The notes below the pieces were generated by a model, which saw only the letters and a list, made by a program, of their open reading frames with translations, made no database searches and had not been told where the DNA came from. This document shows, one piece after another, positions 1-64,000 of a DNA stretch of 64,000 nt. Numbering within the stretch: the stretch's first letter is position 1; each line of letters begins with the position of its first letter. The stretch comes from Candidatus Hydrogenedentes bacterium UBA6118 (GTDB taxonomy: Bacteria; Hydrogenedentota; Hydrogenedentia; Hydrogenedentales; SLHB01), in assembly GCA_002422525.1 (NCBI GenBank), contig DIWA01000063.1:9920-73919 (forward strand), written 5' to 3'. The position numbers were made by a program, and so were the translations under genes.

Positions 1-3000
1 TAGAAGCGGAGCTGCACCCGGTCGTCGAAGTTGCGGCCGAAGACCGTGAAGTACACCGAGTCCGCCGCACTCGGCGCCTCGCCCGCGGCCGGGTCGGCCG
101 CGCCTGCGTCGCTCGCCTCGCGCGAGACGAAGTTCGGGCGCACCTCCGTGATCACGGGCGGCCCGTCGGACACGTAGGTGTAGGCCAGCTCGTCCGGCAG
201 ATGGATCTCCAACACGTGGTCCGGGAACGCGGCGTCGTCGACGACAAGCGTCACGGGCACACGCCCGGCCAGGCCGCCGAGCGCCGGCGGCGTCACCACC
301 AGCAGCGATCCCGGCTCGCTGTCGCCCACGGGCACGTCCGGCGCGATATAGTCGAGGCCGTCGCGCGCCGTGTAGGTCTCGCCGATCTCCAGCACGCGGC
401 CCTCGACATCGCCGAACCGCACCGCCGGCAGCACGCCGCCGCGGTTGAACCCGGCGCCGTCAAGCTGCACCAGGTCGCCGCCGTCCACCACGCCGTAGCG
501 CGCGTCCGGCACGCCGGCCGCCGCCAGGTCCGCCCGGAACAGGTCCGTCACCTCCGGCGCCACGTAGCTCGGGACGAGCACGATCGCGCCCTCCAGCCGA
601 TGCGCCAACGGATTCCCGTCTTCATCCAGCGCCGGCTGGTGCGAACCGTCGTCGTGAAACACCTCAACGTCCAGCGGCACGTTGTGGTTGGCCGCCAGAC
701 CGAGGACCGGGTCCGGCTCGAGGTCCTGCACCACGAAGTCTATCCGCGACGGGGGCGACACGGCGTAGTCGGCCACGTGCGTGCCGCTCAACAGCGGCAC
801 CGCCGTCTCCGTGCCCGTGTCGTCCTGCGCCCAGACGCGCACCCGCGTGCCGTCCTCGAGAAGCTGGTACAACTGCACCGCATCCACCACCGTGCCGAAG
901 TTCGACGGGTAGTATTCGTCCGGATGCGCGAGTCGGATGGTCGTATTCGGATCCGTCGCCGTGAAGGCCATCGACCGGATCGTCCAGCGCATGTTATTGG
1001 GCAAAGTCCTCCCGGACGGTCGCGCGAACTCAACCGTCTGACCGCCGCCGGCGCTCGCATACGCGATCACGCGGCCGAAGCGCGCGTCCGTCACGTTCAA
1101 TTCGGGATGGACGCCGTGGGCGAACACCAGCTCGTAGCGGCCGCCGGGCGTCGTCGCCACGGACTGCTCGACCGAACCCACGTCATCGTAGCGCGGTATC
1201 AGGTGGACAAAGCGGTCCCCATCGTATGCCGGCGCGTCGTCCGCGACGACGTACTGGATGCCGTCCAAGCCGATGTCCCAGCCGGGCAACGCCGTGGATC
1301 CGGGCGGGAGCTCGGTCGTCGTCGCGGGCCCGTCCTCGAAGCTCGCGTTGTCCAGGGGTTCCGGGACGCGTACGAGCGACGATCCCGGCGGGATGAAGTC
1401 GGACCCGAGCAGGGTCACATCGATGCCGCCGTTCAGCGGGATCAGGCGCGGCGACACGGACCACAGCCGCGGCGGCGCAAGGACGTCGTCCGCATCCGTC
1501 CGCGGGACCCAAATCGCGCCCTCGCTCACCCAGTAGGCCGGCTCACCGCTCTGGTTATACGTCGATTCCTCGGGCAAGAGGAGCAGGACGTCCAGCGTGC
1601 CGAACTTGCCGGACGGCAGCGCCTGCGAGACGTTGAAGTAGACATCCGACTCGCCGATCCACGGCGCCGGGCCCACTTGCGTGATCTCCTCCGGATCAAC
1701 CTCATGCCCCCCGACAAACAGGCGCATATCCGTTGTGCCGAGCCAGTTCCGCACGCGCATGCGGTATTCGAAGTCCTGGTACGCGGCCGGCGTGCCTCCC
1801 GGAACCGTCGCGTCGCGGTGCACGCCCGCGATCGAGTCGACCTGCAAGATCTCGAAGTAGAGCGACTCGCCGGACTGAATGGTCTGGTTCGCCGGCCGGT
1901 TGGCCGCGTAGATCATCGCCGCCGAGACGGTCTTGACGTCGCCCGCGGCGTCGGTCGGGTTCCCCTCGACATCGAGCGCGTTGCGGACCTCCACCTCGAG
2001 GATGCGCGGCTCCGTCCCGAACACGTTCGAGAAGCCGGGGCCGTAGTCGCCCGGAAGCAGCGGAACGTCCAGGTCGATGCCCCGCTGCGTGTGGCCGCGA
2101 TGCTCCTCCACGACCTCCGTCGGCATCACGATGCCGTCGCCCGCCGCATCGACGATCTTCTCCCCGCCGGACGCCGGCTGGCGGAACGTGATCGCGAGGC
2201 CCGTGTCGAACCCGGCGCCCAGCAGCGTGCGCGGTTGCGGATCCGGCGCGACAGGGTAGACCGTAGTCCCGATGGTTACGAAGTTCGACGGCCGCCACAC
2301 CGCCGCGACGTCGAGCAGCTCGCCGCCGGCGCCGACCAGACGCCCTCCATCGAGCCCGGGCGCGCTGTCCGCGTAATAGGTGAACCCGTTGGCCAGCACG
2401 TCACGCTCGCCGTCGTAGTTGATCACTTCCACGTCGTAGGCGCCTGCCGCGCCGAACTCGGCGACCGGAATCACGACGTCGCGAATCTCGTCATAGGAGT
2501 CGCCGGCGGGGTTATCGGGTCCCTGGCGCAGCTCGGCGTAGGGGCAGACGATCCCGCCGATCTTGACGATCACCGGATGGGGTTCGCCCCCGTCAAAGGC
2601 GCCCGGGCCGATGTTCCAGCCCACGATGTCCGCCGTGAACGCGCGGTCCGCCGGATCCGCCTCCGGGTCCGCGTCGCCGGGCGTACCGCCCAGATCGCGG
2701 TAGTAGTTGGGCGAGATCTCGACCACGTCCAGCCGCGGCCCCTCGGTCGGGTCGACGTATTGATACTCCTTGAGCGGTCCCGCGGGACTGGTCGCCGACG
2801 GCGGGCCGGGGTTCACCACGAGCACGTCGATCTTGTCGGTGGGCGTCGTGCGGACCGGGGCCTGCACATACAGCTTACTGGACGACAGCCAGAGCACGCG
2901 ACCGCTCTCCTCATCGGGATCGGGCGCTTCGTCGCCGTTGAAATCGAAGTAGACCCGCGCGTCGCGCTCGAACCCGGATCCGATGATCGTGGTCCAGTTG

Positions 3001-4484
3001 CCGCCGCGCTGTTCGGGGTCGATCACATCGGTGTCCGTCCAAACCGGTCCCGTTTCCGGGATCGCCGCCGCCACCTGCGGCACGGTCGACGCGGATCCGG
3101 TGTACGTGAAACCGAGCGGAACCATGAACGCCAGACCGTCGTCGCGGATCAGATGCACGTTAACCGGGCCGGGCTTCGCCAGGTAAGACGCCGGCGCGGT
3201 CACCTCGATCATGTCGACCGTGCTGTTCGCCGCATTCACGGTCGCGGCCGTCTCCGCCCGCGAAGTGGGCCCGAAAAAGACGCGCACGGCGCCGACCGCC
3301 GCGTCATTGGTCGCGAGGTTGTTCCCGTGGATCCGCACCACGGTCGGCACGTTGTAGATCCCGTTGTCGGGCTCGAGGACGATCTCCTCGTCCGCCCACA
3401 CCAGACCGCCTTCCTCCGCGAACGGCGGGGCATCATCATCGGCGGGCTCGGCCGGATCGCGGCCGTCGCCGTTCCCGTAGACGATGGTGTTGCGCACGCG
3501 CGCGTTGGCGCCCGTCTCCACGTAGACGCCGTAGTCCTGGTTCAGCAGCACCGTACAGAAGAGAATGTCGGTGAACAGCCCGGCATCCGGATCCGCCGGC
3601 GTCTGGACCCACACGCCCGCCTTGCTCGAATACTGCTTGTCCAGCCAGCGCTCCATCCAGGGAGGCGTCTCGTCGTCCTCGCCGAGGCCGAAGTCCTCCG
3701 GCAAGGCGTTGCTGTAGCCGCCGATCACGCAGTTCACCAGCAACGGCGCCGCGTTGCCTTCCACCAGCACGCCCGCGCTGGCGCCGCCGGGCAGCATCAG
3801 CGCCTGCGACGCCCCGAGGATGATGCATCGGCTCAGCGTGGGTCGGATCGCGGGCTCGCCTTCCTCGCTGCCCTGGATCCGCACCCGGTACGGCCCGTTG
3901 CGGATCGTCAGCCCTTCGATGAGCACGTTGCTCAGTCGTTCCTCGAACGTCGCCGCGCTGTCCTCGGCGCCGGGGGTATAGCGGTAGTACATCCACGGGT
4001 CGGAGGCGCCGTCAGGCGCGCGCTCCGTATGGATCTCAAACACGCCGCTGCTGTCGTCGACCCCGCCGCCGTCCACGGTCACCATCCACGGGCGCCCCAC
4101 GGCGCGCTCGTCCTCCTGATCGTCAGGCGTCAGGCCGATCACATGGATGTTCGCGTCGCCGGGGATGCGGATCGGAGCCGTCTCCGTGTACTCGCCCTGC
4201 TCCACCCACACCGCCACGCGCTCGCCCGTCTGATAGGCTTCCTCGAGCGCCATCTCGACGCCCTCGCGAACCGTGGCGGCGTCCGCGGCGGCATTGTCAT
4301 CGCTCACGACAACCGTGTTCGGGGGAATGACCGGCGGCAACTGGGCCGCGGCGAACGGACTGAACGCGCAAAGCAACGCGGCCAGCGCCGAAACGGTCGC
4401 GAACGCGCCGCGGCGGGACGCGGCACGCTCCACGCTGAGATGGCGCCCTCCGGTCCTGAATCGTTCCCAGAGTCGATGCCGCAT
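1..4484 (-). CDS. Giant secreted protein (>1494 aa, runs off the left edge): N-terminal right-handed parallel beta-helix-like region, multiple IPT/TIG-like repeats, and a DUF642/choice-of-anchor-C-like domain
   Basis: Not in the ORF track because there is no stop inside the window. Translated by hand from ATG at 4484 (AGGAG 9 nt upstream; alternative in-frame ATG at 4493): MRHRLWERF...SRRGAFATVSALAALLCAFSPFAAA|QLPP. Beta-helix-like rungs include SNVLIEGLTIRNG, PTLSRCIILG, PLLVNCVIG, YGVYV and VRNTIVYGN. Seven IPT/TIG-like G-x-x-F/L motifs (VVRIHGNNL, WTTIIGSGF, TADIVGWNI, RTLLGAGF, DVTLLGSDF, LVQLDGAGF, YFTVFGRNF). NASFEDG...GWDIG...VEQSVATTPGGRYELVF...MRWT..AFTAT..TTIRL...VDAV lies at ~862-1349. 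The frame read open wherever checked, down to base 3. Confidence 0.85.
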   Translation of the reverse strand, partial: MRHRLWERFRTGGRHLSVERAASRRGAFATVSALAALLCAFSPFAAAQLPPVIPPNTVVVSDDNAAADAATVREGVEMALEEAYQTGERVAVWVEQGEYTETAPIRIPGDANIHVIGLTPDDQEDERAVGRPWMVTVDGGGVDDSSGVFEIHTERAPDGASDPWMYYRYTPGAEDSAATFEERLSNVLIEGLTIRNGPYRVRIQGSEEGEPAIRPTLSRCIILGASQALMLPGGASAGVLVEGNAAPLLVNCVIGGYSNALPEDFGLGEDDETPPWMERWLDKQYSSKAGVWVQTPADPDAGLFTDILFCTVLLNQDYGVYVETGANARVRNTIVYGNGDGRDPAEPADDDAPPFAEEGGLVWADEEIVLEPDNGIYNVPTVVRIHGNNLATNDAAVGAVRVFFGPTSRAETAATVNAANSTVDMIEVTAPASYLAKPGPVNVHLIRDDGLAFMVPLGFTYTGSASTVPQVAAAIPETGPVWTDTDVIDPEQRGGNWTTIIGSGFERDARVYFDFNGDEAPDPDEESGRVLWLSSSKLYVQAPVRTTPTDKIDVLVVNPGPPSATSPAGPLKEYQYVDPTEGPRLDVVEISPNYYRDLGGTPGDADPEADPADRAFTADIVGWNIGPGAFDGGEPHPVIVKIGGIVCPYAELRQGPDNPAGDSYDEIRDVVIPVAEFGAAGAYDVEVINYDGERDVLANGFTYYADSAPGLDGGRLVGAGGELLDVAAVWRPSNFVTIGTTVYPVAPDPQPRTLLGAGFDTGLAITFRQPASGGEKIVDAAGDGIVMPTEVVEEHRGHTQRGIDLDVPLLPGDYGPGFSNVFGTEPRILEVEVRNALDVEGNPTDAAGDVKTVSAAMIYAANRPANQTIQSGESLYFEILQVDSIAGVHRDATVPGGTPAAYQDFEYRMRVRNWLGTTDMRLFVGGHEVDPEEITQVGPAPWIGESDVYFNVSQALPSGKFGTLDVLLLLPEESTYNQSGEPAYWVSEGAIWVPRTDADDVLAPPRLWSVSPRLIPLNGGIDVTLLGSDFIPPGSSLVRVPEPLDNASFEDGPATTTELPPGSTALPGWDIGLDGIQYVVADDAPAYDGDRFVHLIPRYDDVGSVEQSVATTPGGRYELVFAHGVHPELNVTDARFGRVIAYASAGGGQTVEFARPSGRTLPNNMRWTIRSMAFTATDPNTTIRLAHPDEYYPSNFGTVVDAVQLYQLLEDGTRVRVWAQDDTGTETAVPLLSGTHVADYAVSPPSRIDFVVQDLEPDPVLGLAANHNVPLDVEVFHDDGSHQPALDEDGNPLAHRLEGAIVLVPSYVAPEVTDLFRADLAAAGVPDARYGVVDGGDLVQLDGAGFNRGGVLPAVRFGDVEGRVLEIGETYTARDGLDYIAPDVPVGDSEPGSLLVVTPPALGGLAGRVPVTLVVDDAAFPDHVLEIHLPDELAYTYVSDGPPVITEVRPNFVSREASDAGAADPAAGEAPSAADSVYFTVFGRNFDDRVQLRF

Positions 4485-4647
4485 ATCGTTCATCTCCTGT
4501 CCCGCTCAGCCCCGATGCGCGCGGGTTGTGTATCCGTATGTCCGCCCCGCCGTCTCCCGCTCCGCGGGAAGGCATCGGGCGGCCCGGCGTCTATGTTGCG
4601 GGCGAGCCGCGACGCGCAGCGACTGCACGGGCCCGCCGCCTCGCCAT

Positions 4648-7600
4648 CTATCGCTCGTAGACCGTCCGGATCTTCTTCTCGCCCGTCACGACGAAGCGGT
4701 TGCGCCAGTCCACCACCCGGACCGGCGTCCCCGCCGCGTCCTCGACATCCAGCACGGCGTCGTTCGTCACATAGCCGGACTGACCCAGCACGATCACCTC
4801 GAAAACGTCCGAATGCGTCGTGACCAGGTTCGACAACCGCGTGAACCGCTGGATCTTCTCGTCATACACGATGGGCGCCATCGGGTCGGTCTCGTCGGGC
4901 CACTCCGTCGGCTCGACCCAGTCCACCGGCCACAGGTGACTCAACCGGCCCGTGCGGAGGATGAAGGTCGGATCGACCAGCGGCTCGGTCGGGTCGGCGG
5001 CCAAGGCCCCGAGACCGCGCGTCAGCAGCTCGGCCGCGTTGCGGTAGTATCGGCCGTCGTAATGCGCCGGCGCGGAGCTCTCGATGCCGGCGGCCACCCC
5101 CTGCGCGTCCACATAGAACGCCTCGGACGGACTGATGCCGTCGAGTTCGCCGGGAAAACTCAGGACCAGTCGCGGCGGGTCGCCGACTTCATCGACCACC
5201 GTCCGCGCACGCATCAGCGCGCCCGGCGCGCCGACCAACGGGTTCAGCGGCTTCGTGCCGCCATCGTAGTCCAGGATGGCCGTGGCCGCCGTGTTGACGT
5301 TGACCTTGCCCGGCGTGCGTCGGCTCGACGTCAGGATCACCCGCGAGAACCGGTTCAGCCGGCCGCCCTGCGCCCAGTTCCGCAGCAGCAGCGCGAGGTA
5401 GTTGTTCTCAACCGTCACCTGACCGTAGTAGACCAGCCCCTCGGTGGACGGCTCCGGCGCCACCTGAAGCCCGAACGACTCCTGCGGCGCGAGCGGATCG
5501 CCCGTGATGCCGCGGTTCATCAGCGCCGGCGCGGGCGCGTCCGCACCCGACCAGCACCGACGGTTGCCGTCGCGGTCCGTGAAGAACTCGACCGTGATGC
5601 CCATCTCTTCGGGACGCACCCGCTGTTCGATCAGCGTCTTCGGGTCGAACCGGTCGTCATGCGCCGCGGCCGTGGCGAACAGATCGCCCACGCGATCCGC
5701 GTCGATCCCCGCCAGCCGCTCGTACACGTCATCCAGCCGGCTCAGGTCGTCCATCGTCACCACGTAGACGTCGTAGGCCCCGTTCTCGAGCCCGTCGTCG
5801 CCGTCCCACACGAACAACGCCTCGGCCGGGGGCATGTCGTCCGGCATGCTCCACAGATCGACGTCGTTCGGATCCACATACGAGCCGTCCTCCTGCGTGG
5901 GCTGGAAGTCCTGCGGGTTCATCGACACGTACATCACCGTGCGCCGCAACAGCGACCACCGCGCGCGCAAGGCCGCGTAGTAGTCCGTCACCCCGCCCGG
6001 CGTCGTCGGATAGCCCGGTGGGAGCAACCGCGGCGAGTCATAGGGGTCGGCGGGGGGATCCCGTTCGAGCCGCGGACGGAACAGGAAGTTGAGCTGCACC
6101 GGCACGTCCATCGCCGCGGTCGGGTCGACCTCCGCCAACGGCTGCACCGAGCCCATCGCGTACGTGTCCTCCAGCCCCGGATCCGTCACAAGCGGGTCGT
6201 CGGGCAAGGGGAACAGGAAGATCGGCGTCCACGCGCGCGGCCGCACGTTCGGGTCGCCCGGCGTGGTCACGTCGTACCACTCGATGAACTCGGTGTACTC
6301 CGCTTCGGTGTATGCGGCGGGGTCCGGCCACAGCGGGTAGAAGTCCGCCTGCCCCGCCGTCAGGGTCAGCGTCGCGTGCGTACCCGATTCGATCAGCTTC
6401 TCGAGCTCGCGCACCGAGTCGTCCACGCCCGCATCGAACAGCACGCCGTTGCGACCCATCAGCACCTTGTCCAGCCGCTCGACGGCCGCCGCGTCGGCGC
6501 CGAGAAGCGCCGTCATGCCGAACTGGTGCAACGTCGCGAGCTGGCCCGGCGTCGTATACGGCCGGTTGCGCACGTTCGCGCGCGGATGTTGCCACGCCAG
6601 CACGTCGTTCTCGATGCGCGTCGCCGTGATGTCCCCGGTCTCCACCGTGCGGTGGAGGAAGTTCATCCGGCCCGGCGTGCCCGACAGGCCATGGGTCAGG
6701 TCCGCCCGGATAACGTCGGCGTCGACGGGGTCGGGCTGGTACCAGACGCCGTCGCCGAAGTAGAACGGCCCTTGCCCGCCGTCCCACTCGTCATAGGCGC
6801 CGTCGGTCGCCTCCCACCGGTTCGTCGTGCCGGCGAGGTCGCCGTGGTACAGCGGGTGCTTGCGCTCGAGCGACCGATAGAAGTCGATCCCCATCGTGTT
6901 TTCAGGCCACATGCGCAGATTCGCCGGATCCAGCGCCGCCTCGCCGTTCTCGTTCACGTAGGGGCAGATCACGCCGTCGTCCAGCGCCCGGTTCTCGACA
7001 TCGAGCTGGGTGTAGGTGACCCGGTCAACGACGCGCGCCTCCGACTGCGGCCCTTCGTACAACGTCACGAACACCGCATCCCCTGGGAAGAACCGCCGCT
7101 CGATGAACCGCTTCCAGTCCGGCGGATCCGCGGCGCCGCCGAGGTAGTCGCCGCTGAGCACTTCGAGGTCGTCGAGCTCGGTACGGAACGCATGGTTGAC
7201 CGGATCAGGGTGATAGGCGCCCGGCACGGCCACGGGCACGCCCGCCCGGCGCGCTTCGAGCAGGTATCGGCCTTCGTCGACCCCTTCGTAGGCCTCGTCG
7301 ACGCCCAGGTTGTCGAAATCCGGGTTGCCGGCGGCGCCAAGATACTCGAACGCGCCGCTGAACTGGTCATAGCGCAGGTACGACGTCCCGGAGTTGTCCA
7401 CGCCGTCGTTGCTCAGCACCGAGTTGTCCAGGTCATTGTCTTCCCAGTCCTCCTCGGGCGCGTTCGGGAACACCCCGCCGTCGAGCACGACGCGCGCGAG
7501 CTGTGCGAGCCGCGCGGAGGGGTTCGTGCCGAGCCGATCGAGCGAGATCTCGCTGAGCTGCACGATCCGGTCCCACGGCTTGCGCGCCTCGGACCCGAAC

Positions 7601-10600
7601 GCCGGTTCGAGGTCCGGTCCGGGGTAGTTCGCCGGCCAGTCGTTCGCCGTCGACTGGATCCGCCACTCCACCGGGAACGGCTCGATGATCTGCTCCAGGT
7701 CTGGGTCGAACCGGAAGTCGTCATTGATGGCGTAGTCCACGCCGCCGACGTTCACAACCACTGGAACGCCGGAGTTGCCCAGCAGCGCATCGCCATCGGC
7801 GTCGAGGAAGTCGACCCACTCGTTCACGCTCGCCAGGCCGGTTTCGGCATCGTGCAGCGGCAGCGCCAACGGCGTCCGGAAGAAGATGCTGTCCCCAAGC
7901 GGCCGGTTGATCAGCAATGGGTCGTCGGCCACGCGGAACGGTCGCACCGGCGGGAATGGGGGCACGGTGATCTGCGCGGCCCGCGTGCCGGCGACGCCGA
8001 ACATGGGGAACATGGCATCGTCATCGGTCGCGGCCAGGCCGATGCCGTTCCTGCGCAGCACGCTCAGCGCCGAGAAGTCGCCGTCGGCCGATGTGCTCTG
8101 GTTGAACTTGTCCGCCCCGACATCGAACTTCGTGACCGCGAGGATCAGCGAACCGCCGGGGGCGATCCGCGTGCCCTCGGGCACGGTGAACAGGCGGTGG
8201 TGGCGCTGGGTCGCCGTGCGGCCCACCTGCAGCCGCCAGTCCGACATGTCGATGTACTGGTCCTCGATCGGGCGCACGGGATCGACCGCGGCGACGTTCA
8301 CCACCTCGACCCACTCGTGGTCCGGCTCCTGGCTGAACTCAAAGTAGTTCACGACGAGGTCATCGTTGAGCGGATCGCCGGTGGTGTATTGGGGATCATC
8401 GCTCTTCCAGACTCCGAGATACAGGTACTCCTGGTCCGCCGGATCCGCCGCATACTCCGGAATCACCACCGTGTACGCGTAGAACTCGTCGCGGTTGCCG
8501 TAGGGCGCCAACCGCCCGTCCAGCGTCGGGTCGGGCTCGGGCAGGGACGGCAGGAACACCATGCCGGTCTCGCGTTGGGCGCCGTCGACGTCAGGCCGCG
8601 TGCCGATGATCGGTCCGTCGCCCGCGTCGCCCTTGTGCACCACATTGCCCGCTTCCATCATCGGCTCATAGTCGTAGCCGACGTCGGGCAGGACGTCCTG
8701 GAAGGCGCCGCCGCCGAGGAAGTCCAGGTAGTTGATCTCGGACCCCGTCACGAACCCCACGGCGTCGCTCAGGATATCTTCGTCCGCCTGGCCGTACTTG
8801 ATCACGTAGTTCAGCTTGTTCTCCTGGCCTTGCAGCATCGTCGTCGTGGCGGCGTCGCCGTTGCGCGTCACGTTGGCCAGCAGATAGTAGCGTCCCGGAG
8901 GCAGACCCGGTCCCGGACCGAACCGGAACTGGATCATGTTCGGCGTCTCGTGCCACTCGTCGCCGAACGCCAGCGGCGTGGGCGGCGGCGCCGCGATCGC
9001 GACCGTCGTCGCGGAGACGTCGTTGATCACGTTATCCGCATCCACGAAGCGCGAGGAGAAGCTGACGTACGATCCCGCGCCCAGGTGATAGGCCTTCGGG
9101 TCGCTGGCATCCTCGCCAGGCATGTAGCGTCGACCGGCGACGGCGATGGAAGGCGCCGCGGGCACGCCGTAGCTCGATCCGGGAGGGAGGGGATCGAGAC
9201 CCGTGTCATTCACCCACACGGGCCGCCCGTCCCAAAGGCTCCGCGCCGGGTCGATGGGCACGGTGTAGTTGTCGAAGGTGTGCAGGTTGCTGGGCCCGTT
9301 GCCCGCCGCGACGATCCGGTCGCGCGGCAACGTCGCCTGCGTCATGTCGAAGTCCAGCTTGCCGTAGTCGTCGACGAACTCCTGCGGCGTGAAGTAGTTC
9401 GGGTTGAACTGCTCGGCGAGGCGATCCTCGAGGATCTCGCCGCCGGGCACGTAGGCCCACCGAAAGAGCTGCGGATCCGGCGGCGCGAGCGTGTTGTACA
9501 TCTCCGCCTCGATCCGGCGGACGGGGCGCGCCATGATCTCGTTGATGCGGATGCTCTCGATGCCCGCGCTGGTGTAGTTGATGCGCCGGTTGACGCCGAG
9601 GCCGACGTCCGCGGCCCAATCATCGCCGGTCGACGACGTCAGCGTGGTCCGCGCGGCGTCCGGGTCGCGGTTGTCGGTGATGTTGACGGCGGTCTGCTGG
9701 ACCCGCAGGACCGGGTCGATCTCGAACGACGTCGGCCCGGACGGCCCGAGCAGCGGCGCGGTCGCGTCGGACTCGAACCGGACGCCTTCGACCCGCAGCC
9801 CCTGAGCGAACCGTTCCGCCGCGGTCAGGGCCGGGTCGGACGCGAACCGCGGCCGATAGCCGAGATCGTTGATGGTCGCCGTGGCGATCTGCGACGGCGT
9901 CGCGAGGTTGTAGTTCAGCTTCAGCCCCGACAACGCCGGCGCGTCGCCTTCAAGATTGTAGCGATAGTTGCGGTCCGCCGAATGCACCGTCAACTCATTG
10001 CGGTTGCGGCTGAACGTGGTCCCGCCGATGCCCGTTACGAGCTTGATCTGTTCGCGCGTGTAGTACTGATGGTCGCCCAGTTCGCCCAGTTCGTCGGTCT
10101 TCGTGTCGCCGAACGGCGCATCGTTGTTCACCCCGTCGCCTTCCGCGACCAAGTTGCGATGCGGCCGGAACTGACGCTGCTCTTCCGGCGCGTCGATGCC
10201 CTCGAACTGCCCCAGCAAGTACTGGTAGCGATCGTCGTAGCCGTCGTCGACATACTCCGAGAACTGGATACCCAGCAGACCATCATCAAGGTCGTGCAGA
10301 AGCTCCCCGGTGTAGGGGTCAATCAGGTACAGACGACCCTTGTCGAAATCGATCTCGCCGTCGCCGTCGAGATCGCCCGCCTTGGGCAGCGCGAACCCTT
10401 CGTCGATCAGGCCGTCGCCGTCGTTGTCGATGCCGTCGTAAGCCATCCAGAACGCGTCGCCGTCGTCATCGACGCGGCCGTACCCCGGCAGGTTCGCGTC
10501 GTAGACATACGGAACGGCCTCGACAGCCGCCAGCCGGTCGTCGTCCGGATAGAAGTAGTCGCCGCCGGTCTGCACGCCGGGCTCGGTTGGGAACGTGCGC

Positions 10601-20281: not shown

Positions 20282-22147
20282 CTAGTCTGCGGCGGCCCGA
20301 TCGCCGCCCTGTTTCAGCGGTTCATCCTGATGGGTGACCCGCAACACTTCTTCCAGGGTGGTGACGCCTCGGGTCGCCTTGAGCCAAGCGTCCTCGCGCA
20401 GCGTGTGCATGCCTTCTTTGCGCGCCGCGCGGCGGAGCCGCGCCGAAGAGGCGCCCTGCATGATGAGCGTACGCACAGTGTCCGTCGTCATCATCAGCTC
20501 ATACACGCCCTGCCGCCCCTGATAGCCCGTTCCCGTGCAGTTCTCACAGCCCTTGCCGTAGAACAACTCCACTTCGTCTGGGTTCACAGGGAAACCGAGT
20601 CGCTCGAGCGACTCCTGATCCGGTTGGATAGGCGCCTTGCAGGTGGTGCACAGCGTGCGCACGAGGCGCTGCGCCAGCACCACGCGCACGCCCGAAGCCA
20701 CCAGGAATGGCTTCATGCCGATATCCACCAGGCGGATGAATGCGCTGGGCGCGTCGTTCGTGTGGAGCGTACTGAACACCAAGTGGCCTGTCAGCGCCGC
20801 ACGCACGGCGATCTCCGCCGTCTCCTGGTCACGAATCTCACCGACCATCACGATGTCGGGGTCGACGCGGAAGATGGCGCGGAGCGCACGCGCGAAATCC
20901 CAGCCGATCTCATGCTGGATCTGCACCTGGTTGATGCCGTCCATCATGTACTCGACCGGGTCCTCGATGGTGATCAGCTTGTTCTTGACCGTGTTGAGCT
21001 TGTGAAGCGAAGCGTAGAGGGTGGTCGTCTTGCCCGAACCCGTGGGCCCGGTCACCAGCATCACGCCCGAACCCTGCCCAAGCAGGCCCTCCCACTTCTT
21101 CTGGTCGTCCGGGTTGAACCCGAGCTGCCCCAAACCGAGCGTCAGGCCGCTCTTGTCCAGGATACGCATGACGATCGTCTCGCCGTACACGGAAGGAAGG
21201 CAGCTCACGCGCAGGTCGAGCATCTTGCCGCCGATGGTGATCTTGATACGTCCGTCCTGCGTCACCCGGCGTTCGGCGATGTCCATCCCGGCCATGATCT
21301 TGAGTCGCGAAATGATCGACGGCTGCGCCCGTTTCGGCGGTCGCGGCATCAGATGCAGCACGCCGTCGATCCGGTACCGCACCTTGAGGTCGTACTTCCC
21401 GGGCTCGACGTGAATATCACTCGCGCGCAGCCGGAACGCCTCGGTAATCAGGTTGTGCACATAGCGCACCACCGGACTGTTCGCGTCGTCCCCGTCGTCA
21501 TCGAGGTTGCCGCCCCCGCTCCCTACCGACTCCTCGTCAAAGTCGACGCTGTCTACGCTGATGCTGCTCATGCTGATGTCGCCCGCCGACATGCTCGAGG
21601 CATCCAGCGAACTCACATTGGACATCGTGCTCAGCGTGCTCATCGAGCTGGCGCTGCTCACGGTCGACAGCATGGACTCGACGGTCTGCTCCCCCACACC
21701 GTAGTACCGCTGCAATGCCGATCGGACATCTTCCTCGCTCGCGAGGCTCGGTTCGATCCGCGCATCCAACAGCCGCTCCAGGTTGTCGATGTTGTTGATG
21801 TTCGTGGGGTCCGACATCGCCAACGAGATCGTGTTGCCGTCTTTGCCGAGAGGAATCACACGGTACAACGTCGCAATGTTGGGGTCGACGAGATTTCGGA
21901 CGCGCTCGGGGATCTCGCGCTCCGACAGATTGACCACGGGAATCCCCAACTGATCGGCCAGACCCTCCGTGATGTGGCTCTTGCTGATGTAGCCCATCCG
22001 AACGAGGATCTCGCCGAGCTTCCGGTGGGTCATCGACGATTGCTGCCGATGTATCGCTTCGTCGAGCTGCTGCTGAGAGATGATATTGCGCTCGACGAGC
22101 CGCTGCCCGAAGAGGCTGTAAGTCTGCTGCTGCTGCACGTCTAGCAC
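20282..22147 (-). CDS. pilB: PilB/GspE-family assembly ATPase 1 with MshEN-type N-domain and Ser/Met-rich linker
   Basis: KLGEILVRMGYI; RASDIHVEP; GPTGSGKTTT; FRVDPDIVMVGEIRD; TGHLVFSTLHTND; LCTTC...GCENC. GTG start with AAGGGG RBS. Confidence 0.93.
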   Translation of the reverse strand: MLDVQQQQTYSLFGQRLVERNIISQQQLDEAIHRQQSSMTHRKLGEILVRMGYISKSHITEGLADQLGIPVVNLSEREIPERVRNLVDPNIATLYRVIPLGKDGNTISLAMSDPTNINNIDNLERLLDARIEPSLASEEDVRSALQRYYGVGEQTVESMLSTVSSASSMSTLSTMSNVSSLDASSMSAGDISMSSISVDSVDFDEESVGSGGGNLDDDGDDANSPVVRYVHNLITEAFRLRASDIHVEPGKYDLKVRYRIDGVLHLMPRPPKRAQPSIISRLKIMAGMDIAERRVTQDGRIKITIGGKMLDLRVSCLPSVYGETIVMRILDKSGLTLGLGQLGFNPDDQKKWEGLLGQGSGVMLVTGPTGSGKTTTLYASLHKLNTVKNKLITIEDPVEYMMDGINQVQIQHEIGWDFARALRAIFRVDPDIVMVGEIRDQETAEIAVRAALTGHLVFSTLHTNDAPSAFIRLVDIGMKPFLVASGVRVVLAQRLVRTLCTTCKAPIQPDQESLERLGFPVNPDEVELFYGKGCENCTGTGYQGRQGVYELMMTTDTVRTLIMQGASSARLRRAARKEGMHTLREDAWLKATRGVTTLEEVLRVTHQDEPLKQGGDRAAAD

Positions 22148-22167
22148 CCCTTACGTTGGCCGCCTGA

Positions 22168-22197
22168 ACTGTACCAGAGTCATGGCGGACTTGTCAA
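22168..22197 (-). promoter_or_regulatory. Putative sigma70 promoter of the pilus operon (TTGACA-N18-TACAGT, extended TG)
   Basis: Minus strand reads ttgaca agtccgccatgactctgg tacagt, ending ~20 nt before the GTG at 22147, inside a locally AT-rich patch. Confidence 0.6.
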
Positions 22198-22628
22198 TGT
22201 AAATAGTGCGAGTTAGTATTGATAACACTGCACTTACAGCGGAAATCGTCAACAGATCTCTTGACTCCCAGTCCGCCCCCGCATTCGTCCCCCGGAGCGC
22301 TCGGATGTCCGTCAACTGCATCTGGTTCGGTATTCCGTTTCCGCCCTTGCCCGGCGGCCCGCAGTGTCATATCAAACTGGTTCAGGTCTTCCCGTCGCAC
22401 ACCCCTGAGCGACATCCCCAGCCTCTCGACCCGCACCGTCTACTTCAAATGGTAGCACATCACCGCCCAAGATGGCGGATCCATCTGCGCGCGGCGCCCC
22501 GCCGATCCGTTCGCGTCCACTACCCAAGCTCGCATTCTGTCCGCCTCCCGGCGGGGAAGTCAAGCGAAAGTCGGCGCAAAGACGGGCGAGGCCTCCGAGA
22601 TCCGCGCCGCGTACGCAGGCGAACCATG

Positions 22629-22660
22629 GCGGCGGCGGGGTCGTGGGGCCCCGCCGCCGC
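22629..22660. terminator. Perfect 12-bp GC stem-loop just downstream of the metal-efflux operon
   Basis: gcggcggcgggg-tcgtgggg-ccccgccgccgc, ~20 nt after the stop at 22683. No U-tract, so terminator function is uncertain. Confidence 0.45.
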
Positions 22661-22682
22661 GCGCGTCAGACCCGTCAGTCCG

Positions 22683-23378
22683 TCAGTCCGTCGCGTCCAG
22701 TTTGCTGAGATACTCGGCCGGAGCCGCCTCGATGGCCTCAACGCACGCCGGGCAGCACAGCCGGACGAGCCGTCCCGCAACCACCTTGTCGACGGGTTCG
22801 CCCATCGCGTCGAGCGACTTGCCGCTGACGACACAGACCGTCTGGGGATAATCCGCCTTCTGGTCTTCCACGACGGCATCGTTCAGCTTGGCGATGTACG
22901 ACGCCGGGTCGTCCTCGAACTTGCCGACGCACCCCGCACAGCACAACCGCACGAGCCGGTTCTTGTACACCAGCTCCACCGGGCCGCCCATGGCGTCCAG
23001 ATCGCCGCCGCCGACCACGCACGTCGTCAACGGATAGAGGGGCCGCTGCTGCTCGGCGATGGCCAGGTCCGCCTTCTCGAGAACGCCGGCGGGATCGGCT
23101 CTGAGCTGGGACTCACACCCCGCGCAGCACAGCCGCACCTCCCGACCATCCACCTCCACGACCGCCGGATCGCCCATGGAGCCGAGCTTCTGTCCGGTCA
23201 CGGGGCAGAAGTCGAGCAGGTAGGGATCGCCGTCCCAGGCTTCCGCCTTCTTGGCGCCCTTGTCCGACTTGGCCGAGGCCGTCTCCGACGCTTCTTCAGC
23301 CAGCGCGATCGGCGTCACAGCCAGGAGCGCCAGCGCCAACGTAAGGGCGGCGGTCCGTGTATTCACAATGTGTTGCAT
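22683..23378 (-). CDS. Periplasmic heavy-metal-binding protein with three TRASH/YHS-like repeats
   Basis: GGAGG RBS 8 nt before ATG at 23378; signal peptide (...LLAVTPIALA|EE); three C-x-V-x-G...L-C-C-x-x-C units (CPVTG..LCCAGC, CVVGG..LCCAGC, CVVSG..LCCPAC). Confidence 0.8.
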   Translation of the reverse strand: MQHIVNTRTAALTLALALLAVTPIALAEEASETASAKSDKGAKKAEAWDGDPYLLDFCPVTGQKLGSMGDPAVVEVDGREVRLCCAGCESQLRADPAGVLEKADLAIAEQQRPLYPLTTCVVGGGDLDAMGGPVELVYKNRLVRLCCAGCVGKFEDDPASYIAKLNDAVVEDQKADYPQTVCVVSGKSLDAMGEPVDKVVAGRLVRLCCPACVEAIEAAPAEYLSKLDATD

Positions 23379-23493
23379 GGTGTCTTCCTCCATCGGGTTC
23401 GGGGCATCAGACGCCCCAGGTCGTCCACAGCGACGCGGCCGGCGCACGGCAACAGGCGCGCGCGCTCCCGCGCCGGTATGCCCACGGCCCGCG

Positions 23494-25053
23494 CTACTCG
23501 CGCGCAACCGGTGATGGGTCCGTCTCGTCCTCCGCGGCCTCCCGATCGCGCGGTGCGATCGGCTCGGCCGGATCGGCGGTCTGCGGATCGGAAGCGGCAT
23601 CCTCCGTCCAGGGCCCGCCCATGAGGTACTCCAGACGCGCCGCGGCCAGCCGACGGTCGCGGTCGGCCTCGAATCCCGCCAGCTCGTACGTAAGGATTCG
23701 CTGCACGCTCTCCATCAGATCCACGAACCCAGCCGTACCATGGCCGACGGCGTAGCGCCCCTGCAGGCTCTCGAACGTCTGCCGCGCCTGCGGCAGGAGG
23801 GTCTCCCGGTACAGCGCCCGACGGCGTTCCGCATCGCTGAGCTCGAACATCGCCTCCTGCACGGCGGCGTCGATCTCGAGAGAAGCCTTCCGTTTCTCAT
23901 GCACCACGGCCTTCTCCATCAGCCGCGCCTCGGCGACGCCCGCGCGGATCTTCTTGCGCCAGATGGGCAGATTGACGCTCACCGACAACACGATGTCGTC
24001 CTCCCCGCCGTCGGAGTAGTTCATGGGTTCGAAGGTCGTGGCCAGCCCATAGGCGTTGATCGAAGCCCGGGTCAGGTTGAACGGCGCCGCCCCGGACAGC
24101 ATGCCGCCGAGCCCCTCGAGCGCCATCAGCGATCCGCTCCCGATGCGGTCGGGCAGCATCTCCCTGGGCTTGCTCTTCCCCATGTACTCGAGACCCACCG
24201 TGACGTCCGGAAAGCCCGCCTTCCGGGCGACCTCGGCCTGCTTCCGCCGGCCTTCGGCGAGCCGATCGAACGCCTGCAACGAAGGATTCGCGACGCGCGC
24301 GCGGGCCAGGGCCACCGGCTGCGGCGGCGGCGACGCCTCGGGCGGGCTCGGCGTGTCGGCGGAATCGGGCCCTGTCGCGGCCAGCTCCGGCCACGGGAAC
24401 TCCGGCCCCGGATCGCGCCCGACCGCGGCAAGCAGCCGCCCCGACAGGGCCGGGCGCATGTCGTGCAGCCGTTGGTAGGCGTCCTCGAGCTCCGCTTCCG
24501 CCATCGACACGCGCAGCAGCTCGTCGTCGCCCGCCAGCCCGAGCGCGAGCTTCGAACGCACGATGTCCTCGACGTAGGCCAGCACCTCGGCCTGCGACCG
24601 GGTCGTCTCGATCCGCTGTGCGAGGAAGGCGTACTCGTAGTACGCGCTCTTCACCTCCGCGACGACGCGGTTGCGTGCGTCGAACAAACGGCGCAGCACG
24701 GCGTCGGCCTCGGCCTGCGCCTGTTCGCCGCGCAGACGACGCGTACCGGACCACGGAAAGCGCTGGCTCAGCATCACGCGAAAGCGGTTGATCTCGGACT
24801 GCAGGAACTGCCCGTAGGTGAACATCGGGTCGTCAAGCGCGGTGACTTGCGGGATTCGTTCCAGCGCGGCCAGCCACTCCGCGTGCAGCGCGCGCACACC
24901 GGGGCTGCGCTCGACGGCTTCCGCCAGCAGACGCCCCAGTTCCTCGGTCTCGGCGCTGTACACGGCCCGAGGAAGGTCGGACTCAACGACGTCCATCGTC
25001 GAGACGCCGGCGGCGCCTGAACTCACAAAGACAAGCAGAAGGGGGACGATCAT
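23494..25053 (-). CDS. TolC-family outer-membrane factor of the heavy-metal RND system (CusC/CzcC-like)
   Basis: Signal peptide; LSQRFPWSG, VAEVKSAYYEY, FPDVTVG, SVNLPIWR; ATGA overlap with cusA. Confidence 0.88.
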   Translation of the reverse strand: MIVPLLLVFVSSGAAGVSTMDVVESDLPRAVYSAETEELGRLLAEAVERSPGVRALHAEWLAALERIPQVTALDDPMFTYGQFLQSEINRFRVMLSQRFPWSGTRRLRGEQAQAEADAVLRRLFDARNRVVAEVKSAYYEYAFLAQRIETTRSQAEVLAYVEDIVRSKLALGLAGDDELLRVSMAEAELEDAYQRLHDMRPALSGRLLAAVGRDPGPEFPWPELAATGPDSADTPSPPEASPPPQPVALARARVANPSLQAFDRLAEGRRKQAEVARKAGFPDVTVGLEYMGKSKPREMLPDRIGSGSLMALEGLGGMLSGAAPFNLTRASINAYGLATTFEPMNYSDGGEDDIVLSVSVNLPIWRKKIRAGVAEARLMEKAVVHEKRKASLEIDAAVQEAMFELSDAERRRALYRETLLPQARQTFESLQGRYAVGHGTAGFVDLMESVQRILTYELAGFEADRDRRLAAARLEYLMGGPWTEDAASDPQTADPAEPIAPRDREAAEDETDPSPVARE

Positions 25054-28000
25054 GGGTGGGACTCCCCGCCATCTCGGCGTCCGCGCGGTCTGAGCCGCGG
25101 CGCCTTCAGGGCGATCTCCTGGGCCGTGCAGTAGAGCACCGGCGCCAGGAACAACGTCAGCAGCGCGATGGCCATGCCGCCGAACGACGGGATCGCCATC
25201 GGGATCATCACATCAGACCCGCGCCCCGTCGACGTCAGCACCGGCAGCAGCGCGAGGATGGTCGTGGCGGTCGTCATCAGACACGGCCGGATGCGGCGCA
25301 TCCCCGCTTCCAGCACGGCGGCGCGGATCTCGGTCGTGCTGCGTGTGCGGCGCGCGGCGAACGTCTGGTCGAGGTAGGTCGCCATCACGACGCCGTCGTC
25401 GGTGGCGATCCCGAACAGCGCGAGGAACCCCACCCAAATCGCCACGCTCAGCAGGACCGGTTGCACCCCGAACAAGTCGCGCAGGTTCACGCCCCACACG
25501 TCGAGATCCAGGAACCACGGCTGGCCGTACAGCCACATGAGCAGGAAACCTCCCGACCAGGCGACCGCGATGCCCGTGAACACAATGAACGTCGTGACCA
25601 CGGATCGGAACTGCAGGTAGAGGATCACAAAGATGACGAGCAGCGAGACGGGCAGCACCACCGCCAGCGTCTTCTGCGCGCGCACCTGGTTCTCGTAGTT
25701 CCCGGCGAAGCTGTAGCTCACGCCCGACGGCAACGACCACGCGCCCGTGTCCAGCAGATGCTCGAGGCGGTCGCGGCACGCCTCCACCACATCGACCTCG
25801 GCGTAGCCCGGCTGCTTGTCGAAGGTCACGTAACCGACGAGAAACGTGTCCTCGCTCTTGATCATGTCCGGACCGCGGACGTAGCGAATCTCCGCCACCT
25901 GCGACAAGGGGATCTGCGCGCCGTCGTCCGCGGCGACCAGCACGCGTTCGAGCGATTCGATGTCGTCGCGCAATTCGCGCTGGTACCGCACGCGGACCGG
26001 ATAGCGTTCGCGCCCCTCGATGGTCGTCGTGAGGGTCCGCCCGCCGATCGCCGTCTCGACCACGTCCTGCACGTCGCCGACACGCAGGCCGAACCGGGCG
26101 ATCGCCTCGCGATCGATGTCGATCTCGAGGTACGGCCTGCCGACGATGCGTTCCGCATAGACCGTCGCCGGCTCAACGCCCGGCGTCTCGCGCAGGAACC
26201 CCTCGATCTCCTGCGCCACGCGTTCGATCGTCGCGAGGCTCGGTCCGCGCACCTTCACCCCCATGGGCGCGCGCATGCCGCTCTGGAGCATGACCAGCCG
26301 CGTGGCGATCGGTTGCAGCTTCGGCGCGGACGTCGTGCCGGGGACGGACCCCGCGCGGATGATCTCCTCCCAGATGTCGTCCGGGCTCCGGATCTCATCG
26401 CGCCACTGGCGGAACGGCAGGCCGTTGGCGTCCGGGATCAGATCGCCTGCCGCGTCGCGCGCGAACGCGCCCGCATCGTAGTCGAAGCGAAACCGCACCC
26501 GCCGCCCGTCGGCGTCCGTTCGGTACTCCGGCTTGTATTGGATCACCGTCTCGATCATCGAGATGGGCGCCGGGTCAAGCGCGCTCTCGACGCGCCCTAT
26601 CTTCCCCACGGCCGTGTCCACCTCCGGGATGGCCGCGAACGCCCGGTCCTGCAGTTGCACGACCTCGAGCGCCTCGCCCAACGACGCATGGGGCATCGTG
26701 GTCGGCATATACAGGAAGGACCCTTCGTCGAGCGGCGGCATGAACTCCCGGCCGAACCCAGGGAAGGCCCGCTCCAGCGCGGAGACGAACGGCAGCTTCC
26801 GCACCGGCTCCGGCAGATGCCGCAGCGCGCGTTCCGCTCCGATCCAGGACATCGCCCCCAGCGCCAGCAGCGCGGCCGGCAATGCGACGTAGACGAGTTT
26901 GTGGTCGAGGAACCACCGCAGCAGCCGGGGATAGGCCCAGTAGAATAGCTGGAACCCCCCGAGGAGCCCCCCGGCCAGGAGGGACACGAAGATCAGGTTC
27001 GCCGCGAACCCGCGCCCGGGGCCCAACGGCAGCCACTGACTCGTCAGGACCACGGTAACCGCGATCGCGGCGACGGCCGTCGCCAACCGGGCGCCCGATC
27101 GTCGCACCCACGCGGGCAGGCGGTCCTCCGCAAGGCCGTACGCGCCCATGAGCACGAGGACCAGCCCGAGCTGCCACGTCAGCGCGACCATCGCGCCGAT
27201 CCCCGCAACGGCGAGCGCGGCCCAAGCCGTGCGCCGGACAACGCCGTTCTCGATGCGGCCGGCGAACAGGAACCGGGCCAGCACGGGCAACACGGTGAGG
27301 GCGATCGTCACGCTGGCGAGCAGCGCGAAGGTCTTCGTGAACGCCAACGGCCGGAACATCTTGCCTTCCGGACCGGTCATCGCGAAGACGGGCAGAAAGC
27401 TGACCACGGTGGTCGCGATCGCGGTGAGCACCGCGCCCCCCACCTCGCGCGACGCTTCGTAGACGACCGTCGCGCGGTTCGCCCCCGGCGGCGCATCGTC
27501 GAGGCGTCGCAGGATGTTCTCGCACAGGATGATGCCCATGTCCACCACGGCGCCGATCGCGATCGCGATGCCCGACAGCGCCACGATGTTGGCGTCGATG
27601 CCGCCGAGTCGCATCGCGATAAAGGTGACCAGCACCGCCAACGGCAGCACGGCGCTGATCAGCAGCGCGCTGCGCAGGTGCCCCGTCATCACGATCACCA
27701 CGAGGACCGTGATAAGGATCTGGAGCGAAATCGCGTCGGCCAGCGTGCCGAGGGTCTCCTGAATCAGCGTCGTGCGGTCGTAGTAAGGCGCCACCGTCAC
27801 GCGGCTCGTCGTCGCCCAGTCGGGCCAGGATGCCCGCGGCGTCGCCTGCAACCACGCCAGCCAGCCGTCCTGGTTCAGGGCGCCATCGAGAAATGCTTCG
27901 AACCCTTCATTCCGCGCGAATCGGCTCACTTCCTCGGCATCGACGGCGTCGTAGTCGATCACGGCCTTCACCGGCAGTCCGGGCGACACCTCCGCGATCT

Positions 28001-28994
28001 TCTCTTTGACGTGCTTGATCGTCGCGAGCGGGTTCGCGCCCTCCCGGACCACGACCACCCCGCCGACCGTCTCCGCCCCGGCCTTGTCGAGCGCCCCCCG
28101 TCGTTGCGCCGGCCCCAAGCTCACCGATGCAACGTGGCGCACCAGCACCGGGACGTTGTCTACGTTCTTCACCACGGACTGCGCCAAATCGTCGGCGTCG
28201 CGCACCAAACCGCGCCCGCGGATGACGTATTCGACGCGGTTCACCTCGATCGTCCGCGCCCCGACGTCCACGTTGGATCGACGCACCGCTTCCGTCACGT
28301 CGTTGAGCGTAACGCCGTGCACGCGCAGGGCGTCCGGGTCGACGTCGACCTGGTACTCCTGCACGTAGCCGCCGATCGAAGCGACTTCGCTCACGCCCTC
28401 GGCAGCCGTGAGGGCGTAGCGGACATACCAGTCCTGCACGCTGCGAAGTTCATGCAGGTCCCATCCGCCGACGGGACGCCCGTCCGGATCGCGCCCTTCG
28501 AGCGTGTACCAGAACACCTGGCCCAGCGCCGTGCTGTCGGGGCCCAACGCGGGCGCGACGCCGTCCGGCAGCGTGTCCGCCGGCAGGCTGGCCAGCTTCT
28601 CGAGAATGCGGCTGCGCGACCAGTAGAACTCCGTGTCTTCGTCGAAGATGACGTAGACCGTCGAGAATCCGAACATCGACAGGCTGCGTACGGTCTCCAC
28701 TCCCGGGATGCCCAGCAGGGACACGGTCAACGGATAGGTCACCTGATCCTCGACGTCTTGCGGCGAGCGACCGGGCCATTCGGTGAAGACGATCTGCTGG
28801 TTCTCTCCCAGATTGGGGATGGCGTCGACCGGCACGGGGTCGCGCGGCAGGCCGAACACATCCCAGTCGAACGGCGCGGCCATGAGCCCCCACGCCGTGA
28901 CCAGCGCGAGCGCGATGCACACGATCAGCACGTTGTTCATGCAGAAGCGGATCAGCCTGTCGAGGAGGCCGGGGCGAGTGGAGTCAGTGGTCAT
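25050..28994 (-). CDS. cusA: CusA/CzcA-family heavy-metal efflux RND permease (Cu/Ag type)
   Basis: VDAIPNLGENQQIVFTEWPGRSPQDVEDQVTYPL, LGPDSTALGQV, GIAIAIGAVVD, EFMPPLDEGSFLYMP, ATDDGVVM, RIRPCLMT. Start at MTTDSTRPG (28994). Confidence 0.92.
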   Translation of the reverse strand: MTTDSTRPGLLDRLIRFCMNNVLIVCIALALVTAWGLMAAPFDWDVFGLPRDPVPVDAIPNLGENQQIVFTEWPGRSPQDVEDQVTYPLTVSLLGIPGVETVRSLSMFGFSTVYVIFDEDTEFYWSRSRILEKLASLPADTLPDGVAPALGPDSTALGQVFWYTLEGRDPDGRPVGGWDLHELRSVQDWYVRYALTAAEGVSEVASIGGYVQEYQVDVDPDALRVHGVTLNDVTEAVRRSNVDVGARTIEVNRVEYVIRGRGLVRDADDLAQSVVKNVDNVPVLVRHVASVSLGPAQRRGALDKAGAETVGGVVVVREGANPLATIKHVKEKIAEVSPGLPVKAVIDYDAVDAEEVSRFARNEGFEAFLDGALNQDGWLAWLQATPRASWPDWATTSRVTVAPYYDRTTLIQETLGTLADAISLQILITVLVVIVMTGHLRSALLISAVLPLAVLVTFIAMRLGGIDANIVALSGIAIAIGAVVDMGIILCENILRRLDDAPPGANRATVVYEASREVGGAVLTAIATTVVSFLPVFAMTGPEGKMFRPLAFTKTFALLASVTIALTVLPVLARFLFAGRIENGVVRRTAWAALAVAGIGAMVALTWQLGLVLVLMGAYGLAEDRLPAWVRRSGARLATAVAAIAVTVVLTSQWLPLGPGRGFAANLIFVSLLAGGLLGGFQLFYWAYPRLLRWFLDHKLVYVALPAALLALGAMSWIGAERALRHLPEPVRKLPFVSALERAFPGFGREFMPPLDEGSFLYMPTTMPHASLGEALEVVQLQDRAFAAIPEVDTAVGKIGRVESALDPAPISMIETVIQYKPEYRTDADGRRVRFRFDYDAGAFARDAAGDLIPDANGLPFRQWRDEIRSPDDIWEEIIRAGSVPGTTSAPKLQPIATRLVMLQSGMRAPMGVKVRGPSLATIERVAQEIEGFLRETPGVEPATVYAERIVGRPYLEIDIDREAIARFGLRVGDVQDVVETAIGGRTLTTTIEGRERYPVRVRYQRELRDDIESLERVLVAADDGAQIPLSQVAEIRYVRGPDMIKSEDTFLVGYVTFDKQPGYAEVDVVEACRDRLEHLLDTGAWSLPSGVSYSFAGNYENQVRAQKTLAVVLPVSLLVIFVILYLQFRSVVTTFIVFTGIAVAWSGGFLLMWLYGQPWFLDLDVWGVNLRDLFGVQPVLLSVAIWVGFLALFGIATDDGVVMATYLDQTFAARRTRSTTEIRAAVLEAGMRRIRPCLMTTATTILALLPVLTSTGRGSDVMIPMAIPSFGGMAIALLTLFLAPVLYCTAQEIALKAPRLRPRGRRDGGESHP

Positions 28995-30948
28995 GGGCGC
29001 CCTCCCCGTGCGACGCCGGCGCGTCGAGCCGTTCCTCAACCGTGCCGCAGGAGAACATGGCGGCGCCGAAGTACGGGTTGCGGATCTCCTCGTCCGTCTG
29101 GATCCAGTCCGCGCCGGCGAAGTCGAACGCCATCGGGCAGTGGTGGCGATAGATCGGATCGCCGTCGCCTGCGCCGAACCGCCGGATCGCCGCGATCAGC
29201 GCATCCGACACGGCCTGAAACGCCATCCGCTGGGCGTCGATGTCCGTGCCCGCCGCGATGAACCGCTCGACGGACTCGGCCAACTCCCGCCCCACGCCCC
29301 GCTTCCAGTTCGCGATCGCCTCGCCCTCGAGCGCATCCACGGGCGCGTCGGCCACCGCCTGCGCCAACGCCGACGCGGCCTCGGCCGCGGCGTCCGGTTC
29401 ATCGTGGGCAAGCGCGTCCTGCACGGGCAGATAGGCGGCGACCATCTCCCGCAGACTCCCGCGGAACGCCTCCGGCGCGTCCGTCATTTCCATGGCGTCC
29501 CCTTCGGGCTCGGGCGGAGACATCATGCTGGGTCTGGCTTGAATCTGGAGTTCGCTGTCCAGCTTGAACGCGCCTCGCGTCACCACGCGTTCGCCCGCTT
29601 CCAGTCCGGAAGCGACGACGAACACGTCCCCGGCGCGCGGCCCCAAGGTGATCTCCCGCCCGTCGTAGGTCGGCCGATCGGCGTCCGGGGCCTGCACGTA
29701 CACGACCGCCCGGCGGCCGGTCCGCAAGACGGCCGAGGCAGGGACCGCAAGCGGCGGGTCGTCGCCGTCGGCGCCGACGCGCGCCCGCAGCTCCGCGCGC
29801 ACGAGCATGCCGGGCTTCAGCCTCCCGTCTGGGTTCGGCGTCGCGACGCGCACACGTACGGTCCGCGTCCGGTCATCCAACACCGGCGCGATGAACGCGA
29901 TGCGTCCCTCGAATGTCTCGCCGGGAAACGCCTCGGCGGTGAAGGTCACGGGCTGGTCCAACCGAACCCAGGGCAGGTCGTCCTCAAACGCCTCGAGCTG
30001 CACCCACACTTCGCTCAGGTCGGCGATCGTATAGATGATCTCGCCCGTGTCGACGTACATCCCCTCGCGGCCCGTGCGCTCCGTCACCGTGCCGCCGGCG
30101 GGCGCGTGAATCGTGATGCGATCCGACATGACGCCCTCGCGCTCGGCCAGCGCGATCTGCTCTTCCGTCAGTCCCCAACGCGCCAACTTGCGCCGCACGG
30201 CCTCCAACGCGCCTTCCGCGGCGTCGCGCAGGGCGCCGGGGCCGCCCGACGGCATGGACCGCAGCGCCCGCGACGCTCGAAGCAGCTCGTCCTTGGCCGT
30301 CAACAGCTCCGGACTGTACAGATCCACCATCGGGTCGCCCTTGCGCACCCGCACGCCGGTGTAGTCCGCGTACATCCGCTCGATCCGGCCCGGGACCCAC
30401 GCCGCGATGCGACCGACCCGGGTCTCGTCATAGTCGACCTTGCCCGTCATCCGAAGACGAACCTCGACCGGCCGCCGCACGACGGGCGCCGTCTCGATCT
30501 GCAGGAGCGCGACCGAGTCGCGCGACGTCGAGAGTCGTCGTGGCGACGGCTCGGCCGCGTCGTCGTCTCCCTCAGAGACGGGGATCAGCTCCATGTTGCA
30601 GATCGGGCAAAGCCCGGGGTTCGGCTGCCGGATCTGCGGATGCATCGAGCAGGTCCACTCGGTCGCCGCCTCGGTCTCGGCGCCGGCGTCGTCTCCCTCA
30701 GAGACGGGGATCAGCTCCATGTTGCAGATCGGGCAGAGCCCGGGGTTCGGCTGCCGGATCTGCGGATGCATCGAGCAGGTCCACTCGGTCGCCGTCTCGG
30801 TCTCGGCGCCGGCGTCGTCCGTGGAGGGCGGCGCGTGGTCAGGCGCCCCTCCGCTCCAGCATCCGCGCGCGGCGAATCCCACGGCAAAAGCCGCGATCAG
30901 GGCGATCCACACCCTGCGCGACGGCAGTGATCGGTTTGTTTGCATCAT
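28984..30948 (-). CDS. cusB: CusB-like periplasmic adaptor with two HMBD repeats and a C-terminal DUF3347-like domain
   Basis: Two copies of WTCSMHPQIRQPNPGLCPICNMELIP; GRIERMYAD..G..VRKG, DLYSPEL, VWVQLEAFE, LKPGM; C-terminal YLPVQDALAHD...HCPMAF...WIQ..EEIRNPYFG.AM..CG. Start at MMQTNRS (30948). Confidence 0.9.
   Translation of the reverse strand: MMQTNRSLPSRRVWIALIAAFAVGFAARGCWSGGAPDHAPPSTDDAGAETETATEWTCSMHPQIRQPNPGLCPICNMELIPVSEGDDAGAETEAATEWTCSMHPQIRQPNPGLCPICNMELIPVSEGDDDAAEPSPRRLSTSRDSVALLQIETAPVVRRPVEVRLRMTGKVDYDETRVGRIAAWVPGRIERMYADYTGVRVRKGDPMVDLYSPELLTAKDELLRASRALRSMPSGGPGALRDAAEGALEAVRRKLARWGLTEEQIALAEREGVMSDRITIHAPAGGTVTERTGREGMYVDTGEIIYTIADLSEVWVQLEAFEDDLPWVRLDQPVTFTAEAFPGETFEGRIAFIAPVLDDRTRTVRVRVATPNPDGRLKPGMLVRAELRARVGADGDDPPLAVPASAVLRTGRRAVVYVQAPDADRPTYDGREITLGPRAGDVFVVASGLEAGERVVTRGAFKLDSELQIQARPSMMSPPEPEGDAMEMTDAPEAFRGSLREMVAAYLPVQDALAHDEPDAAAEAASALAQAVADAPVDALEGEAIANWKRGVGRELAESVERFIAAGTDIDAQRMAFQAVSDALIAAIRRFGAGDGDPIYRHHCPMAFDFAGADWIQTDEEIRNPYFGAAMFSCGTVEERLDAPASHGEGAHDH
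30561..30819. repeat. 126-bp tandem duplication of the HMBD coding sequence (124/126 identical)
   Basis: Copy 1 is 30561-30686 and copy 2 is 30687-30812. Two mismatches (gggcaaagc vs gggcagagc; gccgcctc vs gccgtctc), plus 7 nt of a third unit. Confidence 0.95.
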
Positions 30949-31101
30949 CTCGCACTCCTCTGACACCAGTTGCGATCCACGGGAAGACAGGCGACGCTGG
31001 ACGCGAGCAGGGGCGAGGGGCGCTTGGCAAAGCCCGATCGCCGCGCCTATCCACGACGACACAGCACGCCCGGCCGCGTCAGCGACGCAGGGCGAGGCGG
31101 A

Positions 31102-31593
31102 TCAGAGGAGCAGCGTGCAGATGGTGAGGTACGTCGAGGGGGGAGACAGCGCACCGCTCGACAAGCGCATCTGTCGCGCAGGGGCGGTCGGCGCTGGGAG
31201 ACCAGGGACGCCATCGAGATCGGCGGGAACGGTCGCGGTGCGGACGGCCGGCCCGACAGCGCCTTGGGTCTGGCCGGCGGGCTCGAGCGGCCGGTAGACC
31301 GCGCAGGGGCAGGACTCCGCACCGCCATCGCAAGGCCGAGCGCCAGATGCGGGGGCGGGTCCCGATTGCTCGACGGCCGTACCGGTCGGGTTGCAGCACT
31401 CGTGGTCCGATGCGGGGTCTGCCGCGGGCGCCGGAACCGGATCGCGCACGCCGCACACGCCGCGCGAAGACGCACACGCGCAAGGCGACGCATCGACCGC
31501 GCAGGCGCACGCGGCGGTCGCCCCGCCCTGAAGCAGGGCGACGACAAGCGCGAGCAACATGCGCACCGCTGTGCTGTCCAGACTGTTCAGCAT
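31102..31593 (-). CDS. Small Cys-rich protein heading the metal-efflux operon (leader-like)
   Basis: Hydrophobic N-segment (MLLALVVALLQGG), Cys clusters CAC, CAC, CC, CPC, Pro-rich linker, and C-terminal PPSTYLTICTLLL. Start uncertain (31650, 31593 or 31560). Confidence 0.65.
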   Translation of the reverse strand: MLNSLDSTAVRMLLALVVALLQGGATAACACAVDASPCACASSRGVCGVRDPVPAPAADPASDHECCNPTGTAVEQSGPAPASGARPCDGGAESCPCAVYRPLEPAGQTQGAVGPAVRTATVPADLDGVPGLPAPTAPARQMRLSSGALSPPSTYLTICTLLL

Positions 31594-31709
31594 CGCCTTC
31601 CCGCGCGACACGGCGCCGCGCTTCCTGTTCCGCCGACCTGAGGAGACCATCTCCACATTACACACTAACGAACGCGGAACCGCGCGGTATTTCCGCGTCG
31701 CGCTCCGCG

Positions 31710-34700
31710 TCACACCGGCGCAACGCCCTCGACCTTCTCTTCGACGCGTCCTCGCAACCGATCCAGCATGCCGCCGATGTCGTATCCCGCTGCCTCTGCG
31801 GCCTCGATCGCCGCTTCGACGCATCGATCACGCGACGCGACCAGAGCGCGGCGGTCGGTCTCATCCAACCCGTCTTCCGCGTGGATGGCCACGGCGGCCG
31901 TCAGGCGAAGCCAGCGCATCGCCGCCTCGAACGGCTCTTTGCGTACGTAGTACCGGCCCGCGTGCTCGTTGACGCCAAGGTACGCGCGGGAAATGTCGTC
32001 TTCGAGAATCTCCTCGAGGAAATGCGCGGGCTCCTCGTCGTACGCGGCGAGGAGCGAGGCGGTGTGGCGCACCAACAGCATGACGAGATGGCTGTCGTCG
32101 TGCGCTTCGGCTTCGGAACGCCCAAGCTCGACGTAGGCCTGCCGGATCGGCGTCGTGAGCAGCCAGTGCTCCATCCAACCGGCGCCGTAGTCGCTCATCG
32201 CCCCCAGCCCCAGCATGCCTTCGAGATGGCGCGTCAACGCCCAAGTCACCGGGATGCGCCAGAACAGCACCTGCGCGCGCTCCTCCTCCTCCGCGACTTG
32301 CTTGGCGTCGCGCTTGTCGGTCCTGGGAACCGGCGCGCCCTCCTCCGCCGAGCGCGCCTGCCCCTCAGCCACGACCGCGGGGACCTCCGTCTCAGGGGCG
32401 ATCCGCTGGATCGCCGCCAGGTCGCGGTCGGCCGACCGCAGCGCCGGCTCCGCGTCAATCGCGATCCCCGACTCCGACTCCGCCACGTCCAGGTACATCC
32501 GCAACGCCTTGATCACGGCCTTGCGCACGGGCGCCTGACGCTTCGGCTCATGCAACGACCGCGTGAAATCCGTCAGCGTACGGGAGTTGAGCACCAGCCG
32601 GAAGGTCTCGAGCATCGGCGCGAGCACGGTCTCGCGAAACACGCGCTGGATGTCCGGCACGCCCCGGCCGTTGAGCCGGTCGCACACACGCGACCACACA
32701 TGGTCGGTGTCCACGATCTCCTCAAAATCAAGGAAAACGTGATACTGGTAGCCCGCCAGTTCGAAGTACATCCCGTCGTGCGCCAACGACGCCCCGCGTC
32801 GCAGGTACTGCAGGCCGTCTCGCGAGTCGCGGAACAGGTAGAACACGTCGGACGCGTCGCGCAGCCCGAGCGCCTCGCTCAGCGTCAGCCGCCGCAGGTC
32901 CTGGTCCTCCGCCGACCCGAAGTTGATCGCCGCGCTGGTGTGAATGCGCCCCCGCGTCGGCGCATAGGCATTGTTGTATACGACCAGCGCCCGCTCGTCC
33001 CCGTGCCGGTTCGAGTACACGAACACGTTCTCGTCCACGTAGTCCTGCGGGTGAATCAAGTCGTACAAGACGAAATGGCGGATATCGCAGAACAGCCGCC
33101 TGCGCCTGAGCAACGGCGCGATCTCGCGTTTGTGTCGCGCGATCATCCCCTGGTCCGGCGTCTCGTGCCAGTAGGCCCGCCGGAACTCCATCCCGTACTT
33201 CTCCGTGAACCCCTCGACCTGCCCATGGCCGAACATCGGCAGCCCGGGCAGGGTGGCGAGCATCACGCTGACGCCGAAGAACTTGTCGCCCCGGCCGAAC
33301 TGCTCGACCGCGGTGAGCTCATCCGGGTTATTCATGAAATTCACGAACCGCTTGAGCACCTCGGGACTGAACTCGAGCACGTTCTTCAGCGTCATGCGGT
33401 ACTTGAGGTTCTCCTCCATCTTCAACATGTTCATGAACGCGCTGTTGTACACCCGGTGCATGCCCAGGGTACGGACGAAATAGCCCTCCATCAGCCAGAA
33501 CGCCTCCGCAAGCAACAGCGTGTCGGGCGCTTCGGCCTGCACCCGGTCCACCACCTCGCGCCAGAACTCCTCCGGCATCGCCCGGTCGAACTCCTGACGC
33601 GTCATGCTGTACAGCGAGCGCGAAGGGATCGCCCCGCCCTCCCCGGGCAGCGGGAACCAGAGCCGCTGGTAGTGTTTCTTCGCCAACGTCATCGCCGCGT
33701 CGAACCGGATGACCGGCGACAGGCGCGCCACGTGCAGGATCGTCTTGATGACCGCCTCGCGCACCTCCGCCAGCAGGTAGTTGAGCTGCGCGGTGTCGTT
33801 CCACGGCATGCTCGTGCCGTCGTTCCCGTGGTAGATGTAGCGCGTGTCGCCGCTCGCCGTGTCGACCCGCTTGAACACCACCGCGGCGTCGCTGCGGTTC
33901 CAGTAGCCGTCCTCGATCTGCACCGCGACGCGCGGGTCGGGCGACAGATTGGGCCCCGTGAACCGGTAGCCGGGGAACGGCGGCTCGGCGCATTGGATGA
34001 ACCAGTCGGGATGCTCCACCACCCAACGTGAGAAGACGCCGACATGGTTGGGCACCATATCGCTGGCGAGACGGATGCCCCGCTGCCGTGCGCGCTCCTT
34101 CAGACGCAGATAGGCCGGTTCGCCCCCGAGATCGGCCGCGATCGTGTAATCGTACAGCGAATAGGCCGACGCCGCCGCTTCGGCGTTGCCCATCCGCTTC
34201 TTGATCTCCTCAGAGGCGGTCGACCGCTCCCAGAGTCCGATGAGCCACAGCCCGGTGAATCCGCGCCGCGCCAGACGGTCCAGCTCCTCATCCGGGACCT
34301 CGTCGAGCCGCTGGATCGCGCGGCCATACGCGCGGGAGAGCTGATCGAGCCAGACGTACGTGATCTTGGCGATCAGCACCAGCTCAGACATCCACTCGGC
34401 GTCGTGCGTAAACCGCTCCGGCTCGGGGTAGTCCGACGCGCCGCCAAGCCCGCGTCCGAACGCGAGGACCTCCACGACATCCTTGCCGAACCCCCTGTCC
34501 CGGGTCTCCTCACGCAGGATGTCGCGCGTGCGGATGATGCGGCGGATCAGCCAAGCCGGCAGAAGCCGCCCCCAGTGGGCGCGGATGTACTCGAGCTGCC
34601 CTTCCAACGAATCCGGCGCGGCGCGCATCGGCGCTCGCAGCGTCGCGAACAGGTCGTCGCCCACCAGCTCGACCGGCGGCTGATCGCGATAGAACGCCTC

Positions 34701-35303
34701 GACGGCTTCCATGGCCTCCGCGATTGGGGCCGCCTCACGCAACGCCGCGTCGTCAAACAGAACACGGAACGGCTTCAGCGCGGGGTTCTCGATCGCGAGC
34801 TGGAGCAACGCGATCTCGCGCAAGGCCTCATGCGTCGCGGGCTCCGATCCCGGCCGCCCCGCCAGGTAGGCCGCCGGGTCCTGCCAGCCCTTGGCCACGG
34901 CGAACGGGGGAAATGCATCCGCGAACGCCTCGAAAAGCCGGTGGACCGCGCCTGGACTCCCCAAAGCCGACGCCAGCGCGCGCAGCGCCTCCTCCGACGC
35001 CCGCGGCCGCTGGTCGCACGTGTACAACCGGAAGACGTACCGCAGCACGTCAACCACTACGCCGGCGGTGAGGAGATGACCGGGCCGAACAGCCGCGTCC
35101 GAAGCGTCGCCGCCGAACCGCTCGTTCACCCGCAGGGCGATCTGGCCCGCGATCGGCGCGAGTCCGCGCGGATCGGCTCCCGGCGGATCAACCAGAACCG
35201 CATCGAGGTCCAGAACGCGCCAGGCCTCGCGACTGAGGTGAAGGCCCAACGGGTAGGGCGACTCCCCATCCGCGCCGTCAAGCTGTGCTGTCCAATCTTC
35301 CAT
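31710..35303 (-). CDS. Large alpha-amylase family (GH13) glycoside hydrolase
   Basis: GFTGLWLIGLWE, LASDMVPNH, IRFDAAM (nucleophile), LAEAFW (acid/base), FMNNPDE. Start probably MEDW (35303) or MLAA (35315); the track's N-terminal 133 aa overlap the divergent promoter. Confidence 0.88.
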   Translation of the reverse strand: MEDWTAQLDGADGESPYPLGLHLSREAWRVLDLDAVLVDPPGADPRGLAPIAGQIALRVNERFGGDASDAAVRPGHLLTAGVVVDVLRYVFRLYTCDQRPRASEEALRALASALGSPGAVHRLFEAFADAFPPFAVAKGWQDPAAYLAGRPGSEPATHEALREIALLQLAIENPALKPFRVLFDDAALREAAPIAEAMEAVEAFYRDQPPVELVGDDLFATLRAPMRAAPDSLEGQLEYIRAHWGRLLPAWLIRRIIRTRDILREETRDRGFGKDVVEVLAFGRGLGGASDYPEPERFTHDAEWMSELVLIAKITYVWLDQLSRAYGRAIQRLDEVPDEELDRLARRGFTGLWLIGLWERSTASEEIKKRMGNAEAAASAYSLYDYTIAADLGGEPAYLRLKERARQRGIRLASDMVPNHVGVFSRWVVEHPDWFIQCAEPPFPGYRFTGPNLSPDPRVAVQIEDGYWNRSDAAVVFKRVDTASGDTRYIYHGNDGTSMPWNDTAQLNYLLAEVREAVIKTILHVARLSPVIRFDAAMTLAKKHYQRLWFPLPGEGGAIPSRSLYSMTRQEFDRAMPEEFWREVVDRVQAEAPDTLLLAEAFWLMEGYFVRTLGMHRVYNSAFMNMLKMEENLKYRMTLKNVLEFSPEVLKRFVNFMNNPDELTAVEQFGRGDKFFGVSVMLATLPGLPMFGHGQVEGFTEKYGMEFRRAYWHETPDQGMIARHKREIAPLLRRRRLFCDIRHFVLYDLIHPQDYVDENVFVYSNRHGDERALVVYNNAYAPTRGRIHTSAAINFGSAEDQDLRRLTLSEALGLRDASDVFYLFRDSRDGLQYLRRGASLAHDGMYFELAGYQYHVFLDFEEIVDTDHVWSRVCDRLNGRGVPDIQRVFRETVLAPMLETFRLVLNSRTLTDFTRSLHEPKRQAPVRKAVIKALRMYLDVAESESGIAIDAEPALRSADRDLAAIQRIAPETEVPAVVAEGQARSAEEGAPVPRTDKRDAKQVAEEEERAQVLFWRIPVTWALTRHLEGMLGLGAMSDYGAGWMEHWLLTTPIRQAYVELGRSEAEAHDDSHLVMLLVRHTASLLAAYDEEPAHFLEEILEDDISRAYLGVNEHAGRYYVRKEPFEAAMRWLRLTAAVAIHAEDGLDETDRRALVASRDRCVEAAIEAAEAAGYDIGGMLDRLRGRVEEKVEGVAPV

Positions 35304-35450
35304 GGCGGCAAGCATACACAAGCGGCCCCGCCCGCCGCCAACGCCAGAGCGCCGCCGACGCCGAACCGCCCCGGGGCCAGGCCCCGGATACGGCTCTCCA
35401 TGCACCTGCAGACAACGCACTTGGGGCCATCTGCACCGGGGATTTGGCTC

Positions 35451-35479
35451 TTGACCCCATCTGGACCCCGTGGTATACT
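35451..35479 (+). promoter_or_regulatory. Putative sigma70 promoter (TTGACC-N17-TATACT, extended TG)
   Basis: ttgacc ccatctggaccccgtgg tatact, upstream of the lipoprotein gene. Confidence 0.65.
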
Positions 35480-35601
35480 CTGGACACGACGTAAGGGGTG
35501 TCTGTGCATCCGCATTCTGTCGATCTGTTGGTGGATGGCGGAACGGACGGGCAGACAGCCCTGTTAAGTATCTGGAAGGAAATCGAAGGAGGGAAAACGC
35601 C

Positions 35602-36060
35602 ATGCTGAAATACGGCAAGTTTCTGCCGCTCGTCGTCCTGGTCACGTTGACCGTGGGCGCACTCGTCGGTTGTCCGGGTCTGGTTCCGGGCAACGCATTC
35701 AAGGTCGTGAACTTCAGTGGTCAGGTGATGACCTCACTGGCCCTTCGCGATCAGGCCGCCGGGAACTGGAGCCCGAACGTGCTGCCCGAAGCGATCCTCG
35801 AGGATGGCAAAGGCGCCGCGATCACGGGTATCCCGGATGGCATCTACGACGCTCGCGCCGTCTTCAATACGCCTACGCTTCCGTTCGTGAAGGACGCTGA
35901 AGGCGCCTACGACGCCGAAGCGGAGAAGAGCACGGCCGTGGTCACGCTGCTGCAGTTCGACGTTCCGATCGACACTCGCGGTACGTGGGAGTGGATCTTC
36001 ACGTCGCTCGCAATCGGCGACGACAGCATCATCGTCGACAACCTGCGCCTGACCGAATAA
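35602..36060 (+). CDS. Lipoprotein of unknown function
   Basis: GGAGGG RBS, then MLKYGKFLPLVVLVTLTVGALVG|CPG with lipobox LVGC; predicted beta-rich mature part. Confidence 0.8.
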   Translation: MLKYGKFLPLVVLVTLTVGALVGCPGLVPGNAFKVVNFSGQVMTSLALRDQAAGNWSPNVLPEAILEDGKGAAITGIPDGIYDARAVFNTPTLPFVKDAEGAYDAEAEKSTAVVTLLQFDVPIDTRGTWEWIFTSLAIGDDSIIVDNLRLTE

Positions 36061-36162
36061 GGCGAGCGTTGCCCAATCGACCCGTGGTCTTTGGCCTCGA
36101 AGCCGCTTCGCTTTGATGCCAGGCGCCAACAGGATCACGGCGGTGACTTGATAGTGTGGAAC

Positions 36163-36200
36163 ATGGCGTCTCCCGAACGGGAGGCGCCATTCGTCTTTCT
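36163..36200 (+). terminator. Putative intrinsic terminator
   Basis: atggcgtctccc-gaac-gggaggcgccat (12-bp stem with one G-U pair) followed by tcgtctttct. Confidence 0.55.
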
Positions 36201-36520
36201 GCGAGCCGGCTCGGCGATCCGCCGCCCTCTCCGCCGTTCCCCGTTCCCCGTCCCCGTTCCCCCTCCCCCCTCGCGGGGGCCCGACCATCCCAGTCCCGTT
36301 GTGGCGATGCATCCGTTCGTCGGGTCGCACGCATACGCCCATCTGCGCGGACGCCAGGCGCAACGGCGCCTGGTTCGGTAACACGGGTAACACGGGGACA
36401 GGCAGACGCGCGAGAACTACACGGGGAAGAAGCGGTCAGAAGGGGGAAACTGCTTGCGGAGGGCGCGGGGACGAGCGGATTCGGGGAGAATCCCGCACGC
36501 CCCCTTCTTGGCGGTTGTTT

Positions 36521-37747
36521 CTACCGACGACGCAGCAGCGTGCGACGTCTGCGAGCGGTGCGCTTGCGGGCAGCCTGCTCCTCCGGGGCATGGAACAGCG
36601 ACAGCACCTGCACGGCGCCTTCCCACTCCGCGCGCGGCAAGTGGGTCCCGAGAGCGCGCTCAATCCCCTCAAGCGCGATGTGCTCCCCAGGCGATACGAA
36701 CGTGATGGCGTCGCCTTTGGCGCTGGCCCGGGCCGTCCGGCCGATCCGATGGATATAGTCGTCGGGGTTCACCGGGATGTCGTAGTTGATCACGTGGCTG
36801 ACATTGTCGATGTCCAGTCCGCGCGCGGCCACGTCCGTCGCCACGAGCACCGGGAAGCGTCCATCACGGAAACCTTCCAGCGCGCGCTGCCGTTGCCGCT
36901 GCGTACGATCCCCATGAATCGCCTGCACGTCGATGCCGGCGCGGTGCAGGGCCTTCGCCACGCGCTCCGTGCGGCTCTTCGTCCGCATGAACACGATGCA
37001 CGAATCGACCACGGCGGCGTCATCGCGGAGCAGCTTCAGCAGCAAGGCGATCTTCGACTCCGCCGCCACCGTGTAGAGGATCTGGCGCACATTGTCCACC
37101 GGCTGCGAAATCGCGCCTACGGTGATGCGCTCCGGCTCGTTCAGGATATCCTGAGCGAGCCGCTCGATCTCGCGCGGGAATGTCGCCGAGCAAAGCAGCG
37201 TCTGCCGCTCCGCGGGCAATGTGCGCAAGATGCGCCGGATGTCCGGCAGGAAACCCATGTCCAGCATGCGGTCGGCCTCGTCGAACACGAGCGCCTCCAG
37301 CTCATTGAACCGGATGTTGCCGCGCTCCATATGGTCCAGCAGCCGGCCCGGCGTGGCCACAATCACCTGGCAGCCTCTCCGCAGCGCCCGCGTCTGCTGC
37401 TCAAGGTTCACGCCGCCGTACACGCATACGCTTCGGATGCCCAGCGCCTTGCCGTACTCCTCGATAACGTGGTGCACCTGGACGGCCAGCTCACGGGTCG
37501 GCGTCAACACCAGCAACTGGTTGCGACCGGCCTTGCCTTGCGCGATGCGCATCAGCAGCGGCAGGACATAGGCAAGCGTCTTGCCTGTCCCCGTCTGCGC
37601 GATGGCGATCACGTCCCGGCCTTCCAGCGCAACGGGAAGTACGGCCGCCTGGATGGGGGTGGGGACCTGGATGTCGTTCTTGTCGAGCACTCGAAGGCAA
37701 CGCGGATCCAGGTCGAAATCAGCGAAGGATGCTTCCTGTTCTGGCAT
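36521..37747 (-). CDS. DEAD-box ATP-dependent RNA helicase (RhlE-like)
   Basis: Q motif PTPIQ, AQTGTGKT, PTREL, TPGRLLD, DEAD, SAT, ARGLD, HRIGRTAR; basic C-terminal tail. Start at MPEQEASF (37747). Confidence 0.93.
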   Translation of the reverse strand: MPEQEASFADFDLDPRCLRVLDKNDIQVPTPIQAAVLPVALEGRDVIAIAQTGTGKTLAYVLPLLMRIAQGKAGRNQLLVLTPTRELAVQVHHVIEEYGKALGIRSVCVYGGVNLEQQTRALRRGCQVIVATPGRLLDHMERGNIRFNELEALVFDEADRMLDMGFLPDIRRILRTLPAERQTLLCSATFPREIERLAQDILNEPERITVGAISQPVDNVRQILYTVAAESKIALLLKLLRDDAAVVDSCIVFMRTKSRTERVAKALHRAGIDVQAIHGDRTQRQRQRALEGFRDGRFPVLVATDVAARGLDIDNVSHVINYDIPVNPDDYIHRIGRTARASAKGDAITFVSPGEHIALEGIERALGTHLPRAEWEGAVQVLSLFHAPEEQAARKRTARRRRTLLRRR

Positions 37748-37890
37748 AGTTTGCAGGAGTTCTATGGGTCTGCTTCCTTTCATTCGCCCTGAAGAGGGCG
37801 GTCTTGTAGCGGATCCGAGGATGAAGGGCACAGCCGACAGTCGTGTCCGCCGTCAGATGGTAAGAGATGCTGGGCATTGCCAGCACTGGT

Positions 37891-37919
37891 AGATTACCAA
37901 CCGTACACAAAGAAATCAA
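37891..37919 (-). promoter_or_regulatory. Putative sigma70 promoter of the helicase (TTGATT-N17-TAATCT, extended TG)
   Basis: Minus strand reads ttgatt tctttgtgtacggttgg taatct. Confidence 0.55.
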
Positions 37920-38004
37920 ATTCCGCGGACTCCCGCGATCCGGCGCGCGACGAACGGCGCGGATACACGTCCGCGGCCCGCAACGCGTCAGCGCCGGCTC
38001 CCAA

Positions 38005-38472
38005 TCACTTGCGCCGGAGCAGCAGGGCGTCGACCGACCACTTCCCGCCGCCGACGATGACCAGGTAGGTCGACCCGAGCAGCATGGCGAAGTCGGTCCG
38101 CATCTCGTGGGCCATGCTCCAGAAGCCGTAGGTTGACAGCTCGCGCACATGGAAGCCCCAGAGATCCTCGCCAAGCAAAATGGGCAGCTTCGTCGTCACG
38201 AGCGCGGTCAGCATGATGCAGATCAACGGAAGGGCGGAAAGACGCGTAAGCGCCCCCAGCAGGACCAGCGCGCCGCAGAGGATCTCGAAGACGCCCACCA
38301 TCGGCGCCAGTATCTCCGCCGCGTCGAACCCCATCTTCTCGAAGCGCCCGACCCCGCGCGCCGCGGGATACAGGAACTTCTGAATGCCTTCGGAGAGAAA
38401 CACGGACCCCACGGCGAGCCGAATCAGAATCACCGCCGCGGTCGCTTTGGATGCCAGCAAACGTTGGAGCAT
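38005..38472 (-). CDS. DoxX-family membrane protein
   Basis: LIRLAVGSVFLSEGIQKF, EILCGALVLLG.LTRL, GGGKWSVDA. Confidence 0.88.
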   Translation of the reverse strand: MLQRLLASKATAAVILIRLAVGSVFLSEGIQKFLYPAARGVGRFEKMGFDAAEILAPMVGVFEILCGALVLLGALTRLSALPLICIMLTALVTTKLPILLGEDLWGFHVRELSTYGFWSMAHEMRTDFAMLLGSTYLVIVGGGKWSVDALLLRRK

Positions 38473-38525
38473 GGTGAGTTCCCTTTCCCAGTTCCCGTCC
38501 GCCTTCCATCCCGCGCGTACGACGG

Positions 38526-38553
38526 AAAACGCGGGAGGATCGCTCCCCCCGCG
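38526..38553 (-). terminator. Possible intrinsic terminator after gltA
   Basis: Minus strand reads acgcgggggagcgatcctcccgcgt followed by ttt; the stem is imperfect. Confidence 0.35.
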
Positions 38554-38612
38554 TCACATACCGCCTGCCCCGCCTCGCACGGCGACGCGACCCGATCAAA
38601 GTCGGACTCCGC

Positions 38613-39881
38613 TCAGGCGCGTTCCCAGACAGGCACGAACGGCCGACGATTCCCGCCCACATACACCTGCCGCGGACGATGAATGCGCCCGGAGGTGTCG
38701 GCGTGCATCTCGCGCCAGTGCGCCAGCCACCCCGGCATCCGGCCCAGCGCGAACATCACGGTGAACATGTCCGTCGGGATGCCCAGCGCGCGGTAGATGA
38801 TGCCGCTGTAGAAGTCGACATTCGGATACAGCTTCCGCTCCACGAAGAAGTCGTCGCTCAGGGCCACCTCTTCCAGGTTCTTGGCGATGTCGAGCAGCGG
38901 ATCGACCACGCCCAGTTCTTCCAGCACCTCGTCACAGGCCTTCTTCAGGATGCGCGCGCGCGGGTCGAAGTTCTTGTACACGCGATGACCGAACCCCATC
39001 AACCGGAACCCGGACTCCCGGTCCTTGGCGAGACCCACGTACTTGCGGTAGTCGCCGCCGTCGTCCGCAATCCGCTGGAGCATTTCAATCACGGCCTGGT
39101 TTGCGCCGCCGTGAAGCGGGCCCGACAACGCGCAGATGCCCGCGCTTATCGAGGCGTAGATGTCCGCCTGACTGCTGCCCACCATGCGCACCGTCGACGT
39201 GCTGCAGTTCTGCTCGTGGTCCGCATGCACCGTCAGCAGCAGGTTCAGCGCGTTCTCGAGCGTCTCCGACACCTCATAGGGTTCGGCCGGCGTCGCGAAC
39301 ATCATGCGCAAGAAGTTCGCCGCGTAGCTGAGCCCCGCCTGCGGATAGACGATCGGCTCGCCCACGGATTTCTTGTACGAGATGGCCGCGATGGTCTTGG
39401 CTTTCGCCAGCAGGCGCACGATATTCCGGTCCACGTCATCCCCGTCCGGGTAGAACGCCGGCAACGACGCCACCATCGACGAGAGCACCGACATGGGGTG
39501 CGAGGTGGGCGGGAAGTGATCGAAGAAGTTGATCATGCTCTCATGGATCAGGCTGTGTATCGTGAGCTGGCGCCGCCATTCGTTCAGCTCCGACTGGTTC
39601 GGCAGGTGGCCGTAAATCAGGAGGAATGCGACTTCCGGGAACCGAGCCGACGACGCCAGGTCCTCGATATCGTACCCGCGATACCGCAGAATCCCCGCCT
39701 CGCCGTCGATGAAGGTCACTTCGCTCTGGCAACTGCCGGTGTTGCCATAGCCCGAATCCATGGTGATGTAGCCGGACTGACTGCGCAAGCTCGATATGTC
39801 GATGGCTCGCTCGCCTTCCGTGCCCACTACAACAGGAAACTCGTACTCTTTCTCGTCGAGGATCAACTTCGCCGTACTCAT
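38613..39881 (-). CDS. gltA: Citrate synthase (type II)
   Basis: DSGYGNTGSCQS.VTFIDGEAGILRYRGY, HADHEQNCSTS, GPLHGGAN, LMGFGHRVYKNFDPR, LYPNVDFYSG, HRPRQVY. Confidence 0.96.
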   Translation of the reverse strand: MSTAKLILDEKEYEFPVVVGTEGERAIDISSLRSQSGYITMDSGYGNTGSCQSEVTFIDGEAGILRYRGYDIEDLASSARFPEVAFLLIYGHLPNQSELNEWRRQLTIHSLIHESMINFFDHFPPTSHPMSVLSSMVASLPAFYPDGDDVDRNIVRLLAKAKTIAAISYKKSVGEPIVYPQAGLSYAANFLRMMFATPAEPYEVSETLENALNLLLTVHADHEQNCSTSTVRMVGSSQADIYASISAGICALSGPLHGGANQAVIEMLQRIADDGGDYRKYVGLAKDRESGFRLMGFGHRVYKNFDPRARILKKACDEVLEELGVVDPLLDIAKNLEEVALSDDFFVERKLYPNVDFYSGIIYRALGIPTDMFTVMFALGRMPGWLAHWREMHADTSGRIHRPRQVYVGGNRRPFVPVWERA

Positions 39882-40063
39882 ACTCACTCTTCCCACCATA
39901 GCCGGGTTGTCGCCCGCACCCCGACTGAATCGAGCCGCGGACGGCCTTCACCACTTCTGCCCCGAGAGGCTTCGCCCGCATGGCCACAGCCCCATGCGAC
40001 GATGGACACTGGTGTGCGCAGTTGCGCGAAAAACCGGCGAACCGCCCTGATTACCGGCGGCGC

Positions 40064-40093
40064 ACTATACCAATCCCGCCGGCAAATTGTCTA
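40064..40093 (-). promoter_or_regulatory. Putative sigma70 promoter of gltA (TAGACA-N18-TATAGT, extended TG)
   Basis: Minus strand reads tagaca atttgccggcgggattgg tatagt. Confidence 0.5.
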
Positions 40094-40200
40094 TCGTCAG
40101 GCCTTGCCGCCGTTGCCGACCGGGCCAGTCCGCCGGGCATCCGGGAACATCGCGGATACCAACACCCGAGCCCTCCCCAACCTTCCCGAGGAAATGCACA

Positions 40201-40230
40201 TTGACACGCCGAGACGACCCGACTGAGAAT
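40201..40230 (+). promoter_or_regulatory. Possible sigma70 promoter (TTGACA-N18-GAGAAT)
   Basis: Perfect -35 and weak -10, about 60 nt upstream of the ATG at 40292. Confidence 0.35.
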
Positions 40231-40291
40231 ACAGGGACGAGACTGACCAAGCCCACTGCAAACCGGAACCGTTCACACGGAGGCGCCCGAT

Positions 40292-41095
40292 ATGCATGTG
40301 CAACTCCTGCGCTCCTTCTGGGGCATGGAAAGCATTGCGCGGATTGAAGATCGCGTTCGCATGATCCGCGAGGCCGGATACAGCGGCGTAGAGGCCCCCA
40401 TCCCCGACATGGAACCCCGAGAGTGGCGCGCGCTCCTCGACGCCAACGGTCTTTCTTACGTCGCCATGATGTTCCCCGTGACACCGGATGAGTTCCGCCG
40501 GCAACTCGAGGCCGTCCACGCCTACGGCCCGACCCTGGTGACCTCGCAGAGCGGACGCGACTGCTTCAGTTTCAGCGAAGGCTGCGAGTTCTTCCTCGCC
40601 GCGCTTCAGGCGGAACGGGACGTTGGCGTCCCCGTCGCCCATGAGACCCACCGAGGCCGTATCTTCTTCACGCCCTGGCGGACGGCGCAGTACCTCGAGG
40701 AATTCCCGGATCTCCGCATCTGCGCCGACTTCAGCCACTGGTGCGCCGTCTGCGAATCCACCCTGCAAGGACACGAACACGCCCTCGAACTGGCCTGCGA
40801 ACGGGCGATCCACGTCCACGCGCGCGTCGGCTATGAGGAGGGCCCGCAAGTGCCGGATCCGCGTGCGCCGGAGTACGCCTCTCACCTCGCGCGACACGAG
40901 GCCTGGTGGGACGCCATCGTGAGCGCCCGCGCCGGCAGCGGCGCCCAATCGCTCACGATCACGCCGGAGTTCGGCCCGCCCCCCTACATGCACGCGCTGC
41001 CCTACACCCAGCAGCCCGTTGCGGACCTGTGGGACCTCTGCCTGTGGACGGCCGGGCGTCTGCGCCAGCGCTACGCATCTCGCCCGCCGCGCTGA
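40292..41095 (+). CDS. Sugar-phosphate isomerase/epimerase family (xylose-isomerase-like TIM barrel)
   Basis: AGYSGVE, AHETHRGR, ADFSHW, IHVHARVG, TPEFGP metal-ligand pattern. Confidence 0.85.
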   Translation: MHVQLLRSFWGMESIARIEDRVRMIREAGYSGVEAPIPDMEPREWRALLDANGLSYVAMMFPVTPDEFRRQLEAVHAYGPTLVTSQSGRDCFSFSEGCEFFLAALQAERDVGVPVAHETHRGRIFFTPWRTAQYLEEFPDLRICADFSHWCAVCESTLQGHEHALELACERAIHVHARVGYEEGPQVPDPRAPEYASHLARHEAWWDAIVSARAGSGAQSLTITPEFGPPPYMHALPYTQQPVADLWDLCLWTAGRLRQRYASRPPR

Positions 41096-41122
41096 GACCC
41101 GCCATCACGTTGGGTTTCAGCG

Positions 41123-42082
41123 CTACAACCCGAACTGCTGGACCAGCAGGGTCACCATCGCGTCCAGGTCGGCGCGTGTTTGCGGATGCAGCCCGAGCAT
41201 ATCGAGAACCGGCCCGACCGCCCGCTGCAGCGAAGCGATCTCGATCTCGACCGTGTCATCGCCTTCGAAAGGGCCTTCGAGCGCCGTCACGGCGGTCTCG
41301 CGCAACAATGCCTCGACATACGCCGTGATCTGCGCCATCTTGGCGTAGTTCAGCCGGTCCGGGGTGTCCGTCGGCGCGTGGTAGTGCGGCCAACGCCCGC
41401 ATGAGAGGAACAGGTAAGGTCGTCGGTTCACGCGAAACACGTGGTGGTCGCTCAAATCGCCGATGTAGCGGTTCAACGTCAGCACGGCGCGCAGTCCGGA
41501 AGCCGGCCAGGTCTGCTGCGCCACGCGCTGCAGCCCGCGATCGGACTCGACGCCCGTAACGAAGATCAGATTCTCCAGCCCGGGGATCGGCACGTCGTGG
41601 CCGCAGAGGTCCAGAACGACCGCGCAGTGCACGGGTCCTGTCCGCTGGTCACGGTAGAACCGCGTCGACCCCATCGTATCCGTCAGATAGTGAGGCGGCT
41701 CCTCTGCATCGAAGAACGCGAAGACGACATCCCGCTCCGCCGGGGCTTCGCGCAGACGCCGCGCCGTCTCGAGCAGAATCGCCACGGCCGCCGCGTTGTC
41801 GTCCGCGCCGGGAAGGGGTCCGCACGTATCGTAGTGCGCCGCGACCAGGACCGGCGGCAGCTCCCGGGAACGCCCCGGCGCAACGCCGAGCAGGTTGCGT
41901 CCGTCGAGCGCGCCCGCCTGGTAAGGCAGCTCGTAGCCGGCGTCCGCATAGGGAGGCATGCCCAGCGTCGCCATCCGCTCGGATATCGTCTCCCGCGCCG
42001 CCTCGTGTCCCGGCGATCCCGGCAAACGTCCGCCGGGCGCCGCCAACCGTTCCACATCCGCCCTGAGTTGTCGTTCCGTCAT
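41123..42082 (-). CDS. M28-family metallopeptidase
   Basis: AHYDT, GADDNAAAVA, DAEEPP, LDLCG, SDH, YHAPTD. Confidence 0.88.
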   Translation of the reverse strand: MTERQLRADVERLAAPGGRLPGSPGHEAARETISERMATLGMPPYADAGYELPYQAGALDGRNLLGVAPGRSRELPPVLVAAHYDTCGPLPGADDNAAAVAILLETARRLREAPAERDVVFAFFDAEEPPHYLTDTMGSTRFYRDQRTGPVHCAVVLDLCGHDVPIPGLENLIFVTGVESDRGLQRVAQQTWPASGLRAVLTLNRYIGDLSDHHVFRVNRRPYLFLSCGRWPHYHAPTDTPDRLNYAKMAQITAYVEALLRETAVTALEGPFEGDDTVEIEIASLQRAVGPVLDMLGLHPQTRADLDAMVTLLVQQFGL

Positions 42083-42223
42083 CGCCGCCCTCCTCCTTCC
42101 TCAATGCTACGCTATAGCGCGGCGCAAGGGGAGCGAGACGCGGACCAGGGCAAAAAGAAAGGAGGCGGATCCGAGACCCGCCCCCTCGCGACACGCGCTG
42201 CGCCGCCGACGCCTCGCGCGGGC

Positions 42224-43606
<1,383 letters not shown>

Positions 43607-43609
43607 GGT

Positions 43610-43903
43610 CTACCGTCCTTCCTTGTGCTTGAACATGCCCAGCATGCGGTCGGTGACCAGGTAGCCGCCTACGACGTTGATCGTCGCGAACGCGACCGCC
43701 AGGGTCCCGAGCAGCACGCTCAACCATCCGCCCCCGACTTCGCCCGCGGCGATCAGGGCGCCCACGATGGTGATGCCCGAGATCGCGTTCGACCCCGACA
43801 TCAACGGCGTGTGAAGCTGAGAAGGCACCTTCGATATCAACTCGAATCCCAAGAAGATCGAGAGCACGAAGGCGAACACCAGCAGAACCATGTATTCACC
43901 CAT
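43610..43903 (-). CDS. pntA: NAD(P) transhydrogenase subunit alpha part 2 (membrane part)
   Basis: ISKVPSQLHTPLMSGSNAISG, INVVGGYLVTDRML.MF. Confidence 0.93.
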   Translation of the reverse strand: MGEYMVLLVFAFVLSIFLGFELISKVPSQLHTPLMSGSNAISGITIVGALIAAGEVGGGWLSVLLGTLAVAFATINVVGGYLVTDRMLGMFKHKEGR

Positions 43904-43964
43904 CGACCATAGACTCCCCCGGCGACTCACCGGAATTGTCCGGAACCCGCTGCGGGCTCCGGGT

Positions 43965-44759
43965 TTACGTTTGTTCCGCGACGAGGGGTTGCGCTGCGCT
44001 ATCGCGCAGGCGCCGACCCGACACCATGATGCCCGGGCGGCCCATGCTCTGCCCGCTCAACTGCGCGTTCGCGGGGTCGCGATACCCGCAACGCACCATG
44101 CGCCGCACGTTCTTCGTCTGATTGATGTAGCTGCCGTGCACGCAGAGGATATTGAAGCACACCACATCGCCGCGTTTGGCCGGCACGGCCACGGAGTCCT
44201 CCAGCCGGTACTCCGCCGTATCCAGGTGCGGCGTGCAGGGACCGTCGGCCGTCTGCGTGATATGCGGCAGGTATCCCAGCTTGTGCGACCCGGCCAGGAA
44301 ACGGATCTCGCCGTTCTCGTGCCGCGTGTCGTCCAGGTGCACCAGCACGTCGACATACCGGTTGTCCGTGTGCTCGTAGAACGCGTTGTCCTGGTGAAGC
44401 GGGAACGGGCGCCCCGTCTCCGGCGGCTTCGCGTGCAACGTTGTATGGTGCAGCTCGACGTCTTCCCCGAGCAGGTCCGTCATCGCGCCCGTGAGCTTGG
44501 CGTTGGTCACGGCGCGCAGCCAGGAAGCGGCGTACAACTGCAGATCGTGGAGCGCCGTCAGTTTCGATTTCCGCTCCGTCTCCGCGTCCATCAGCGCCAG
44601 GCGCCACGGACCCGTCCAGCCCATTTCCGTCTGGGCCCACGCATCCATCAGATAGTCCAGGTCCCGTTCGAGCTCATCCATTTCCGCGGGCGTGAACATC
44701 TGCGGGATATGGAGATACCCGTGCTCCTCGTAGAAAGCGATCTGTTCGGTGGTCAGCAT
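43965..44759 (-). CDS. Phytanoyl-CoA dioxygenase (PhyH) family Fe(II)/2-oxoglutarate oxygenase
   Basis: EQIAFYEEHGYL, HAKPP..G.PFPLHQD (HxD), GEIRFLAGSHK, GDVVCF...VHGS..N, RR. Confidence 0.88.
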   Translation of the reverse strand: MLTTEQIAFYEEHGYLHIPQMFTPAEMDELERDLDYLMDAWAQTEMGWTGPWRLALMDAETERKSKLTALHDLQLYAASWLRAVTNAKLTGAMTDLLGEDVELHHTTLHAKPPETGRPFPLHQDNAFYEHTDNRYVDVLVHLDDTRHENGEIRFLAGSHKLGYLPHITQTADGPCTPHLDTAEYRLEDSVAVPAKRGDVVCFNILCVHGSYINQTKNVRRMVRCGYRDPANAQLSGQSMGRPGIMVSGRRLRDSAAQPLVAEQT

Positions 44760-44813
44760 GCTGTCATCTCCCGGTTGGGCGCATCCGCGGGGTCAGGCCC
44801 CGCGGTACGACCC

Positions 44814-45953
44814 TCAGGAGTCCGCGTAGACCTGCCGGATGCGCTCACTCACGACGTTGCCCTGATGCGTAACCAAACAGCCCTGAATAATCTCATCTTC
44901 CTGATTCAGCGCGAATTCTTTCGTTTCCTTATCCCAGTACTCGAGAATCAGCGCCGTCACGTTCGCGGAGTACATCTGGCTGGCGTGCACCGGGACCTGT
45001 CCCGGCAGGTTGGGGATGCCGATCACGCGCACGCCGTGATAGTCGACCTCCTTGCCCAGCTCGGCGCACTCGACGTTTCCGCCCGTCTCGATCGCCAAGT
45101 CCACAATCACGCTGCCCGGGCGCATCGACCGGACCATCTCGCTCGTGACGATGACCGGGGCCTTCCTACCAAAGAGCTGCGCCGTCGTAATCACGATGTC
45201 GGCCTGGGCGCAGACCTTCGCCATCGCGTCGCGCTGCTTCTGCTGCTGTTCCGGCGTGAGCTCCTTGGCGTAGCCGTCCTTCGTCTGCCCCGTCTCGCCG
45301 AGGTCGACCTTCACGAACCTGCCGCCCAGCGACCGCACCTGCTCCTCGACGACGGGCCGCGTGTCGAACGCGTCCACGTGCGCCCCGAGCCGTTTGGCCG
45401 TGGCGATCGCCTGCAGTCCGGCCACGCCGGCGCCGATGATGAACACGCGCGACGGGGCGATCGTGCCCGCCGGGGTCATCATCATGGGCAGAATCTTCGC
45501 CAGCCGCTCCGCGCCGAGGATCACCGCGTAGTAGCCCGCCAGGTTCGCCTGGGAGCTCAGCGCATCCATCTTCTGCGCGCGCGTGGTGCGCGGGATCATC
45601 TCCATGCTGATCGCGGAGACGCCCGCCTGCGCCAGCGCCTCGACCAACGCGCGTTCGTGGAACGGGTCGAGAAAGCTGACGTGCACGGCGCCCTGCTTCA
45701 GCGAGGCCGCCTCCTCTTGCGGAGGCTTACGCACACGGGCCACGATGTCGGCTTCGGAGAGCGCCGCCGCGCGGTCGGCTCGGACCGTCGCGCCCGCTTC
45801 CGTATACGCCTCATCCGCGTGGCCGGACGTTACGCCGAGACCGCTCTCTACAGCGATTTCGATGCCGACGCCGGCGAGTTTGCGCACGCTCTCGGGCACG
45901 AGGGCGACGCGGGTTTCGATGGGATCAGTCTCTTTAGGGACGAAAAGCAGCAT
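44814..45953 (-). CDS. pntA: NAD(P) transhydrogenase subunit alpha part 1 (NAD(H)-binding domain)
   Basis: PKE...ETRVALVP, MEMIPRTTRAQKMDALSSQANLAGY, IIGAGVAGLQAIATA, DTRP, TTAQLFG, VIVDLA.ETGGN. Confidence 0.95.
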   Translation of the reverse strand: MLLFVPKETDPIETRVALVPESVRKLAGVGIEIAVESGLGVTSGHADEAYTEAGATVRADRAAALSEADIVARVRKPPQEEAASLKQGAVHVSFLDPFHERALVEALAQAGVSAISMEMIPRTTRAQKMDALSSQANLAGYYAVILGAERLAKILPMMMTPAGTIAPSRVFIIGAGVAGLQAIATAKRLGAHVDAFDTRPVVEEQVRSLGGRFVKVDLGETGQTKDGYAKELTPEQQQKQRDAMAKVCAQADIVITTAQLFGRKAPVIVTSEMVRSMRPGSVIVDLAIETGGNVECAELGKEVDYHGVRVIGIPNLPGQVPVHASQMYSANVTALILEYWDKETKEFALNQEDEIIQGCLVTHQGNVVSERIRQVYADS

Positions 45954-45982
45954 TTCCAGGCTCCAGGTGACAAAGAGCCGCT

Positions 45983-46011
45983 AGTATAGGGATCAGCCGC
46001 GCACGATGCAA
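45983..46011 (-). promoter_or_regulatory. Putative sigma70 promoter of the pnt operon (TTGCAT-N17-TATACT)
   Basis: Minus strand reads ttgcat cgtgcgcggctgatccc tatact, 30 nt before the pntA start. Confidence 0.55.
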
Positions 46012-46062
46012 AAGCGACGCGTTGGCGACGCAGCCGAATCGACCCGTGCGCGCCCGAAGAGA

Positions 46063-46584
46063 TTACTTCTTCAGGAACCCCATGCCCTTGCTCCGATGCA
46101 GATCCTCAGAGAGGATCTGCTCGGCCCGCTTATCGCGATAGGCCTGTATCCGGTCGCGCAGCTCCGGGCGGCTGTTCGCCAGGATCGCAATCGACAGAAG
46201 CGCCGCATTCGTCGCCCCGCTCCGCCCTATACCGAGCGTGCCCACCGGGATGCCGCCGGGCATCTGCACCGTTGAGAGCAGAGAGTCGAGACCGTGCAGC
46301 GCGCTGCCCATCGGCGCCCCAAGCACCGGCCGCAGGGTGTGCGCGGCCACCACGCCGGCCAGATGCGCCGCGCCGCCCGCCGCCGCGATGAACACCTCGC
46401 AGCCGCGCGCTTCCGCCGACTGAACGAACTCGACCAAAGGGCCCGGCGTCCGATGGGCGGAGAGCACACGGCATTCATGCGAGATCTCGAACTCATCCAG
46501 CGTCTCCGACGCCGCCTCCATCGTTTCCCAGTCGGACTTGCTGCCCATCAACACCGCTACCAGTAGTTCCGACGTGTCCGCCAT
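46063..46584 (-). CDS. purE: N5-carboxyaminoimidazole ribonucleotide mutase
   Basis: [44 protein letters not shown]. Confidence 0.96.
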
Positions 46585-46702
46585 GGTCCTATCCTCCAGT
46601 TGCTCGGTTGCCGCAATCGCGCCAAACTACTGATTCGGCGCACGAACTGCAAGAACACACAGAAAACCGGCGGGCAATCCCGTCCGCCCGCAACGGAGCG
46701 CA

Positions 46703-46731
46703 TTGATCCGTTCGGCCGCCTGCCGCACAAT
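46703..46731 (+). promoter_or_regulatory. Possible sigma70 promoter (TTGATC-N17-CACAAT)
   Basis: About 35 nt before the GTG at 46767. Confidence 0.4.
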
Positions 46732-46766
46732 GGCGCGGTTGCACAGCCCTGGCCGAGTGGTGAACC

Positions 46767-49676
46767 GTGGCGGCAGAACTCCCTTCACATTCAGCAGATC
46801 CCGCACGACGGGTCCGGATCGCGCTCGCGGCGTTCGCGGCGGCGATCGTCCTCGCCATGACGCCGTTCACGCCCAAACCGACCGAAGACGTCAAACTGCT
46901 GTTGCTCCTGCTCGCCGGGTTCGCGCTCCCGACGATGCTCATCGCCGGCTCGTCGCGAGGCGGCCCGCCGCTGCGTCGTCCCGCCCTTTTCCTGGCCCCC
47001 TTGGGCCTGTTCACCGTCCTGAGCGTCGCCGCGACCGTCGCGTCGCCCTACACGGGCCTGTCCGCCGTGGAGACCGCGCGGCGCTGCGCCCTGTTCGCCG
47101 TCTGGCTCGCGGCCGCCCAGGCCGTCCGCCACCCCGATGAGGCGCGCGGCATCGGCGCCGCGATCTGCGTCGCCGTGGCGGTCTCTTCGCTCTACGCGTT
47201 CGCCCAAGGGCTCGGCTGGGACCCCTTCCCGTGGAACGCGGCCGACCTCGATACAACGCAGTACCGCCAACTGCCCGGCACGTTCGGCAATCCCAATGTC
47301 GCCGGACACGCGCTCGTTCCGGCGCTCTTGCTGGGGGTCTGGCTGACCGCGCAACCCGGCCGCCGCTGGTGCGCCCTCCCCTCCCTGATCATCCTGACGC
47401 ACATCGTCCTCACGCGGCATCGCGCCAGCCTGCTCGCACTGGCCTGCGCGCTGGGCGTGGTTCTTATCGCCCTCGGCTGGATGCGGCTGCGAACGCCCTC
47501 ACGCCGCGCGGCGTTCACGCTGGCGACGCTCGGACTGCTCGCATGCACGGGCGTTGCGTCCGTCGCCGGCTTCACTGCGATCCGCCACGGATCCGACGCC
47601 CCGCTGGACGGCTCCCTGCTACTGCGCTACAACTCGTTCTACGGCGCGGCGCGCATGGCCATGGATCGGCCGCTCCTCGGGTTCGGCCCGGGCGCGTACG
47701 AGATCGCCAACGTGCCCTACTGGACACAGTTCGAACAGGAACACTACGCGCGCGACCGGCTGCTGAACCACCACCCCCACTGCGAGCTTCTGGCGATCGC
47801 CTCCGAGACGGGACTCCCTGCGGCGCTGGCCTATCTGGCGCTCTTGATCACGGCCATCTGCGGGGGCGTCGTTTTCGCCGCCTTCCGACCGCCGGGCTCC
47901 GAACGGCGGTTCGGCCTGCTCACGGCCGCATTCGGCGCCGCCTTTCTGGTCGACGGCGCGTTCGGGTTCAACTATGCCTCGCACGCGTCCGCGGTCTTCC
48001 TGATGCTCATGCTTGGCGCGTTTGCAGGCGTCTGGACCGCCGCGGTTCGCCCTGCAGCCCCGCCGGTCGCGCGCCGTCGGGCGATGGCGCTGCTCCTCCC
48101 GCTGCTCCTCTTAGGTGTCGCCGCACTCTCCCTCGGTCTTCTAACGTTCTACGGACGCGTGAATCTCAAACGCGGCCAAGACGCGTTGTACTGGTCAGCG
48201 CCAGACGAGGCCGAACCCGCCCTGACCCGCGCCGCGCGCGCGCTCCCGTGGAGCTGGGACGCCCCCCACGCCCTCGCCCAAGTGCGGCAGAGCCAGGGCG
48301 ATGCCGAAGGCGCGGCGGACTGCTACCGCCAGGCGCTCGACCGACACCCCTATCACCTGCCTTCGCTCGCGGCGCTCGCCCGCACGGAGTTCAACCGGGG
48401 TTCGGCGCTGGCCGCCGCCGGGGACGCGGCCGGGGCGGAGCAGGCCTTCGCCGCGGCCGAAGCCGCCGCGGAAACGGCGCTCGACCTGTGCCCCACGCTG
48501 CCGGAAGGCCACGACATCGTCGGACGGCTGCTGTTCCGCAGGGCCGCGCCGCCCGAGGGAACGCCGGATCCCCACCTGCTCATCACAGCCGAGTCGCACT
48601 TGGCGGAGGCCTTGGCCGCGGGCGCGCCGAACCCCAGCGAACTGCTCCGCATCATCGCCCAGAGCAGGCTGCAACGCGGCGCCCCGGAGGAAGCTGAACG
48701 CGCGTTGCTCCGCGCCGCGGGGTACGAGCAGGTCGACCCCGGCGTGTGGCCGACGTTCGTCGAGACGGTCCGGCGCACGGGCGACGTCCGGACCCTGCGC
48801 GATGCGCTGGACCGTCGGATCGAGCGCAGGATCCCCGACGTGCGCGACACCGCTCGACGCCGCGCCCTGTCGGAAGCCTTGGCGGACGCCCTGGAGTGGC
48901 GGGCGCGGACCGCCGAGCTTCTCGGCGACGTACCGCCGCGAGACGCCGTCGCCACGTTCACGGACGCCGTGCGCCTCACGCCGGGCGACGCCGCGCGCTG
49001 GGCGCGGTTCCATGCCTATTGCGTGCAGGCGGACCGCATGGACGCGTTCACGGCCGCACTCATCGAGGCCTCGGCGCCGAATGCCCCCGAACGCCGCGCC
49101 TTGCCGGTCGAGGTGCGCGCGGCGGCCCAGGCGCTCGCCTCCCCGGCCGACGGCGATCACACGAAGACGTTGGGGGAATCCGCGCTCGCCGTGGCGTGGC
49201 TGGGGCGTCCCGCGTCCACGGACGGCGGCGGACGCGACCCGGCGGAGATCGCGTGGGCGGCCGAGCTGATCGCGGACGCTATTGTCACCGTCGACGCCCC
49301 CACGCCCGCACTCGACACCGCCTGCTTGGCCCTCGCTGAAACGCTGCTCAGCGCGGCACGTCCCGAGACGGCCCTTCGACTGCTCGAACAGACCGCCCCC
49401 GGGGCCGACACGCCCGAGGCCCAGGTCGCCGCCCGACTGCGAGCTCAGGCCTGCATGCAGCTCGGCCGACCCGACCAGGCCGAGCCGCCCCTGCGCGAGG
49501 CCTTGCGCGCCGCCGACGCGCCGGATCTGCGGCTGGCGTTGGCCCGCGCCCTCGCGGCCCAGGGGAAAAACGCCGCGGCGCGCCTCGAATACATGACGCT
49601 GCTGGACATGCCGCGCCTGCCCGGGGCGATCCGCGCGACCGTCGAGCGCGAACTGAGGGAATCGACCGCGCCGTAG
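46767..49676 (+). CDS. O-antigen-ligase (Wzy_C)-like membrane protein with a long C-terminal TPR region
   Basis: Many TM helices; GTFGNPN, LTRHRASLL, RPLLGFGPGAY, HPHCELL.IASETG; C-terminal helical repeats (AADCYRQALDRHP, AEPPLREALRAAD..DLRLALARALAAQG). Confidence 0.82.
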   Translation: MAAELPSHSADPARRVRIALAAFAAAIVLAMTPFTPKPTEDVKLLLLLLAGFALPTMLIAGSSRGGPPLRRPALFLAPLGLFTVLSVAATVASPYTGLSAVETARRCALFAVWLAAAQAVRHPDEARGIGAAICVAVAVSSLYAFAQGLGWDPFPWNAADLDTTQYRQLPGTFGNPNVAGHALVPALLLGVWLTAQPGRRWCALPSLIILTHIVLTRHRASLLALACALGVVLIALGWMRLRTPSRRAAFTLATLGLLACTGVASVAGFTAIRHGSDAPLDGSLLLRYNSFYGAARMAMDRPLLGFGPGAYEIANVPYWTQFEQEHYARDRLLNHHPHCELLAIASETGLPAALAYLALLITAICGGVVFAAFRPPGSERRFGLLTAAFGAAFLVDGAFGFNYASHASAVFLMLMLGAFAGVWTAAVRPAAPPVARRRAMALLLPLLLLGVAALSLGLLTFYGRVNLKRGQDALYWSAPDEAEPALTRAARALPWSWDAPHALAQVRQSQGDAEGAADCYRQALDRHPYHLPSLAALARTEFNRGSALAAAGDAAGAEQAFAAAEAAAETALDLCPTLPEGHDIVGRLLFRRAAPPEGTPDPHLLITAESHLAEALAAGAPNPSELLRIIAQSRLQRGAPEEAERALLRAAGYEQVDPGVWPTFVETVRRTGDVRTLRDALDRRIERRIPDVRDTARRRALSEALADALEWRARTAELLGDVPPRDAVATFTDAVRLTPGDAARWARFHAYCVQADRMDAFTAALIEASAPNAPERRALPVEVRAAAQALASPADGDHTKTLGESALAVAWLGRPASTDGGGRDPAEIAWAAELIADAIVTVDAPTPALDTACLALAETLLSAARPETALRLLEQTAPGADTPEAQVAARLRAQACMQLGRPDQAEPPLREALRAADAPDLRLALARALAAQGKNAAARLEYMTLLDMPRLPGAIRATVERELRESTAP

Positions 49677-49740
49677 GGCGTGTTGTCGCTTGGACCCGCT
49701 TCCGCCGCCCGTGCACCGCCTCACAGGACGAGTACAGCCG

Positions 49741-51147
49741 ATGACGCACGACACATCGGACCATCCGGCCGACGCCGCCGACGCGCAGACCGCCCGTCGC
49801 GCGGCGCGCATCGTGTTCTTCACCCTGTTCCTCGACATCATCGGCTTCAGCATCATCTTCCCGCTGTTCCCGAGCCTGCTCGACCATTACCTGCACGCCC
49901 CCGATGTTTCGCCCGTGCTCGCAAGCCTGCTGTCCGCAATCCACGCCTTCCAGAGCCGCGTCGGCATGGACGACGCGTCGACCGTGGTGCTGTTCGGCGG
50001 CGTCCTCGGGGCCATCTACTCGATGCTCCAGTTCTTCTTCGCGCCGGTCTTCGGCGGCCTGTCCGACCGGTACGGGCGGCGACCGGTGCTGATCGCGTGC
50101 ATCGCGGGTACGGTGCTGTCGCACCTGATGTGGGTGTGCGCCGGGTCGTTCGAACTCTTCGCGCTCTCCCGCGTGCTCGGCGGGGTCATGAGCGGCAGCA
50201 TCACCACCGCGAGCGCGGCGATCGCCGACGTCACCCCGGAACGCGGCCGGTCTCGCGGCATGGCCCTCATCGGCATCGCCTTCGGGCTCGGCATGACCCT
50301 CGGTCCGCTGCTGGGAATCTCGGCGGCGTTCGATATCACCCAAGTCCGCCCGGAATGGACCGCCTGGGGCGTCAACCCCTTCTCCGCGCCGGCCGCGCTG
50401 GCCGCCGCCTTGGCGCTTGCGAATCTCGCGTTCCTCTGGTTCCGATTCCCGGAGACGCTGCCGCCCGGCGCGCAGCCGGCCGCCGCCTCCGCGCGCACCG
50501 CCAACCCCCTCCGCCTGTTCCAACGCCACCCCTCGCCCGGCGTCACCGCGACCGTCATGGCCAACTTCGCGTTCACGGCGGCGCTGGCCGGCGTCGAGTT
50601 CTCGCTTACCTTCCTCGCGGCGGACCGGTTCGGATTCGGTCCCGCACGGAACGGCGCGATGCTCGCCTTCGTCGGCGTCTGTTTGGCCCTGGTTCAGGGC
50701 GGATACGTGCGCCGAATGGCGGCGCGCGTCGGCTCCGCGCGGATGGCGCGTCGCGGACTTCTCATCCTCGCGCCCGCGCTCGTCCTCATCGGGTTCGCCC
50801 CCGCGCCGTGGGCCCTCTACGCGGGCCTGCTCCTGTTCGCGATCGGCTCCGCGCAGACCATGCCCTGTCTCATGGGCCTCGTCTCCGTCTACGCCCCGCC
50901 CGACGAGCAAGGGCAAGTTCTCGGCGTGTTCCGCAGCCTCGGCGCGCTCGCCCGCGCCGTCGGCCCCCTGACCGGCTGCACGCTCTATTGGATATGGGGA
51001 CCCGAGATGACCTATCTGGCCGGGGCGGCCGTGCTCGCCGTGCCGCTCTGGCTCATACGACGTCTGCCCTCCGAAACGGACGCCGCAACCGATCCGCCGC
51101 CGCAACGTTTACCCCGACCGCCGCAATCCACTACAATAGGCGGCTGA
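49741..51147 (+). CDS. MFS transporter (TetA/DHA1-like)
   Basis: FLDIIGFSIIFP, GGLSDRYGRRPVL (motif A), AIADVTPERGRSRGMALIG.AFGLG..LGP (motif C). Start at ATG 49741. Confidence 0.9.
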   Translation: MTHDTSDHPADAADAQTARRAARIVFFTLFLDIIGFSIIFPLFPSLLDHYLHAPDVSPVLASLLSAIHAFQSRVGMDDASTVVLFGGVLGAIYSMLQFFFAPVFGGLSDRYGRRPVLIACIAGTVLSHLMWVCAGSFELFALSRVLGGVMSGSITTASAAIADVTPERGRSRGMALIGIAFGLGMTLGPLLGISAAFDITQVRPEWTAWGVNPFSAPAALAAALALANLAFLWFRFPETLPPGAQPAAASARTANPLRLFQRHPSPGVTATVMANFAFTAALAGVEFSLTFLAADRFGFGPARNGAMLAFVGVCLALVQGGYVRRMAARVGSARMARRGLLILAPALVLIGFAPAPWALYAGLLLFAIGSAQTMPCLMGLVSVYAPPDEQGQVLGVFRSLGALARAVGPLTGCTLYWIWGPEMTYLAGAAVLAVPLWLIRRLPSETDAATDPPPQRLPRPPQSTTIGG

Positions 51148-51232
51148 ACAAGGGGCGTTCCACGCCCGGACGACGAAGCGACGGGCGCCCGTAAGACCCT
51201 GTCGCTCCAACGCACCCGAGGGGAGAGCAAGC

Positions 51233-52108
51233 ATGTTTCGCGGTTCCATGGTCGCCCTGGCGACGCCGTTCAAGAGCAATCAAGAAGTCGATTTCGATGC
51301 CTACGGGCGGCTGGTGGACTTTCAGCTCGAGAACGGCACAGACGGCATCGTTCCGTGCGGGTGCACCGGCGAAGCCGCGACGCTGTCGCACGACGAGCAG
51401 AAGGCATGCATCCGGTTCGTGATCGAGCGCGTGGCCGGGCGCGTCCCCGTGATCGCCGGAACCGGCTCCAACAACACCAAGGAGGCGGTGTCGCTCACGC
51501 AATACGCCAAGGAAATCGGCGCGGACGGCGCGCTGCTGATCACCCCGTACTACAACAAGCCCACGCCCGCCGGCCAGCTCGCCCACTACACGACGATCGC
51601 GCAACAGGTAGAGGAACTGCCTCTGATGCTCTACAACGTGCCCGGGCGCACCGGCACGAAGATGCTCCCCGTGACCATCGCCGAGCTGTCCAAGGTTCCC
51701 GGCATCGTCTCGATCAAGGAGGCCTGCGGCAGCGTGAGCCAGGTCTCGGAGATCCTGAGCCTCTGCGACATCACCGTCATGTCGGGCGACGACTCGCTGA
51801 CCCTGCCGATGATGTCCGTCGGCGCGACCGGCGTCGTGTCGGTGGCCGCGAATATCATGCCGGGCCCCGTCGCACAGATGTGCAAGGCGGCCGAAGCGCA
51901 GGACTACGCCGCGGCCCGCAAGCTGCACTATGAGATGCTGCCCATCTTCGAGGGCCTGTTCATCGAGACGAACCCGATGCCGGTCAAGGCGGCTCTGGCC
52001 GCGATGGGCCTCGCCGAGAACGTGCTGCGTCTGCCACTGACGCCTATGCTCCCCGAGAAGTACGCCCAGCTTGAGCGGATCCTCAAGAAGCTGTCCCTGA
52101 TTTCCTGA
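51233..52108 (+). CDS. dapA: 4-hydroxy-tetrahydrodipicolinate synthase
   Basis: GCTGEAATLS, GTGSNNT, TPYYNKP, LYNVPGRTG, catalytic IKEA, SGDD, ETNPMPVK. Confidence 0.96.
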   Translation: MFRGSMVALATPFKSNQEVDFDAYGRLVDFQLENGTDGIVPCGCTGEAATLSHDEQKACIRFVIERVAGRVPVIAGTGSNNTKEAVSLTQYAKEIGADGALLITPYYNKPTPAGQLAHYTTIAQQVEELPLMLYNVPGRTGTKMLPVTIAELSKVPGIVSIKEACGSVSQVSEILSLCDITVMSGDDSLTLPMMSVGATGVVSVAANIMPGPVAQMCKAAEAQDYAAARKLHYEMLPIFEGLFIETNPMPVKAALAAMGLAENVLRLPLTPMLPEKYAQLERILKKLSLIS

Positions 52109-52140
52109 CGCAACGGGAACAACGGAAGGAGGAACGAAGC

Positions 52141-52941
52141 ATGGTGCGAATCTGCGTGGCCGGCGCCTGCGGCCGCATGGGCCGGCGCATCCTCGAACTC
52201 GCCGCCCAGGCCGAGGACCTCGAGATCGGCGGAGCCTTCGACCTCCCCGCCGCGGCGGGGACCGACCTGCCTTTGGCCGCGGGCACGCCCCGCGCCGCGA
52301 CGGTGACCTTGGGGCAGTCCGCCGAGGACGCCCTCCGCAACAGCGACGCGATCATCGACTTCACCGCCCCGGACGCCTGCGTCGCCCACGTGCAGACCGC
52401 GGCGGAGCTCGGCAAGGCGGTCGTCGTCGGAACGACCGGCCTGAGCGCCGAGCAGAACGCCGTGATCCATGCCGCCGCCCAGCGCATCCCCGTGGTCTAC
52501 GCGCCCAACATGAGCGTCGGGGTCAACCTGTTGTTCAACCTGGTCTCCGAAGCGGCGCGGATCCTCGGGCCCGACTACGACATCGAAGTCGTGGAGATCC
52601 ACCACAACCAGAAAAAGGACAGCCCCAGCGGCACGGCGGTTCGACTGGTGGAACGCGCGGCCGAGTCGCGCGGGCTTCGCGTCCCGGACGACTGCCGATA
52701 CGGTCGCGAAGGGCTCGTCGGCGCCCGTCCCCAAGACGAGATCGGCGTGCATGCCGTTCGCGGCGGCGACGTCACCGGCGACCACACGGTCTACTTCCTC
52801 GGACAGGGCGAACGCATCGAGCTCACGCATCGGGCCCACAGCCGGGACACGTTCGCGCAGGGCGCATTGCGCGCGGCACGTTTTACGGCATCGGCCGCGC
52901 CGGGGCTGTACGATATGCAGGACGTGCTCGGACTGCGATAG
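52141..52941 (+). CDS. dapB: 4-hydroxy-tetrahydrodipicolinate reductase
   Basis: GACGRMG, IDFTAP, GTTG, APNMSVGVN, EIHHNQKKDSPSGTA, RGGDVTGDH, HRAHSR. Confidence 0.96.
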   Translation: MVRICVAGACGRMGRRILELAAQAEDLEIGGAFDLPAAAGTDLPLAAGTPRAATVTLGQSAEDALRNSDAIIDFTAPDACVAHVQTAAELGKAVVVGTTGLSAEQNAVIHAAAQRIPVVYAPNMSVGVNLLFNLVSEAARILGPDYDIEVVEIHHNQKKDSPSGTAVRLVERAAESRGLRVPDDCRYGREGLVGARPQDEIGVHAVRGGDVTGDHTVYFLGQGERIELTHRAHSRDTFAQGALRAARFTASAAPGLYDMQDVLGLR

Positions 52942-52962
52942 CCGAGCGGCCATCGCCGGCTC

Positions 52963-53359
52963 TTACTTCGGGCCGCGCCCGAGGAGCCGCAGGAGGGCGG
53001 TGTGGATCCGGTGCAGACGCGACGCTTCAGGCAGAAACATCAGCGGGCAGTAGCCCGCGATGAGCTCGATGCCCTGCTCCGCGCAGAAGGCGTGGCGTTC
53101 CTCCGGCAACTCCCGCGGACCGAGGTATCCGTGCACCCATACGCGCCTGACGCCCGCACCCGCGCGACGCACGGCGCGCCCGCTATCTCGACGCGGCCTC
53201 AGCGGCCTTCGCATTGACGGGCACGGCGTCGCAGCCGTGGTCGCGGAGCGCCTCGAGTACCGTGCGCGAGAAGTCCTTCGGATTGCGCGGCGCGCCGACC
53301 ACCGCCATACGGGTTCCGTCCAGACATGCATCGAGCCGCCGTTGTTCGACTACATGCAT
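52963..53359 (-). pseudogene. Disrupted CoA-binding (YccU-like Rossmann) protein gene spread over three frames
   Basis: Frame A (from 53359): MHVVEQRRLDACLDGTRMAVVGAPRNPKDFS...AVPVNAKAAE, then stop at 53183. Frame C (53189-53157): EIAGAPCVARV. Frame B: AGAGVRRVWVH...FCAEQGIELIAGYCPLMFL...HRIH, stop at 52963. Confidence 0.75.
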
Positions 53360-53405
53360 CCCAAGCCCCTGTCCGGATCCGTTGAGCCGCCGTCCGCTTG
53401 CGGGA

Positions 53406-54377
53406 TCAGCTTGCCAGAATATGCCCGACGCGCAGGATGCGCGGATCGAACTGCGTGCGGCAGGTCCACGCCTCCGACAGCGGACGAAGCGCGACGTTGT
53501 TCGCGTTGACGCCGACCATCTTGCCCGTCTCGCCCTCAATCAAGGCTTCGACCGCGCGCAGACCGAGGCGACTCGCAAGAATGCGGTCGAACGCCGAGGG
53601 GGTCCCGCCCCGTTGCAGATGGCCGATCACAACCACACGCGGGTTTTTGTAGATCGACACCTCGGCAACGCGCTCCGCAACCGCATGCGCTTTGCCGAAA
53701 TCATCGCCCTCGGCCACCACAACGATCGCGCTGGTCTTTCCTTTGGCACGACCCGCCTCGAGATCGCGCACCAGCTCGTCGATGTCCGTCAACGTCTCCG
53801 GCACCAGGATGGCCTCGGCGCCCCCGGCGACGCCGCTCATCATCGCAAGATACCCGCTGTGTCGCCCCATCACTTCAATGAAGAAGACCCGATCGTGCGA
53901 CTCGGCGGTGTCGCGAATGCGGTCGATCGCCTCCATCGCGGTGTTCAGGGCCGTGTCGTAACCGATGGTGAACTCCGTGCCGCCGATGTCGTTGTCAATG
54001 GTGCCGGGCAGCCCGATGCAGCGGACGCCGTGCTCCTCGTACAACGCCTGCGCCCCACGGTAGGACCCATCGCCGCCGATGACCGCCAACCCTTCGATAC
54101 CGTGCCGCGCCAGGGTCTGCGCCGCCCGCGCGCGCCCCTCCGGGGCCATGAAGTCCGCACACCGGGCCGAATGCAGAATCGTGCCGCCGCGGTTGATGAT
54201 CCCGCCGACGCTCCGGGCGCCCAGCGGCACGACGTCGTCGTCGATTAGCCCCTGGTACCCGCGCTTGATGCCCAAGACTTCCAGTCCGTGATAGCACGCC
54301 GTGCGCACCACGGCACGGATCGCCGCGTTCATCCCGGGTGCGTCGCCGCCGCTGGTCAGCACGCCCAACCGCTTCAT
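53406..54377 (-). CDS. pfkA: ATP-dependent 6-phosphofructokinase
   Basis: LTSGGDAPGMN, GGTILHSARC, IGGDGSYRG, PGTIDND, EVMGRHSG, GHLQRGG. Confidence 0.96.
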   Translation of the reverse strand: MKRLGVLTSGGDAPGMNAAIRAVVRTACYHGLEVLGIKRGYQGLIDDDVVPLGARSVGGIINRGGTILHSARCADFMAPEGRARAAQTLARHGIEGLAVIGGDGSYRGAQALYEEHGVRCIGLPGTIDNDIGGTEFTIGYDTALNTAMEAIDRIRDTAESHDRVFFIEVMGRHSGYLAMMSGVAGGAEAILVPETLTDIDELVRDLEAGRAKGKTSAIVVVAEGDDFGKAHAVAERVAEVSIYKNPRVVVIGHLQRGGTPSAFDRILASRLGLRAVEALIEGETGKMVGVNANNVALRPLSEAWTCRTQFDPRILRVGHILAS

Positions 54378-54407
54378 ACTAGATCGCTGTCCCCTCAATG
54401 CAGGCGC

Positions 54408-56645
54408 CTACGGCGCCTGGTCGGTGTGCACGACGTACTTGTCGCCGATATGAAGCACCTGGTTCGTGCTCCAATTGTTCCATTCGCGCAGATCGTCGAG
54501 CGACACGTTGTAGCGCTGGCTGATCGCCCATGGGCTATCGCCGCGCTTGATCGTCAGTTCCAGACGCCTCACCCCGTCCGTGGATGCCTCCTCAGTCCCG
54601 ACCTCCGTCTCCTGCGCGGCCGCATCGGATGCGCCATCCTCGTCCGATGGGCCATCGAGGGGCGGCTCCGGCACGTCCGCGACATCCCCATCGTCTCCTT
54701 CGTCCGGAACGGAAGCGTCATCCTCGGGCGCGCCCTCCGCTCCGTCCGCCTCGCTCTCCTCCGGCTCGCCGAGCTCCGGCGCGACGGGTATCGCCGGCGG
54801 CGCGTCGATCCGCTCCGGCGGTTCGGCTTCCGCGGCAAACTCAAGCGACCTCGCCCGCCATTCGGCCATCGTGGCCAGCGCGTTGGCTTCGATCCCGCGT
54901 CCGATGCGGTCCAGCGCCTGCGCCTCCGCTACGAGACGATCCACCTCACTCAGCAGCCAGTCGCCGCGCGCCTTCTGCCCGTTCGTCGCCCGCGACTGCG
55001 TCAGGTACAGGCTTTCGAACTGGCTGCAACGGCCGAGGGTCTCTTGCAGCGGCTCGATGAACTTCTCGCCGCTCTCCTGCTCGACCACGCAAAGCAGACG
55101 CGTGAGCCGCGCAAGCCCGGCCATGGCGGAGACGGCGCTCGCCTGCGCCAGCCGCCCGGCGTGCCACTGCCGCTCGATGTACGGGAACGTCCGCACGAGC
55201 TGGAAGAATTCGGGACGGTCGAGCCGGGCGCCGTCGTTGCGCACAATCTTGGCCACGATGTCCGCGAGGTCAGAGGGCAGGTCCTCCGTCACCTCCCGGT
55301 TCTCCAGGAAGGTCTCCGCCGCCTCCTTCGCCGCCTGACGCGCCGCCTCGCCGAGCACCGACCCGCCCCTTCCAAACAAGTACGCGGGCGTGGGTCCTGC
55401 CTCGAGGCGCACGCTGCCGTCGTTCGACGCCGGCGGCGAGAGCGGGTTGTTGTACACATCCGACAACGCGACATCGGTCGCATCGCCCACGTCCACCGAG
55501 ATGGAGGACCCGCCGTCACGGCCCCAGAACACGACGCACCACGCATCATCGATCCGGAACACGTAGGCCTGTCCGCCCGAACCGACGCTGAGCTCGCCGA
55601 CGTAGACCGCCCGGTCGAGCCGACGCGCATACGCCGCCAACATGACATAGCCGGAACCGAACGCGCCCTTTCGGTAGACCAGCGACGGGGCGATCTCGGT
55701 CTGCACCACCTCATTGGCGGCATTCCGGATTAGCTGCTGAATCAGCCGCGCGCCTTCATTCTCTCCAGCGTGCACCCCGCGCCCGCGCACGTGCAGCGGC
55801 TCGCGCTCGTATCCGGAGGCTTCCGTCACGCTGCGATAGTCTTGCAGCACAGCATCGTCCGGGGCGTCATGCTCGATGATCACCACGTTCGCATGGCGTC
55901 CGCCGTTCGCGCTGAACAGCTCCAGCAGCTCGTCCGGCGAACGCACGATCACCGCCACCGGCGCGAGGCCGCCGGCGTTCCGCACCGCCGACGCCACCTG
56001 CCGCAACCCATCGGCGCCCAGACGCCCGTCAATCTCCCAGCAGGCCAGCTCCCCCACGTGCGCCGCCGCCAGCGTCGTCGCCAACGTCGCCGCCTCGGAT
56101 GCATCACCCGGCGGGAAGTAGACCGACACGCGGAAGCCCTCCGCAAGCGCGGCTTCGATCTGCGCCGCCGCATCCGGATCATCCGCCGATACCGTGATAC
56201 GACGGACTCCAACCGCCGCCATCGCCCGCAGCTCTTCGCCGGTCGTGTCCGCATGCCGTACGCCCACCGGGAGCATCAGGCTCTCGTTCGGCCGGTCAAT
56301 GCGGCAGAAGACCAGCTCCTCTTCGCGCTCCGAGTCGCCGCTTCGCAGCCGGACCGTCGCCGCATAGTGTCCGCGCTTCGTCGCCACGCCCTCAATCGGT
56401 CGCCAGTGGACGCCCCGGGCGCGCAACCCCGCCGATCCGAGCTCCACCGCCTCCGGCTCTGTCGACGCCGCGCCATTCACCGGGCGAACGGACAATCGGA
56501 CGCCCACGGTCACATCCGCGTCCGCGACCAGCTCGAGAATCAGCGGATCCTCCATGTAGACATGCGGAACCGGCTGGTCTGGAGCAAGCGAAACGTCGAT
56601 CTGCGGCAGCGCAGCCAGCGTTACGATGAGCAGATAGGGGATCAT
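54408..56645 (-). CDS. Secreted LysM-domain protein (745 aa)
   Basis: Signal-like MIPYLLIVTLAA; acidic Pro/Glu linker; C-terminal LysM LTIKRGDSPWAISQRYNVSLDDLREWNN...LHIGDKY; ATGA overlap with the upstream MBL gene. Confidence 0.85.
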   Translation of the reverse strand: MIPYLLIVTLAALPQIDVSLAPDQPVPHVYMEDPLILELVADADVTVGVRLSVRPVNGAASTEPEAVELGSAGLRARGVHWRPIEGVATKRGHYAATVRLRSGDSEREEELVFCRIDRPNESLMLPVGVRHADTTGEELRAMAAVGVRRITVSADDPDAAAQIEAALAEGFRVSVYFPPGDASEAATLATTLAAAHVGELACWEIDGRLGADGLRQVASAVRNAGGLAPVAVIVRSPDELLELFSANGGRHANVVIIEHDAPDDAVLQDYRSVTEASGYEREPLHVRGRGVHAGENEGARLIQQLIRNAANEVVQTEIAPSLVYRKGAFGSGYVMLAAYARRLDRAVYVGELSVGSGGQAYVFRIDDAWCVVFWGRDGGSSISVDVGDATDVALSDVYNNPLSPPASNDGSVRLEAGPTPAYLFGRGGSVLGEAARQAAKEAAETFLENREVTEDLPSDLADIVAKIVRNDGARLDRPEFFQLVRTFPYIERQWHAGRLAQASAVSAMAGLARLTRLLCVVEQESGEKFIEPLQETLGRCSQFESLYLTQSRATNGQKARGDWLLSEVDRLVAEAQALDRIGRGIEANALATMAEWRARSLEFAAEAEPPERIDAPPAIPVAPELGEPEESEADGAEGAPEDDASVPDEGDDGDVADVPEPPLDGPSDEDGASDAAAQETEVGTEEASTDGVRRLELTIKRGDSPWAISQRYNVSLDDLREWNNWSTNQVLHIGDKYVVHTDQAP

Positions 56646-57268
56646 AGGCCGACCAGGAACGGGTTGCCGCGACGCTCGGCCCCGATGGTCGTGGCAGGGC
56701 CGTGGCCGGGATATACCGTCGTGTCGTCCGAGAGCGACAACAGCTCGCGGGCGATGGACGCGATGAGTTGCTCGGAATCGCCGCCGGGCAAGTCGGTTCG
56801 CCCTATGGACCCGGCGAACAGCACGTCTCCGGCGAACACCAGCGAGCCGCCTTCATTCTCTGTCGTTAAGACGATATGACCCGGCGAGTGACCAGGCGCA
56901 TGCCGCACCTCCAGCTCGACGCCGCCGACCCGCAGCCGGTCGCCATGCTCCAGCAGACGGCCGGGTTCGCACGACGGCGGTACGGAGATTCCGAAGTAGG
57001 CCCCCTGCTCCGAGATGGCTCGCAGCAGCGGGACATCGGCCGCGTGGATCCGCGGCGCTTGGCCCGTCCATTCGGAGACGGCCGCGTTCCCGCCGCAGTG
57101 ATCGCAGTGGCCGTGGGTGTTCACCACCCCAACGGTCGTGTATCCGTCGAGCGCGTCGCGCAAGTCGGATCGCCCCTCCCCCGGATCGATTACCAGAGCC
57201 TCGCCCCCGTCCCGCACGACAAAGCAGTTCGTGGCGAACGGAGTCATCTCCAAACACAGTATTTCCAC
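56642..57268 (-). CDS. MBL-fold metallo-hydrolase (glyoxalase II/YcbL-like)
   Basis: NCFVV, IDPG, THGHCDH, APGHSPGH, GDVLFAGSIGRTDLPGG, YPGHG. Confidence 0.92.
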   Translation of the reverse strand: MEILCLEMTPFATNCFVVRDGGEALVIDPGEGRSDLRDALDGYTTVGVVNTHGHCDHCGGNAAVSEWTGQAPRIHAADVPLLRAISEQGAYFGISVPPSCEPGRLLEHGDRLRVGGVELEVRHAPGHSPGHIVLTTENEGGSLVFAGDVLFAGSIGRTDLPGGDSEQLIASIARELLSLSDDTTVYPGHGPATTIGAERRGNPFLVGL

Positions 57269-57295
57269 TGACAGTTACTCCGAAAGGTCAGAGGC

Positions 57296-57324
57296 ATGCT
57301 ACTACCGGGGGGAAAGACAGTCAA
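57296..57324 (-). promoter_or_regulatory. Putative sigma70 promoter (TTGACT-N17-TAGCAT)
   Basis: Minus strand reads ttgact gtctttccccccggtag tagcat, ~28 nt before the GTG at 57268. Confidence 0.55.
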
Positions 57325-57485
57325 GATCAGACGTCGCTCGGTCGTCAGCGACCGGTCCGGCAGGAACCGACATCGGACGTCACGAAAGCCGCTATCGGCC
57401 GACCAGGCCGTAGTGAGGAATGAAGCGGTCGCGGCTTGCCCTCGCGCGCCAGGGAACCGACGACGGAACGGAGCGCGCAGGCGGG

Positions 57486-57704
57486 TCAGCGCGTTTCGCC
57501 CGTCAGTTCGGCGTGTCGATCGCAACGCTCGCCGGCGTGGCTGCTCTCGCGCCCGCAGCCGCACGTGCCGCAGCTCTCCGAACCCTCGGCCGCGTGCGAT
57601 CCGCAACCGCTGTGCGAGAACTTGCCGGTCAGAATGACGCCGACGCTCAGCGCGACCATGGCCGCACCGACAACGAGGACGGTAAGCACAAACACTGGCA
57701 ACAT
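57486..57704 (-). CDS. nqrM: Na+-NQR maturation factor NqrM-like small membrane protein
   Basis: One TM helix, then SGCGS...CGTCGC...C (Cys-rich); lies directly after apbE in the nqr operon, the known NqrM position. Confidence 0.7.
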   Translation of the reverse strand: MLPVFVLTVLVVGAAMVALSVGVILTGKFSHSGCGSHAAEGSESCGTCGCGRESSHAGERCDRHAELTGETR

Positions 57705-57756
57705 CAATCGCCCTTTCTCCGGCTGAACGACGCGCCGGACTGGCGGAACGCCGTCG

Positions 57757-58821
57757 CTACCGCGTCTGGTCCAGAATCATCTCGCCGAACCGCCGCGTGG
57801 TGAGTCGGACCAGGTCCACGTCCGGCCCGGACGCGGCGTCCGCATGTACGAGGAACACGACCGCCAGCCCTTCGTCTTCCGCAAACTCAAAGCCCTCGTC
57901 GACGCCCATGACCATCAGGGCGGTGGCGTAGGCGTCCGCAGCGGCGCAACTCGGGTGGATCACGCTCACGGAGGCCAGTCTGGTCATCACGGGTTCGCCC
58001 GTGCGCGGATCAATCGTGTGGCTGAACTTGCGCCCATCCACCTCCCTGAAATTGCGGTAGCCGCCGGATGTCGCTATCGACAGTCCAGACAGCGGAACGA
58101 CGGTCTCGATCGCGCGCACGTGCTCGTCCGGGCGCTCCACGGCGATGCGCCAAGGCCGGTCCGCGGCGGTGCGACCTCGCGTGCGGACTTCTCCGCCCAG
58201 CTCGACCATGTAGTTCTCGATGCCGATCGCTTCCAGCGCTTCCGCCGCCTTGTCCACTGCATAGCCCTTGGCCACCGCGGACAGGTCGCAGTACAGCTCC
58301 GGATCGCGCTTGCACACGGTCGACGCCGCCTCGTCCACCTCGAGCAGCCCATGGCCGACATGCCGGCGCAGCTCCGTGAGCCGCGCTTCGTCCGGCGGCG
58401 TTGTGTCGCGACCGTTCGGGCCGAAGCCCCACGCGTTCACCAGCGGCCCCACGGTCACGTCAAACGCTCCGCCGGTCCGCTCGCTCACCCGCTGCGCGAG
58501 CGCGAACACGGCCGCCGTGTCGGCGGACACGGAGAACGGCTCGGTCGATCGCGACGCGTTGAACCGGCTCAACTCCGAGTCCTCGCGGTACGTCGACATG
58601 AGCCCGTTGATGCGCTCGAAGGCCTCCTCGACCGCGGCGCGAAGGTCCGCTTCGGAGATCGTCGCATGGCCGGGAACGACAGCCCGCACCGTGTACACGG
58701 TGCCCATGGTCTCGCCGGTAATCGTCTTCGTGCGCGCGGCGCGTTCACAGCCGACGGCGCATACAAGCGCCGCGAGAACCAGCGCGACGAGCCGGGCGCT
58801 GCTATGCAAGGGGCGCGTCAT
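57757..58821 (-). CDS. apbE: FAD:protein FMN transferase ApbE
   Basis: GETMGT, MSTYREDSELSRFN, GAFDVTVGPLVNAWGFGP, DLSAVAKGYAVD, VELGGE, ATSGGYRN, HTIDPRTG, ADAYATA. Confidence 0.95.
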   Translation of the reverse strand: MTRPLHSSARLVALVLAALVCAVGCERAARTKTITGETMGTVYTVRAVVPGHATISEADLRAAVEEAFERINGLMSTYREDSELSRFNASRSTEPFSVSADTAAVFALAQRVSERTGGAFDVTVGPLVNAWGFGPNGRDTTPPDEARLTELRRHVGHGLLEVDEAASTVCKRDPELYCDLSAVAKGYAVDKAAEALEAIGIENYMVELGGEVRTRGRTAADRPWRIAVERPDEHVRAIETVVPLSGLSIATSGGYRNFREVDGRKFSHTIDPRTGEPVMTRLASVSVIHPSCAAADAYATALMVMGVDEGFEFAEDEGLAVVFLVHADAASGPDVDLVRLTTRRFGEMILDQTR

Positions 58822-58828
58822 GCCGCCC

Positions 58829-60073
58829 TCACCCGCCGAAGTCGTCAAAGAGGATGTTGTCGTCCTCGACGCCGAGGTCCTGCAGCATATTGATCACAGC
58901 CGAGTTCATCATGGGCGGACCGCAGATGTAGTACTCGCAGTCCTCCGGCGCCTCGTGATCCTTGAGGTACTCCTCGTAGAGCACCTGGTGGATGAACCCG
59001 CGCGGCCCTTCCCAGTTGTCCTCGGGCAGCGGCTCCGACAGCGCCAGATGCCAGGTGAAGTTCTCGTTCTCCTCCTGGATCTTGTTGAACTGCTCCACGT
59101 AGAACGCCTCCCGCAGGCTGCGCGCGCCGTACCAGAACGACACCTTGCGCTTGGTGTGCAGCCGCAGGAACTGGTCGAAAATGTGCGAGCGCATGGGCGC
59201 CATCCCCGCGCCGCCCCCGATGAACACCATCTCGTTGTCCGTGTCCTTGGCGAAGAACTCGCCGAACGGACCCGAGATCGTCACCTCGTCCCCCGGCTTC
59301 AGACCGAAGATGTACGAGGACATGATCCCTGGAGGCGTACCTTCCGGCGCACGGGGCGGCGGCGTGGCGATGCGGACGTTCAGCATGATGATGCCGCGCT
59401 CCTCGGGGTAATTCGCCATCGAGTACGCCCGGGTCACCGGCTCGGTGCAGACCGACTCATACCGCCAGAGGTTGTACTTGTCCCAGTCCTCGCGGAACCG
59501 CTCCTCGATATCGAAGTCCTTGTAGGCGACCCGATGGGGCGGACACTCGATCTGGATGTAACCGCCCGCGCGGAACGGCACCTCTTCGCCTTCGGGCAGA
59601 TCCAGGACCAGCTCCTTGATGAAGGTCGCCACGTTGTGGTTGGACCGCACCTTGCACTTCCACTGCTTGACGTTGAAGACCTCGGGCGGCACCTCGATCT
59701 TCATGTCCTGCTTGACCTTCACCTGACAGGACAGACGGCGGCCTTCGCGCGCTTCGCCGCGGCTGATGAAGCTCTGCTCGGTAGGCAACAGCGCGCCGCC
59801 GCCCGGCTGGCCGCCGATCTCCTTCACGGTCACCTTGCACACGCCGCAGCTCCCCTTCCCGCCGCAGGCCGAGGGAATGAAGATCTTGTGCTGGGCGAGC
59901 CCGCTGAGCAGCGTCGTGCCCACGGGAAGCTTCACCGCGTTGTCCGGATCGTCGTTGATGGTGATCGCCACGCTCCCGGAGCTCACCAGCTTGGCCTTCG
60001 CGACCATGAGGATCGCCACCAGGCTCAGGATGACGAAGGAGAACATGAACATGCCCATAAGGACGGTGGTCAT
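58829..60073 (-). CDS. nqrF: Na+-translocating NADH:quinone reductase subunit F
   Basis: [71 protein letters not shown]. Confidence 0.97.
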
Positions 60074-60094
60074 TCGAAGTCTCCTGAATCGGGC

Positions 60095-60712
60095 CTACAG
60101 TTGGATGCCCGAGAAGGACATGAACCCAATCGCCATGAGTCCCGCCGTGATGAACGTGATGCCGAGACCGCGGAGCCCGGGCGGCACATTGCTGTAGTGC
60201 ATCTTCTCGCGGATCGCGGCGAGCCCGATGATGGCCAGCGCCCAGCCGATGCCGCAGCCCAGCCCGTACACGGCGCTCTCCGCGATCGTGTAGTCGCGCT
60301 GCACCATGAAGAGGGCGGCGCCCAGAATCGCGCAGTTCACCGTGATCAACGGCAGAAACACGCCCAGCGCCACGTACAGCTTCGGGAAATACCGGTCCAT
60401 GGTCATCTCGACGAGCTGCACCGCCGCCGCGATGCTGCCGATGAACGTGAGGAAGCTCAGGAACGACAGGTCCAGCGTCGCGAAGCTCGGATGGATCCAC
60501 GCCAACGCCCCCTCCGCCAGGAGGAACTTGTAGACGAACGCGTTCAGCGGAACCGTCAGCGTCAGCACGAACACCACCGCCGTGCCCAGTCCGACCGCCG
60601 TGTCGACTTTCTTCGACGAGTTCAGGAAAGGGCACATCCCCAGAAAGAACGCCAGCGCCATGTTCTCGATGAAGATGGCCTTGACCAGAATGTTCAGGTA
60701 GTGTTCCAGCAT
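60095..60712 (-). CDS. nqrE: Na+-NQR subunit E
   Basis: [49 protein letters not shown]. Confidence 0.96.
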
Positions 60713-60713
60713 C

Positions 60714-61346
60714 TTACTCGGCCTCCACCAGTTGCGACTTCCAGGTCCGGAGCCCCCAGATCAGGAAGCCGATGATGAAGAACGCCGCCGGCGCCAACAG
60801 CATCATGCCGTTCGGCTGATACCAGCCGCCTTCCTTCGTCAAAGAGAGCACTTGGTATCCCATCAGTCGCCCGGAGCCGAACAGCTCACGGATGATCGCG
60901 ACCGACATCAGCACGACGCCGTAGCCCGCGCCGTTGCCCAGCCCGTCGATGAAGCTGATCAACGGCTTGTTCTGCATCGCGAACCCCTCGGCGCGACCGA
61001 GCACGATGCAGTTCGTGATGATCAAGCCGACGAACACCGACAGGCTCTGACTGATGGTGAACAGATACGCCTTGAGGATCTGATCAACCAGAATCACCAG
61101 CGAAGCGATGATCGTCATCTGAACGATGATCCGGATCGAGTAGGGCGTGCTGTTTCGGATGAAACTCACCGACACATTCGCCAACGCCGACACCGCCGTA
61201 AGCGCGATCGCCATCACGAACGCGGTCTGCACCTGGGTCGTGACGGCGAGGGCGCTGCATACGCCCAGCACCTGCACCCCGATCGGATTGTTGTCGAAGA
61301 TCGGATCGACCAGGGCATGTCGTTCCGCTTTTCCCAATACCGCCAT
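60714..61346 (-). CDS. nqrD: Na+-NQR subunit D
   Basis: [46 protein letters not shown]. Confidence 0.96.
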
Positions 61347-61409
61347 CGTGCCTGCTCCTATGCTTGCCGGCGCGAGCCGCTGCCGCTGCGCCGGTTACCG
61401 CGCTCTTGG

Positions 61410-62195
61410 TCAGGCGGCGCCTTCCCGCAGCTTCGCCAGAAACGGTCCGTACCCCTGACCGCCCATCCACAAGTTGATCAGATGCTCAACGCCTTTGCTC
61501 GTGATCGTCGCCCCCGACAGACCGTCCACGCGGTGCGGGTCCTCCTCGGGGCTGCCCGCCTCGCCCTTCACCACTTCGATCGCCGGTTCGCCGTTCTCGT
61601 CGAAGACCTTCCGGCCCGGCCACAGCGCCTTCCAAGCCGGATTGTCCACCTCGCCGCCCAGGCCCGGCGTCTCGCCGTGCTCATAGAACGTCAGACCGCG
61701 AACCGTCTCGCCGTCCTTGTCGAGCGCGAGGTAGCCGTACATCGTCGACCACAGGCCGTTGCCCCAGACCTGCAGCACGTACTGGTCCGCGGCGCCGGCC
61801 TCATCCCTAACCTCATACACCAACGCCACGTGCGGCACGGCCCGGACTTGGGCGGGGTTGGGCTCCAGCGCCGTACTGCTCGCCGGATCGTTGGCCGCCT
61901 TGACCGGGTCGTAGATGCCCGGCGTGTCGCCCAGCTCCGTGAACGTCCCCTCGCGCAGATCCACGTACTTGGTCGTAATGCGCTCCTCGAAGCGTCGCTG
62001 CACCTCTTGCGGCGGGATGGACTCGTCAGCCTCGAGCAGACCGCTCACCGCGAGCACCTTCTTTTGCCGATCAAGCAGCACGTTCCGGTCTTGCCGACTC
62101 TTGAGCAACACCGCCGCGCCGGAGACGACGATCGAGCAGATGACGCACACGACCGCAGCGAACGAGATGGTATAGAGGGTGCTGTTACGCTGCAT
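61410..62195 (-). CDS. nqrC: Na+-NQR subunit C
   Basis: GLWST.YGY.AL, HGETPGLGGEV.NP.W, VDGLSGAT(FMN-Thr)ITS.GV. Start at MQRNS (62195). Confidence 0.95.
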   Translation of the reverse strand: MQRNSTLYTISFAAVVCVICSIVVSGAAVLLKSRQDRNVLLDRQKKVLAVSGLLEADESIPPQEVQRRFEERITTKYVDLREGTFTELGDTPGIYDPVKAANDPASSTALEPNPAQVRAVPHVALVYEVRDEAGAADQYVLQVWGNGLWSTMYGYLALDKDGETVRGLTFYEHGETPGLGGEVDNPAWKALWPGRKVFDENGEPAIEVVKGEAGSPEEDPHRVDGLSGATITSKGVEHLINLWMGGQGYGPFLAKLREGAA

Positions 62196-63444
62196 AGCGC
62201 ACCATCCTCCGCTTGATGTTGGCCCGAACGAGGTAGTGGTCAATCAGCGGCGCGAACATGTTCATGAACAGAATCACCAGCATCCAGCTCCCGGGGTACG
62301 CCGGGTTGACCTCCCGGATCAGGATCCCCAGCAGTCCGATGCAGCAGCCGTAGATGAACTTGCCCGTCTCCGTGAACGGCGAGGAGACCGGGTCGGTCGC
62401 CATGAACACGGCGGCGAACGCGAACCCGCCGATCACCCAGTGCCAATACAACGGCACGGCGTAGTAGGCGTTCTCGCTCCAACCGGCGAATGCAACCACA
62501 TTGAACACAACGACCATGGCCGCGCTGCCCACGAGGCAGCCGAGCATCGTGCGCCACGACCCCACGCCCGTAGCGATCAGAACCGCGGCGCCGATCAGGC
62601 AGAACAGCGCACTGGTCTCGCCCATCGACCCTGGTTCGAACCCGAGGAACGCGCTCCACCAATCGACCGGCGTTCGCCCGCCCAGGCTGGGATCGTTGAT
62701 CCCGGCCATCCCCTGGTCCTTGAGCACCGCAAGCCACGTGGCGCCGCTGTAGCCGTCCGCCCCGGCGGCGGTCTCGGCGGCGATCCACACCTTGTCGCCC
62801 GAGATCTGCGCGGGATAGGCGAAGTAGAGGAAGGCGCGGGCGGTGAGCGCCGGGTTGAAGATGTTCATCCCCGTGCCGCCGAACACCTCCTTGCCGACCA
62901 CGACGCCGAAGATGATGCCCAGCGCCACCTGCCAGAGCGGGATCGTCGCGGGCAGCGTCAGCGGGAACAGGGCGCTGGTGACCAGGAAGCCCTCGTTGAT
63001 GTCGTGCTTGCGGACCACCGCGAACAGGGCCTCGAACAGCCCCCCAGCCACGAGCGTCACGATGTACACGGGCACGTAGTAGAGGGCCCCGTGCGCGAAG
63101 CAGGCCAACACGCTGTTCGGGTCGAAGGCGAGACCCATGGCCTGCATCATGGCGGTGCGCCAGTTCGCCAGCGGCGCCGCGCCCGCGGCGATGGCGAGGT
63201 GGGCCTGATACCCCGTGTTGTACATCGCCATCAGCATGCACGGCGCAAGCCCCACGACCACGATGCTCATCATGCGCTTGAGGTCAATCGCATCGCGCAC
63301 GTGCGATGCGCCGCGCGTCACGTGGTCCGGCGTGAAGAGAAAGGTGTCGCCCGCCTCAAACAACGGGTAGAGCCGCTCGAGCTTGCCGCCCTTCTCGAAG
63401 AGCTTGCGCTGCTTGTTCTGAAGTCCGAGGAGAAACTTCATCAT
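62185..63444 (-). CDS. nqrB: Na+-NQR subunit B
   Basis: [37 protein letters not shown](FMN-Thr), GSMGETS, MATDPVS. Confidence 0.96.
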
Positions 63445-64000
63445 CCTTCCTTTTCAATCTGCTCGAGATTAGCCCGCAGAAGAGGCCCATACTCGATCTT
63501 GCCCGGACAGACGAAAGTGCACAGCGCCAGATCCTCCTCGTCGAGTTCGAGACACCCCAACTCCTCCGCCTTCTCCACGTCCCCCACGGCGATCGCCCGC
63601 AGGAGATGCGTCGGCATCAGATCCATCGGCATCACTTTCTCATAGAGACCAATCGGCACCATCGCCCGTTCCGAACCGTTCAGGTTCGTCGTGAAGTCGT
63701 ACCGCTTGCCCCGCGACAACGCCGAGGCGAACACCCGCGTCAGGGAAAACTTATTGAAGCCGGGCGCCATCCACCCGAGGAACTCCCGCTCGCGGCCCTC
63801 GCGGAGCGCGGTGATCTGCAGATGGAACCGGCCGAGATACCCGAGCGCGTCGCCTGAGGCGATCCGGCCGGACAACACGGATCCGGAAATGACCCGGAGG
63901 TCTCCCTCCTGCAGCTCGCCCTTCGTCAGTTCGTCGATCGACGCGCCCACGCGCGTGCGCAGCAGCCGCGGGTTCTTCACCGCCGGACCGCCCAGCGAGA
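63441..64000 (-). CDS. nqrA: Na+-NQR subunit A (C-terminal part; gene continues beyond the right edge)
   Basis: [59 protein letters not shown]; frame open to the window end. Confidence 0.94.

What the first reader, a model, noticed from the sequence alone, without database searches (positions are those of the whole stretch)
1..22197. Candidate new type IV filament system: GspG-like pilin plus PilT, two assembly ATPases, and two giant tip-type proteins
Seen: one apparent promoter followed by a co-oriented run of ATPase1-pilT-ATPase2-pilC-G-H-I-J-K(2448 aa)-giant secreted protein. Established: canonical T2SS have a GspG pseudopilin and no PilT, while T4aP have PilT with a PilA-type pilin and a fimU-pilV-pilW-pilX-pilY1 tip operon. 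The Verru_Chthon cassette (proteins A-D) is a known PVC-superphylum arrangement with a large PilX-like A protein. This locus mixes these features: T2SS-type major subunit motifs, a retraction motor, T4aP gene order, and a K-type subunit several times the usual size. No secretin, PilMNOP/GspCLM or prepilin peptidase gene was found in the window. Inference: a retractile filament with a very large Ca-binding, carbohydrate-binding tip, perhaps for adhering to or reeling in polymers, surfaces or cells.
Basis: partly seen in the sequence, partly recalled or inferred. Interest (0 to 1): 0.85.

Follow-up and report, generated by a model that had tools for sequence, protein, structure and literature searches.

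The report
Hydrogenedentota type IV pilus with giant tip
This is one end of a roughly 40-kb, phylum-wide conserved gene cluster for a retractable type IV pilus in uncultured Hydrogenedentota, ordinary in its motors but unusual in carrying a 2,448-residue tip pilin and a swappable giant partner protein.

Summary
The genes are real, on the minus strand: PilB-like ATPase, PilT, second PilB-like ATPase, PilC, five pilin-type genes (G, H, I, J and a 2,448-aa K), then a giant secreted protein cut by the window edge (2,625 aa in full).

The "missing" parts are a window-edge artefact. On the source contig the cluster continues with a PilM::PilN-type fusion, a PilO/GspM-like protein, a small PilP-position protein and a TPR-secretin.

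The same order recurs in dozens of metagenomic loci. Nearly every named relative is Candidatus Hydrogenedentes/-ota.

The mosaic is real:
- Both assembly ATPases score nearer to PilB than to GspE.
- PilT is bona fide.
- The major subunit is GspG-like, including the C-terminal GGGDDINSW loop.
- The PilM-to-secretin module best matches the Akkermansia Amuc_1101/1100/1098 families, though far below their cut-offs.
- K is GspK/PilX-like only at its first ~80 residues and in short motifs.
- The downstream giants vary in body but share a conserved ~40-residue C-terminal tail, which suggests docking.

Verdict: a lineage-specific variant of a T4aP-class machine related to PVC-type pili, not a categorically new system. 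Tip display of K and the giant is inferred. Interest is moderate.

The parts
22168..22197 (-). Sigma-70-like promoter match (TTGACA-18-TACAGT, TG upstream) about 20 nt upstream of ATPase1
   Evidence: 10 of 12 matches. It is a consensus match only: 5 sites in the region against 2.1 expected. No Rfam element in the 530-nt leader.
20282..22147 (-). Assembly ATPase 1 (PilB-like, 618-621 aa): N-terminal MshEN c-di-GMP-binding-type domain, Ser-rich linker, two CxxC pairs
   Evidence: T2SSE 3.5e-131 and MshEN 3.9e-21. PilB model 612 bits against GspE 572, both below cut-off; c-di-GMP motif 57 bits against cut-off 38. PDB: PilB/PilF 478-504 bits, GspE 376-395. CxxC pairs.
19115..20269 (-). PilT retraction ATPase (384 aa)
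   Evidence: TIGR01420 pilT_fam 479 bits against cut-off 319. AIQNLIRE motif at residue 291. 82-88% identical in relatives.
17305..19044 (-). Assembly ATPase 2 (PilB-like, 579 aa) with MshEN domain; 40% identical to ATPase 1
   Evidence: PilB 608.5 bits, GspE 602.4; c-di-GMP motif 62 bits against 38. PDB: PilF/PilB 487-507 bits, GspE 403-420. Paralogue identity.
16023..17291 (-). PilC/GspF platform protein (414-422 aa, depending on the start codon)
   Evidence: T2SSF 3.7e-66. PilC (Myxococcus-type model) 439 bits against GspF 422.6, so it does not discriminate.
15132..15941 (-). GspG-like major (pseudo)pilin, 269 aa, with insertions; G|FTLIE processing motif; DPWKTQY and C-terminal GGGDDINSW motifs
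   Evidence: N_methyl 1.8e-10. TIGR01710 gives 50.7 bits, below its 88.85 cut-off and N-terminal only. Family hhalign against E. coli GspG: 98.3%, E 1.5e-14 over residues 1-163. More than 350 clusters, generically named.
14089..15132 (-). Minor pilin in the GspH/FimU position (338-347 aa)
   Evidence: N_methyl 7.5e-10. Only the N-terminal helix aligns: GspH 31.7 bits, Verru_Chthon D 31.1, both below cut-off; hhalign.
13557..14087 (-). Minor pilin in the GspI/PilV position (176 aa)
   Evidence: N_methyl. PilV 32.1 bits against cut-off 52. The assignment rests on gene order; hhalign is ambiguous.
12243..13541 (-). Minor pilin in the GspJ/PilW position (420-432 aa)
   Evidence: N_methyl. hhalign is best against GspJ, 88.8% over 68 columns. 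Verru_Chthon C 19.7 bits against cut-off 256.
4648..11994 (-). Giant K-type (GspK/PilX-class) pilin-like protein, 2,448 aa: GspK-like N-terminal helix without Glu5, acidic DxDxDG repeats, split lamin-tail (LTD) domain, conserved C-terminal beta module
   Evidence: GspK model 1.7e-8 (residues 8-83) and PilX_N 3e-4 to 3e-5. hhalign against E. coli GspK 66-71% over 80 residues. 30 clusters of 1,746-2,914 aa; 182 clusters at 50% identity. Conserved motifs. Four DxDxDG motifs against 0.57 expected, net charge -223. No PDB sequence or fold match.
1..4484 (-). N-terminal 1,494 aa of a 2,625-aa secreted protein (signal peptide with an SRRGAF motif; IPT/TIG; DUF642/choice-of-anchor C); cut by the window edge
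   Evidence: Proteins at this position vary in body (about 1,000-2,600 aa; Beta_helix, TIG, or no Pfam domain) but share a C-terminal tail TPAxxxFxVVP...Q-P-[IV]-K...E.

Best explanation
The window holds the first two-thirds of a single-locus, roughly 40-kb type IV filament system that is conserved across Candidatus Hydrogenedentota.

Most likely mechanism:
1. An unlinked prepilin peptidase processes the G, H, I and J prepilins.
2. On the PilC platform, two paralogous PilB-type ATPases polymerise a filament of GspG-like subunits. Both carry MshEN-type c-di-GMP-binding N-domains.
3. An H-I-J-K initiation complex primes the filament and stays at its tip.
4. K contributes a GspK-like N-terminal helix and a conserved C-terminal beta module to that complex. 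Its roughly 2,000-residue acidic, DxDxDG-rich, LTD-containing insert forms a very large distal head.
5. The lineage-variable large secreted protein encoded next (here TIG plus DUF642) docks through its conserved roughly 40-residue C-terminal tail, as PilY1 and MshQ tails do.
6. The fibre passes a TPR-fused secretin, which is held in register by a PilM::PilN-type fusion, a PilO/GspM-like protein and a PilP-position protein.
7. PilT retracts the fibre, pulling the cell towards whatever the tip binds, or reeling that material in.

Shown here: gene content, order, conservation and family affinities.
Inferred: tip location of K, docking of the giant, retraction, and the ligand.
For: - Components and order.
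- The cluster continues with a PilM fusion (PilM_2 4e-47; TIGR01175 185 bits against cut-off 133; one TM segment at residues 373-395), bitopic proteins of 321 and 161 aa, and a TPR+STN secretin N-terminus. A full-length secretin is seen in relatives (Secretin 4.5e-35).
- Conserved synteny in L007, L008, L090, L093 and about 40 metagenome loci. K lies upstream in 21 of 29 loci, and O/P/secretin lie downstream in 23 of 23.
- PilT passes its curated cut-off and carries AIQNLIRE.
- Both ATPases are about 80-120 bits nearer to PilB/PilF than to GspE among solved structures. Both pass the c-di-GMP-motif cut-off.
- G is homologous to GspG.
- K has a GspK-like N-terminus, sits after J, and is conserved end to end.
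- A conserved tail is shared by 22-23 otherwise different downstream proteins. This fits the published beta-strand-addition model for PilY1/MshQ/CpaL (PMC13533445).
Against: - There is no direct evidence for a filament, for retraction, or for K or the giant being at a tip.
- K's homology to GspK is significant only for about 80 N-terminal residues. The C-terminal module has no Pfam or PDB match, and the models were of low confidence (pLDDT 60-65).
- The H/I/J assignments rest on order and N-terminal helices.
- The PilN, PilO and PilP labels rest on topology, position and weak hits: 5 of 27 family members hit GspM.
- The major subunit is T2SS-like, so an endopilus or secretion role is not excluded.
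- 8 of 29 loci carry the PilM-to-secretin module without K upstream.
- No prepilin peptidase lies in the locus.
Confidence: 0.68

Rival explanations
1. It is a T2SS-like secretion or surface-display machine. The G-H-I-J-K set forms a short periplasmic endopilus that pushes the adjacent large protein (the cargo) through the secretin. The cargo's conserved C-terminal tail is its recognition signal, and PilT merely speeds endopilus disassembly.
For: - The major subunit is GspG-like, with the Ca-loop motif.
- K's C-terminus ends in a conserved strand in cis, as in GspK.
- The PilM::PilN fusion has GspL-like topology.
- 5 of 27 members of the p321 family hit GspM.
- The variable, enzyme-like neighbours (Beta_helix, DUF642) resemble substrates encoded beside T2SS operons.
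- The so-called T2SS of Bacteroidetes clusters with T4aP (PMC6668835).
Against: - PilT is conserved inside the operon.
- Both ATPases are PilB-like.
- The cytoplasmic domain matches PilM; GspL was not among its family matches.
- A 2,448-aa K cap is hard to reconcile with a periplasmic piston.
- No GspC was found: the only GspC-like alignment, for the 161-aa family, is not significant.
Confidence: 0.15
2. K and the downstream giant are independent surface adhesins or envelope proteins that merely sit in the pilus locus. K's N-terminus is a plain membrane anchor and not a pilin helix.
For: - Only about 80 residues of K resemble GspK, and K lacks an N_methyl motif.
- No fold or sequence match for the rest.
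- 8 of 29 loci have PilM-to-secretin without K.
Against: - K always follows J in the loci where it is present. Its N- and C-termini are the best conserved parts.
- GspK and PilX normally lack Glu5 (general knowledge of the family).
- The DEASxVNLN and TPGRININT motifs occur in the same order as the two xNLN motifs of E. coli GspK.
Confidence: 0.09
3. It is a DNA-uptake (competence) pilus whose large tip proteins bind DNA.
For: - It is a T4aP-class machine with PilT.
- K carries an LTD domain and HhH-like xNxNT motifs. Large competence-associated tip pilins such as ComZ are known (from memory).
Against: - No ComEA, ComEC or DprA in the cluster.
- K and the giant are extremely acidic, with net charges of -223 and -248, which is unfavourable for DNA binding.
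- The xNxNT motifs are also structural features of GspK.
Confidence: 0.05

Closest known systems
Type IVa pilus (Myxococcus/Geobacter/Thermus type, with pilB-pilT-pilC and pilMNOPQ)
   Same: - PilB-like ATPases, PilT, PilC, PilM, a secretin, and a pilin followed by four minor pilins and a large non-core protein in the PilY1 position.
- Gene order pilB-pilT-...-pilC (order in the reference organisms recalled from memory).
   Different: - Two PilB paralogues flank pilT.
- The major subunit is GspG-like, not PilA-like.
- PilM is fused to a PilN-like segment.
- The secretin carries N-terminal TPRs; no AMIN domain was among its family matches.
- The PilX/K protein is 2,448 aa.
- The downstream protein has no PilY1 domain.
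- Everything lies in one locus.
Type II secretion system endopilus GspG-H-I-J-K
   Same: - G shares the fold-level signature and Ca-loop motif of GspG.
- The order G-H-I-J-K is the same.
- K has a GspK-like N-terminus without Glu5, and its own conserved terminal strand.
   Different: - PilT is present.
- The ATPases are nearer to PilB.
- There is a PilM domain rather than a GspL domain.
- No GspC was found (only a non-significant alignment of the 161-aa family).
- All curated T2SS models score below cut-off.
- H, J and K are 2 to 7.5 times the usual size.
Akkermansia muciniphila Amuc_1098-1102 'type IV pili' cluster, and the Verru_Chthon cassette A-D (PVC superphylum)
   Same: - The PilM fusion's best NCBIfam match is Amuc_1101_fam. 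It aligns to model position 478 of 608, past the PilM domain.
- The next gene weakly hits Amuc_1100_fam.
- The secretin hits Amuc_1098_fam, and the gene order is the same: 1101-1100-1099-1098.
- H-I-J-K hit Verru_Chthon D-B-C-A one to one, in the gene order of the window.
   Different: - All scores are far below the curated cut-offs: 257 against 650, 112 against 750, 25 against 332.
- K is about twice the Verru_Chthon A model length.
- The phylum is different.
- I could not fetch an Akkermansia locus to compare the ATPase and pilin half.
Large tip proteins: PilY1/PilC, MshQ, CpaL/TadG (PMC13533445)
   Same: - K resembles CpaL in layout: an N-terminal pilin-like part, a long middle and a conserved extreme C-terminus.
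- The downstream giant resembles MshQ and PilY1 in position, right after the I-J-K genes. It also has a conserved C-terminal peptide.
   Different: - There is no sequence homology to any of them.
- Sizes are 2 to 4 times larger.
- Both a cis-type K and a tailed partner are present together.
- Docking was not modelled here.

Membership tests
T4aP | PilB-type assembly ATPase | tested here: met
   Both ATPases score 478-507 bits against PilB/PilF structures and 376-420 against GspE. They fall below the TIGR02538 equivalog cut-off: 612 and 608 bits against 676.
T4aP | PilT retraction ATPase | tested here: met
   TIGR01420 479 bits against cut-off 319; AIQNLIRE motif present.
T4aP | PilM-PilN-PilO-PilP alignment complex | tested here: inconclusive
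   The PilM domain is met (185 bits against 133). PilN is inferred from the fused TM and coiled-coil segment. The PilO-like protein has only weak GspM or Amuc_1100 hits, in 5 and 2 of 27 members. The PilP label rests on position only.
T4aP | PilQ secretin | tested here: inconclusive
   The Secretin domain is clear in relatives (4.5e-35). GspD 142, MshL 139 and PilQ 138 bits are indistinguishable and all below cut-off. The window contig's own copy is cut by the contig end.
T4aP | PilA-type major pilin and PilY1 adhesin | tested here: not met
   The major subunit is GspG-like. The downstream protein has no PilY1 domain.
T2SS | GspG major pseudopilin | tested here: inconclusive
   hhalign 98.3%, E 1.5e-14, plus the DPWG..Y and DDIxxW motifs. 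TIGR01710 gives only 50.7 bits against 88.85, and Pfam T2SSG was not hit.
T2SS | GspE ATPase, GspL/GspM/GspC, and absence of PilT | tested here: not met
   The ATPases are nearer to PilB. The cytoplasmic domain is PilM, not GspL. GspM hits are weak and occur in a minority of members. No GspC was found (only a non-significant alignment). PilT is present.
GspK/PilX minor pilin | N-terminal hydrophobic helix without Glu5, position after J, pilin beta-sheet completed by a C-terminal strand | tested here: inconclusive
   The N-terminus matches GspK (1.7e-8; hhalign 66-71%) and PilX_N (21-24 bits against 25.5), and the position after J fits. The C-terminal module has no detectable match, and the model was of low confidence.
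Verru_Chthon cassette A-D | Scores above the TIGR02596/02598/02599/02600 cut-offs | tested here: not met
   31.1 against 70, 18.4 against 51, 19.7 against 256, and 24.6 against 332. The one-to-one correspondence is the only shared feature. Shorter K-module relatives also score only 22-25 bits.
Amuc_1098-1101 pilus families | Scores above the NF045709/NF038287/NF042912 cut-offs | tested here: not met
   257-270 against 650, at most 17 against 180, and 112 against 750. These are the best or among the best matches, with the same gene order.
MSH pilus | MshE-type ATPase, MshL secretin, MshA pilin | tested here: not met
   The MshEN domain is present in both ATPases. MshL gives 139 bits against 250. 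The MshA match is limited to the first 33 residues, at E 0.0097.

The most novel reading that the evidence does not exclude
Hydrogenedentota, with distant cousins in the PVC group, carry a distinct and so far undescribed subclass of type IV filament that sits between T4aP and T2SS. It would have T2SS-type G-K subunits on a retractile, PilM/PilT-equipped, two-PilB motor. Its tip would be built from what may be the largest pilin-like proteins yet seen (2,000-3,300 aa; this is my recollection of the field, not a survey), plus an exchangeable giant 'warhead' that plugs in through a conserved C-terminal strand. That would make a modular harpoon for capturing polymers or cells.
Probability: 0.2. Interest if true: 0.75.

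Novelty: new variant of a known kind. Interest (0 to 1): 0.5.

Why it matters
- It would give an uncultured, widespread phylum (anaerobic digesters, sediments, mats) a defined surface machine.
- It would extend the known size range of pilin-like tip subunits roughly 7-fold over GspK.
- It offers a natural test of the recent beta-strand-addition model. One system contains both a cis-type K and a family of body-variable partners that share one C-terminal tail.
- It links the medically discussed Akkermansia Amuc_1100 cluster to a broader, older family of PilM-fusion/PilO-like/secretin modules.

Tried and rejected
- PDB sequence searches with profiles of K, of the 321-aa family and of the 161-aa family gave nothing usable.
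- Pfam on K's N- and C-terminal segments at E up to 10 returned only PilX_N.
- hhalign of a 'middle-deleted' K alignment against E. coli GspK was significant only for the first 80 residues.
- AlphaFold models of K 1750-2448 (pLDDT 60) and K 800-1800 (pLDDT 65, pTM 0.79) gave no Foldseek hit with E below 0.03. The first drew a cloud of CBM/lectin beta-sandwiches, which I treat as a hint only.
- The one genome-contig scan was largely wasted. One of these is labelled Nitrospirales but has the full synteny, with motor proteins about 70-84% identical to the window's.
- The metagenome scan did not return the source contig. I reached it through the protein index instead.
- No riboswitch or other Rfam family lies in the 530-nt leader or anywhere in the window.
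- No paper found by the three literature searches on the phylum appears to describe its pili.
Full report
**What is in the window**

The window has about 67% G+C and is full of spurious ORFs. Third-position GC (0.84-0.90) picks out one co-oriented run on the minus strand:

| Gene | Window coordinates | Size |
|---|---|---|
| ATPase1 | 20282-22147 | 621 aa |
| PilT | 19115-20269 | 384 aa |
| ATPase2 | 17305-19044 | 579 aa |
| PilC | 16023-17291 | 422 aa |
| Pilin G | 15132-15941 | 269 aa |
| Pilin H | 14089-15132 | 347 aa |
| Pilin I | 13557-14087 | 176 aa |
| Pilin J | 12243-13541 | 432 aa |
| K | 4648-11994 | 2,448 aa |
| Giant secreted protein | 1-4484 | runs off the window |

- Gaps between genes are 1-81 nt, except J-K (248 nt) and K-giant (about 160 nt).
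- The 'one promoter' is a 10-of-12 sigma-70 consensus match at 22197-22168. Such matches are only modestly enriched in the region, 5 against 2.1 expected.
- Terminator-like hits equal the shuffle expectation, and none on the coding strand lies in a gap between the genes.
- The long plus-strand ORFs over K and the giant are antisense shadows.
- Upstream of the promoter lie an unrelated TRASH-domain gene and a CusCBA-like efflux operon.

**The cluster does not end at the window edge**

- The identical proteins lie on a 116.7-kb contig (ENA ERZ27315036 k141_348770; JGI 3300002498 TOLCLC_10011629).
- There the giant is 2,625 aa (IPT/TIG, DUF642/choice-of-anchor C).
- It is followed by four more genes:
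  - a 783-aa protein with a PilM domain, one TM segment at residues 373-395, a coiled coil and a periplasmic part;
  - a 321-aa bitopic protein;
  - a 161-aa protein with an N-terminal hydrophobic segment;
  - a protein with a signal peptide, TPRs and an STN domain, cut by the contig end at 617 aa.
- In relatives this last gene is a 950-997-aa secretin (Secretin 4.5e-35), and unrelated genes follow it.
- No prepilin peptidase was found in the window (tblastn with E. coli GspO) or among the genes called at the cluster's downstream end.

**Conservation and host**

- K has 30 relatives at 90% clustering, 1,746-2,914 aa long, all named 'hypothetical'.
- A search of every 50% cluster with K's last 279 residues finds 182 clusters. 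Nearly all full-length members are 1,950-3,370 aa, with the match at the extreme C-terminus.
- The PilM fusion has more than 512 clusters and the G pilin more than 350.
- Nearly every relative that carries an organism name is Candidatus Hydrogenedentes/-ota. The exceptions are single entries labelled Nitrospiraceae and FCB group.
- One locus labelled Nitrospirales has the full synteny, with motor proteins about 70-84% identical to the window's, so that label is doubtful.
- Synteny is the same in four long contigs and across the metagenome loci.
  - After dereplication, 21 of 29 loci with at least 9 kb upstream of the PilM gene have K there.
  - 23 of 23 loci with enough downstream sequence have the O-like gene, the P-position gene and the secretin.
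  - Eight loci carry the PilM-to-secretin module behind a TPR gene instead, so the system is either split or a second copy.
- Most relatives also have a PEGA plus FGE-sulfatase-domain gene between the variable giant and pilM. This contig lacks it.

**What kind of machine it is**

- PilT passes its curated cut-off and carries AIQNLIRE.
- The two assembly ATPases:
  - They are 40% identical to each other, so they are old paralogues.
  - Both have MshEN domains that pass the c-di-GMP-motif cut-off, and both have two CxxC pairs.
  - Both score about 80-120 bits higher against solved PilB/PilF than against GspE.
- PilC/GspF and the secretin cannot be assigned to T4aP or T2SS.
- The first pilin is truly GspG-like.
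  - A five-member family alignment matches E. coli GspG at 98.3% probability (E 1.5e-14), through the 'LP.DPWG..Y' core.
  - All five members end with GGGDD[IV][NS][NS]WD, against E. coli's GTEDDITNW.
  - It still scores below the curated GspG cut-off, because of about 120 inserted residues.
- H, I and J match known minor pilins only in their N-terminal helices. J is best against GspJ.
- The PilM fusion's best curated match is the Akkermansia Amuc_1101 family, aligned beyond the PilM domain.
  - The O-like family weakly hits GspM (5 of 27 members) and Amuc_1100 (2 of 27).
  - The secretin hits Amuc_1098.
  - The gene order equals Amuc_1101-1100-1099-1098.
- H-I-J-K hit Verru_Chthon cassette D-B-C-A one to one, far below cut-off.
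- The system is thus a T4aP-class motor and alignment complex carrying T2SS-style subunits. Its closest described cousins are in the PVC group.
- Denise et al. note that T4aP is paraphyletic and that chimeric 'generic' systems exist. The mixture is therefore unusual but not outside the known superfamily.

**K**

- E. coli GspK is 327 aa. K is 7.5 times larger.
- Its first 80 residues align to GspK (NCBIfam 1.7e-8; hhalign 66-71%), including RGAALLI without Glu5 and TSLDHAW against GspK's TTLQQYW.
- Two xNxNT motifs, DEASRVNLNTA near residue 380 and TPGKVNVNTA near residue 2230, occur in the same order as the two xNLN motifs of GspK.
- The family ends in an almost invariant TTRSDVFEI...EKKxRTVYER. 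These last points are motif-level inference only.
- Between the ends lie acidic DxDxDG repeats (4 in this protein against 0.57 expected; net charge -223) and a lamin-tail domain split by nested insertions.
- Two AlphaFold models had only moderate confidence and no significant structural neighbour. The C-terminal model drew non-significant CBM/lectin matches.
- The layout (a pilin-like N-terminus, a long middle, and a conserved extreme C-terminus) is that described for CpaL/TadG. A terminal strand supplied in cis is the T2SS GspK solution (PMC13533445).

**The downstream giant**

- Proteins at this position differ widely: 1,013 aa with Beta_helix, 1,465 aa with no Pfam domain, 2,342 aa with TIG, and 2,625 aa with TIG plus DUF642.
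- In 22-23 distinct examples the last roughly 40 residues are nevertheless alignable: D-x-[TS]-P-A-x3-F-x-V-V-P, a short spacer, then [DE]-x-Q-P-[IV]-K-x4-E at the very end.
- A shared tail on otherwise unrelated bodies, encoded right after the I-J-K genes, is what the beta-strand-addition model predicts for PilY1- and MshQ-type tip partners.
- This is my main new observation. It is the basis for calling the giant a dockable tip protein, but docking was not modelled.

**Verdict**

It is wrong that the alignment complex and secretin are absent, and 'new system' overstates the case.
- The best reading (confidence about 0.68) is a phylum-specific, single-locus, retractile T4aP-class pilus with GspG-type subunits, two c-di-GMP-sensing PilB paralogues, a giant GspK-class tip pilin and an exchangeable giant partner.
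- The main rival (about 0.15) is a T2SS-like exporter or display machine for that partner.
- I found no publication describing it.
- Novelty: a new variant of a known kind. Interest: moderate.

Noticed in passing
L092:10001-12352 (residues ~515-620 and ~690-740) and L092:14100-15950 (residues ~340-420); outside the window, same contig: There are long Gly/Met-rich low-complexity linkers (GGMMGGMPGMPGMGGG...) in the periplasmic part of the PilM::PilN fusion and in the secretin N-terminal region. The secretin also has Gly/Tyr/Thr-rich runs, and the 321-aa protein has a Ser-rich tail. Their function is unknown.
   Followed up: no
window 22683-31062 (-): A TRASH-domain protein is followed by a CusC/CusA/CusB-like heavy-metal RND efflux set (OEP, ACR_tran, HlyD_D23+HMBD) directly upstream of the pilus cluster. 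It is unrelated to the finding.
   Followed up: partly
window 31710-35720 (-): A 1,336-aa protein has only a weak Alpha-amylase catalytic-domain hit (4.6e-6). It may be a large glycoside hydrolase.
   Followed up: no
L044, L050-L053, L062, L063, L065, L080 (upstream of position ~10000): In 8 of 29 dereplicated loci the PilM-fusion/O/P/secretin module follows a TPR protein rather than K, the giant and the PEGA-FGE gene. This is either a split locus or a second paralogous module.
   Followed up: partly
L007:19443-20855, L008:23303-24628, L093:8374-9747: A PEGA plus FGE-sulfatase-domain protein lies between the variable giant and pilM in 31 of 47 dereplicated loci with at least 2 kb upstream. It is missing from the window's own contig, which has a 500-nt gap there instead.
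   Followed up: partly
L090 (CAYYRW010000014.1) and L091: Records titled 'uncultured Nitrospirales bacterium' carry the full Hydrogenedentota-type cluster, with motor proteins about 70-84% identical to the window's. The taxonomic label is probably wrong.
   Followed up: no
window 20282-22147 (-), residues ~160-205: A Ser-rich low-complexity linker (SMLSTVSSASSMSTLSTMSNVSS...) lies between the MshEN domain and the ATPase core of ATPase1 only.
   Followed up: no
window 22150-22680: A 530-nt leader upstream of ATPase1 has a second promoter-like site at 22563-22534(-). It contains no Rfam match and, in particular, no c-di-GMP riboswitch.
   Followed up: yes
P0271, P0257, P0250 (1,222-1,303 aa): These shorter proteins share K's C-terminal module and a GspK-like N-terminus, and they weakly hit Verru_Chthon A at one or two regions. 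They may be intermediates between the PVC cassette protein A and the giant K family, or they may be fragments.
   Followed up: partly

Follow-up and report, generated by a model that had tools for sequence, protein, structure and literature searches.

We predict, with a probability of about 0.5, that the protein whose gene runs off the edge of the window (64,000 nucleotides of contig DIWA01000063.1 from Candidatus Hydrogenedentes bacterium UBA6118) is a non-homologous counterpart of PilY1, PilC and MshQ, located on the tip of a type IV pilus; stated more broadly, a pilus-tip adhesin of a new kind is the probable identity, with cargo delivered by the pilus as the other option. What a type IV pilus adheres to is determined by its tip proteins, and these have, reportedly, recently been shown to license pilus assembly. 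To our knowledge, the tip role has so far been filled by PilY1/PilC only, plus MshQ by prediction.

The target gene and its product

1..4484, minus strand: target gene, codons 1-1,494 of 2,625; the remainder lies past base 1 of the window
4485..4647, minus strand: spacer between the gene of the giant K-like pilin and the target gene, read from the sequence
4344..4484, minus strand: Sec-type signal peptide, residues 1-47 (...SPFAAA/QLPP), read from the sequence

The minus-strand frame is open from position 4505 to base 1 (1,501 codons without a stop), and the preliminary description was right that the gene is missing from the list of open reading frames because it has no stop in the window. Another ORF of equal length on the plus strand (201..4823) was rejected as an antisense shadow (GC1 = 0.9); with such a long shadow present, ORF length by itself is no evidence of coding here. 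The GC content of the target frame is 0.69-0.74, 0.47-0.49 and 0.88-0.91 at the three codon positions, a periodicity which, in DNA of 69% GC, indicates a real gene. Three independent assemblies agree with window bases 1-4484 with 0 mismatches, and all of them carry the frame to a stop codon, so that the full product has 2,625 aa and no hidden stop or frameshift breaks it. RNA-seq contigs lie over approximately positions 2000-4600, and the gene is transcribed in three metatranscriptome runs at a depth similar to that of the pilB/pilC genes. One RNA contig (4124-4893) bridges the junction with the gene of the K-like pilin, and neither a promoter-like site nor a minus-strand terminator was found in the spacer. 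By its codon pattern, homologues, RNA and assemblies, the target ORF is a real gene. ATG 4484 is the likelier start codon, because AGGAG is located 9 nt upstream of it, while the same AGGAG abuts the alternative ATG 4493.

The target is predicted to be a secreted, Sec-exported protein. Q48, the first residue after the signal peptide, is unchanged across four giant family members, and the N-termini of the relatives are similar and of the Sec type, while the N-terminus of the target has no prepilin class III motif G-F-T-L-x-E (GFTLxE). Tat export, suggested by the sequence SRRGAF, was rejected, as the RR motif is not kept in the relatives and a multidomain protein of 2,600 aa is also an unlikely Tat substrate. 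No sorting or anchor domain is found among the Pfam and NCBIfam matches to the full-length target.

A pilus locus with the target in a fixed place

4648..11994, minus strand: giant GspK/PilX-like minor pilin, 2,448 aa (NCBIfam GspK, Verru_Chthon cassette A, Pfam PilX_N)
12243..13541, minus strand: GspJ/PilW-like minor pilin, 432 aa (N_methyl E 1.2e-5; GspJ and Verru_Chthon C at the N-terminus)
13557..14087, minus strand: GspI/PilV-like minor pilin, 176 aa (PilV E 1.3e-7; N_methyl match)
14089..15132, minus strand: GspH/FimU-like minor pilin, 347 aa (N_methyl E 7.5e-10; GspH E 1.4e-7)
15132..15941, minus strand: probable major pilin, 269 aa, GFTLIELLVV... (GspG N-terminus E 1.8e-13; N_methyl E 1.8e-10)
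16023..17291, minus strand: PilC/GspF platform protein (Myxococcus-type PilC E 1.5e-131; GspF E 1.9e-126)
17305..19044, minus strand: PilB-like extension ATPase 2 with MshE-type c-di-GMP motif (PilB E 1.1e-182; NF053729 62.3 vs 38 bits)
19115..20269, minus strand: PilT/PilU-family retraction ATPase (TIGR01420 479 vs 319 bits)
20282..22147, minus strand: PilB-like extension ATPase 1 with MshE-type c-di-GMP motif (PilB E 1.1e-183; NF053729 57 vs 38 bits)

In the window the genes follow each other in the order H, I, J, K-like, target. The earlier statement that the target directly follows a K/X-like pilin is borne out by the matches of the 2,448-aa protein to GspK (E 1.7e-8) and Verru_Chthon cassette A (E 5e-6), both restricted to its N-terminus, and to Pfam PilX_N (E 2.9e-4). 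The PilM-like protein of the locus matches the Amuc_1101 family with an E-value of 4e-76, below the curated cutoff, and the secretin is nearest to the Amuc_1098 family, also below the curated cutoff; PilB, PilC and the secretin score below the equivalog cutoffs and are matched over their full length. The joint presence of PilB, PilT, PilC, PilM, a secretin and prepilin-type pilins identifies the locus, at the level of sequence, as a retractile type IVa-like pilus. The pilus locus and the family to which the target belongs are those of the uncultured Candidatus Hydrogenedentota; nothing relevant was found in the literature on pili in Hydrogenedentes/Hydrogenedentota.

In all of the approximately 18 loci with enough flank (synteny was compared in L006-L013, L015, L016 and L018-L026, with family members 24-100% identical), the family gene has a GspK-like minor pilin of giant size (2,000-2,600 aa) on one side and a PilM-like gene on the other. 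The order in the relatives is J-like, giant K-like, family member, (PEGA/FGE-sulfatase), PilM-like, p321, p161, TPR-secretin, KdtA. Most of the related loci have the PEGA/FGE-sulfatase gene next to the family member; it is found neither in the window nor in its downstream flank. The target had been proposed to occupy the pilY1 slot and to be a dedicated part of a type IV filament locus, and both proposals agree with this conserved place after the K/X-like minor pilin and before pilM; among the loci with enough flank we found no homologue outside type IV filament loci. The target could also be an ordinary cell-surface adhesin or enzyme that shares the operon without any physical link to the filament, as might be thought from public records, which call its relatives just hypothetical, IPT/TIG or beta-helix proteins. 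We consider this very improbable, since it does not account for the fact that the gene lies between a K-like and a PilM-like gene in every locus with flanks, and it leaves without explanation the conserved terminal peptide described below.

The variable N-terminal half

3390..4343, minus strand: right-handed parallel beta-helix, first part, residues 48-365 (Pfam Beta_helix E 0.0028, below threshold)
3087..3389, minus strand: Ig-like segment T1, residues 366-466 (Pfam TIG E 0.0098; hhalign T7 96.9%)
2745..3086, minus strand: Ig-like segment T2, residues 467-580 (Pfam TIG E 0.028; hhalign T7 93%, T8 92%)
2361..2744, minus strand: Ig-like segment T3, residues 581-708 (hhalign T7 94%, T1 91%)
1899..2360, minus strand: Ig-like segment T4, residues 709-862, weakly supported (hhalign T8 59%)
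1485..1898, minus strand: Ig-like segment T5, residues 863-1000, weakly supported (hhalign T1 and T7 36%)
555..1484, minus strand: Ig-like segment T6, residues 1001-1310, split by the nested DUF642 (hhalign with the insert removed, T1 78%)
855..1364, minus strand: DUF642/choice-of-anchor-C-like domain of carbohydrate-binding type, residues ~1041-1210 (Pfam PF04862)
159..554, minus strand: Ig-like segment T7, residues 1311-1442 (Pfam TIG E 0.031; hub of the hhalign links)
1..158, minus strand: start of Ig-like segment T8 (residues 1443-1595), which the window edge truncates (hhalign T2 92%; the rest taken from L001)

The window covers only the variable half of the target. The N-terminal parallel beta-helix claimed in the preliminary description is clear in the aligned relatives, but the target's own score for Beta_helix (PF13229) is below threshold: 12.9-17.7 bits against a gathering score of 25.9, which the relative P0009 exceeds with 45.6 bits in a region that aligns with target residues 173-338. 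IPT/TIG (PF01833) matches the whole target with 34.1 bits (gathering score 20.9, E 2.7e-8), and the matches to single segments are weak (E 0.01-0.03). By hhalign comparison among the eight Ig-like segments, T1, T2, T3, T6, T7 and T8 are linked at 78-97% probability. At least seven IPT/TIG-like repeats had originally been counted; of the eight segments, six are clearly TIG-related, while T4 (59%) and T5 (36%) are weak.

The DUF642-like domain of carbohydrate-binding type was recognized correctly: PF04862 scores 37.5 bits on the target against a gathering score of 27 (E 2.5e-9, model positions 2-156 of 157), and 41.6 bits on the isolated segment. The choice-of-anchor C model TIGR04362 gives an E-value of 2.5e-13, with 50.6 bits against a cutoff of 120, and hence remains below the cutoff. 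DUF642 was found in only two of the 18 giant representatives (P0001, the target, and P0002, its 70% relative), and the insert is missing from T6 of the giants P0003 and P0004. In the BLASTP comparison, residues 133-248 of P0009 correspond to target residues 173-338, and residues 263-1062 to target residues 1626-2625. Because these matches flank the Ig/DUF642 array in the target, we interpret the array as an insertion: on the sequence comparison, eight Ig domains (~1,250 residues) are inserted between the beta-helix and its closing segment, and the insertion is lineage-specific, the compact members of ~1,050 aa having the beta-helix fused straight to the C-terminal module. This arrangement does not agree with a long stalk that presents a lectin head, as had been envisaged, since the array lies within the beta-helix and the putative lectin is nested inside one Ig domain of two giants.

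The conserved C-terminal module and its terminal peptide

Our sequence analysis assigns the target to an unnamed family, defined by a conserved C-terminal module (C-module) of ~890 aa with a swappable N-terminal head. The module is located outside the window and is common to ~140 representative relatives. Word-indexed homology searches gave 4-8 proteins each, and it was the exhaustive profile search of 1.84 billion proteins that revealed the family, with 139 representatives at 50% identity, 70 of them at E<1e-30. The lengths of the members cluster at 1,000-1,300 and 2,000-2,600 aa. Among 43 compact members the same C-module is preceded by Beta_helix in 29 and by TIG arrays in nine. The C-module matched nothing in Pfam or NCBIfam, and PDB sequence searches with the window part and the C-module profile likewise found nothing.

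An AF2 monomer model of the C-module, built from a 73-sequence alignment (pLDDT 73, pTM 0.70; a 9-sequence alignment gave pLDDT 39), packs as a single body and suggests that the module is composed of several beta-sandwich domains. Foldseek comparison of this model with the PDB returned only tandem Ig/FN3 chains (TM 0.1-0.27), and viral libraries gave the same generic tandems. The C-terminus, proposed as the place to look for a PilY1 propeller, does not contain one according to Pfam (no match at E<=1 on the full target) or the Foldseek matches.

Could the protein be a periplasmic or outer-membrane part of the machine, for example a factor for assembly or alignment, or else a gate or plug associated with the TPR-secretin, which is needed to build the pilus and is not displayed on it? 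The strict synteny with pilM-p321-p161-secretin, the packing of the C-module as one body and the PEGA/FGE-sulfatase gene neighbouring the family gene in most loci, which hints at envelope-side maturation, would all suit such a part. A fixed internal place is however hard to square with heads that differ as beta-helix, TIG arrays or a 1,250-aa Ig/DUF642 insert, and with the very acidic, adhesin-like composition of the target (D+E 15.8%, K 0.8%), so we regard this explanation as quite unlikely.

The C-module ends with a near-universal peptide QP[IV]K..E: about 110 of 154 sequences end with Q[PQ][IVL][KIQRV] located 4-7 residues before the stop, and the exceptions are mostly fragments or near variants. 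In the AF2 model the terminal tail is a coil (pLDDT 44-56, compared with 80-94 in the adjoining domains), which fits a peptide that folds on a partner. The C-terminus of the giant K-like pilin (...DF.VTGEKK.RTVYER) is almost invariant as well, with ...RTVYER kept in 16 loci. Judged visually, it lines up with the end of E. coli GspK (WQSHIFFNRKQQSAQIYRR), with an hhalign probability of 0.2-0.4%, which is not significant; against the PDB its profile found only tetrabrachion, a chance match. The sequence suggests that the giant pilin may already hold its own terminal cis strand. Should this strand fill the K sheet in cis, the slot for strand addition would be taken, and the tail of the target would therefore have to dock elsewhere.

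Predicted role

It was reported that a PilK-family pilin receives an additional beta-strand from the last ~10 residues of PilC/PilY1, and the same strand addition was predicted for the unrelated MshQ (1,200 aa), encoded after mshDOP (PMC13533445). By analogy, the C-module and the terminal peptide would dock the target to a minor-pilin tip complex that includes the 2,448-residue K-like member, and the growing pilus would carry it out through the secretin. The beta-helix head, which in the target is expanded by the Ig array and the carbohydrate-binding-type domain, would bind or cut a polysaccharide or surface ligand, and the PilT motor would then pull against the bound ligand. In the beta-helix we identified no catalytic or ligand-binding residues.

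Pilus-secreted cargo (TcpF, CofJ) also uses a terminal docking peptide, which speaks against a position on the tip. The target may likewise be dedicated cargo: after export to the periplasm it would attach to the minor-pilin tip via its terminal peptide, be pushed through the secretin and be released, to act outside the cell as a free polysaccharide-binding or -degrading protein. TcpF and CofJ of type IVb pili behave in this way, as do PulA-type substrates encoded beside their T2SS. The target is operon-encoded with a conserved terminal peptide and a Sec signal, and neither a membrane anchor nor a recognized sorting domain is found in it; its beta-helix and DUF642 domains are of kinds typically seen in secreted proteins that act on glycans, and the pseudopilins and the N-terminus of the K-like protein match the T2SS models GspG-K. 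In addition, TcpF and CofJ are reported to bind tip minor pilins by a short terminal peptide (PMC10120004, PMC9565799, PMC6048534). We nevertheless consider release as cargo rather unlikely: substrates rarely hold one fixed position in the operon of their machine across relatives at 24% identity, the conserved part is the large module while the effector-like head is what gets swapped, and the machine has PilT and PilB/PilC-type parts instead of the T2SS set.

If the target is indeed docked at the tip, one may go further and propose that its family, with a structure unrelated to those of PilY1/PilC and MshQ, adds a third class to the tip proteins of type IV pili. Together with the K-like pilin it would form a tip of >5,000 residues on a retractile pilus, and its swappable beta-helix or Ig heads would be polysaccharide lectins or depolymerases. 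We find this extension improbable as a whole; if true, the pilus would work like a harpoon with which an anaerobic scavenger catches or cuts polymers, and the heads would be swapped like those of phage receptor-binding proteins. Hydrogenedentota are common inhabitants of anaerobic digesters, and the locus likely encodes an organelle with which they bind surfaces or polymers. The family, which has no name so far, combines a novel conserved module with a fixed operon place and a near-universal C-terminal peptide; found in a phylum without a cultured model, it offers a direct test of the generality of the terminal-peptide docking rule. Annotation of the locus by domain names alone (TIG, beta-helix, DUF642) overlooks the very part that defines the protein.

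Comparison with known systems

The locus resembles the Akkermansia Amuc_1098-1102 pilus cluster in its PilM-like protein (Amuc_1101 family) and its secretin (nearest to the Amuc_1098 family), and the Verru_Chthon cassettes in its pseudopilins and K-like N-terminus, which match Verru_Chthon D/B/C/A; all these matches score below the curated cutoffs. The giant K-like pilin shares with CpaL/TadG and with GspK of the T2SS a pilin-like N-terminus followed by a large middle part, and conservation at the extreme C-terminus, but it is four to seven times larger. In CpaL and GspK the extreme C-terminus completes the pilin sheet in cis (PMC13533445), whereas for the giant pilin a cis strand is suggested by eye only, and the CpaL systems are without a separate PilY1-like partner.

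TcpF of the V. cholerae TCP and CofJ of ETEC CFA/III are, as reported (PMC10120004, PMC9565799, PMC6048534), likewise encoded in a pilus operon, Sec-exported and equipped with a short terminal peptide that binds a tip minor pilin. They are however small proteins of type IVb pili with an N-terminal signal, while the members of our family have 1,000-2,600 aa and a C-terminal peptide, and belong to a IVa-like system with PilT.

Large and distinct from PilY1, MshQ of the Vibrio cholerae MSHA pilus is likewise encoded immediately behind the I-J-K homologues, and its C-terminus is predicted to donate a strand to the K homologue (PMC13533445). In size it is close to the compact family members (~1,050-1,200 aa), and the ATPases of the present locus have the MshE-type c-di-GMP motifs as well. 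Unlike our locus, MSHA loci are without a giant K-like pilin, and the Pfam and NCBIfam matches to the target at the thresholds used are limited to DUF642, TIG, Beta_helix and choice-of-anchor C, with no MshQ model among them.

With PilY1/PilC the target shares a gene position directly after a K/X-like minor pilin, a Sec signal instead of a prepilin signal, a large size, a variable N-terminal part, conservation of the C-terminal part and of the extreme C-terminus, and a machine with PilB, PilT, PilC, PilM and a secretin. It differs from them by having no beta-propeller (Pfam, Foldseek) and no sequence relation, by a C-module predicted to be a set of beta-sandwich domains, and by a K-like partner pilin of 2,448 aa that may carry a terminal strand of its own.

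Integrity of the reading frame

At a GC content of 69%, both strands of the window carry long open frames: on the minus strand, the frame between 4505 and base 1, which holds the gene studied here, is stop-free, as is the plus-strand frame reaching 4823. The former has the codon-position GC pattern of a real gene (0.69-0.74 / 0.47-0.49 / 0.88-0.91); the latter, with its GC peak at codon position 1, was rejected as an antisense shadow, and the same contrast distinguishes 4648..11994 (-) from 4273..12312 (+). Such shadow ORFs face both giant genes (201-4823 (+), 1,540 aa; 4273-12312 (+), 2,679 aa), and a mechanical ORF list includes the two and omits the real target gene. Three independent assemblies, located by exact look-up of the upstream neighbour (an ENA assembly, JGI 3300002498 and a Logan assembly), are identical over bases 1-4484 and extend the gene to a stop, giving a product of 2,625 aa, of which the first 1,494 residues are encoded within the window; their comparison revealed no hidden stop or frameshift, and the frame is unbroken. 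The start codon is more likely ATG 4484 than ATG 4493, the one adopted in the preliminary description, because AGGAG lies 9 nt ahead of the former and directly abuts the latter. In metatranscriptomes of anaerobic digesters, contigs with 95-99% identity extend over about 2000-5400 at a depth comparable to that of pilB/pilC, and one of them (4124-4893) bridges the junction with the upstream gene; contig data of this kind cannot exclude contaminating DNA.

Modular architecture and fold

The window-encoded half begins with two parts, followed by eight Ig-like segments (T1-T8):
residues 1-47, Sec-type signal peptide
residues 48-365, beta-helix-like part (Pfam E 0.0028, below threshold, though it aligns with the clear Beta_helix region of relatives)

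The preliminary description of this half (beta-helix, at least seven TIG repeats, DUF642-like domain) holds overall, with a looser repeat count. The protein as a whole exceeds the Pfam TIG threshold (34.1 bits vs 20.9), each repeat being weak alone, and a profile-profile comparison based on 18 giant homologues interlinks T1, T2, T3, T6, T7 and T8 at 78-97% probability, T4 at 59% and T5 at 36%. The DUF642 match is solid (37.5 bits vs 27) and lies inside the sixth Ig segment; among the 18 giant representatives its columns are occupied only in the target and its 70% relative.

The defining part of the protein, a conserved C-terminal module of ~890 aa (C-module), lies outside the window, matches neither a Pfam nor an NCBIfam model and has no sequence relative in the PDB. 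Word-indexed searches recovered very few relatives; an exhaustive search with a profile of residues 1591-2625 identified 139 representatives (70 at E<1e-30), whose lengths cluster at 1,000-1,300 and 2,000-2,600 aa. The named public relatives belong to Candidatus Hydrogenedentota/Hydrogenedentes and one "FCB group" MAG; their annotations call them hypothetical, TIG or beta-helix proteins without exception. The Ig domains and DUF642, roughly 1,250 residues, have been inserted between the beta-helix and the segment that closes it, as is shown decisively by BLASTP, in which the compact relative P0009 (1,062 aa) aligns to the target on both sides of the array (its beta-helix, 133-248, to 173-338, and 263-1062 to 1626-2625). 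The closing segment, which terminates in DIGADE, resembles the choice-of-anchor-Q motif that trails beta-helices (weak match in the relative P0046), and is disordered in an AF2 model built without the N-terminal part. Among compact members 29/43 have a beta-helix head and 9/43 have TIG arrays in its place; the family layout is a signal peptide, a swappable head, the conserved C-module and a conserved tail.

With 73 sequences, AF2 modelled the C-module at pLDDT 73.4 and pTM 0.70 (pLDDT 39 with 9 sequences) as a mostly beta structure with several well-defined sandwich domains (pLDDT 80-97), among them the regions that bear the invariant motifs GRHF.IDT.PP, DRAGN and GADEAGNVE. In the PDB, Foldseek matched nothing but tandem Ig/FN3 chains (gp130, cadherins, S-layer proteins; TM 0.1-0.27), and matches in a viral library were equally generic. 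No beta-propeller was among the PDB matches; the PilY1 propeller, sought at the C-terminus by Pfam and by fold, is absent, and homology of the target to PilY1 was rejected.

A pilus locus with two giant genes

The minus-strand genes are, in order:
20282-22147 (-), PilB-like ATPase
(-), PilT, between the two PilB-like genes
17305-19044 (-), second PilB-like ATPase
(-), PilC
(-), 269-aa pilin
(-), H-, I- and J-like minor pilins
4648-11994 (-), 2,448-aa protein with GspK/PilX-like N-terminus ("K-like giant")
1-4484 (-), target
downstream, outside the window, 783-aa PilM-like protein (Amuc_1101 family, E 4e-76)
downstream of it, outside the window, two small proteins, then a TPR-secretin

PilT scores above its curated cutoff, and both PilB-like ATPases are full-length with an MshE-type c-di-GMP motif above the curated cutoff; the machine is therefore a retractile pilus rather than a T2SS. 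The secretin (22477-24327 in locus L004, 21112-24438 in L006) has TPR repeats at its N-terminus, as though MshN-type and MshL-type parts had been fused; among NCBIfam models, that of the Akkermansia Amuc_1098 family comes closest to it.

We labelled ORFs with the window's proteins in 22 related loci, obtained through exact look-up and from collections of genomes and metagenomes. The K-like giant immediately precedes the family member in every locus with an upstream flank, and the PilM-like gene lies downstream in every locus with a downstream flank; gene order is maintained down to 24% identity, and KdtA comes after the secretin. Occurrence of homologues away from type IV filament loci, which would have spoken against the preliminary description, was not seen in these loci. 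In most of them, the family member and the PilM-like gene are separated by a PEGA and FGE-sulfatase (formylglycine-generating-enzyme-like) gene (17143-18585 in L008, 13367-14833 in L010, 6210-7691 in L011); it is absent from the window's clade, L006 and L007, and may encode a maturation enzyme for tip proteins.

Outside the pilus locus, the window has the content of an ordinary chromosome (Cus-like efflux, PntAB, Nqr, PFK, citrate synthase). Directly upstream of the pilus locus lies a Cus-like heavy-metal RND efflux set (23494-31101 (-): outer membrane factor, AcrB/CusA-type pump, CusB-like adaptor with heavy-metal-binding domains), with a TRASH-domain protein at 22683-23600. Near the locus there is also another large protein related to glycans (31710-35720 (-), 1,336 aa), for which the only match, to an alpha-amylase catalytic domain, is weak (E 4.6e-6).

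Terminal peptides and predicted role

No short feature is conserved more widely in the family than its extreme C-terminus: Q[PQ][IVL][KIQRV] occurs 4-7 residues ahead of the stop in about 110/154 sequences, and most of the others are fragments or near variants (e.g. QPFK, EPVK; VQVIK in the target). In the AF2 model this peptide is coil (pLDDT 44-56; adjoining domains 80-94).

E. coli GspK has roughly 330 aa. The K-like giant, at 2,448 aa and without Glu5, resembles a much enlarged version of the CpaL/TadG design. Across 16 loci its last ~55 residues hardly vary (SDVFEI.V.AQ.GY, an EF-hand-like D.NGDG.I.Y loop and the nearly invariant end DF.VTGEKK.RTVYER); by eye this end is colinear with that of E. 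coli GspK, and hhalign was not significant. The tail QPVKVFERE of many compact members (e.g. P0088-P0138) resembles RTVYER, and judging by this likeness the two strands could pair or compete for one site.

According to a 2026 study, PilC/PilY1 licenses assembly by adding a beta-strand, formed by its last ~10 residues, to the PilK-family pilin; in T2SS GspK and CpaL this strand is provided in cis, and for MshQ, an unrelated protein encoded after mshDOP, provision in trans is predicted (PMC13533445). In the family, the position of the gene, the export signal, the size, the conserved C-terminal part and the conserved terminal peptide all agree with the PilC/PilY1-MshQ template, and on this basis we give a tip-associated, PilY1-like role of the target a probability of about 0.5, held there by two cautions. 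Should the end of the K-like giant itself be such a strand in cis, the tail of the target would have to find another docking site. Moreover, TcpF and CofJ, which are pilus-secreted cargo, likewise bind the tip pilin through a terminal peptide, so that the target could be released in the same way; we consider this rather unlikely, and clearly behind the tip-associated role. In the libraries and papers searched there is no description of the protein family, of its C-module or of its pairing with a giant K-like pilin; the role itself has precedents in PilY1/PilC, MshQ and TcpF.

Follow-up and report, generated by a model that had tools for sequence, protein, structure and literature searches.

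The GspK/PilX-class subunits at the tips of pili and pseudopili are regarded as filament-nucleating proteins of about 300 amino acids (aa), with adhesins, PilY1 for example, being proteins of their own. The concept of the modular pilin has been set out together with the insertion of the GspK alpha-domain in the pilin sheet, and modular pilins reached at most 860 aa in a 2021 InterPro survey (PMC8179133). GspK homologues are apical and invariably lack Glu5, the GspK C-terminal strand is supplied in cis, and in CpaL and ComZ the pilin domain is followed by modules and then by the terminal strand (PMC13533445). The gene described here is at 4648..11994 on the minus strand of the window, which is the whole 64,000-nucleotide stretch of DNA that was analysed, and from its ORF, motifs and codon composition it is read as encoding a giant minor pilin of the GspK/PilX family with 2448 aa. 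Its best explanation, which we consider probable, is that a Hydrogenedentota bacterium uses the product as the apical minor pilin, of the GspK/PilK/PilX class, in a type IV filament machine.

The closest described system is GspK/XcpX (PDB 3CI0 chain K, 5VTM chain X; NF037980; PF21687 + PF03934), with which the giant shares the absence of Glu5, an NLN hairpin and a gene placed after G, H, I and J, and probably a helix-hairpin-helix alpha-domain inserted into the pilin sheet and an 'S-D-x-F' strand and a terminal strand at the C-terminus, all elements being colinear by hhalign. It departs from GspK in being about 7.5 times longer (2448 versus ~330 aa), in an alpha-domain that appears to hold a nested lamin-tail domain (LTD) and jelly rolls, in more insertions after alpha1 and near the C-terminus, in HMM scores far under the family cut-off, and in an operon that has PilT, with PilM in orthologous loci, and so is pilus-like and not T2SS-like. 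PilB/PilC of S. sanguinis, ComZ of T. thermophilus and CpaL of C. crescentus are similar in using a pilin module as the carrier of a functional module at the tip, but they have ~450-860 aa with one or a few modules, whereas the giant has ~2100 aa of nested modules on a GspK-type scaffold; relative to modular pilins sensu Raynaud et al. 2021 (PMC8179133), its modules are inserted and not appended. PilY1/PilC of type IVa pili offers a likeness in a large, probably Ca2+-dependent tip adhesin function, a retractile pilus and a minor-pilin operon. However, PilY1 does not belong to the pilins, bears a beta-propeller at its C-terminus and gives its terminal strand to PilK/PilX in trans, whereas the giant would join adhesin-like mass and K pilin in one polypeptide. 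Pfam and NCBIfam scans gave the giant no PilY1 or Neisseria PilC family match, and membership among the PilY1/PilC tip adhesins was rejected on the missing beta-propeller match and the presence of a pilin N-terminus.

The gene and its relatives

The ORF is intact, with an ATG start and 2448 codons plus a stop, and specifies a precursor of 269.9 kDa with a pI of 4.27 and 11% Asp. Its minus frame has GC3 0.90 and GC2 0.44, the same pattern as in the neighbouring real genes. Rejected as shadow frames were an Arg-rich plus-strand ORF at 4273-12312, longer than the giant ORF itself, a plus-strand ORF at 201-4823, and a 134-aa minus-strand ORF at 11978-12382.

An exhaustive search puts the giant in a family of 321 representative clusters. 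The family has at least ~100 clusters of 1900-3431 aa in Hydrogenedentota and forms of 830-1080 aa in Omnitrophota. Among the 165 family sequences examined, 97 have at least 1900 aa, the longest being 3431 aa. Thirty full-length homologues on independent contigs (1746-2914 aa, identity 28-89%) align to the giant over its whole length; the relative P0001 is 89% identical. A profile search of genome contigs with the family alignment A1, which was saturated by the promiscuous DxDxDG pattern, confirmed 3 loci, one in a Hydrogenedentota MAG and 2 in MAGs labelled Nitrospirales. The compact Omnitrophota relatives (830-1080 aa; P0150, P0166, P0182) contain an LTD and carry PF03934 and PF21687, and NCBI (for some of them) and JGI name them GspK/PulK. 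They have the architecture and landmarks of the giant, and an operon slot that follows a T2SSJ pilin and precedes PilM and secretin, but are 2-3 times smaller, the giant having ~1500 extra residues over at least 8 loops. In the literature on GspK or pilins with lamin-tail domains and on Hydrogenedentes and Omnitrophota pilins, we found no description of either the giant or the compact family. The compact 'GspK' proteins are known from pipeline annotation alone, and the giant is several-fold bigger than the pilus subunits described in the literature found.

The sequence-only reading had taken the 2448-aa ORF for a PilX/GspK-like pilin, and had named an assembly chimera as one way in which its interpretation could fail. 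The sole support for an artefact, be it chimeric assembly, gene fusion or a pseudogene in decay, is the unusual length and the lack of Pfam matches over most of the protein. On the other side are a frame without interruption, GC3 of the coding type, and colinear full-length homologues on dozens of independent contigs, some of 0.2-2 Mb, with neighbours identical in kind. Homologues and synteny refute the artefact, to which we give practically no credence, and the ORF stands as a real gene.

The GspK-type core

All coordinates from here on are window positions on the minus strand. The first segment, aa 1-100 (11695..11994), has a prepilin-type leader, a hydrophobic alpha1 helix and a conserved TSLDHAWRTYFNGAW element, as indicated by the GspK HMM, PilX_N and hhalign. 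The N-terminus reads MRLRTETRG|AALLIAVSVLAILLAL, and the residue at +5 after the Gly of RG|AALLI is Ile and not Glu, as the sequence-only reading had noticed in describing a prepilin N-terminus that lacks Glu5. The same holds in the family, where +5 is I, V, M, L or T, and Glu in none of the 84 giants with a recognisable N-terminus. The lack of Glu at +5 in a prepilin-type N-terminus whose alpha1 is hydrophobic is one mark of the GspK superfamily. The segment matches positions 2-78 of the NCBIfam T2SS_GspK profile with E = 1.7e-8, and Pfam PilX_N with E = 2.9e-4, which is under the curated cut-off.

The reference profile for GspK was made from 48 classical GspK sequences and has 346 positions. 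By hhalign, giant aa 1-100 + 352-470 + 596-813 match GspK positions 14-219 with 98.2% probability, in an alignment that begins with aa 1-100 at position 14 and pairs aa 596-813 with positions 123-219. The C-terminal part of the giant matches positions 245-299 with a modest 86% over 55 columns, and the compact family covers positions 220-300 with 98.1%. The compact core as a whole aligns with positions 14-300 of 346 (99.8%, E = 5e-28), and the giant core aligns with the compact Omnitrophota core end to end (100%, E = 5e-59), the compact family thus forming a bridge between the giant and GspK. Since the hhalign E-values against the GspK profile run from 1e-13 to 1e-28, the resemblance is far above chance at the level of profiles. 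The compact-family profile falls on the giant in 10 colinear pieces; 2 more weak pieces, with scores of about 0 or below, fall out of order in Asp-rich loops.

Single family models give the giant much less. The NCBIfam equivalog NF037980 scores 34.4 bits on the whole protein and at most 46.5 on spliced versions, against a cut-off of 130, and Pfam finds no T2SSK domain directly in the giant; we count both against the apical-pilin reading. The sequence-only reading had proposed GspK, PilX_N and Verru_Chthon cassette protein A HMMs, and of these GspK and PilX_N did match at the N-terminus, in each case under the cut-off. Verru_Chthon cassette protein A (TIGR02600, ~1300 aa) is like the giant in its size, GspK-like N-terminus and pilin-like cassette partners, but only profile positions 1-63 match, at 24.6-30 bits versus the required 332, and membership was rejected.

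Passing along the core, aa 352-535 (10390..10941) contain, by HMM and hhalign, the beta-hairpin with the GspK 'D-E-x-x-K/R-x-N-L-N' motif, here DEASRVNLNTA at aa 378, along with a helical module (aa 430-465), a conserved PGYG...DGIDNDGDGLIDEG loop, and a weak EF-hand-like Pfam match (E = 0.025). An NLN beta-hairpin after alpha1 is another mark of the GspK superfamily, and hhalign gives it 98.1-98.7%. When aa 101-354 are removed in silico, the GspK HMM match grows from positions 2-78 to 2-110/123 and its score from 39 to 46.5 bits. The probable counterpart of the GspK alpha-domain is aa 590-805 (9580..10227), found by hhalign to GspK and by ComEA/HHH_3 matches, with a helix-hairpin-helix at aa 640-672 (YYTREQIKLVTGIG), the element LKLNYNLATPSQIA and an NITDNRDPD motif. 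Near the other end, aa 2223-2372 (4879..5328) form a helix-hairpin-helix module with GKVNVNTA at aa 2229, a DGRYY motif and lineage-specific loops. By hhalign and by way of the compact relatives, this module would correspond to the first part of Pfam T2SSK (PF03934): the GKVNVNTA-type motif of compact relative P0146 matches PF03934 with 28.4 bits versus a cut-off of 24.2, and the motif in the compact relatives matches XcpX 5vtm_X residues 171-202. The last segment, aa 2373-2448 (4651..4878), includes TTHSDVFEVIVLGQ at aa 2392 and has a C-terminal helix, a TTHSDVFEVIV strand and the terminal strand EKKIRTVYER, seen in hhalign and in predicted strands with pLDDT 74-90; the family consensus at the C-terminus is R[TVAS][VI]YER. 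These are likely the C-terminal strands of the pilin sheet, with EKKIRTVYER as a cis-donated terminal beta-strand.

The landmarks DEASRVNLNTA, NRPYTTPGQL, GKVNVNTA and TTHSDVFEVIVLGQ had all been picked out in the sequence-only reading, and all are present. One of them, NRPYTTPGQL at aa 1810, had been taken as GspK-like and has to be given up as such, because hhalign locates the GspK 'N-x-P...EL' motif at aa 640-672. The element is family-specific, and by profile alignment belongs to a conserved helical linker, 'RNRPYTTPGQL', behind the LTD (aa 1781-1859; 6418..6654).

The AlphaFold model of the 824-aa relative P0150 has pLDDT 92 and pTM 0.85, with a beta-hairpin at aa 101-120 and a terminal hairpin at aa 797-823 flanking the inserted domains. 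Foldseek matches this model to 3ci0_K (GspK) with probability 1.0 and E = 9.5e-5, and to CBM6/35/36 with probability 1.0. For the giant, a core made by splicing aa 1-100 + 352-535 + 590-813 + 1795-2448 gave a mediocre model with pLDDT 66 and pTM 0.73, for which Foldseek returned no significant match and no GspK in the top 50. A PDB search with the whole giant sequence gave only 2kzw_A at chance level (E = 0.25), and a PDB profile search with family alignment A1 gave no match. Colinear profile homology at both ends, compact relatives annotated as GspK in which the landmarks recur, the confident GspK-like model of one of them, and the K slot of the gene nevertheless support placing the giant in the GspK/PilK/PilX superfamily as a member expanded by about 7-7.5 times. 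This sustains the earlier view of a GspK/PilX-type subunit with its fold elements spread over 2448 aa and about 2000 aa inserted.

Inserted modules

Judging from the alignments, ~2000-2100 aa are inserted within a ~330-residue GspK fold. Insertion A (aa 101-351; 10942..11694) is rich in Asp and has loops of the DxDxDG type at aa 189 and aa 215; it has no equivalent in classical GspK and no Pfam match, and its deletion in silico extends the GspK HMM match. An alignment of homologues shows a lineage-specific insertion at aa 536-589 (10228..10389) that is restricted to the giant and P0001. The largest inserted block, about aa 704-2228, is within the alpha-domain and includes a putative interrupted LTD and CBM6/35-like jelly rolls. 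The LTD (aa 806-1780; 6655..9579) appears from spliced Pfam searches, hhalign and the HMM map to be split by nested insertions into pieces at about aa 806-836, 1213-1296, 1628-1668 and 1695-1780, with a weakly jelly-roll-like insert at aa 832-1212 and an Asp-rich one at aa 1297-1627. The intact giant has no Pfam LTD (PF00932) match, although PF00932 is a precomputed annotation on many homologues. The spliced LTD matches the Pfam family with E = 5.8e-4 and 20.6 bits (cut-off 34.3) over profile positions 22-108 across the 1296/1628 junction, and matches the compact-family LTD by hhalign with 99.8% and E = 7e-28.

An expanded beta-sandwich, putatively a CBM6/35-like jelly roll with the motif FVWDGDDGLENGAYDVYVVT, was assigned by hhalign and the HMM map to aa 1860-2222 (5329..6417). 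It aligns to compact-family module 2 with 97.8%, over 44 columns only; Foldseek matches to CBM6 were weak on the chimeric, spliced-core model of the giant, and those to CBM6/35 were strong on the P0150 model. Pfam searches on each inserted segment gave a weak EF-hand-like match only, most segments being without a recognisable family. Rather than one built-in adhesin, the added sequence comprises many nested insertions, namely an apparently twice-split LTD, jelly rolls and Asp-rich loops. A modular pilin is a pilin module with at least one non-pilin module, and the GspK-type core with LTD and CBM-like modules fits that description.

The operon

Directly upstream of the giant are 4 prepilin genes, each with Glu5 (12243..15941), identified by N_methyl/TIGR02532, by best family matches and by reading their N-termini. 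They are GspG-like (269 aa, 15132-15941), GspH-like (347 aa, 14089-15132), GspI/PilV-like (176 aa, 13557-14087) and GspJ-like (432 aa, 12243-13541), so that the giant occupies the K slot behind pilins in the order G-H-I-J, the gene position of the GspK superfamily. Orthologous loci L001 and L004 likewise have 4 Glu5 pilins upstream. The compact K loci have a T2SSJ-family gene directly upstream, as in L005, where this gene carries Pfam T2SSJ, and secretins downstream. Family matches identify motor and platform genes at 16023..22147, consisting of PilC/GspF (16023-17291), PilB/GspE (17305-19044), PilT (19115-20269; 479 bits to the PilT family, cut-off 319) and a second PilB/GspE (20282-22147); both PilB-type proteins have an MshE-type c-di-GMP-binding N-domain. 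The gene downstream of the giant (1..4493) runs off the window edge and encodes at least 1497 aa with a Sec signal and TIG and DUF642 domains, and its position is kept in orthologous loci.

Orthologous operons additionally encode PilM (PilM_2) and a TPR-secretin. No GspC was detected, and the sole GspL/M-type signal is a weak T2SSM match in the upstream-edge gene of L001 and L002. A T2SS would have GspC/L/M and no retraction ATPase. With the retraction ATPase PilT in its operon, the host machine seems closer to a type IVa pilus than to a type II secretion system.

Proposed role

The GspK-homologous segments occur in GspK order, as alpha1, NLN beta-hairpin, helix-hairpin-helix elements of the alpha-domain, and C-terminal strands. 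In the apical minor pilin that we favor, prepilin peptidase would cleave after Gly9, and the N- and C-terminal segments would come together as one pilin domain as in GspK, with the conserved strand EKKIRTVYER donated in cis. By docking on the I/J-like pilins, the core would nucleate filament assembly, which would leave the protein at the tip. The nested beta-sandwich modules and acidic loops, which probably bind Ca2+, would form a very large tip head that may bind polysaccharide or a cell-surface ligand, and PilT-driven retraction would pull on the material bound. For the giant itself, we infer that it acts as an adhesin, that its leader is cleaved and that its core reassembles in three dimensions.

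The size of 270 kDa counts against a tip subunit where it has to pass a secretin. The sequence-only reading had raised this puzzle, and it is a real one because orthologous operons encode a secretin. The same difficulty favors a giant that caps a short periplasmic pseudopilus and stays in the cell, its head serving in a type II secretion-like manner, either as piston or plug or as an adaptor for cargo that drives the adjacent large secreted beta-helix/TIG protein through the secretin. GspK homology and the T2SS-typical G-H-I-J-K gene order also suit this arrangement, as do the large Sec-signal protein that is always encoded directly downstream and the giant proteins reported beside T2SS-like loci in Omnitrophota (bioRxiv 10.1101/2023.11.21.568195). 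A bona fide PilT in the operon and PilM_2 fit pili better, however, GspC and all but one weak T2SSM match for GspL/M are missing, and CBM- and LTD-type modules make most sense extracellularly, so we regard a pseudopilus as unlikely, while keeping it in view. We think still less of a surface adhesin, anchored in the membrane or released, that uses the pilin-like N-terminus as an export and anchor signal and does not polymerise. The great size of the giant, its acidity and its wealth of binding-type modules speak for this, and Verru_Chthon cassette protein A sets the example of an annotated family of large proteins with a GspK-like N-terminus, the match being N-terminal only. But members from 824 aa up to 3400 aa all conserve the C-terminal strands and the NLN hairpin, which argues for selection on a complete pilin core and not on a signal alone, and the gene keeps strictly to its position behind the I/J-like pilins; such an adhesin is improbable.

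RTX proteins fold outside the cell upon Ca2+ binding. By analogy, in the apical minor pilin a tip too large to cross the secretin folded might have its Asp-rich insertions (pI 4.27, DxDxDG loops) unfolded or extended in the periplasm, to fold outside when Ca2+ is bound. We offer this as a speculation, with the odds well against it. If true, type IV filaments would export and assemble their tip in a way that is new, and an uncultured phylum would capture prey or polymer with a 270-kDa grappling head that assembles itself on the pilus, possibly in company with the adjacent giant secreted protein.

Significance

Domain-based annotation overlooks such proteins, the giant being missed because Pfam gives only a sub-threshold PilX_N on the intact protein. 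The findings indicate that more than 2000 aa of binding-type modules can be nested in a GspK scaffold that keeps both ends of the pilin fold, which would stretch the modular-pilin idea about threefold in size. With members of 824 to 3431 aa, the family is a natural size series in which to ask what load of cargo a tip complex and secretin tolerate. It also provides a concrete candidate for how uncultured bacteria may attach to polymers or to other cells.

The giant gene and its family

The giant gene, window:4648-11994(-), is an ORF of 2448 codons with an acidic product (269.9 kDa, pI 4.27, Asp 11%), read in a minus frame with GC3 of 0.90 and GC2 of 0.44, much as in every neighbouring gene. The 30 homologues that were found span 1746-2914 aa and 28-89% identity, those with a named source coming from Candidatus Hydrogenedentes MAGs. 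An exhaustive HMMER search, with the spliced N- and C-terminal parts of the giant as query, gave 321 representative clusters; among 165 family sequences, 97 reach 1900 aa or more and 66 reach 2400 aa or more, up to a maximum of 3431 aa. The alignment to the 30 homologues covers the whole length, with invariant residues spread from D77 to D2418, which excludes a pseudogene and also the assembly chimera that the sequence-only reading had raised as a doubt. Two full-length relatives, at loci L007 and L008 from a profile scan of genome contigs, are on MAG contigs labelled 'uncultured Nitrospirales', the L007 member matching query residues 1-2447 at 29% identity. Either the family extends past Hydrogenedentota, or the bins are mislabelled or contaminated.

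G+C across the window is 62-73%, so that long shadow ORFs arise. Those at 4273-12312(+), 201-4823(+) and 11978-12382(-) are very long and lie opposite or overlapping true genes, one of them, at 2679 aa, exceeding the true gene in length. They are a high-GC artefact; the first, which overlaps the giant gene, was rejected as a real gene, its translation being Arg-rich nonsense. Such ORFs could misdirect annotation based on ORFs.

Relationship to GspK

The giant begins MRLRTETRG|AALLIAVSVLAILLAL, which bears out the claimed prepilin-type N-terminus lacking Glu5; at +5 it has Ile. In all 84 giants whose N-terminus is recognisable, this residue is I, V, M, L or T and in none Glu, and the C-terminus of most giants reads R[TVAS][VI]YER. 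Direct family scans match only the first ~80 residues: NCBIfam T2SS_GspK at positions 2-78 (E = 1.7e-8; score 34 bits, cut-off 130), Pfam PilX_N (E = 2.9e-4), and Verru_Chthon cassette A over profile positions 1-63. When aa 101-354 are removed in silico, the GspK match reaches profile positions 110-123 and the score rises to 46.5 bits, so DEASRVNLNTA is the GspK NLN motif, shifted by an insertion.

Compact full-length relatives, also found by the exhaustive search, carry the giant's landmarks in unchanged order, as in the 824-aa P0150. A search with P0150 leads to Candidatus Omnitrophota proteins of 830-1080 aa, several labelled 'general secretion pathway protein GspK' or 'PulK' by NCBI or JGI, with precomputed Pfam lamin-tail domain (LTD), HHH_3 and T2SSK matches, and T2SSK_1st in one. 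The profile of this compact family matches residues 171-202 of XcpX (5vtm_X), ComEA helix-hairpin-helix motifs at 'riNINTAs', and the giant in ten colinear pieces, aa 5-87 through aa 2378-2448, plus two weak pieces at Asp-rich loops that are out of order.

Against an alignment of 48 non-redundant GspK proteins of the classical type, hhalign places the compact core (P0150 aa 1-262 + 716-824) on positions 14-300 of 346 (99.8%, E = 5e-28), and the compact C-terminal part alone on positions 220-300, which run from iNvNTA as far as the 'S-x-y-F' strand (98.1%, 6.6e-14). The giant core aligns with the compact core over 515 columns (100%, 5e-59). Giant aa 1-100 + 352-470 + 596-813 match GspK positions 14-219 (98.2%, 3.7e-14) and the C-terminal part of the giant matches positions 245-299 (86%, 4.7e-6); the giant therefore carries both halves of GspK, one at each end and in the right order. 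All four motifs quoted in the sequence-only reading are found, at aa 378, 1810, 2229 and 2392. Their assignment as GspK landmarks stands for DEASRVNLNTA and fails for NRPYTTPGQL (aa 1810), since hhalign places the GspK 'N-x-P...s-EL-x-v-G' motif at giant aa 640-672 (YYTREQIKLVTGIG); NRPYTTPGQL is a family-specific element C-terminal to the LTD.

Structure models and inserted domains

The AlphaFold model of P0150, made with 33 homologues, has a pLDDT of 92 and a pTM of 0.85. In it, an alpha1 helix of 64 residues leads to a beta-hairpin at aa 101-120 and to helices at aa 142-245. A beta-rich block at aa 253-560, the LTD with an embedded sandwich, comes next, and then the second sandwich at aa 609-721. 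Helix-hairpin-helix helices at aa 731-787 and a terminal beta-hairpin at aa 797-823 complete the model. Foldseek against the PDB finds ETEC GspK 3ci0_K (probability 1.0, E = 9.5e-5; target-normalised TM 0.42 over 226 columns), along with jelly rolls of CBM6/35/36, also at probability 1.0 (TM about 0.5-0.6). The spliced giant core (1162 aa) models at a pLDDT of only 66 and a pTM of 0.73, with alpha1, the NLN hairpin and terminal strands at a pLDDT of 74-90, and Foldseek with this model gave no significant match. In GspK, the pilin sheet contains the alpha-domain as an insertion (PMC8179133), and the protein provides its C-terminal strand in cis (PMC13533445); by homology, the N-terminal hairpin of the giant probably pairs with its C-terminal strands.

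Relative to the compact family, the giant has additional residues at eight or more sites. Its predicted LTD lies in pieces (aa 806-836, 1213-1296, 1628-1668 and 1695-1780) that, when spliced, gain a Pfam LTD match spanning the 1296/1628 junction (E = 5.8e-4) and match the compact LTD at 99.8%. The two compact sandwiches are paralogous (98.8%). Giant aa 1860-2222 match the second at 97.8%, confined to its last strands, and aa 832-1212 match the first weakly (60%). The insertions at aa 101-351 and 1297-1627 have no Pfam family match, and their common ground is Asp-rich loop motifs only. The architecture appears nested, the GspK alpha-domain holding the LTD and the LTD holding further inserts.

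The operon

Directly upstream are four prepilins in G-, H-, I-, J-like order, all with Glu5 (mature N-termini FTLIE, FTLVE, FSPIE and FTLSE). Classical GspG/H/I/J are roughly 120-200 aa. All four at window:12243-15941(-) are considered much larger, at 269, 347, 176 and 432 aa as called, the starts of the 347- and 432-aa ORFs being uncertain because long leaders precede the G|FTL site. It seems that the whole tip complex, beyond K alone, is expanded in this lineage. The 248-nt gap between the J-like pilin and the giant (window:11995-12242) is non-coding, and neither it nor the ~154-nt gap downstream of the giant gave a sigma-70-like promoter or a minus-strand terminator when scanned.

Ahead of the prepilins are PilC/GspF, two PilB/GspE-type ATPases and, between these two, an ATPase of the PilT family that scores 479 bits (cut-off 319). 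The PilB/GspE-type pair, 579 and 621 aa (window:17305-22147(-)), are paralogous, and both have an MshE-type c-di-GMP-binding N-domain. This gene order is repeated around orthologues (37-38% identity) at loci L001/L002 and L004, the E-T-E ATPase arrangement being kept in L001 and L004. The Omnitrophota compact K has a T2SSJ-family pilin upstream and PilM/N with a TPR-secretin downstream. Operon content thus indicates a type IV filament system of the diderm kind that has a retraction ATPase and resembles a type IVa pilus more closely than a classical T2SS.

The slot directly downstream of the giant is the one that PilY1 holds in type IVa minor-pilin operons. In the orthologous loci, this slot encodes a large secreted protein: in L001 one of 2342 aa carrying TIG, in L004 one of 1013 aa carrying Beta_helix. 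L004 goes on to a PEGA/FGE-sulfatase protein and PilM_2 and, after two small genes, to a TPR-secretin. Here window:1-4493(-) encodes at least 1497 aa, a lower bound as the gene is cut at the window edge; the product has TIG and DUF642 domains and a signal peptide of Sec type (…AFSPFAAA|QLPP). The downstream secreted protein could be a tip partner or cargo.

Immediately upstream of the pilus operon is a Cus-type heavy-metal efflux set (window:22683-31062(-)) of an outer-membrane factor, a 1329-aa RND pump and a membrane-fusion protein that carries heavy-metal-binding domains, adjoined by a TRASH/YHS metal-binding protein; it is not conserved beside the orthologous operons and has no relation to the giant. 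Beyond it, a 1330-aa protein (window:31710-35702(-)) matches only an alpha-amylase catalytic domain (aa 473-834).

Proposed mechanism and comparison with known pilins

The results show the family, architecture and operon position of the giant. In the mechanism that we propose, the leader would be cleaved after Gly9, the two ends would form one pilin domain with the terminal strand donated in cis, and the giant would join the I/J-like pilins in nucleating the tip complex and be located apically. Its head, putatively stabilised by Ca2+, might bind a polysaccharide or cell-surface ligand, and retraction by PilT would then pull on the ligand-bound head.

Known examples of modular pilins and of pilin-like tip adhesins include S. 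sanguinis PilB and PilC, ComZ, and CpaL (PMC8179133, PMC13533445). The longest modular pilin in the 2021 InterPro survey is 860 aa (PMC8179133) and CpaL has about 600 residues (PMC13533445), against 2448 aa here. In Omnitrophota, giant genes beside T2SS-like loci have been reported, though not as pilins (bioRxiv 10.1101/2023.11.21.568195). The ~1000-aa LTD-bearing 'GspK' proteins are annotated by pipelines, and a literature search found no paper on them or on the giants. We regard the giant as a new and extreme form of an already known type.
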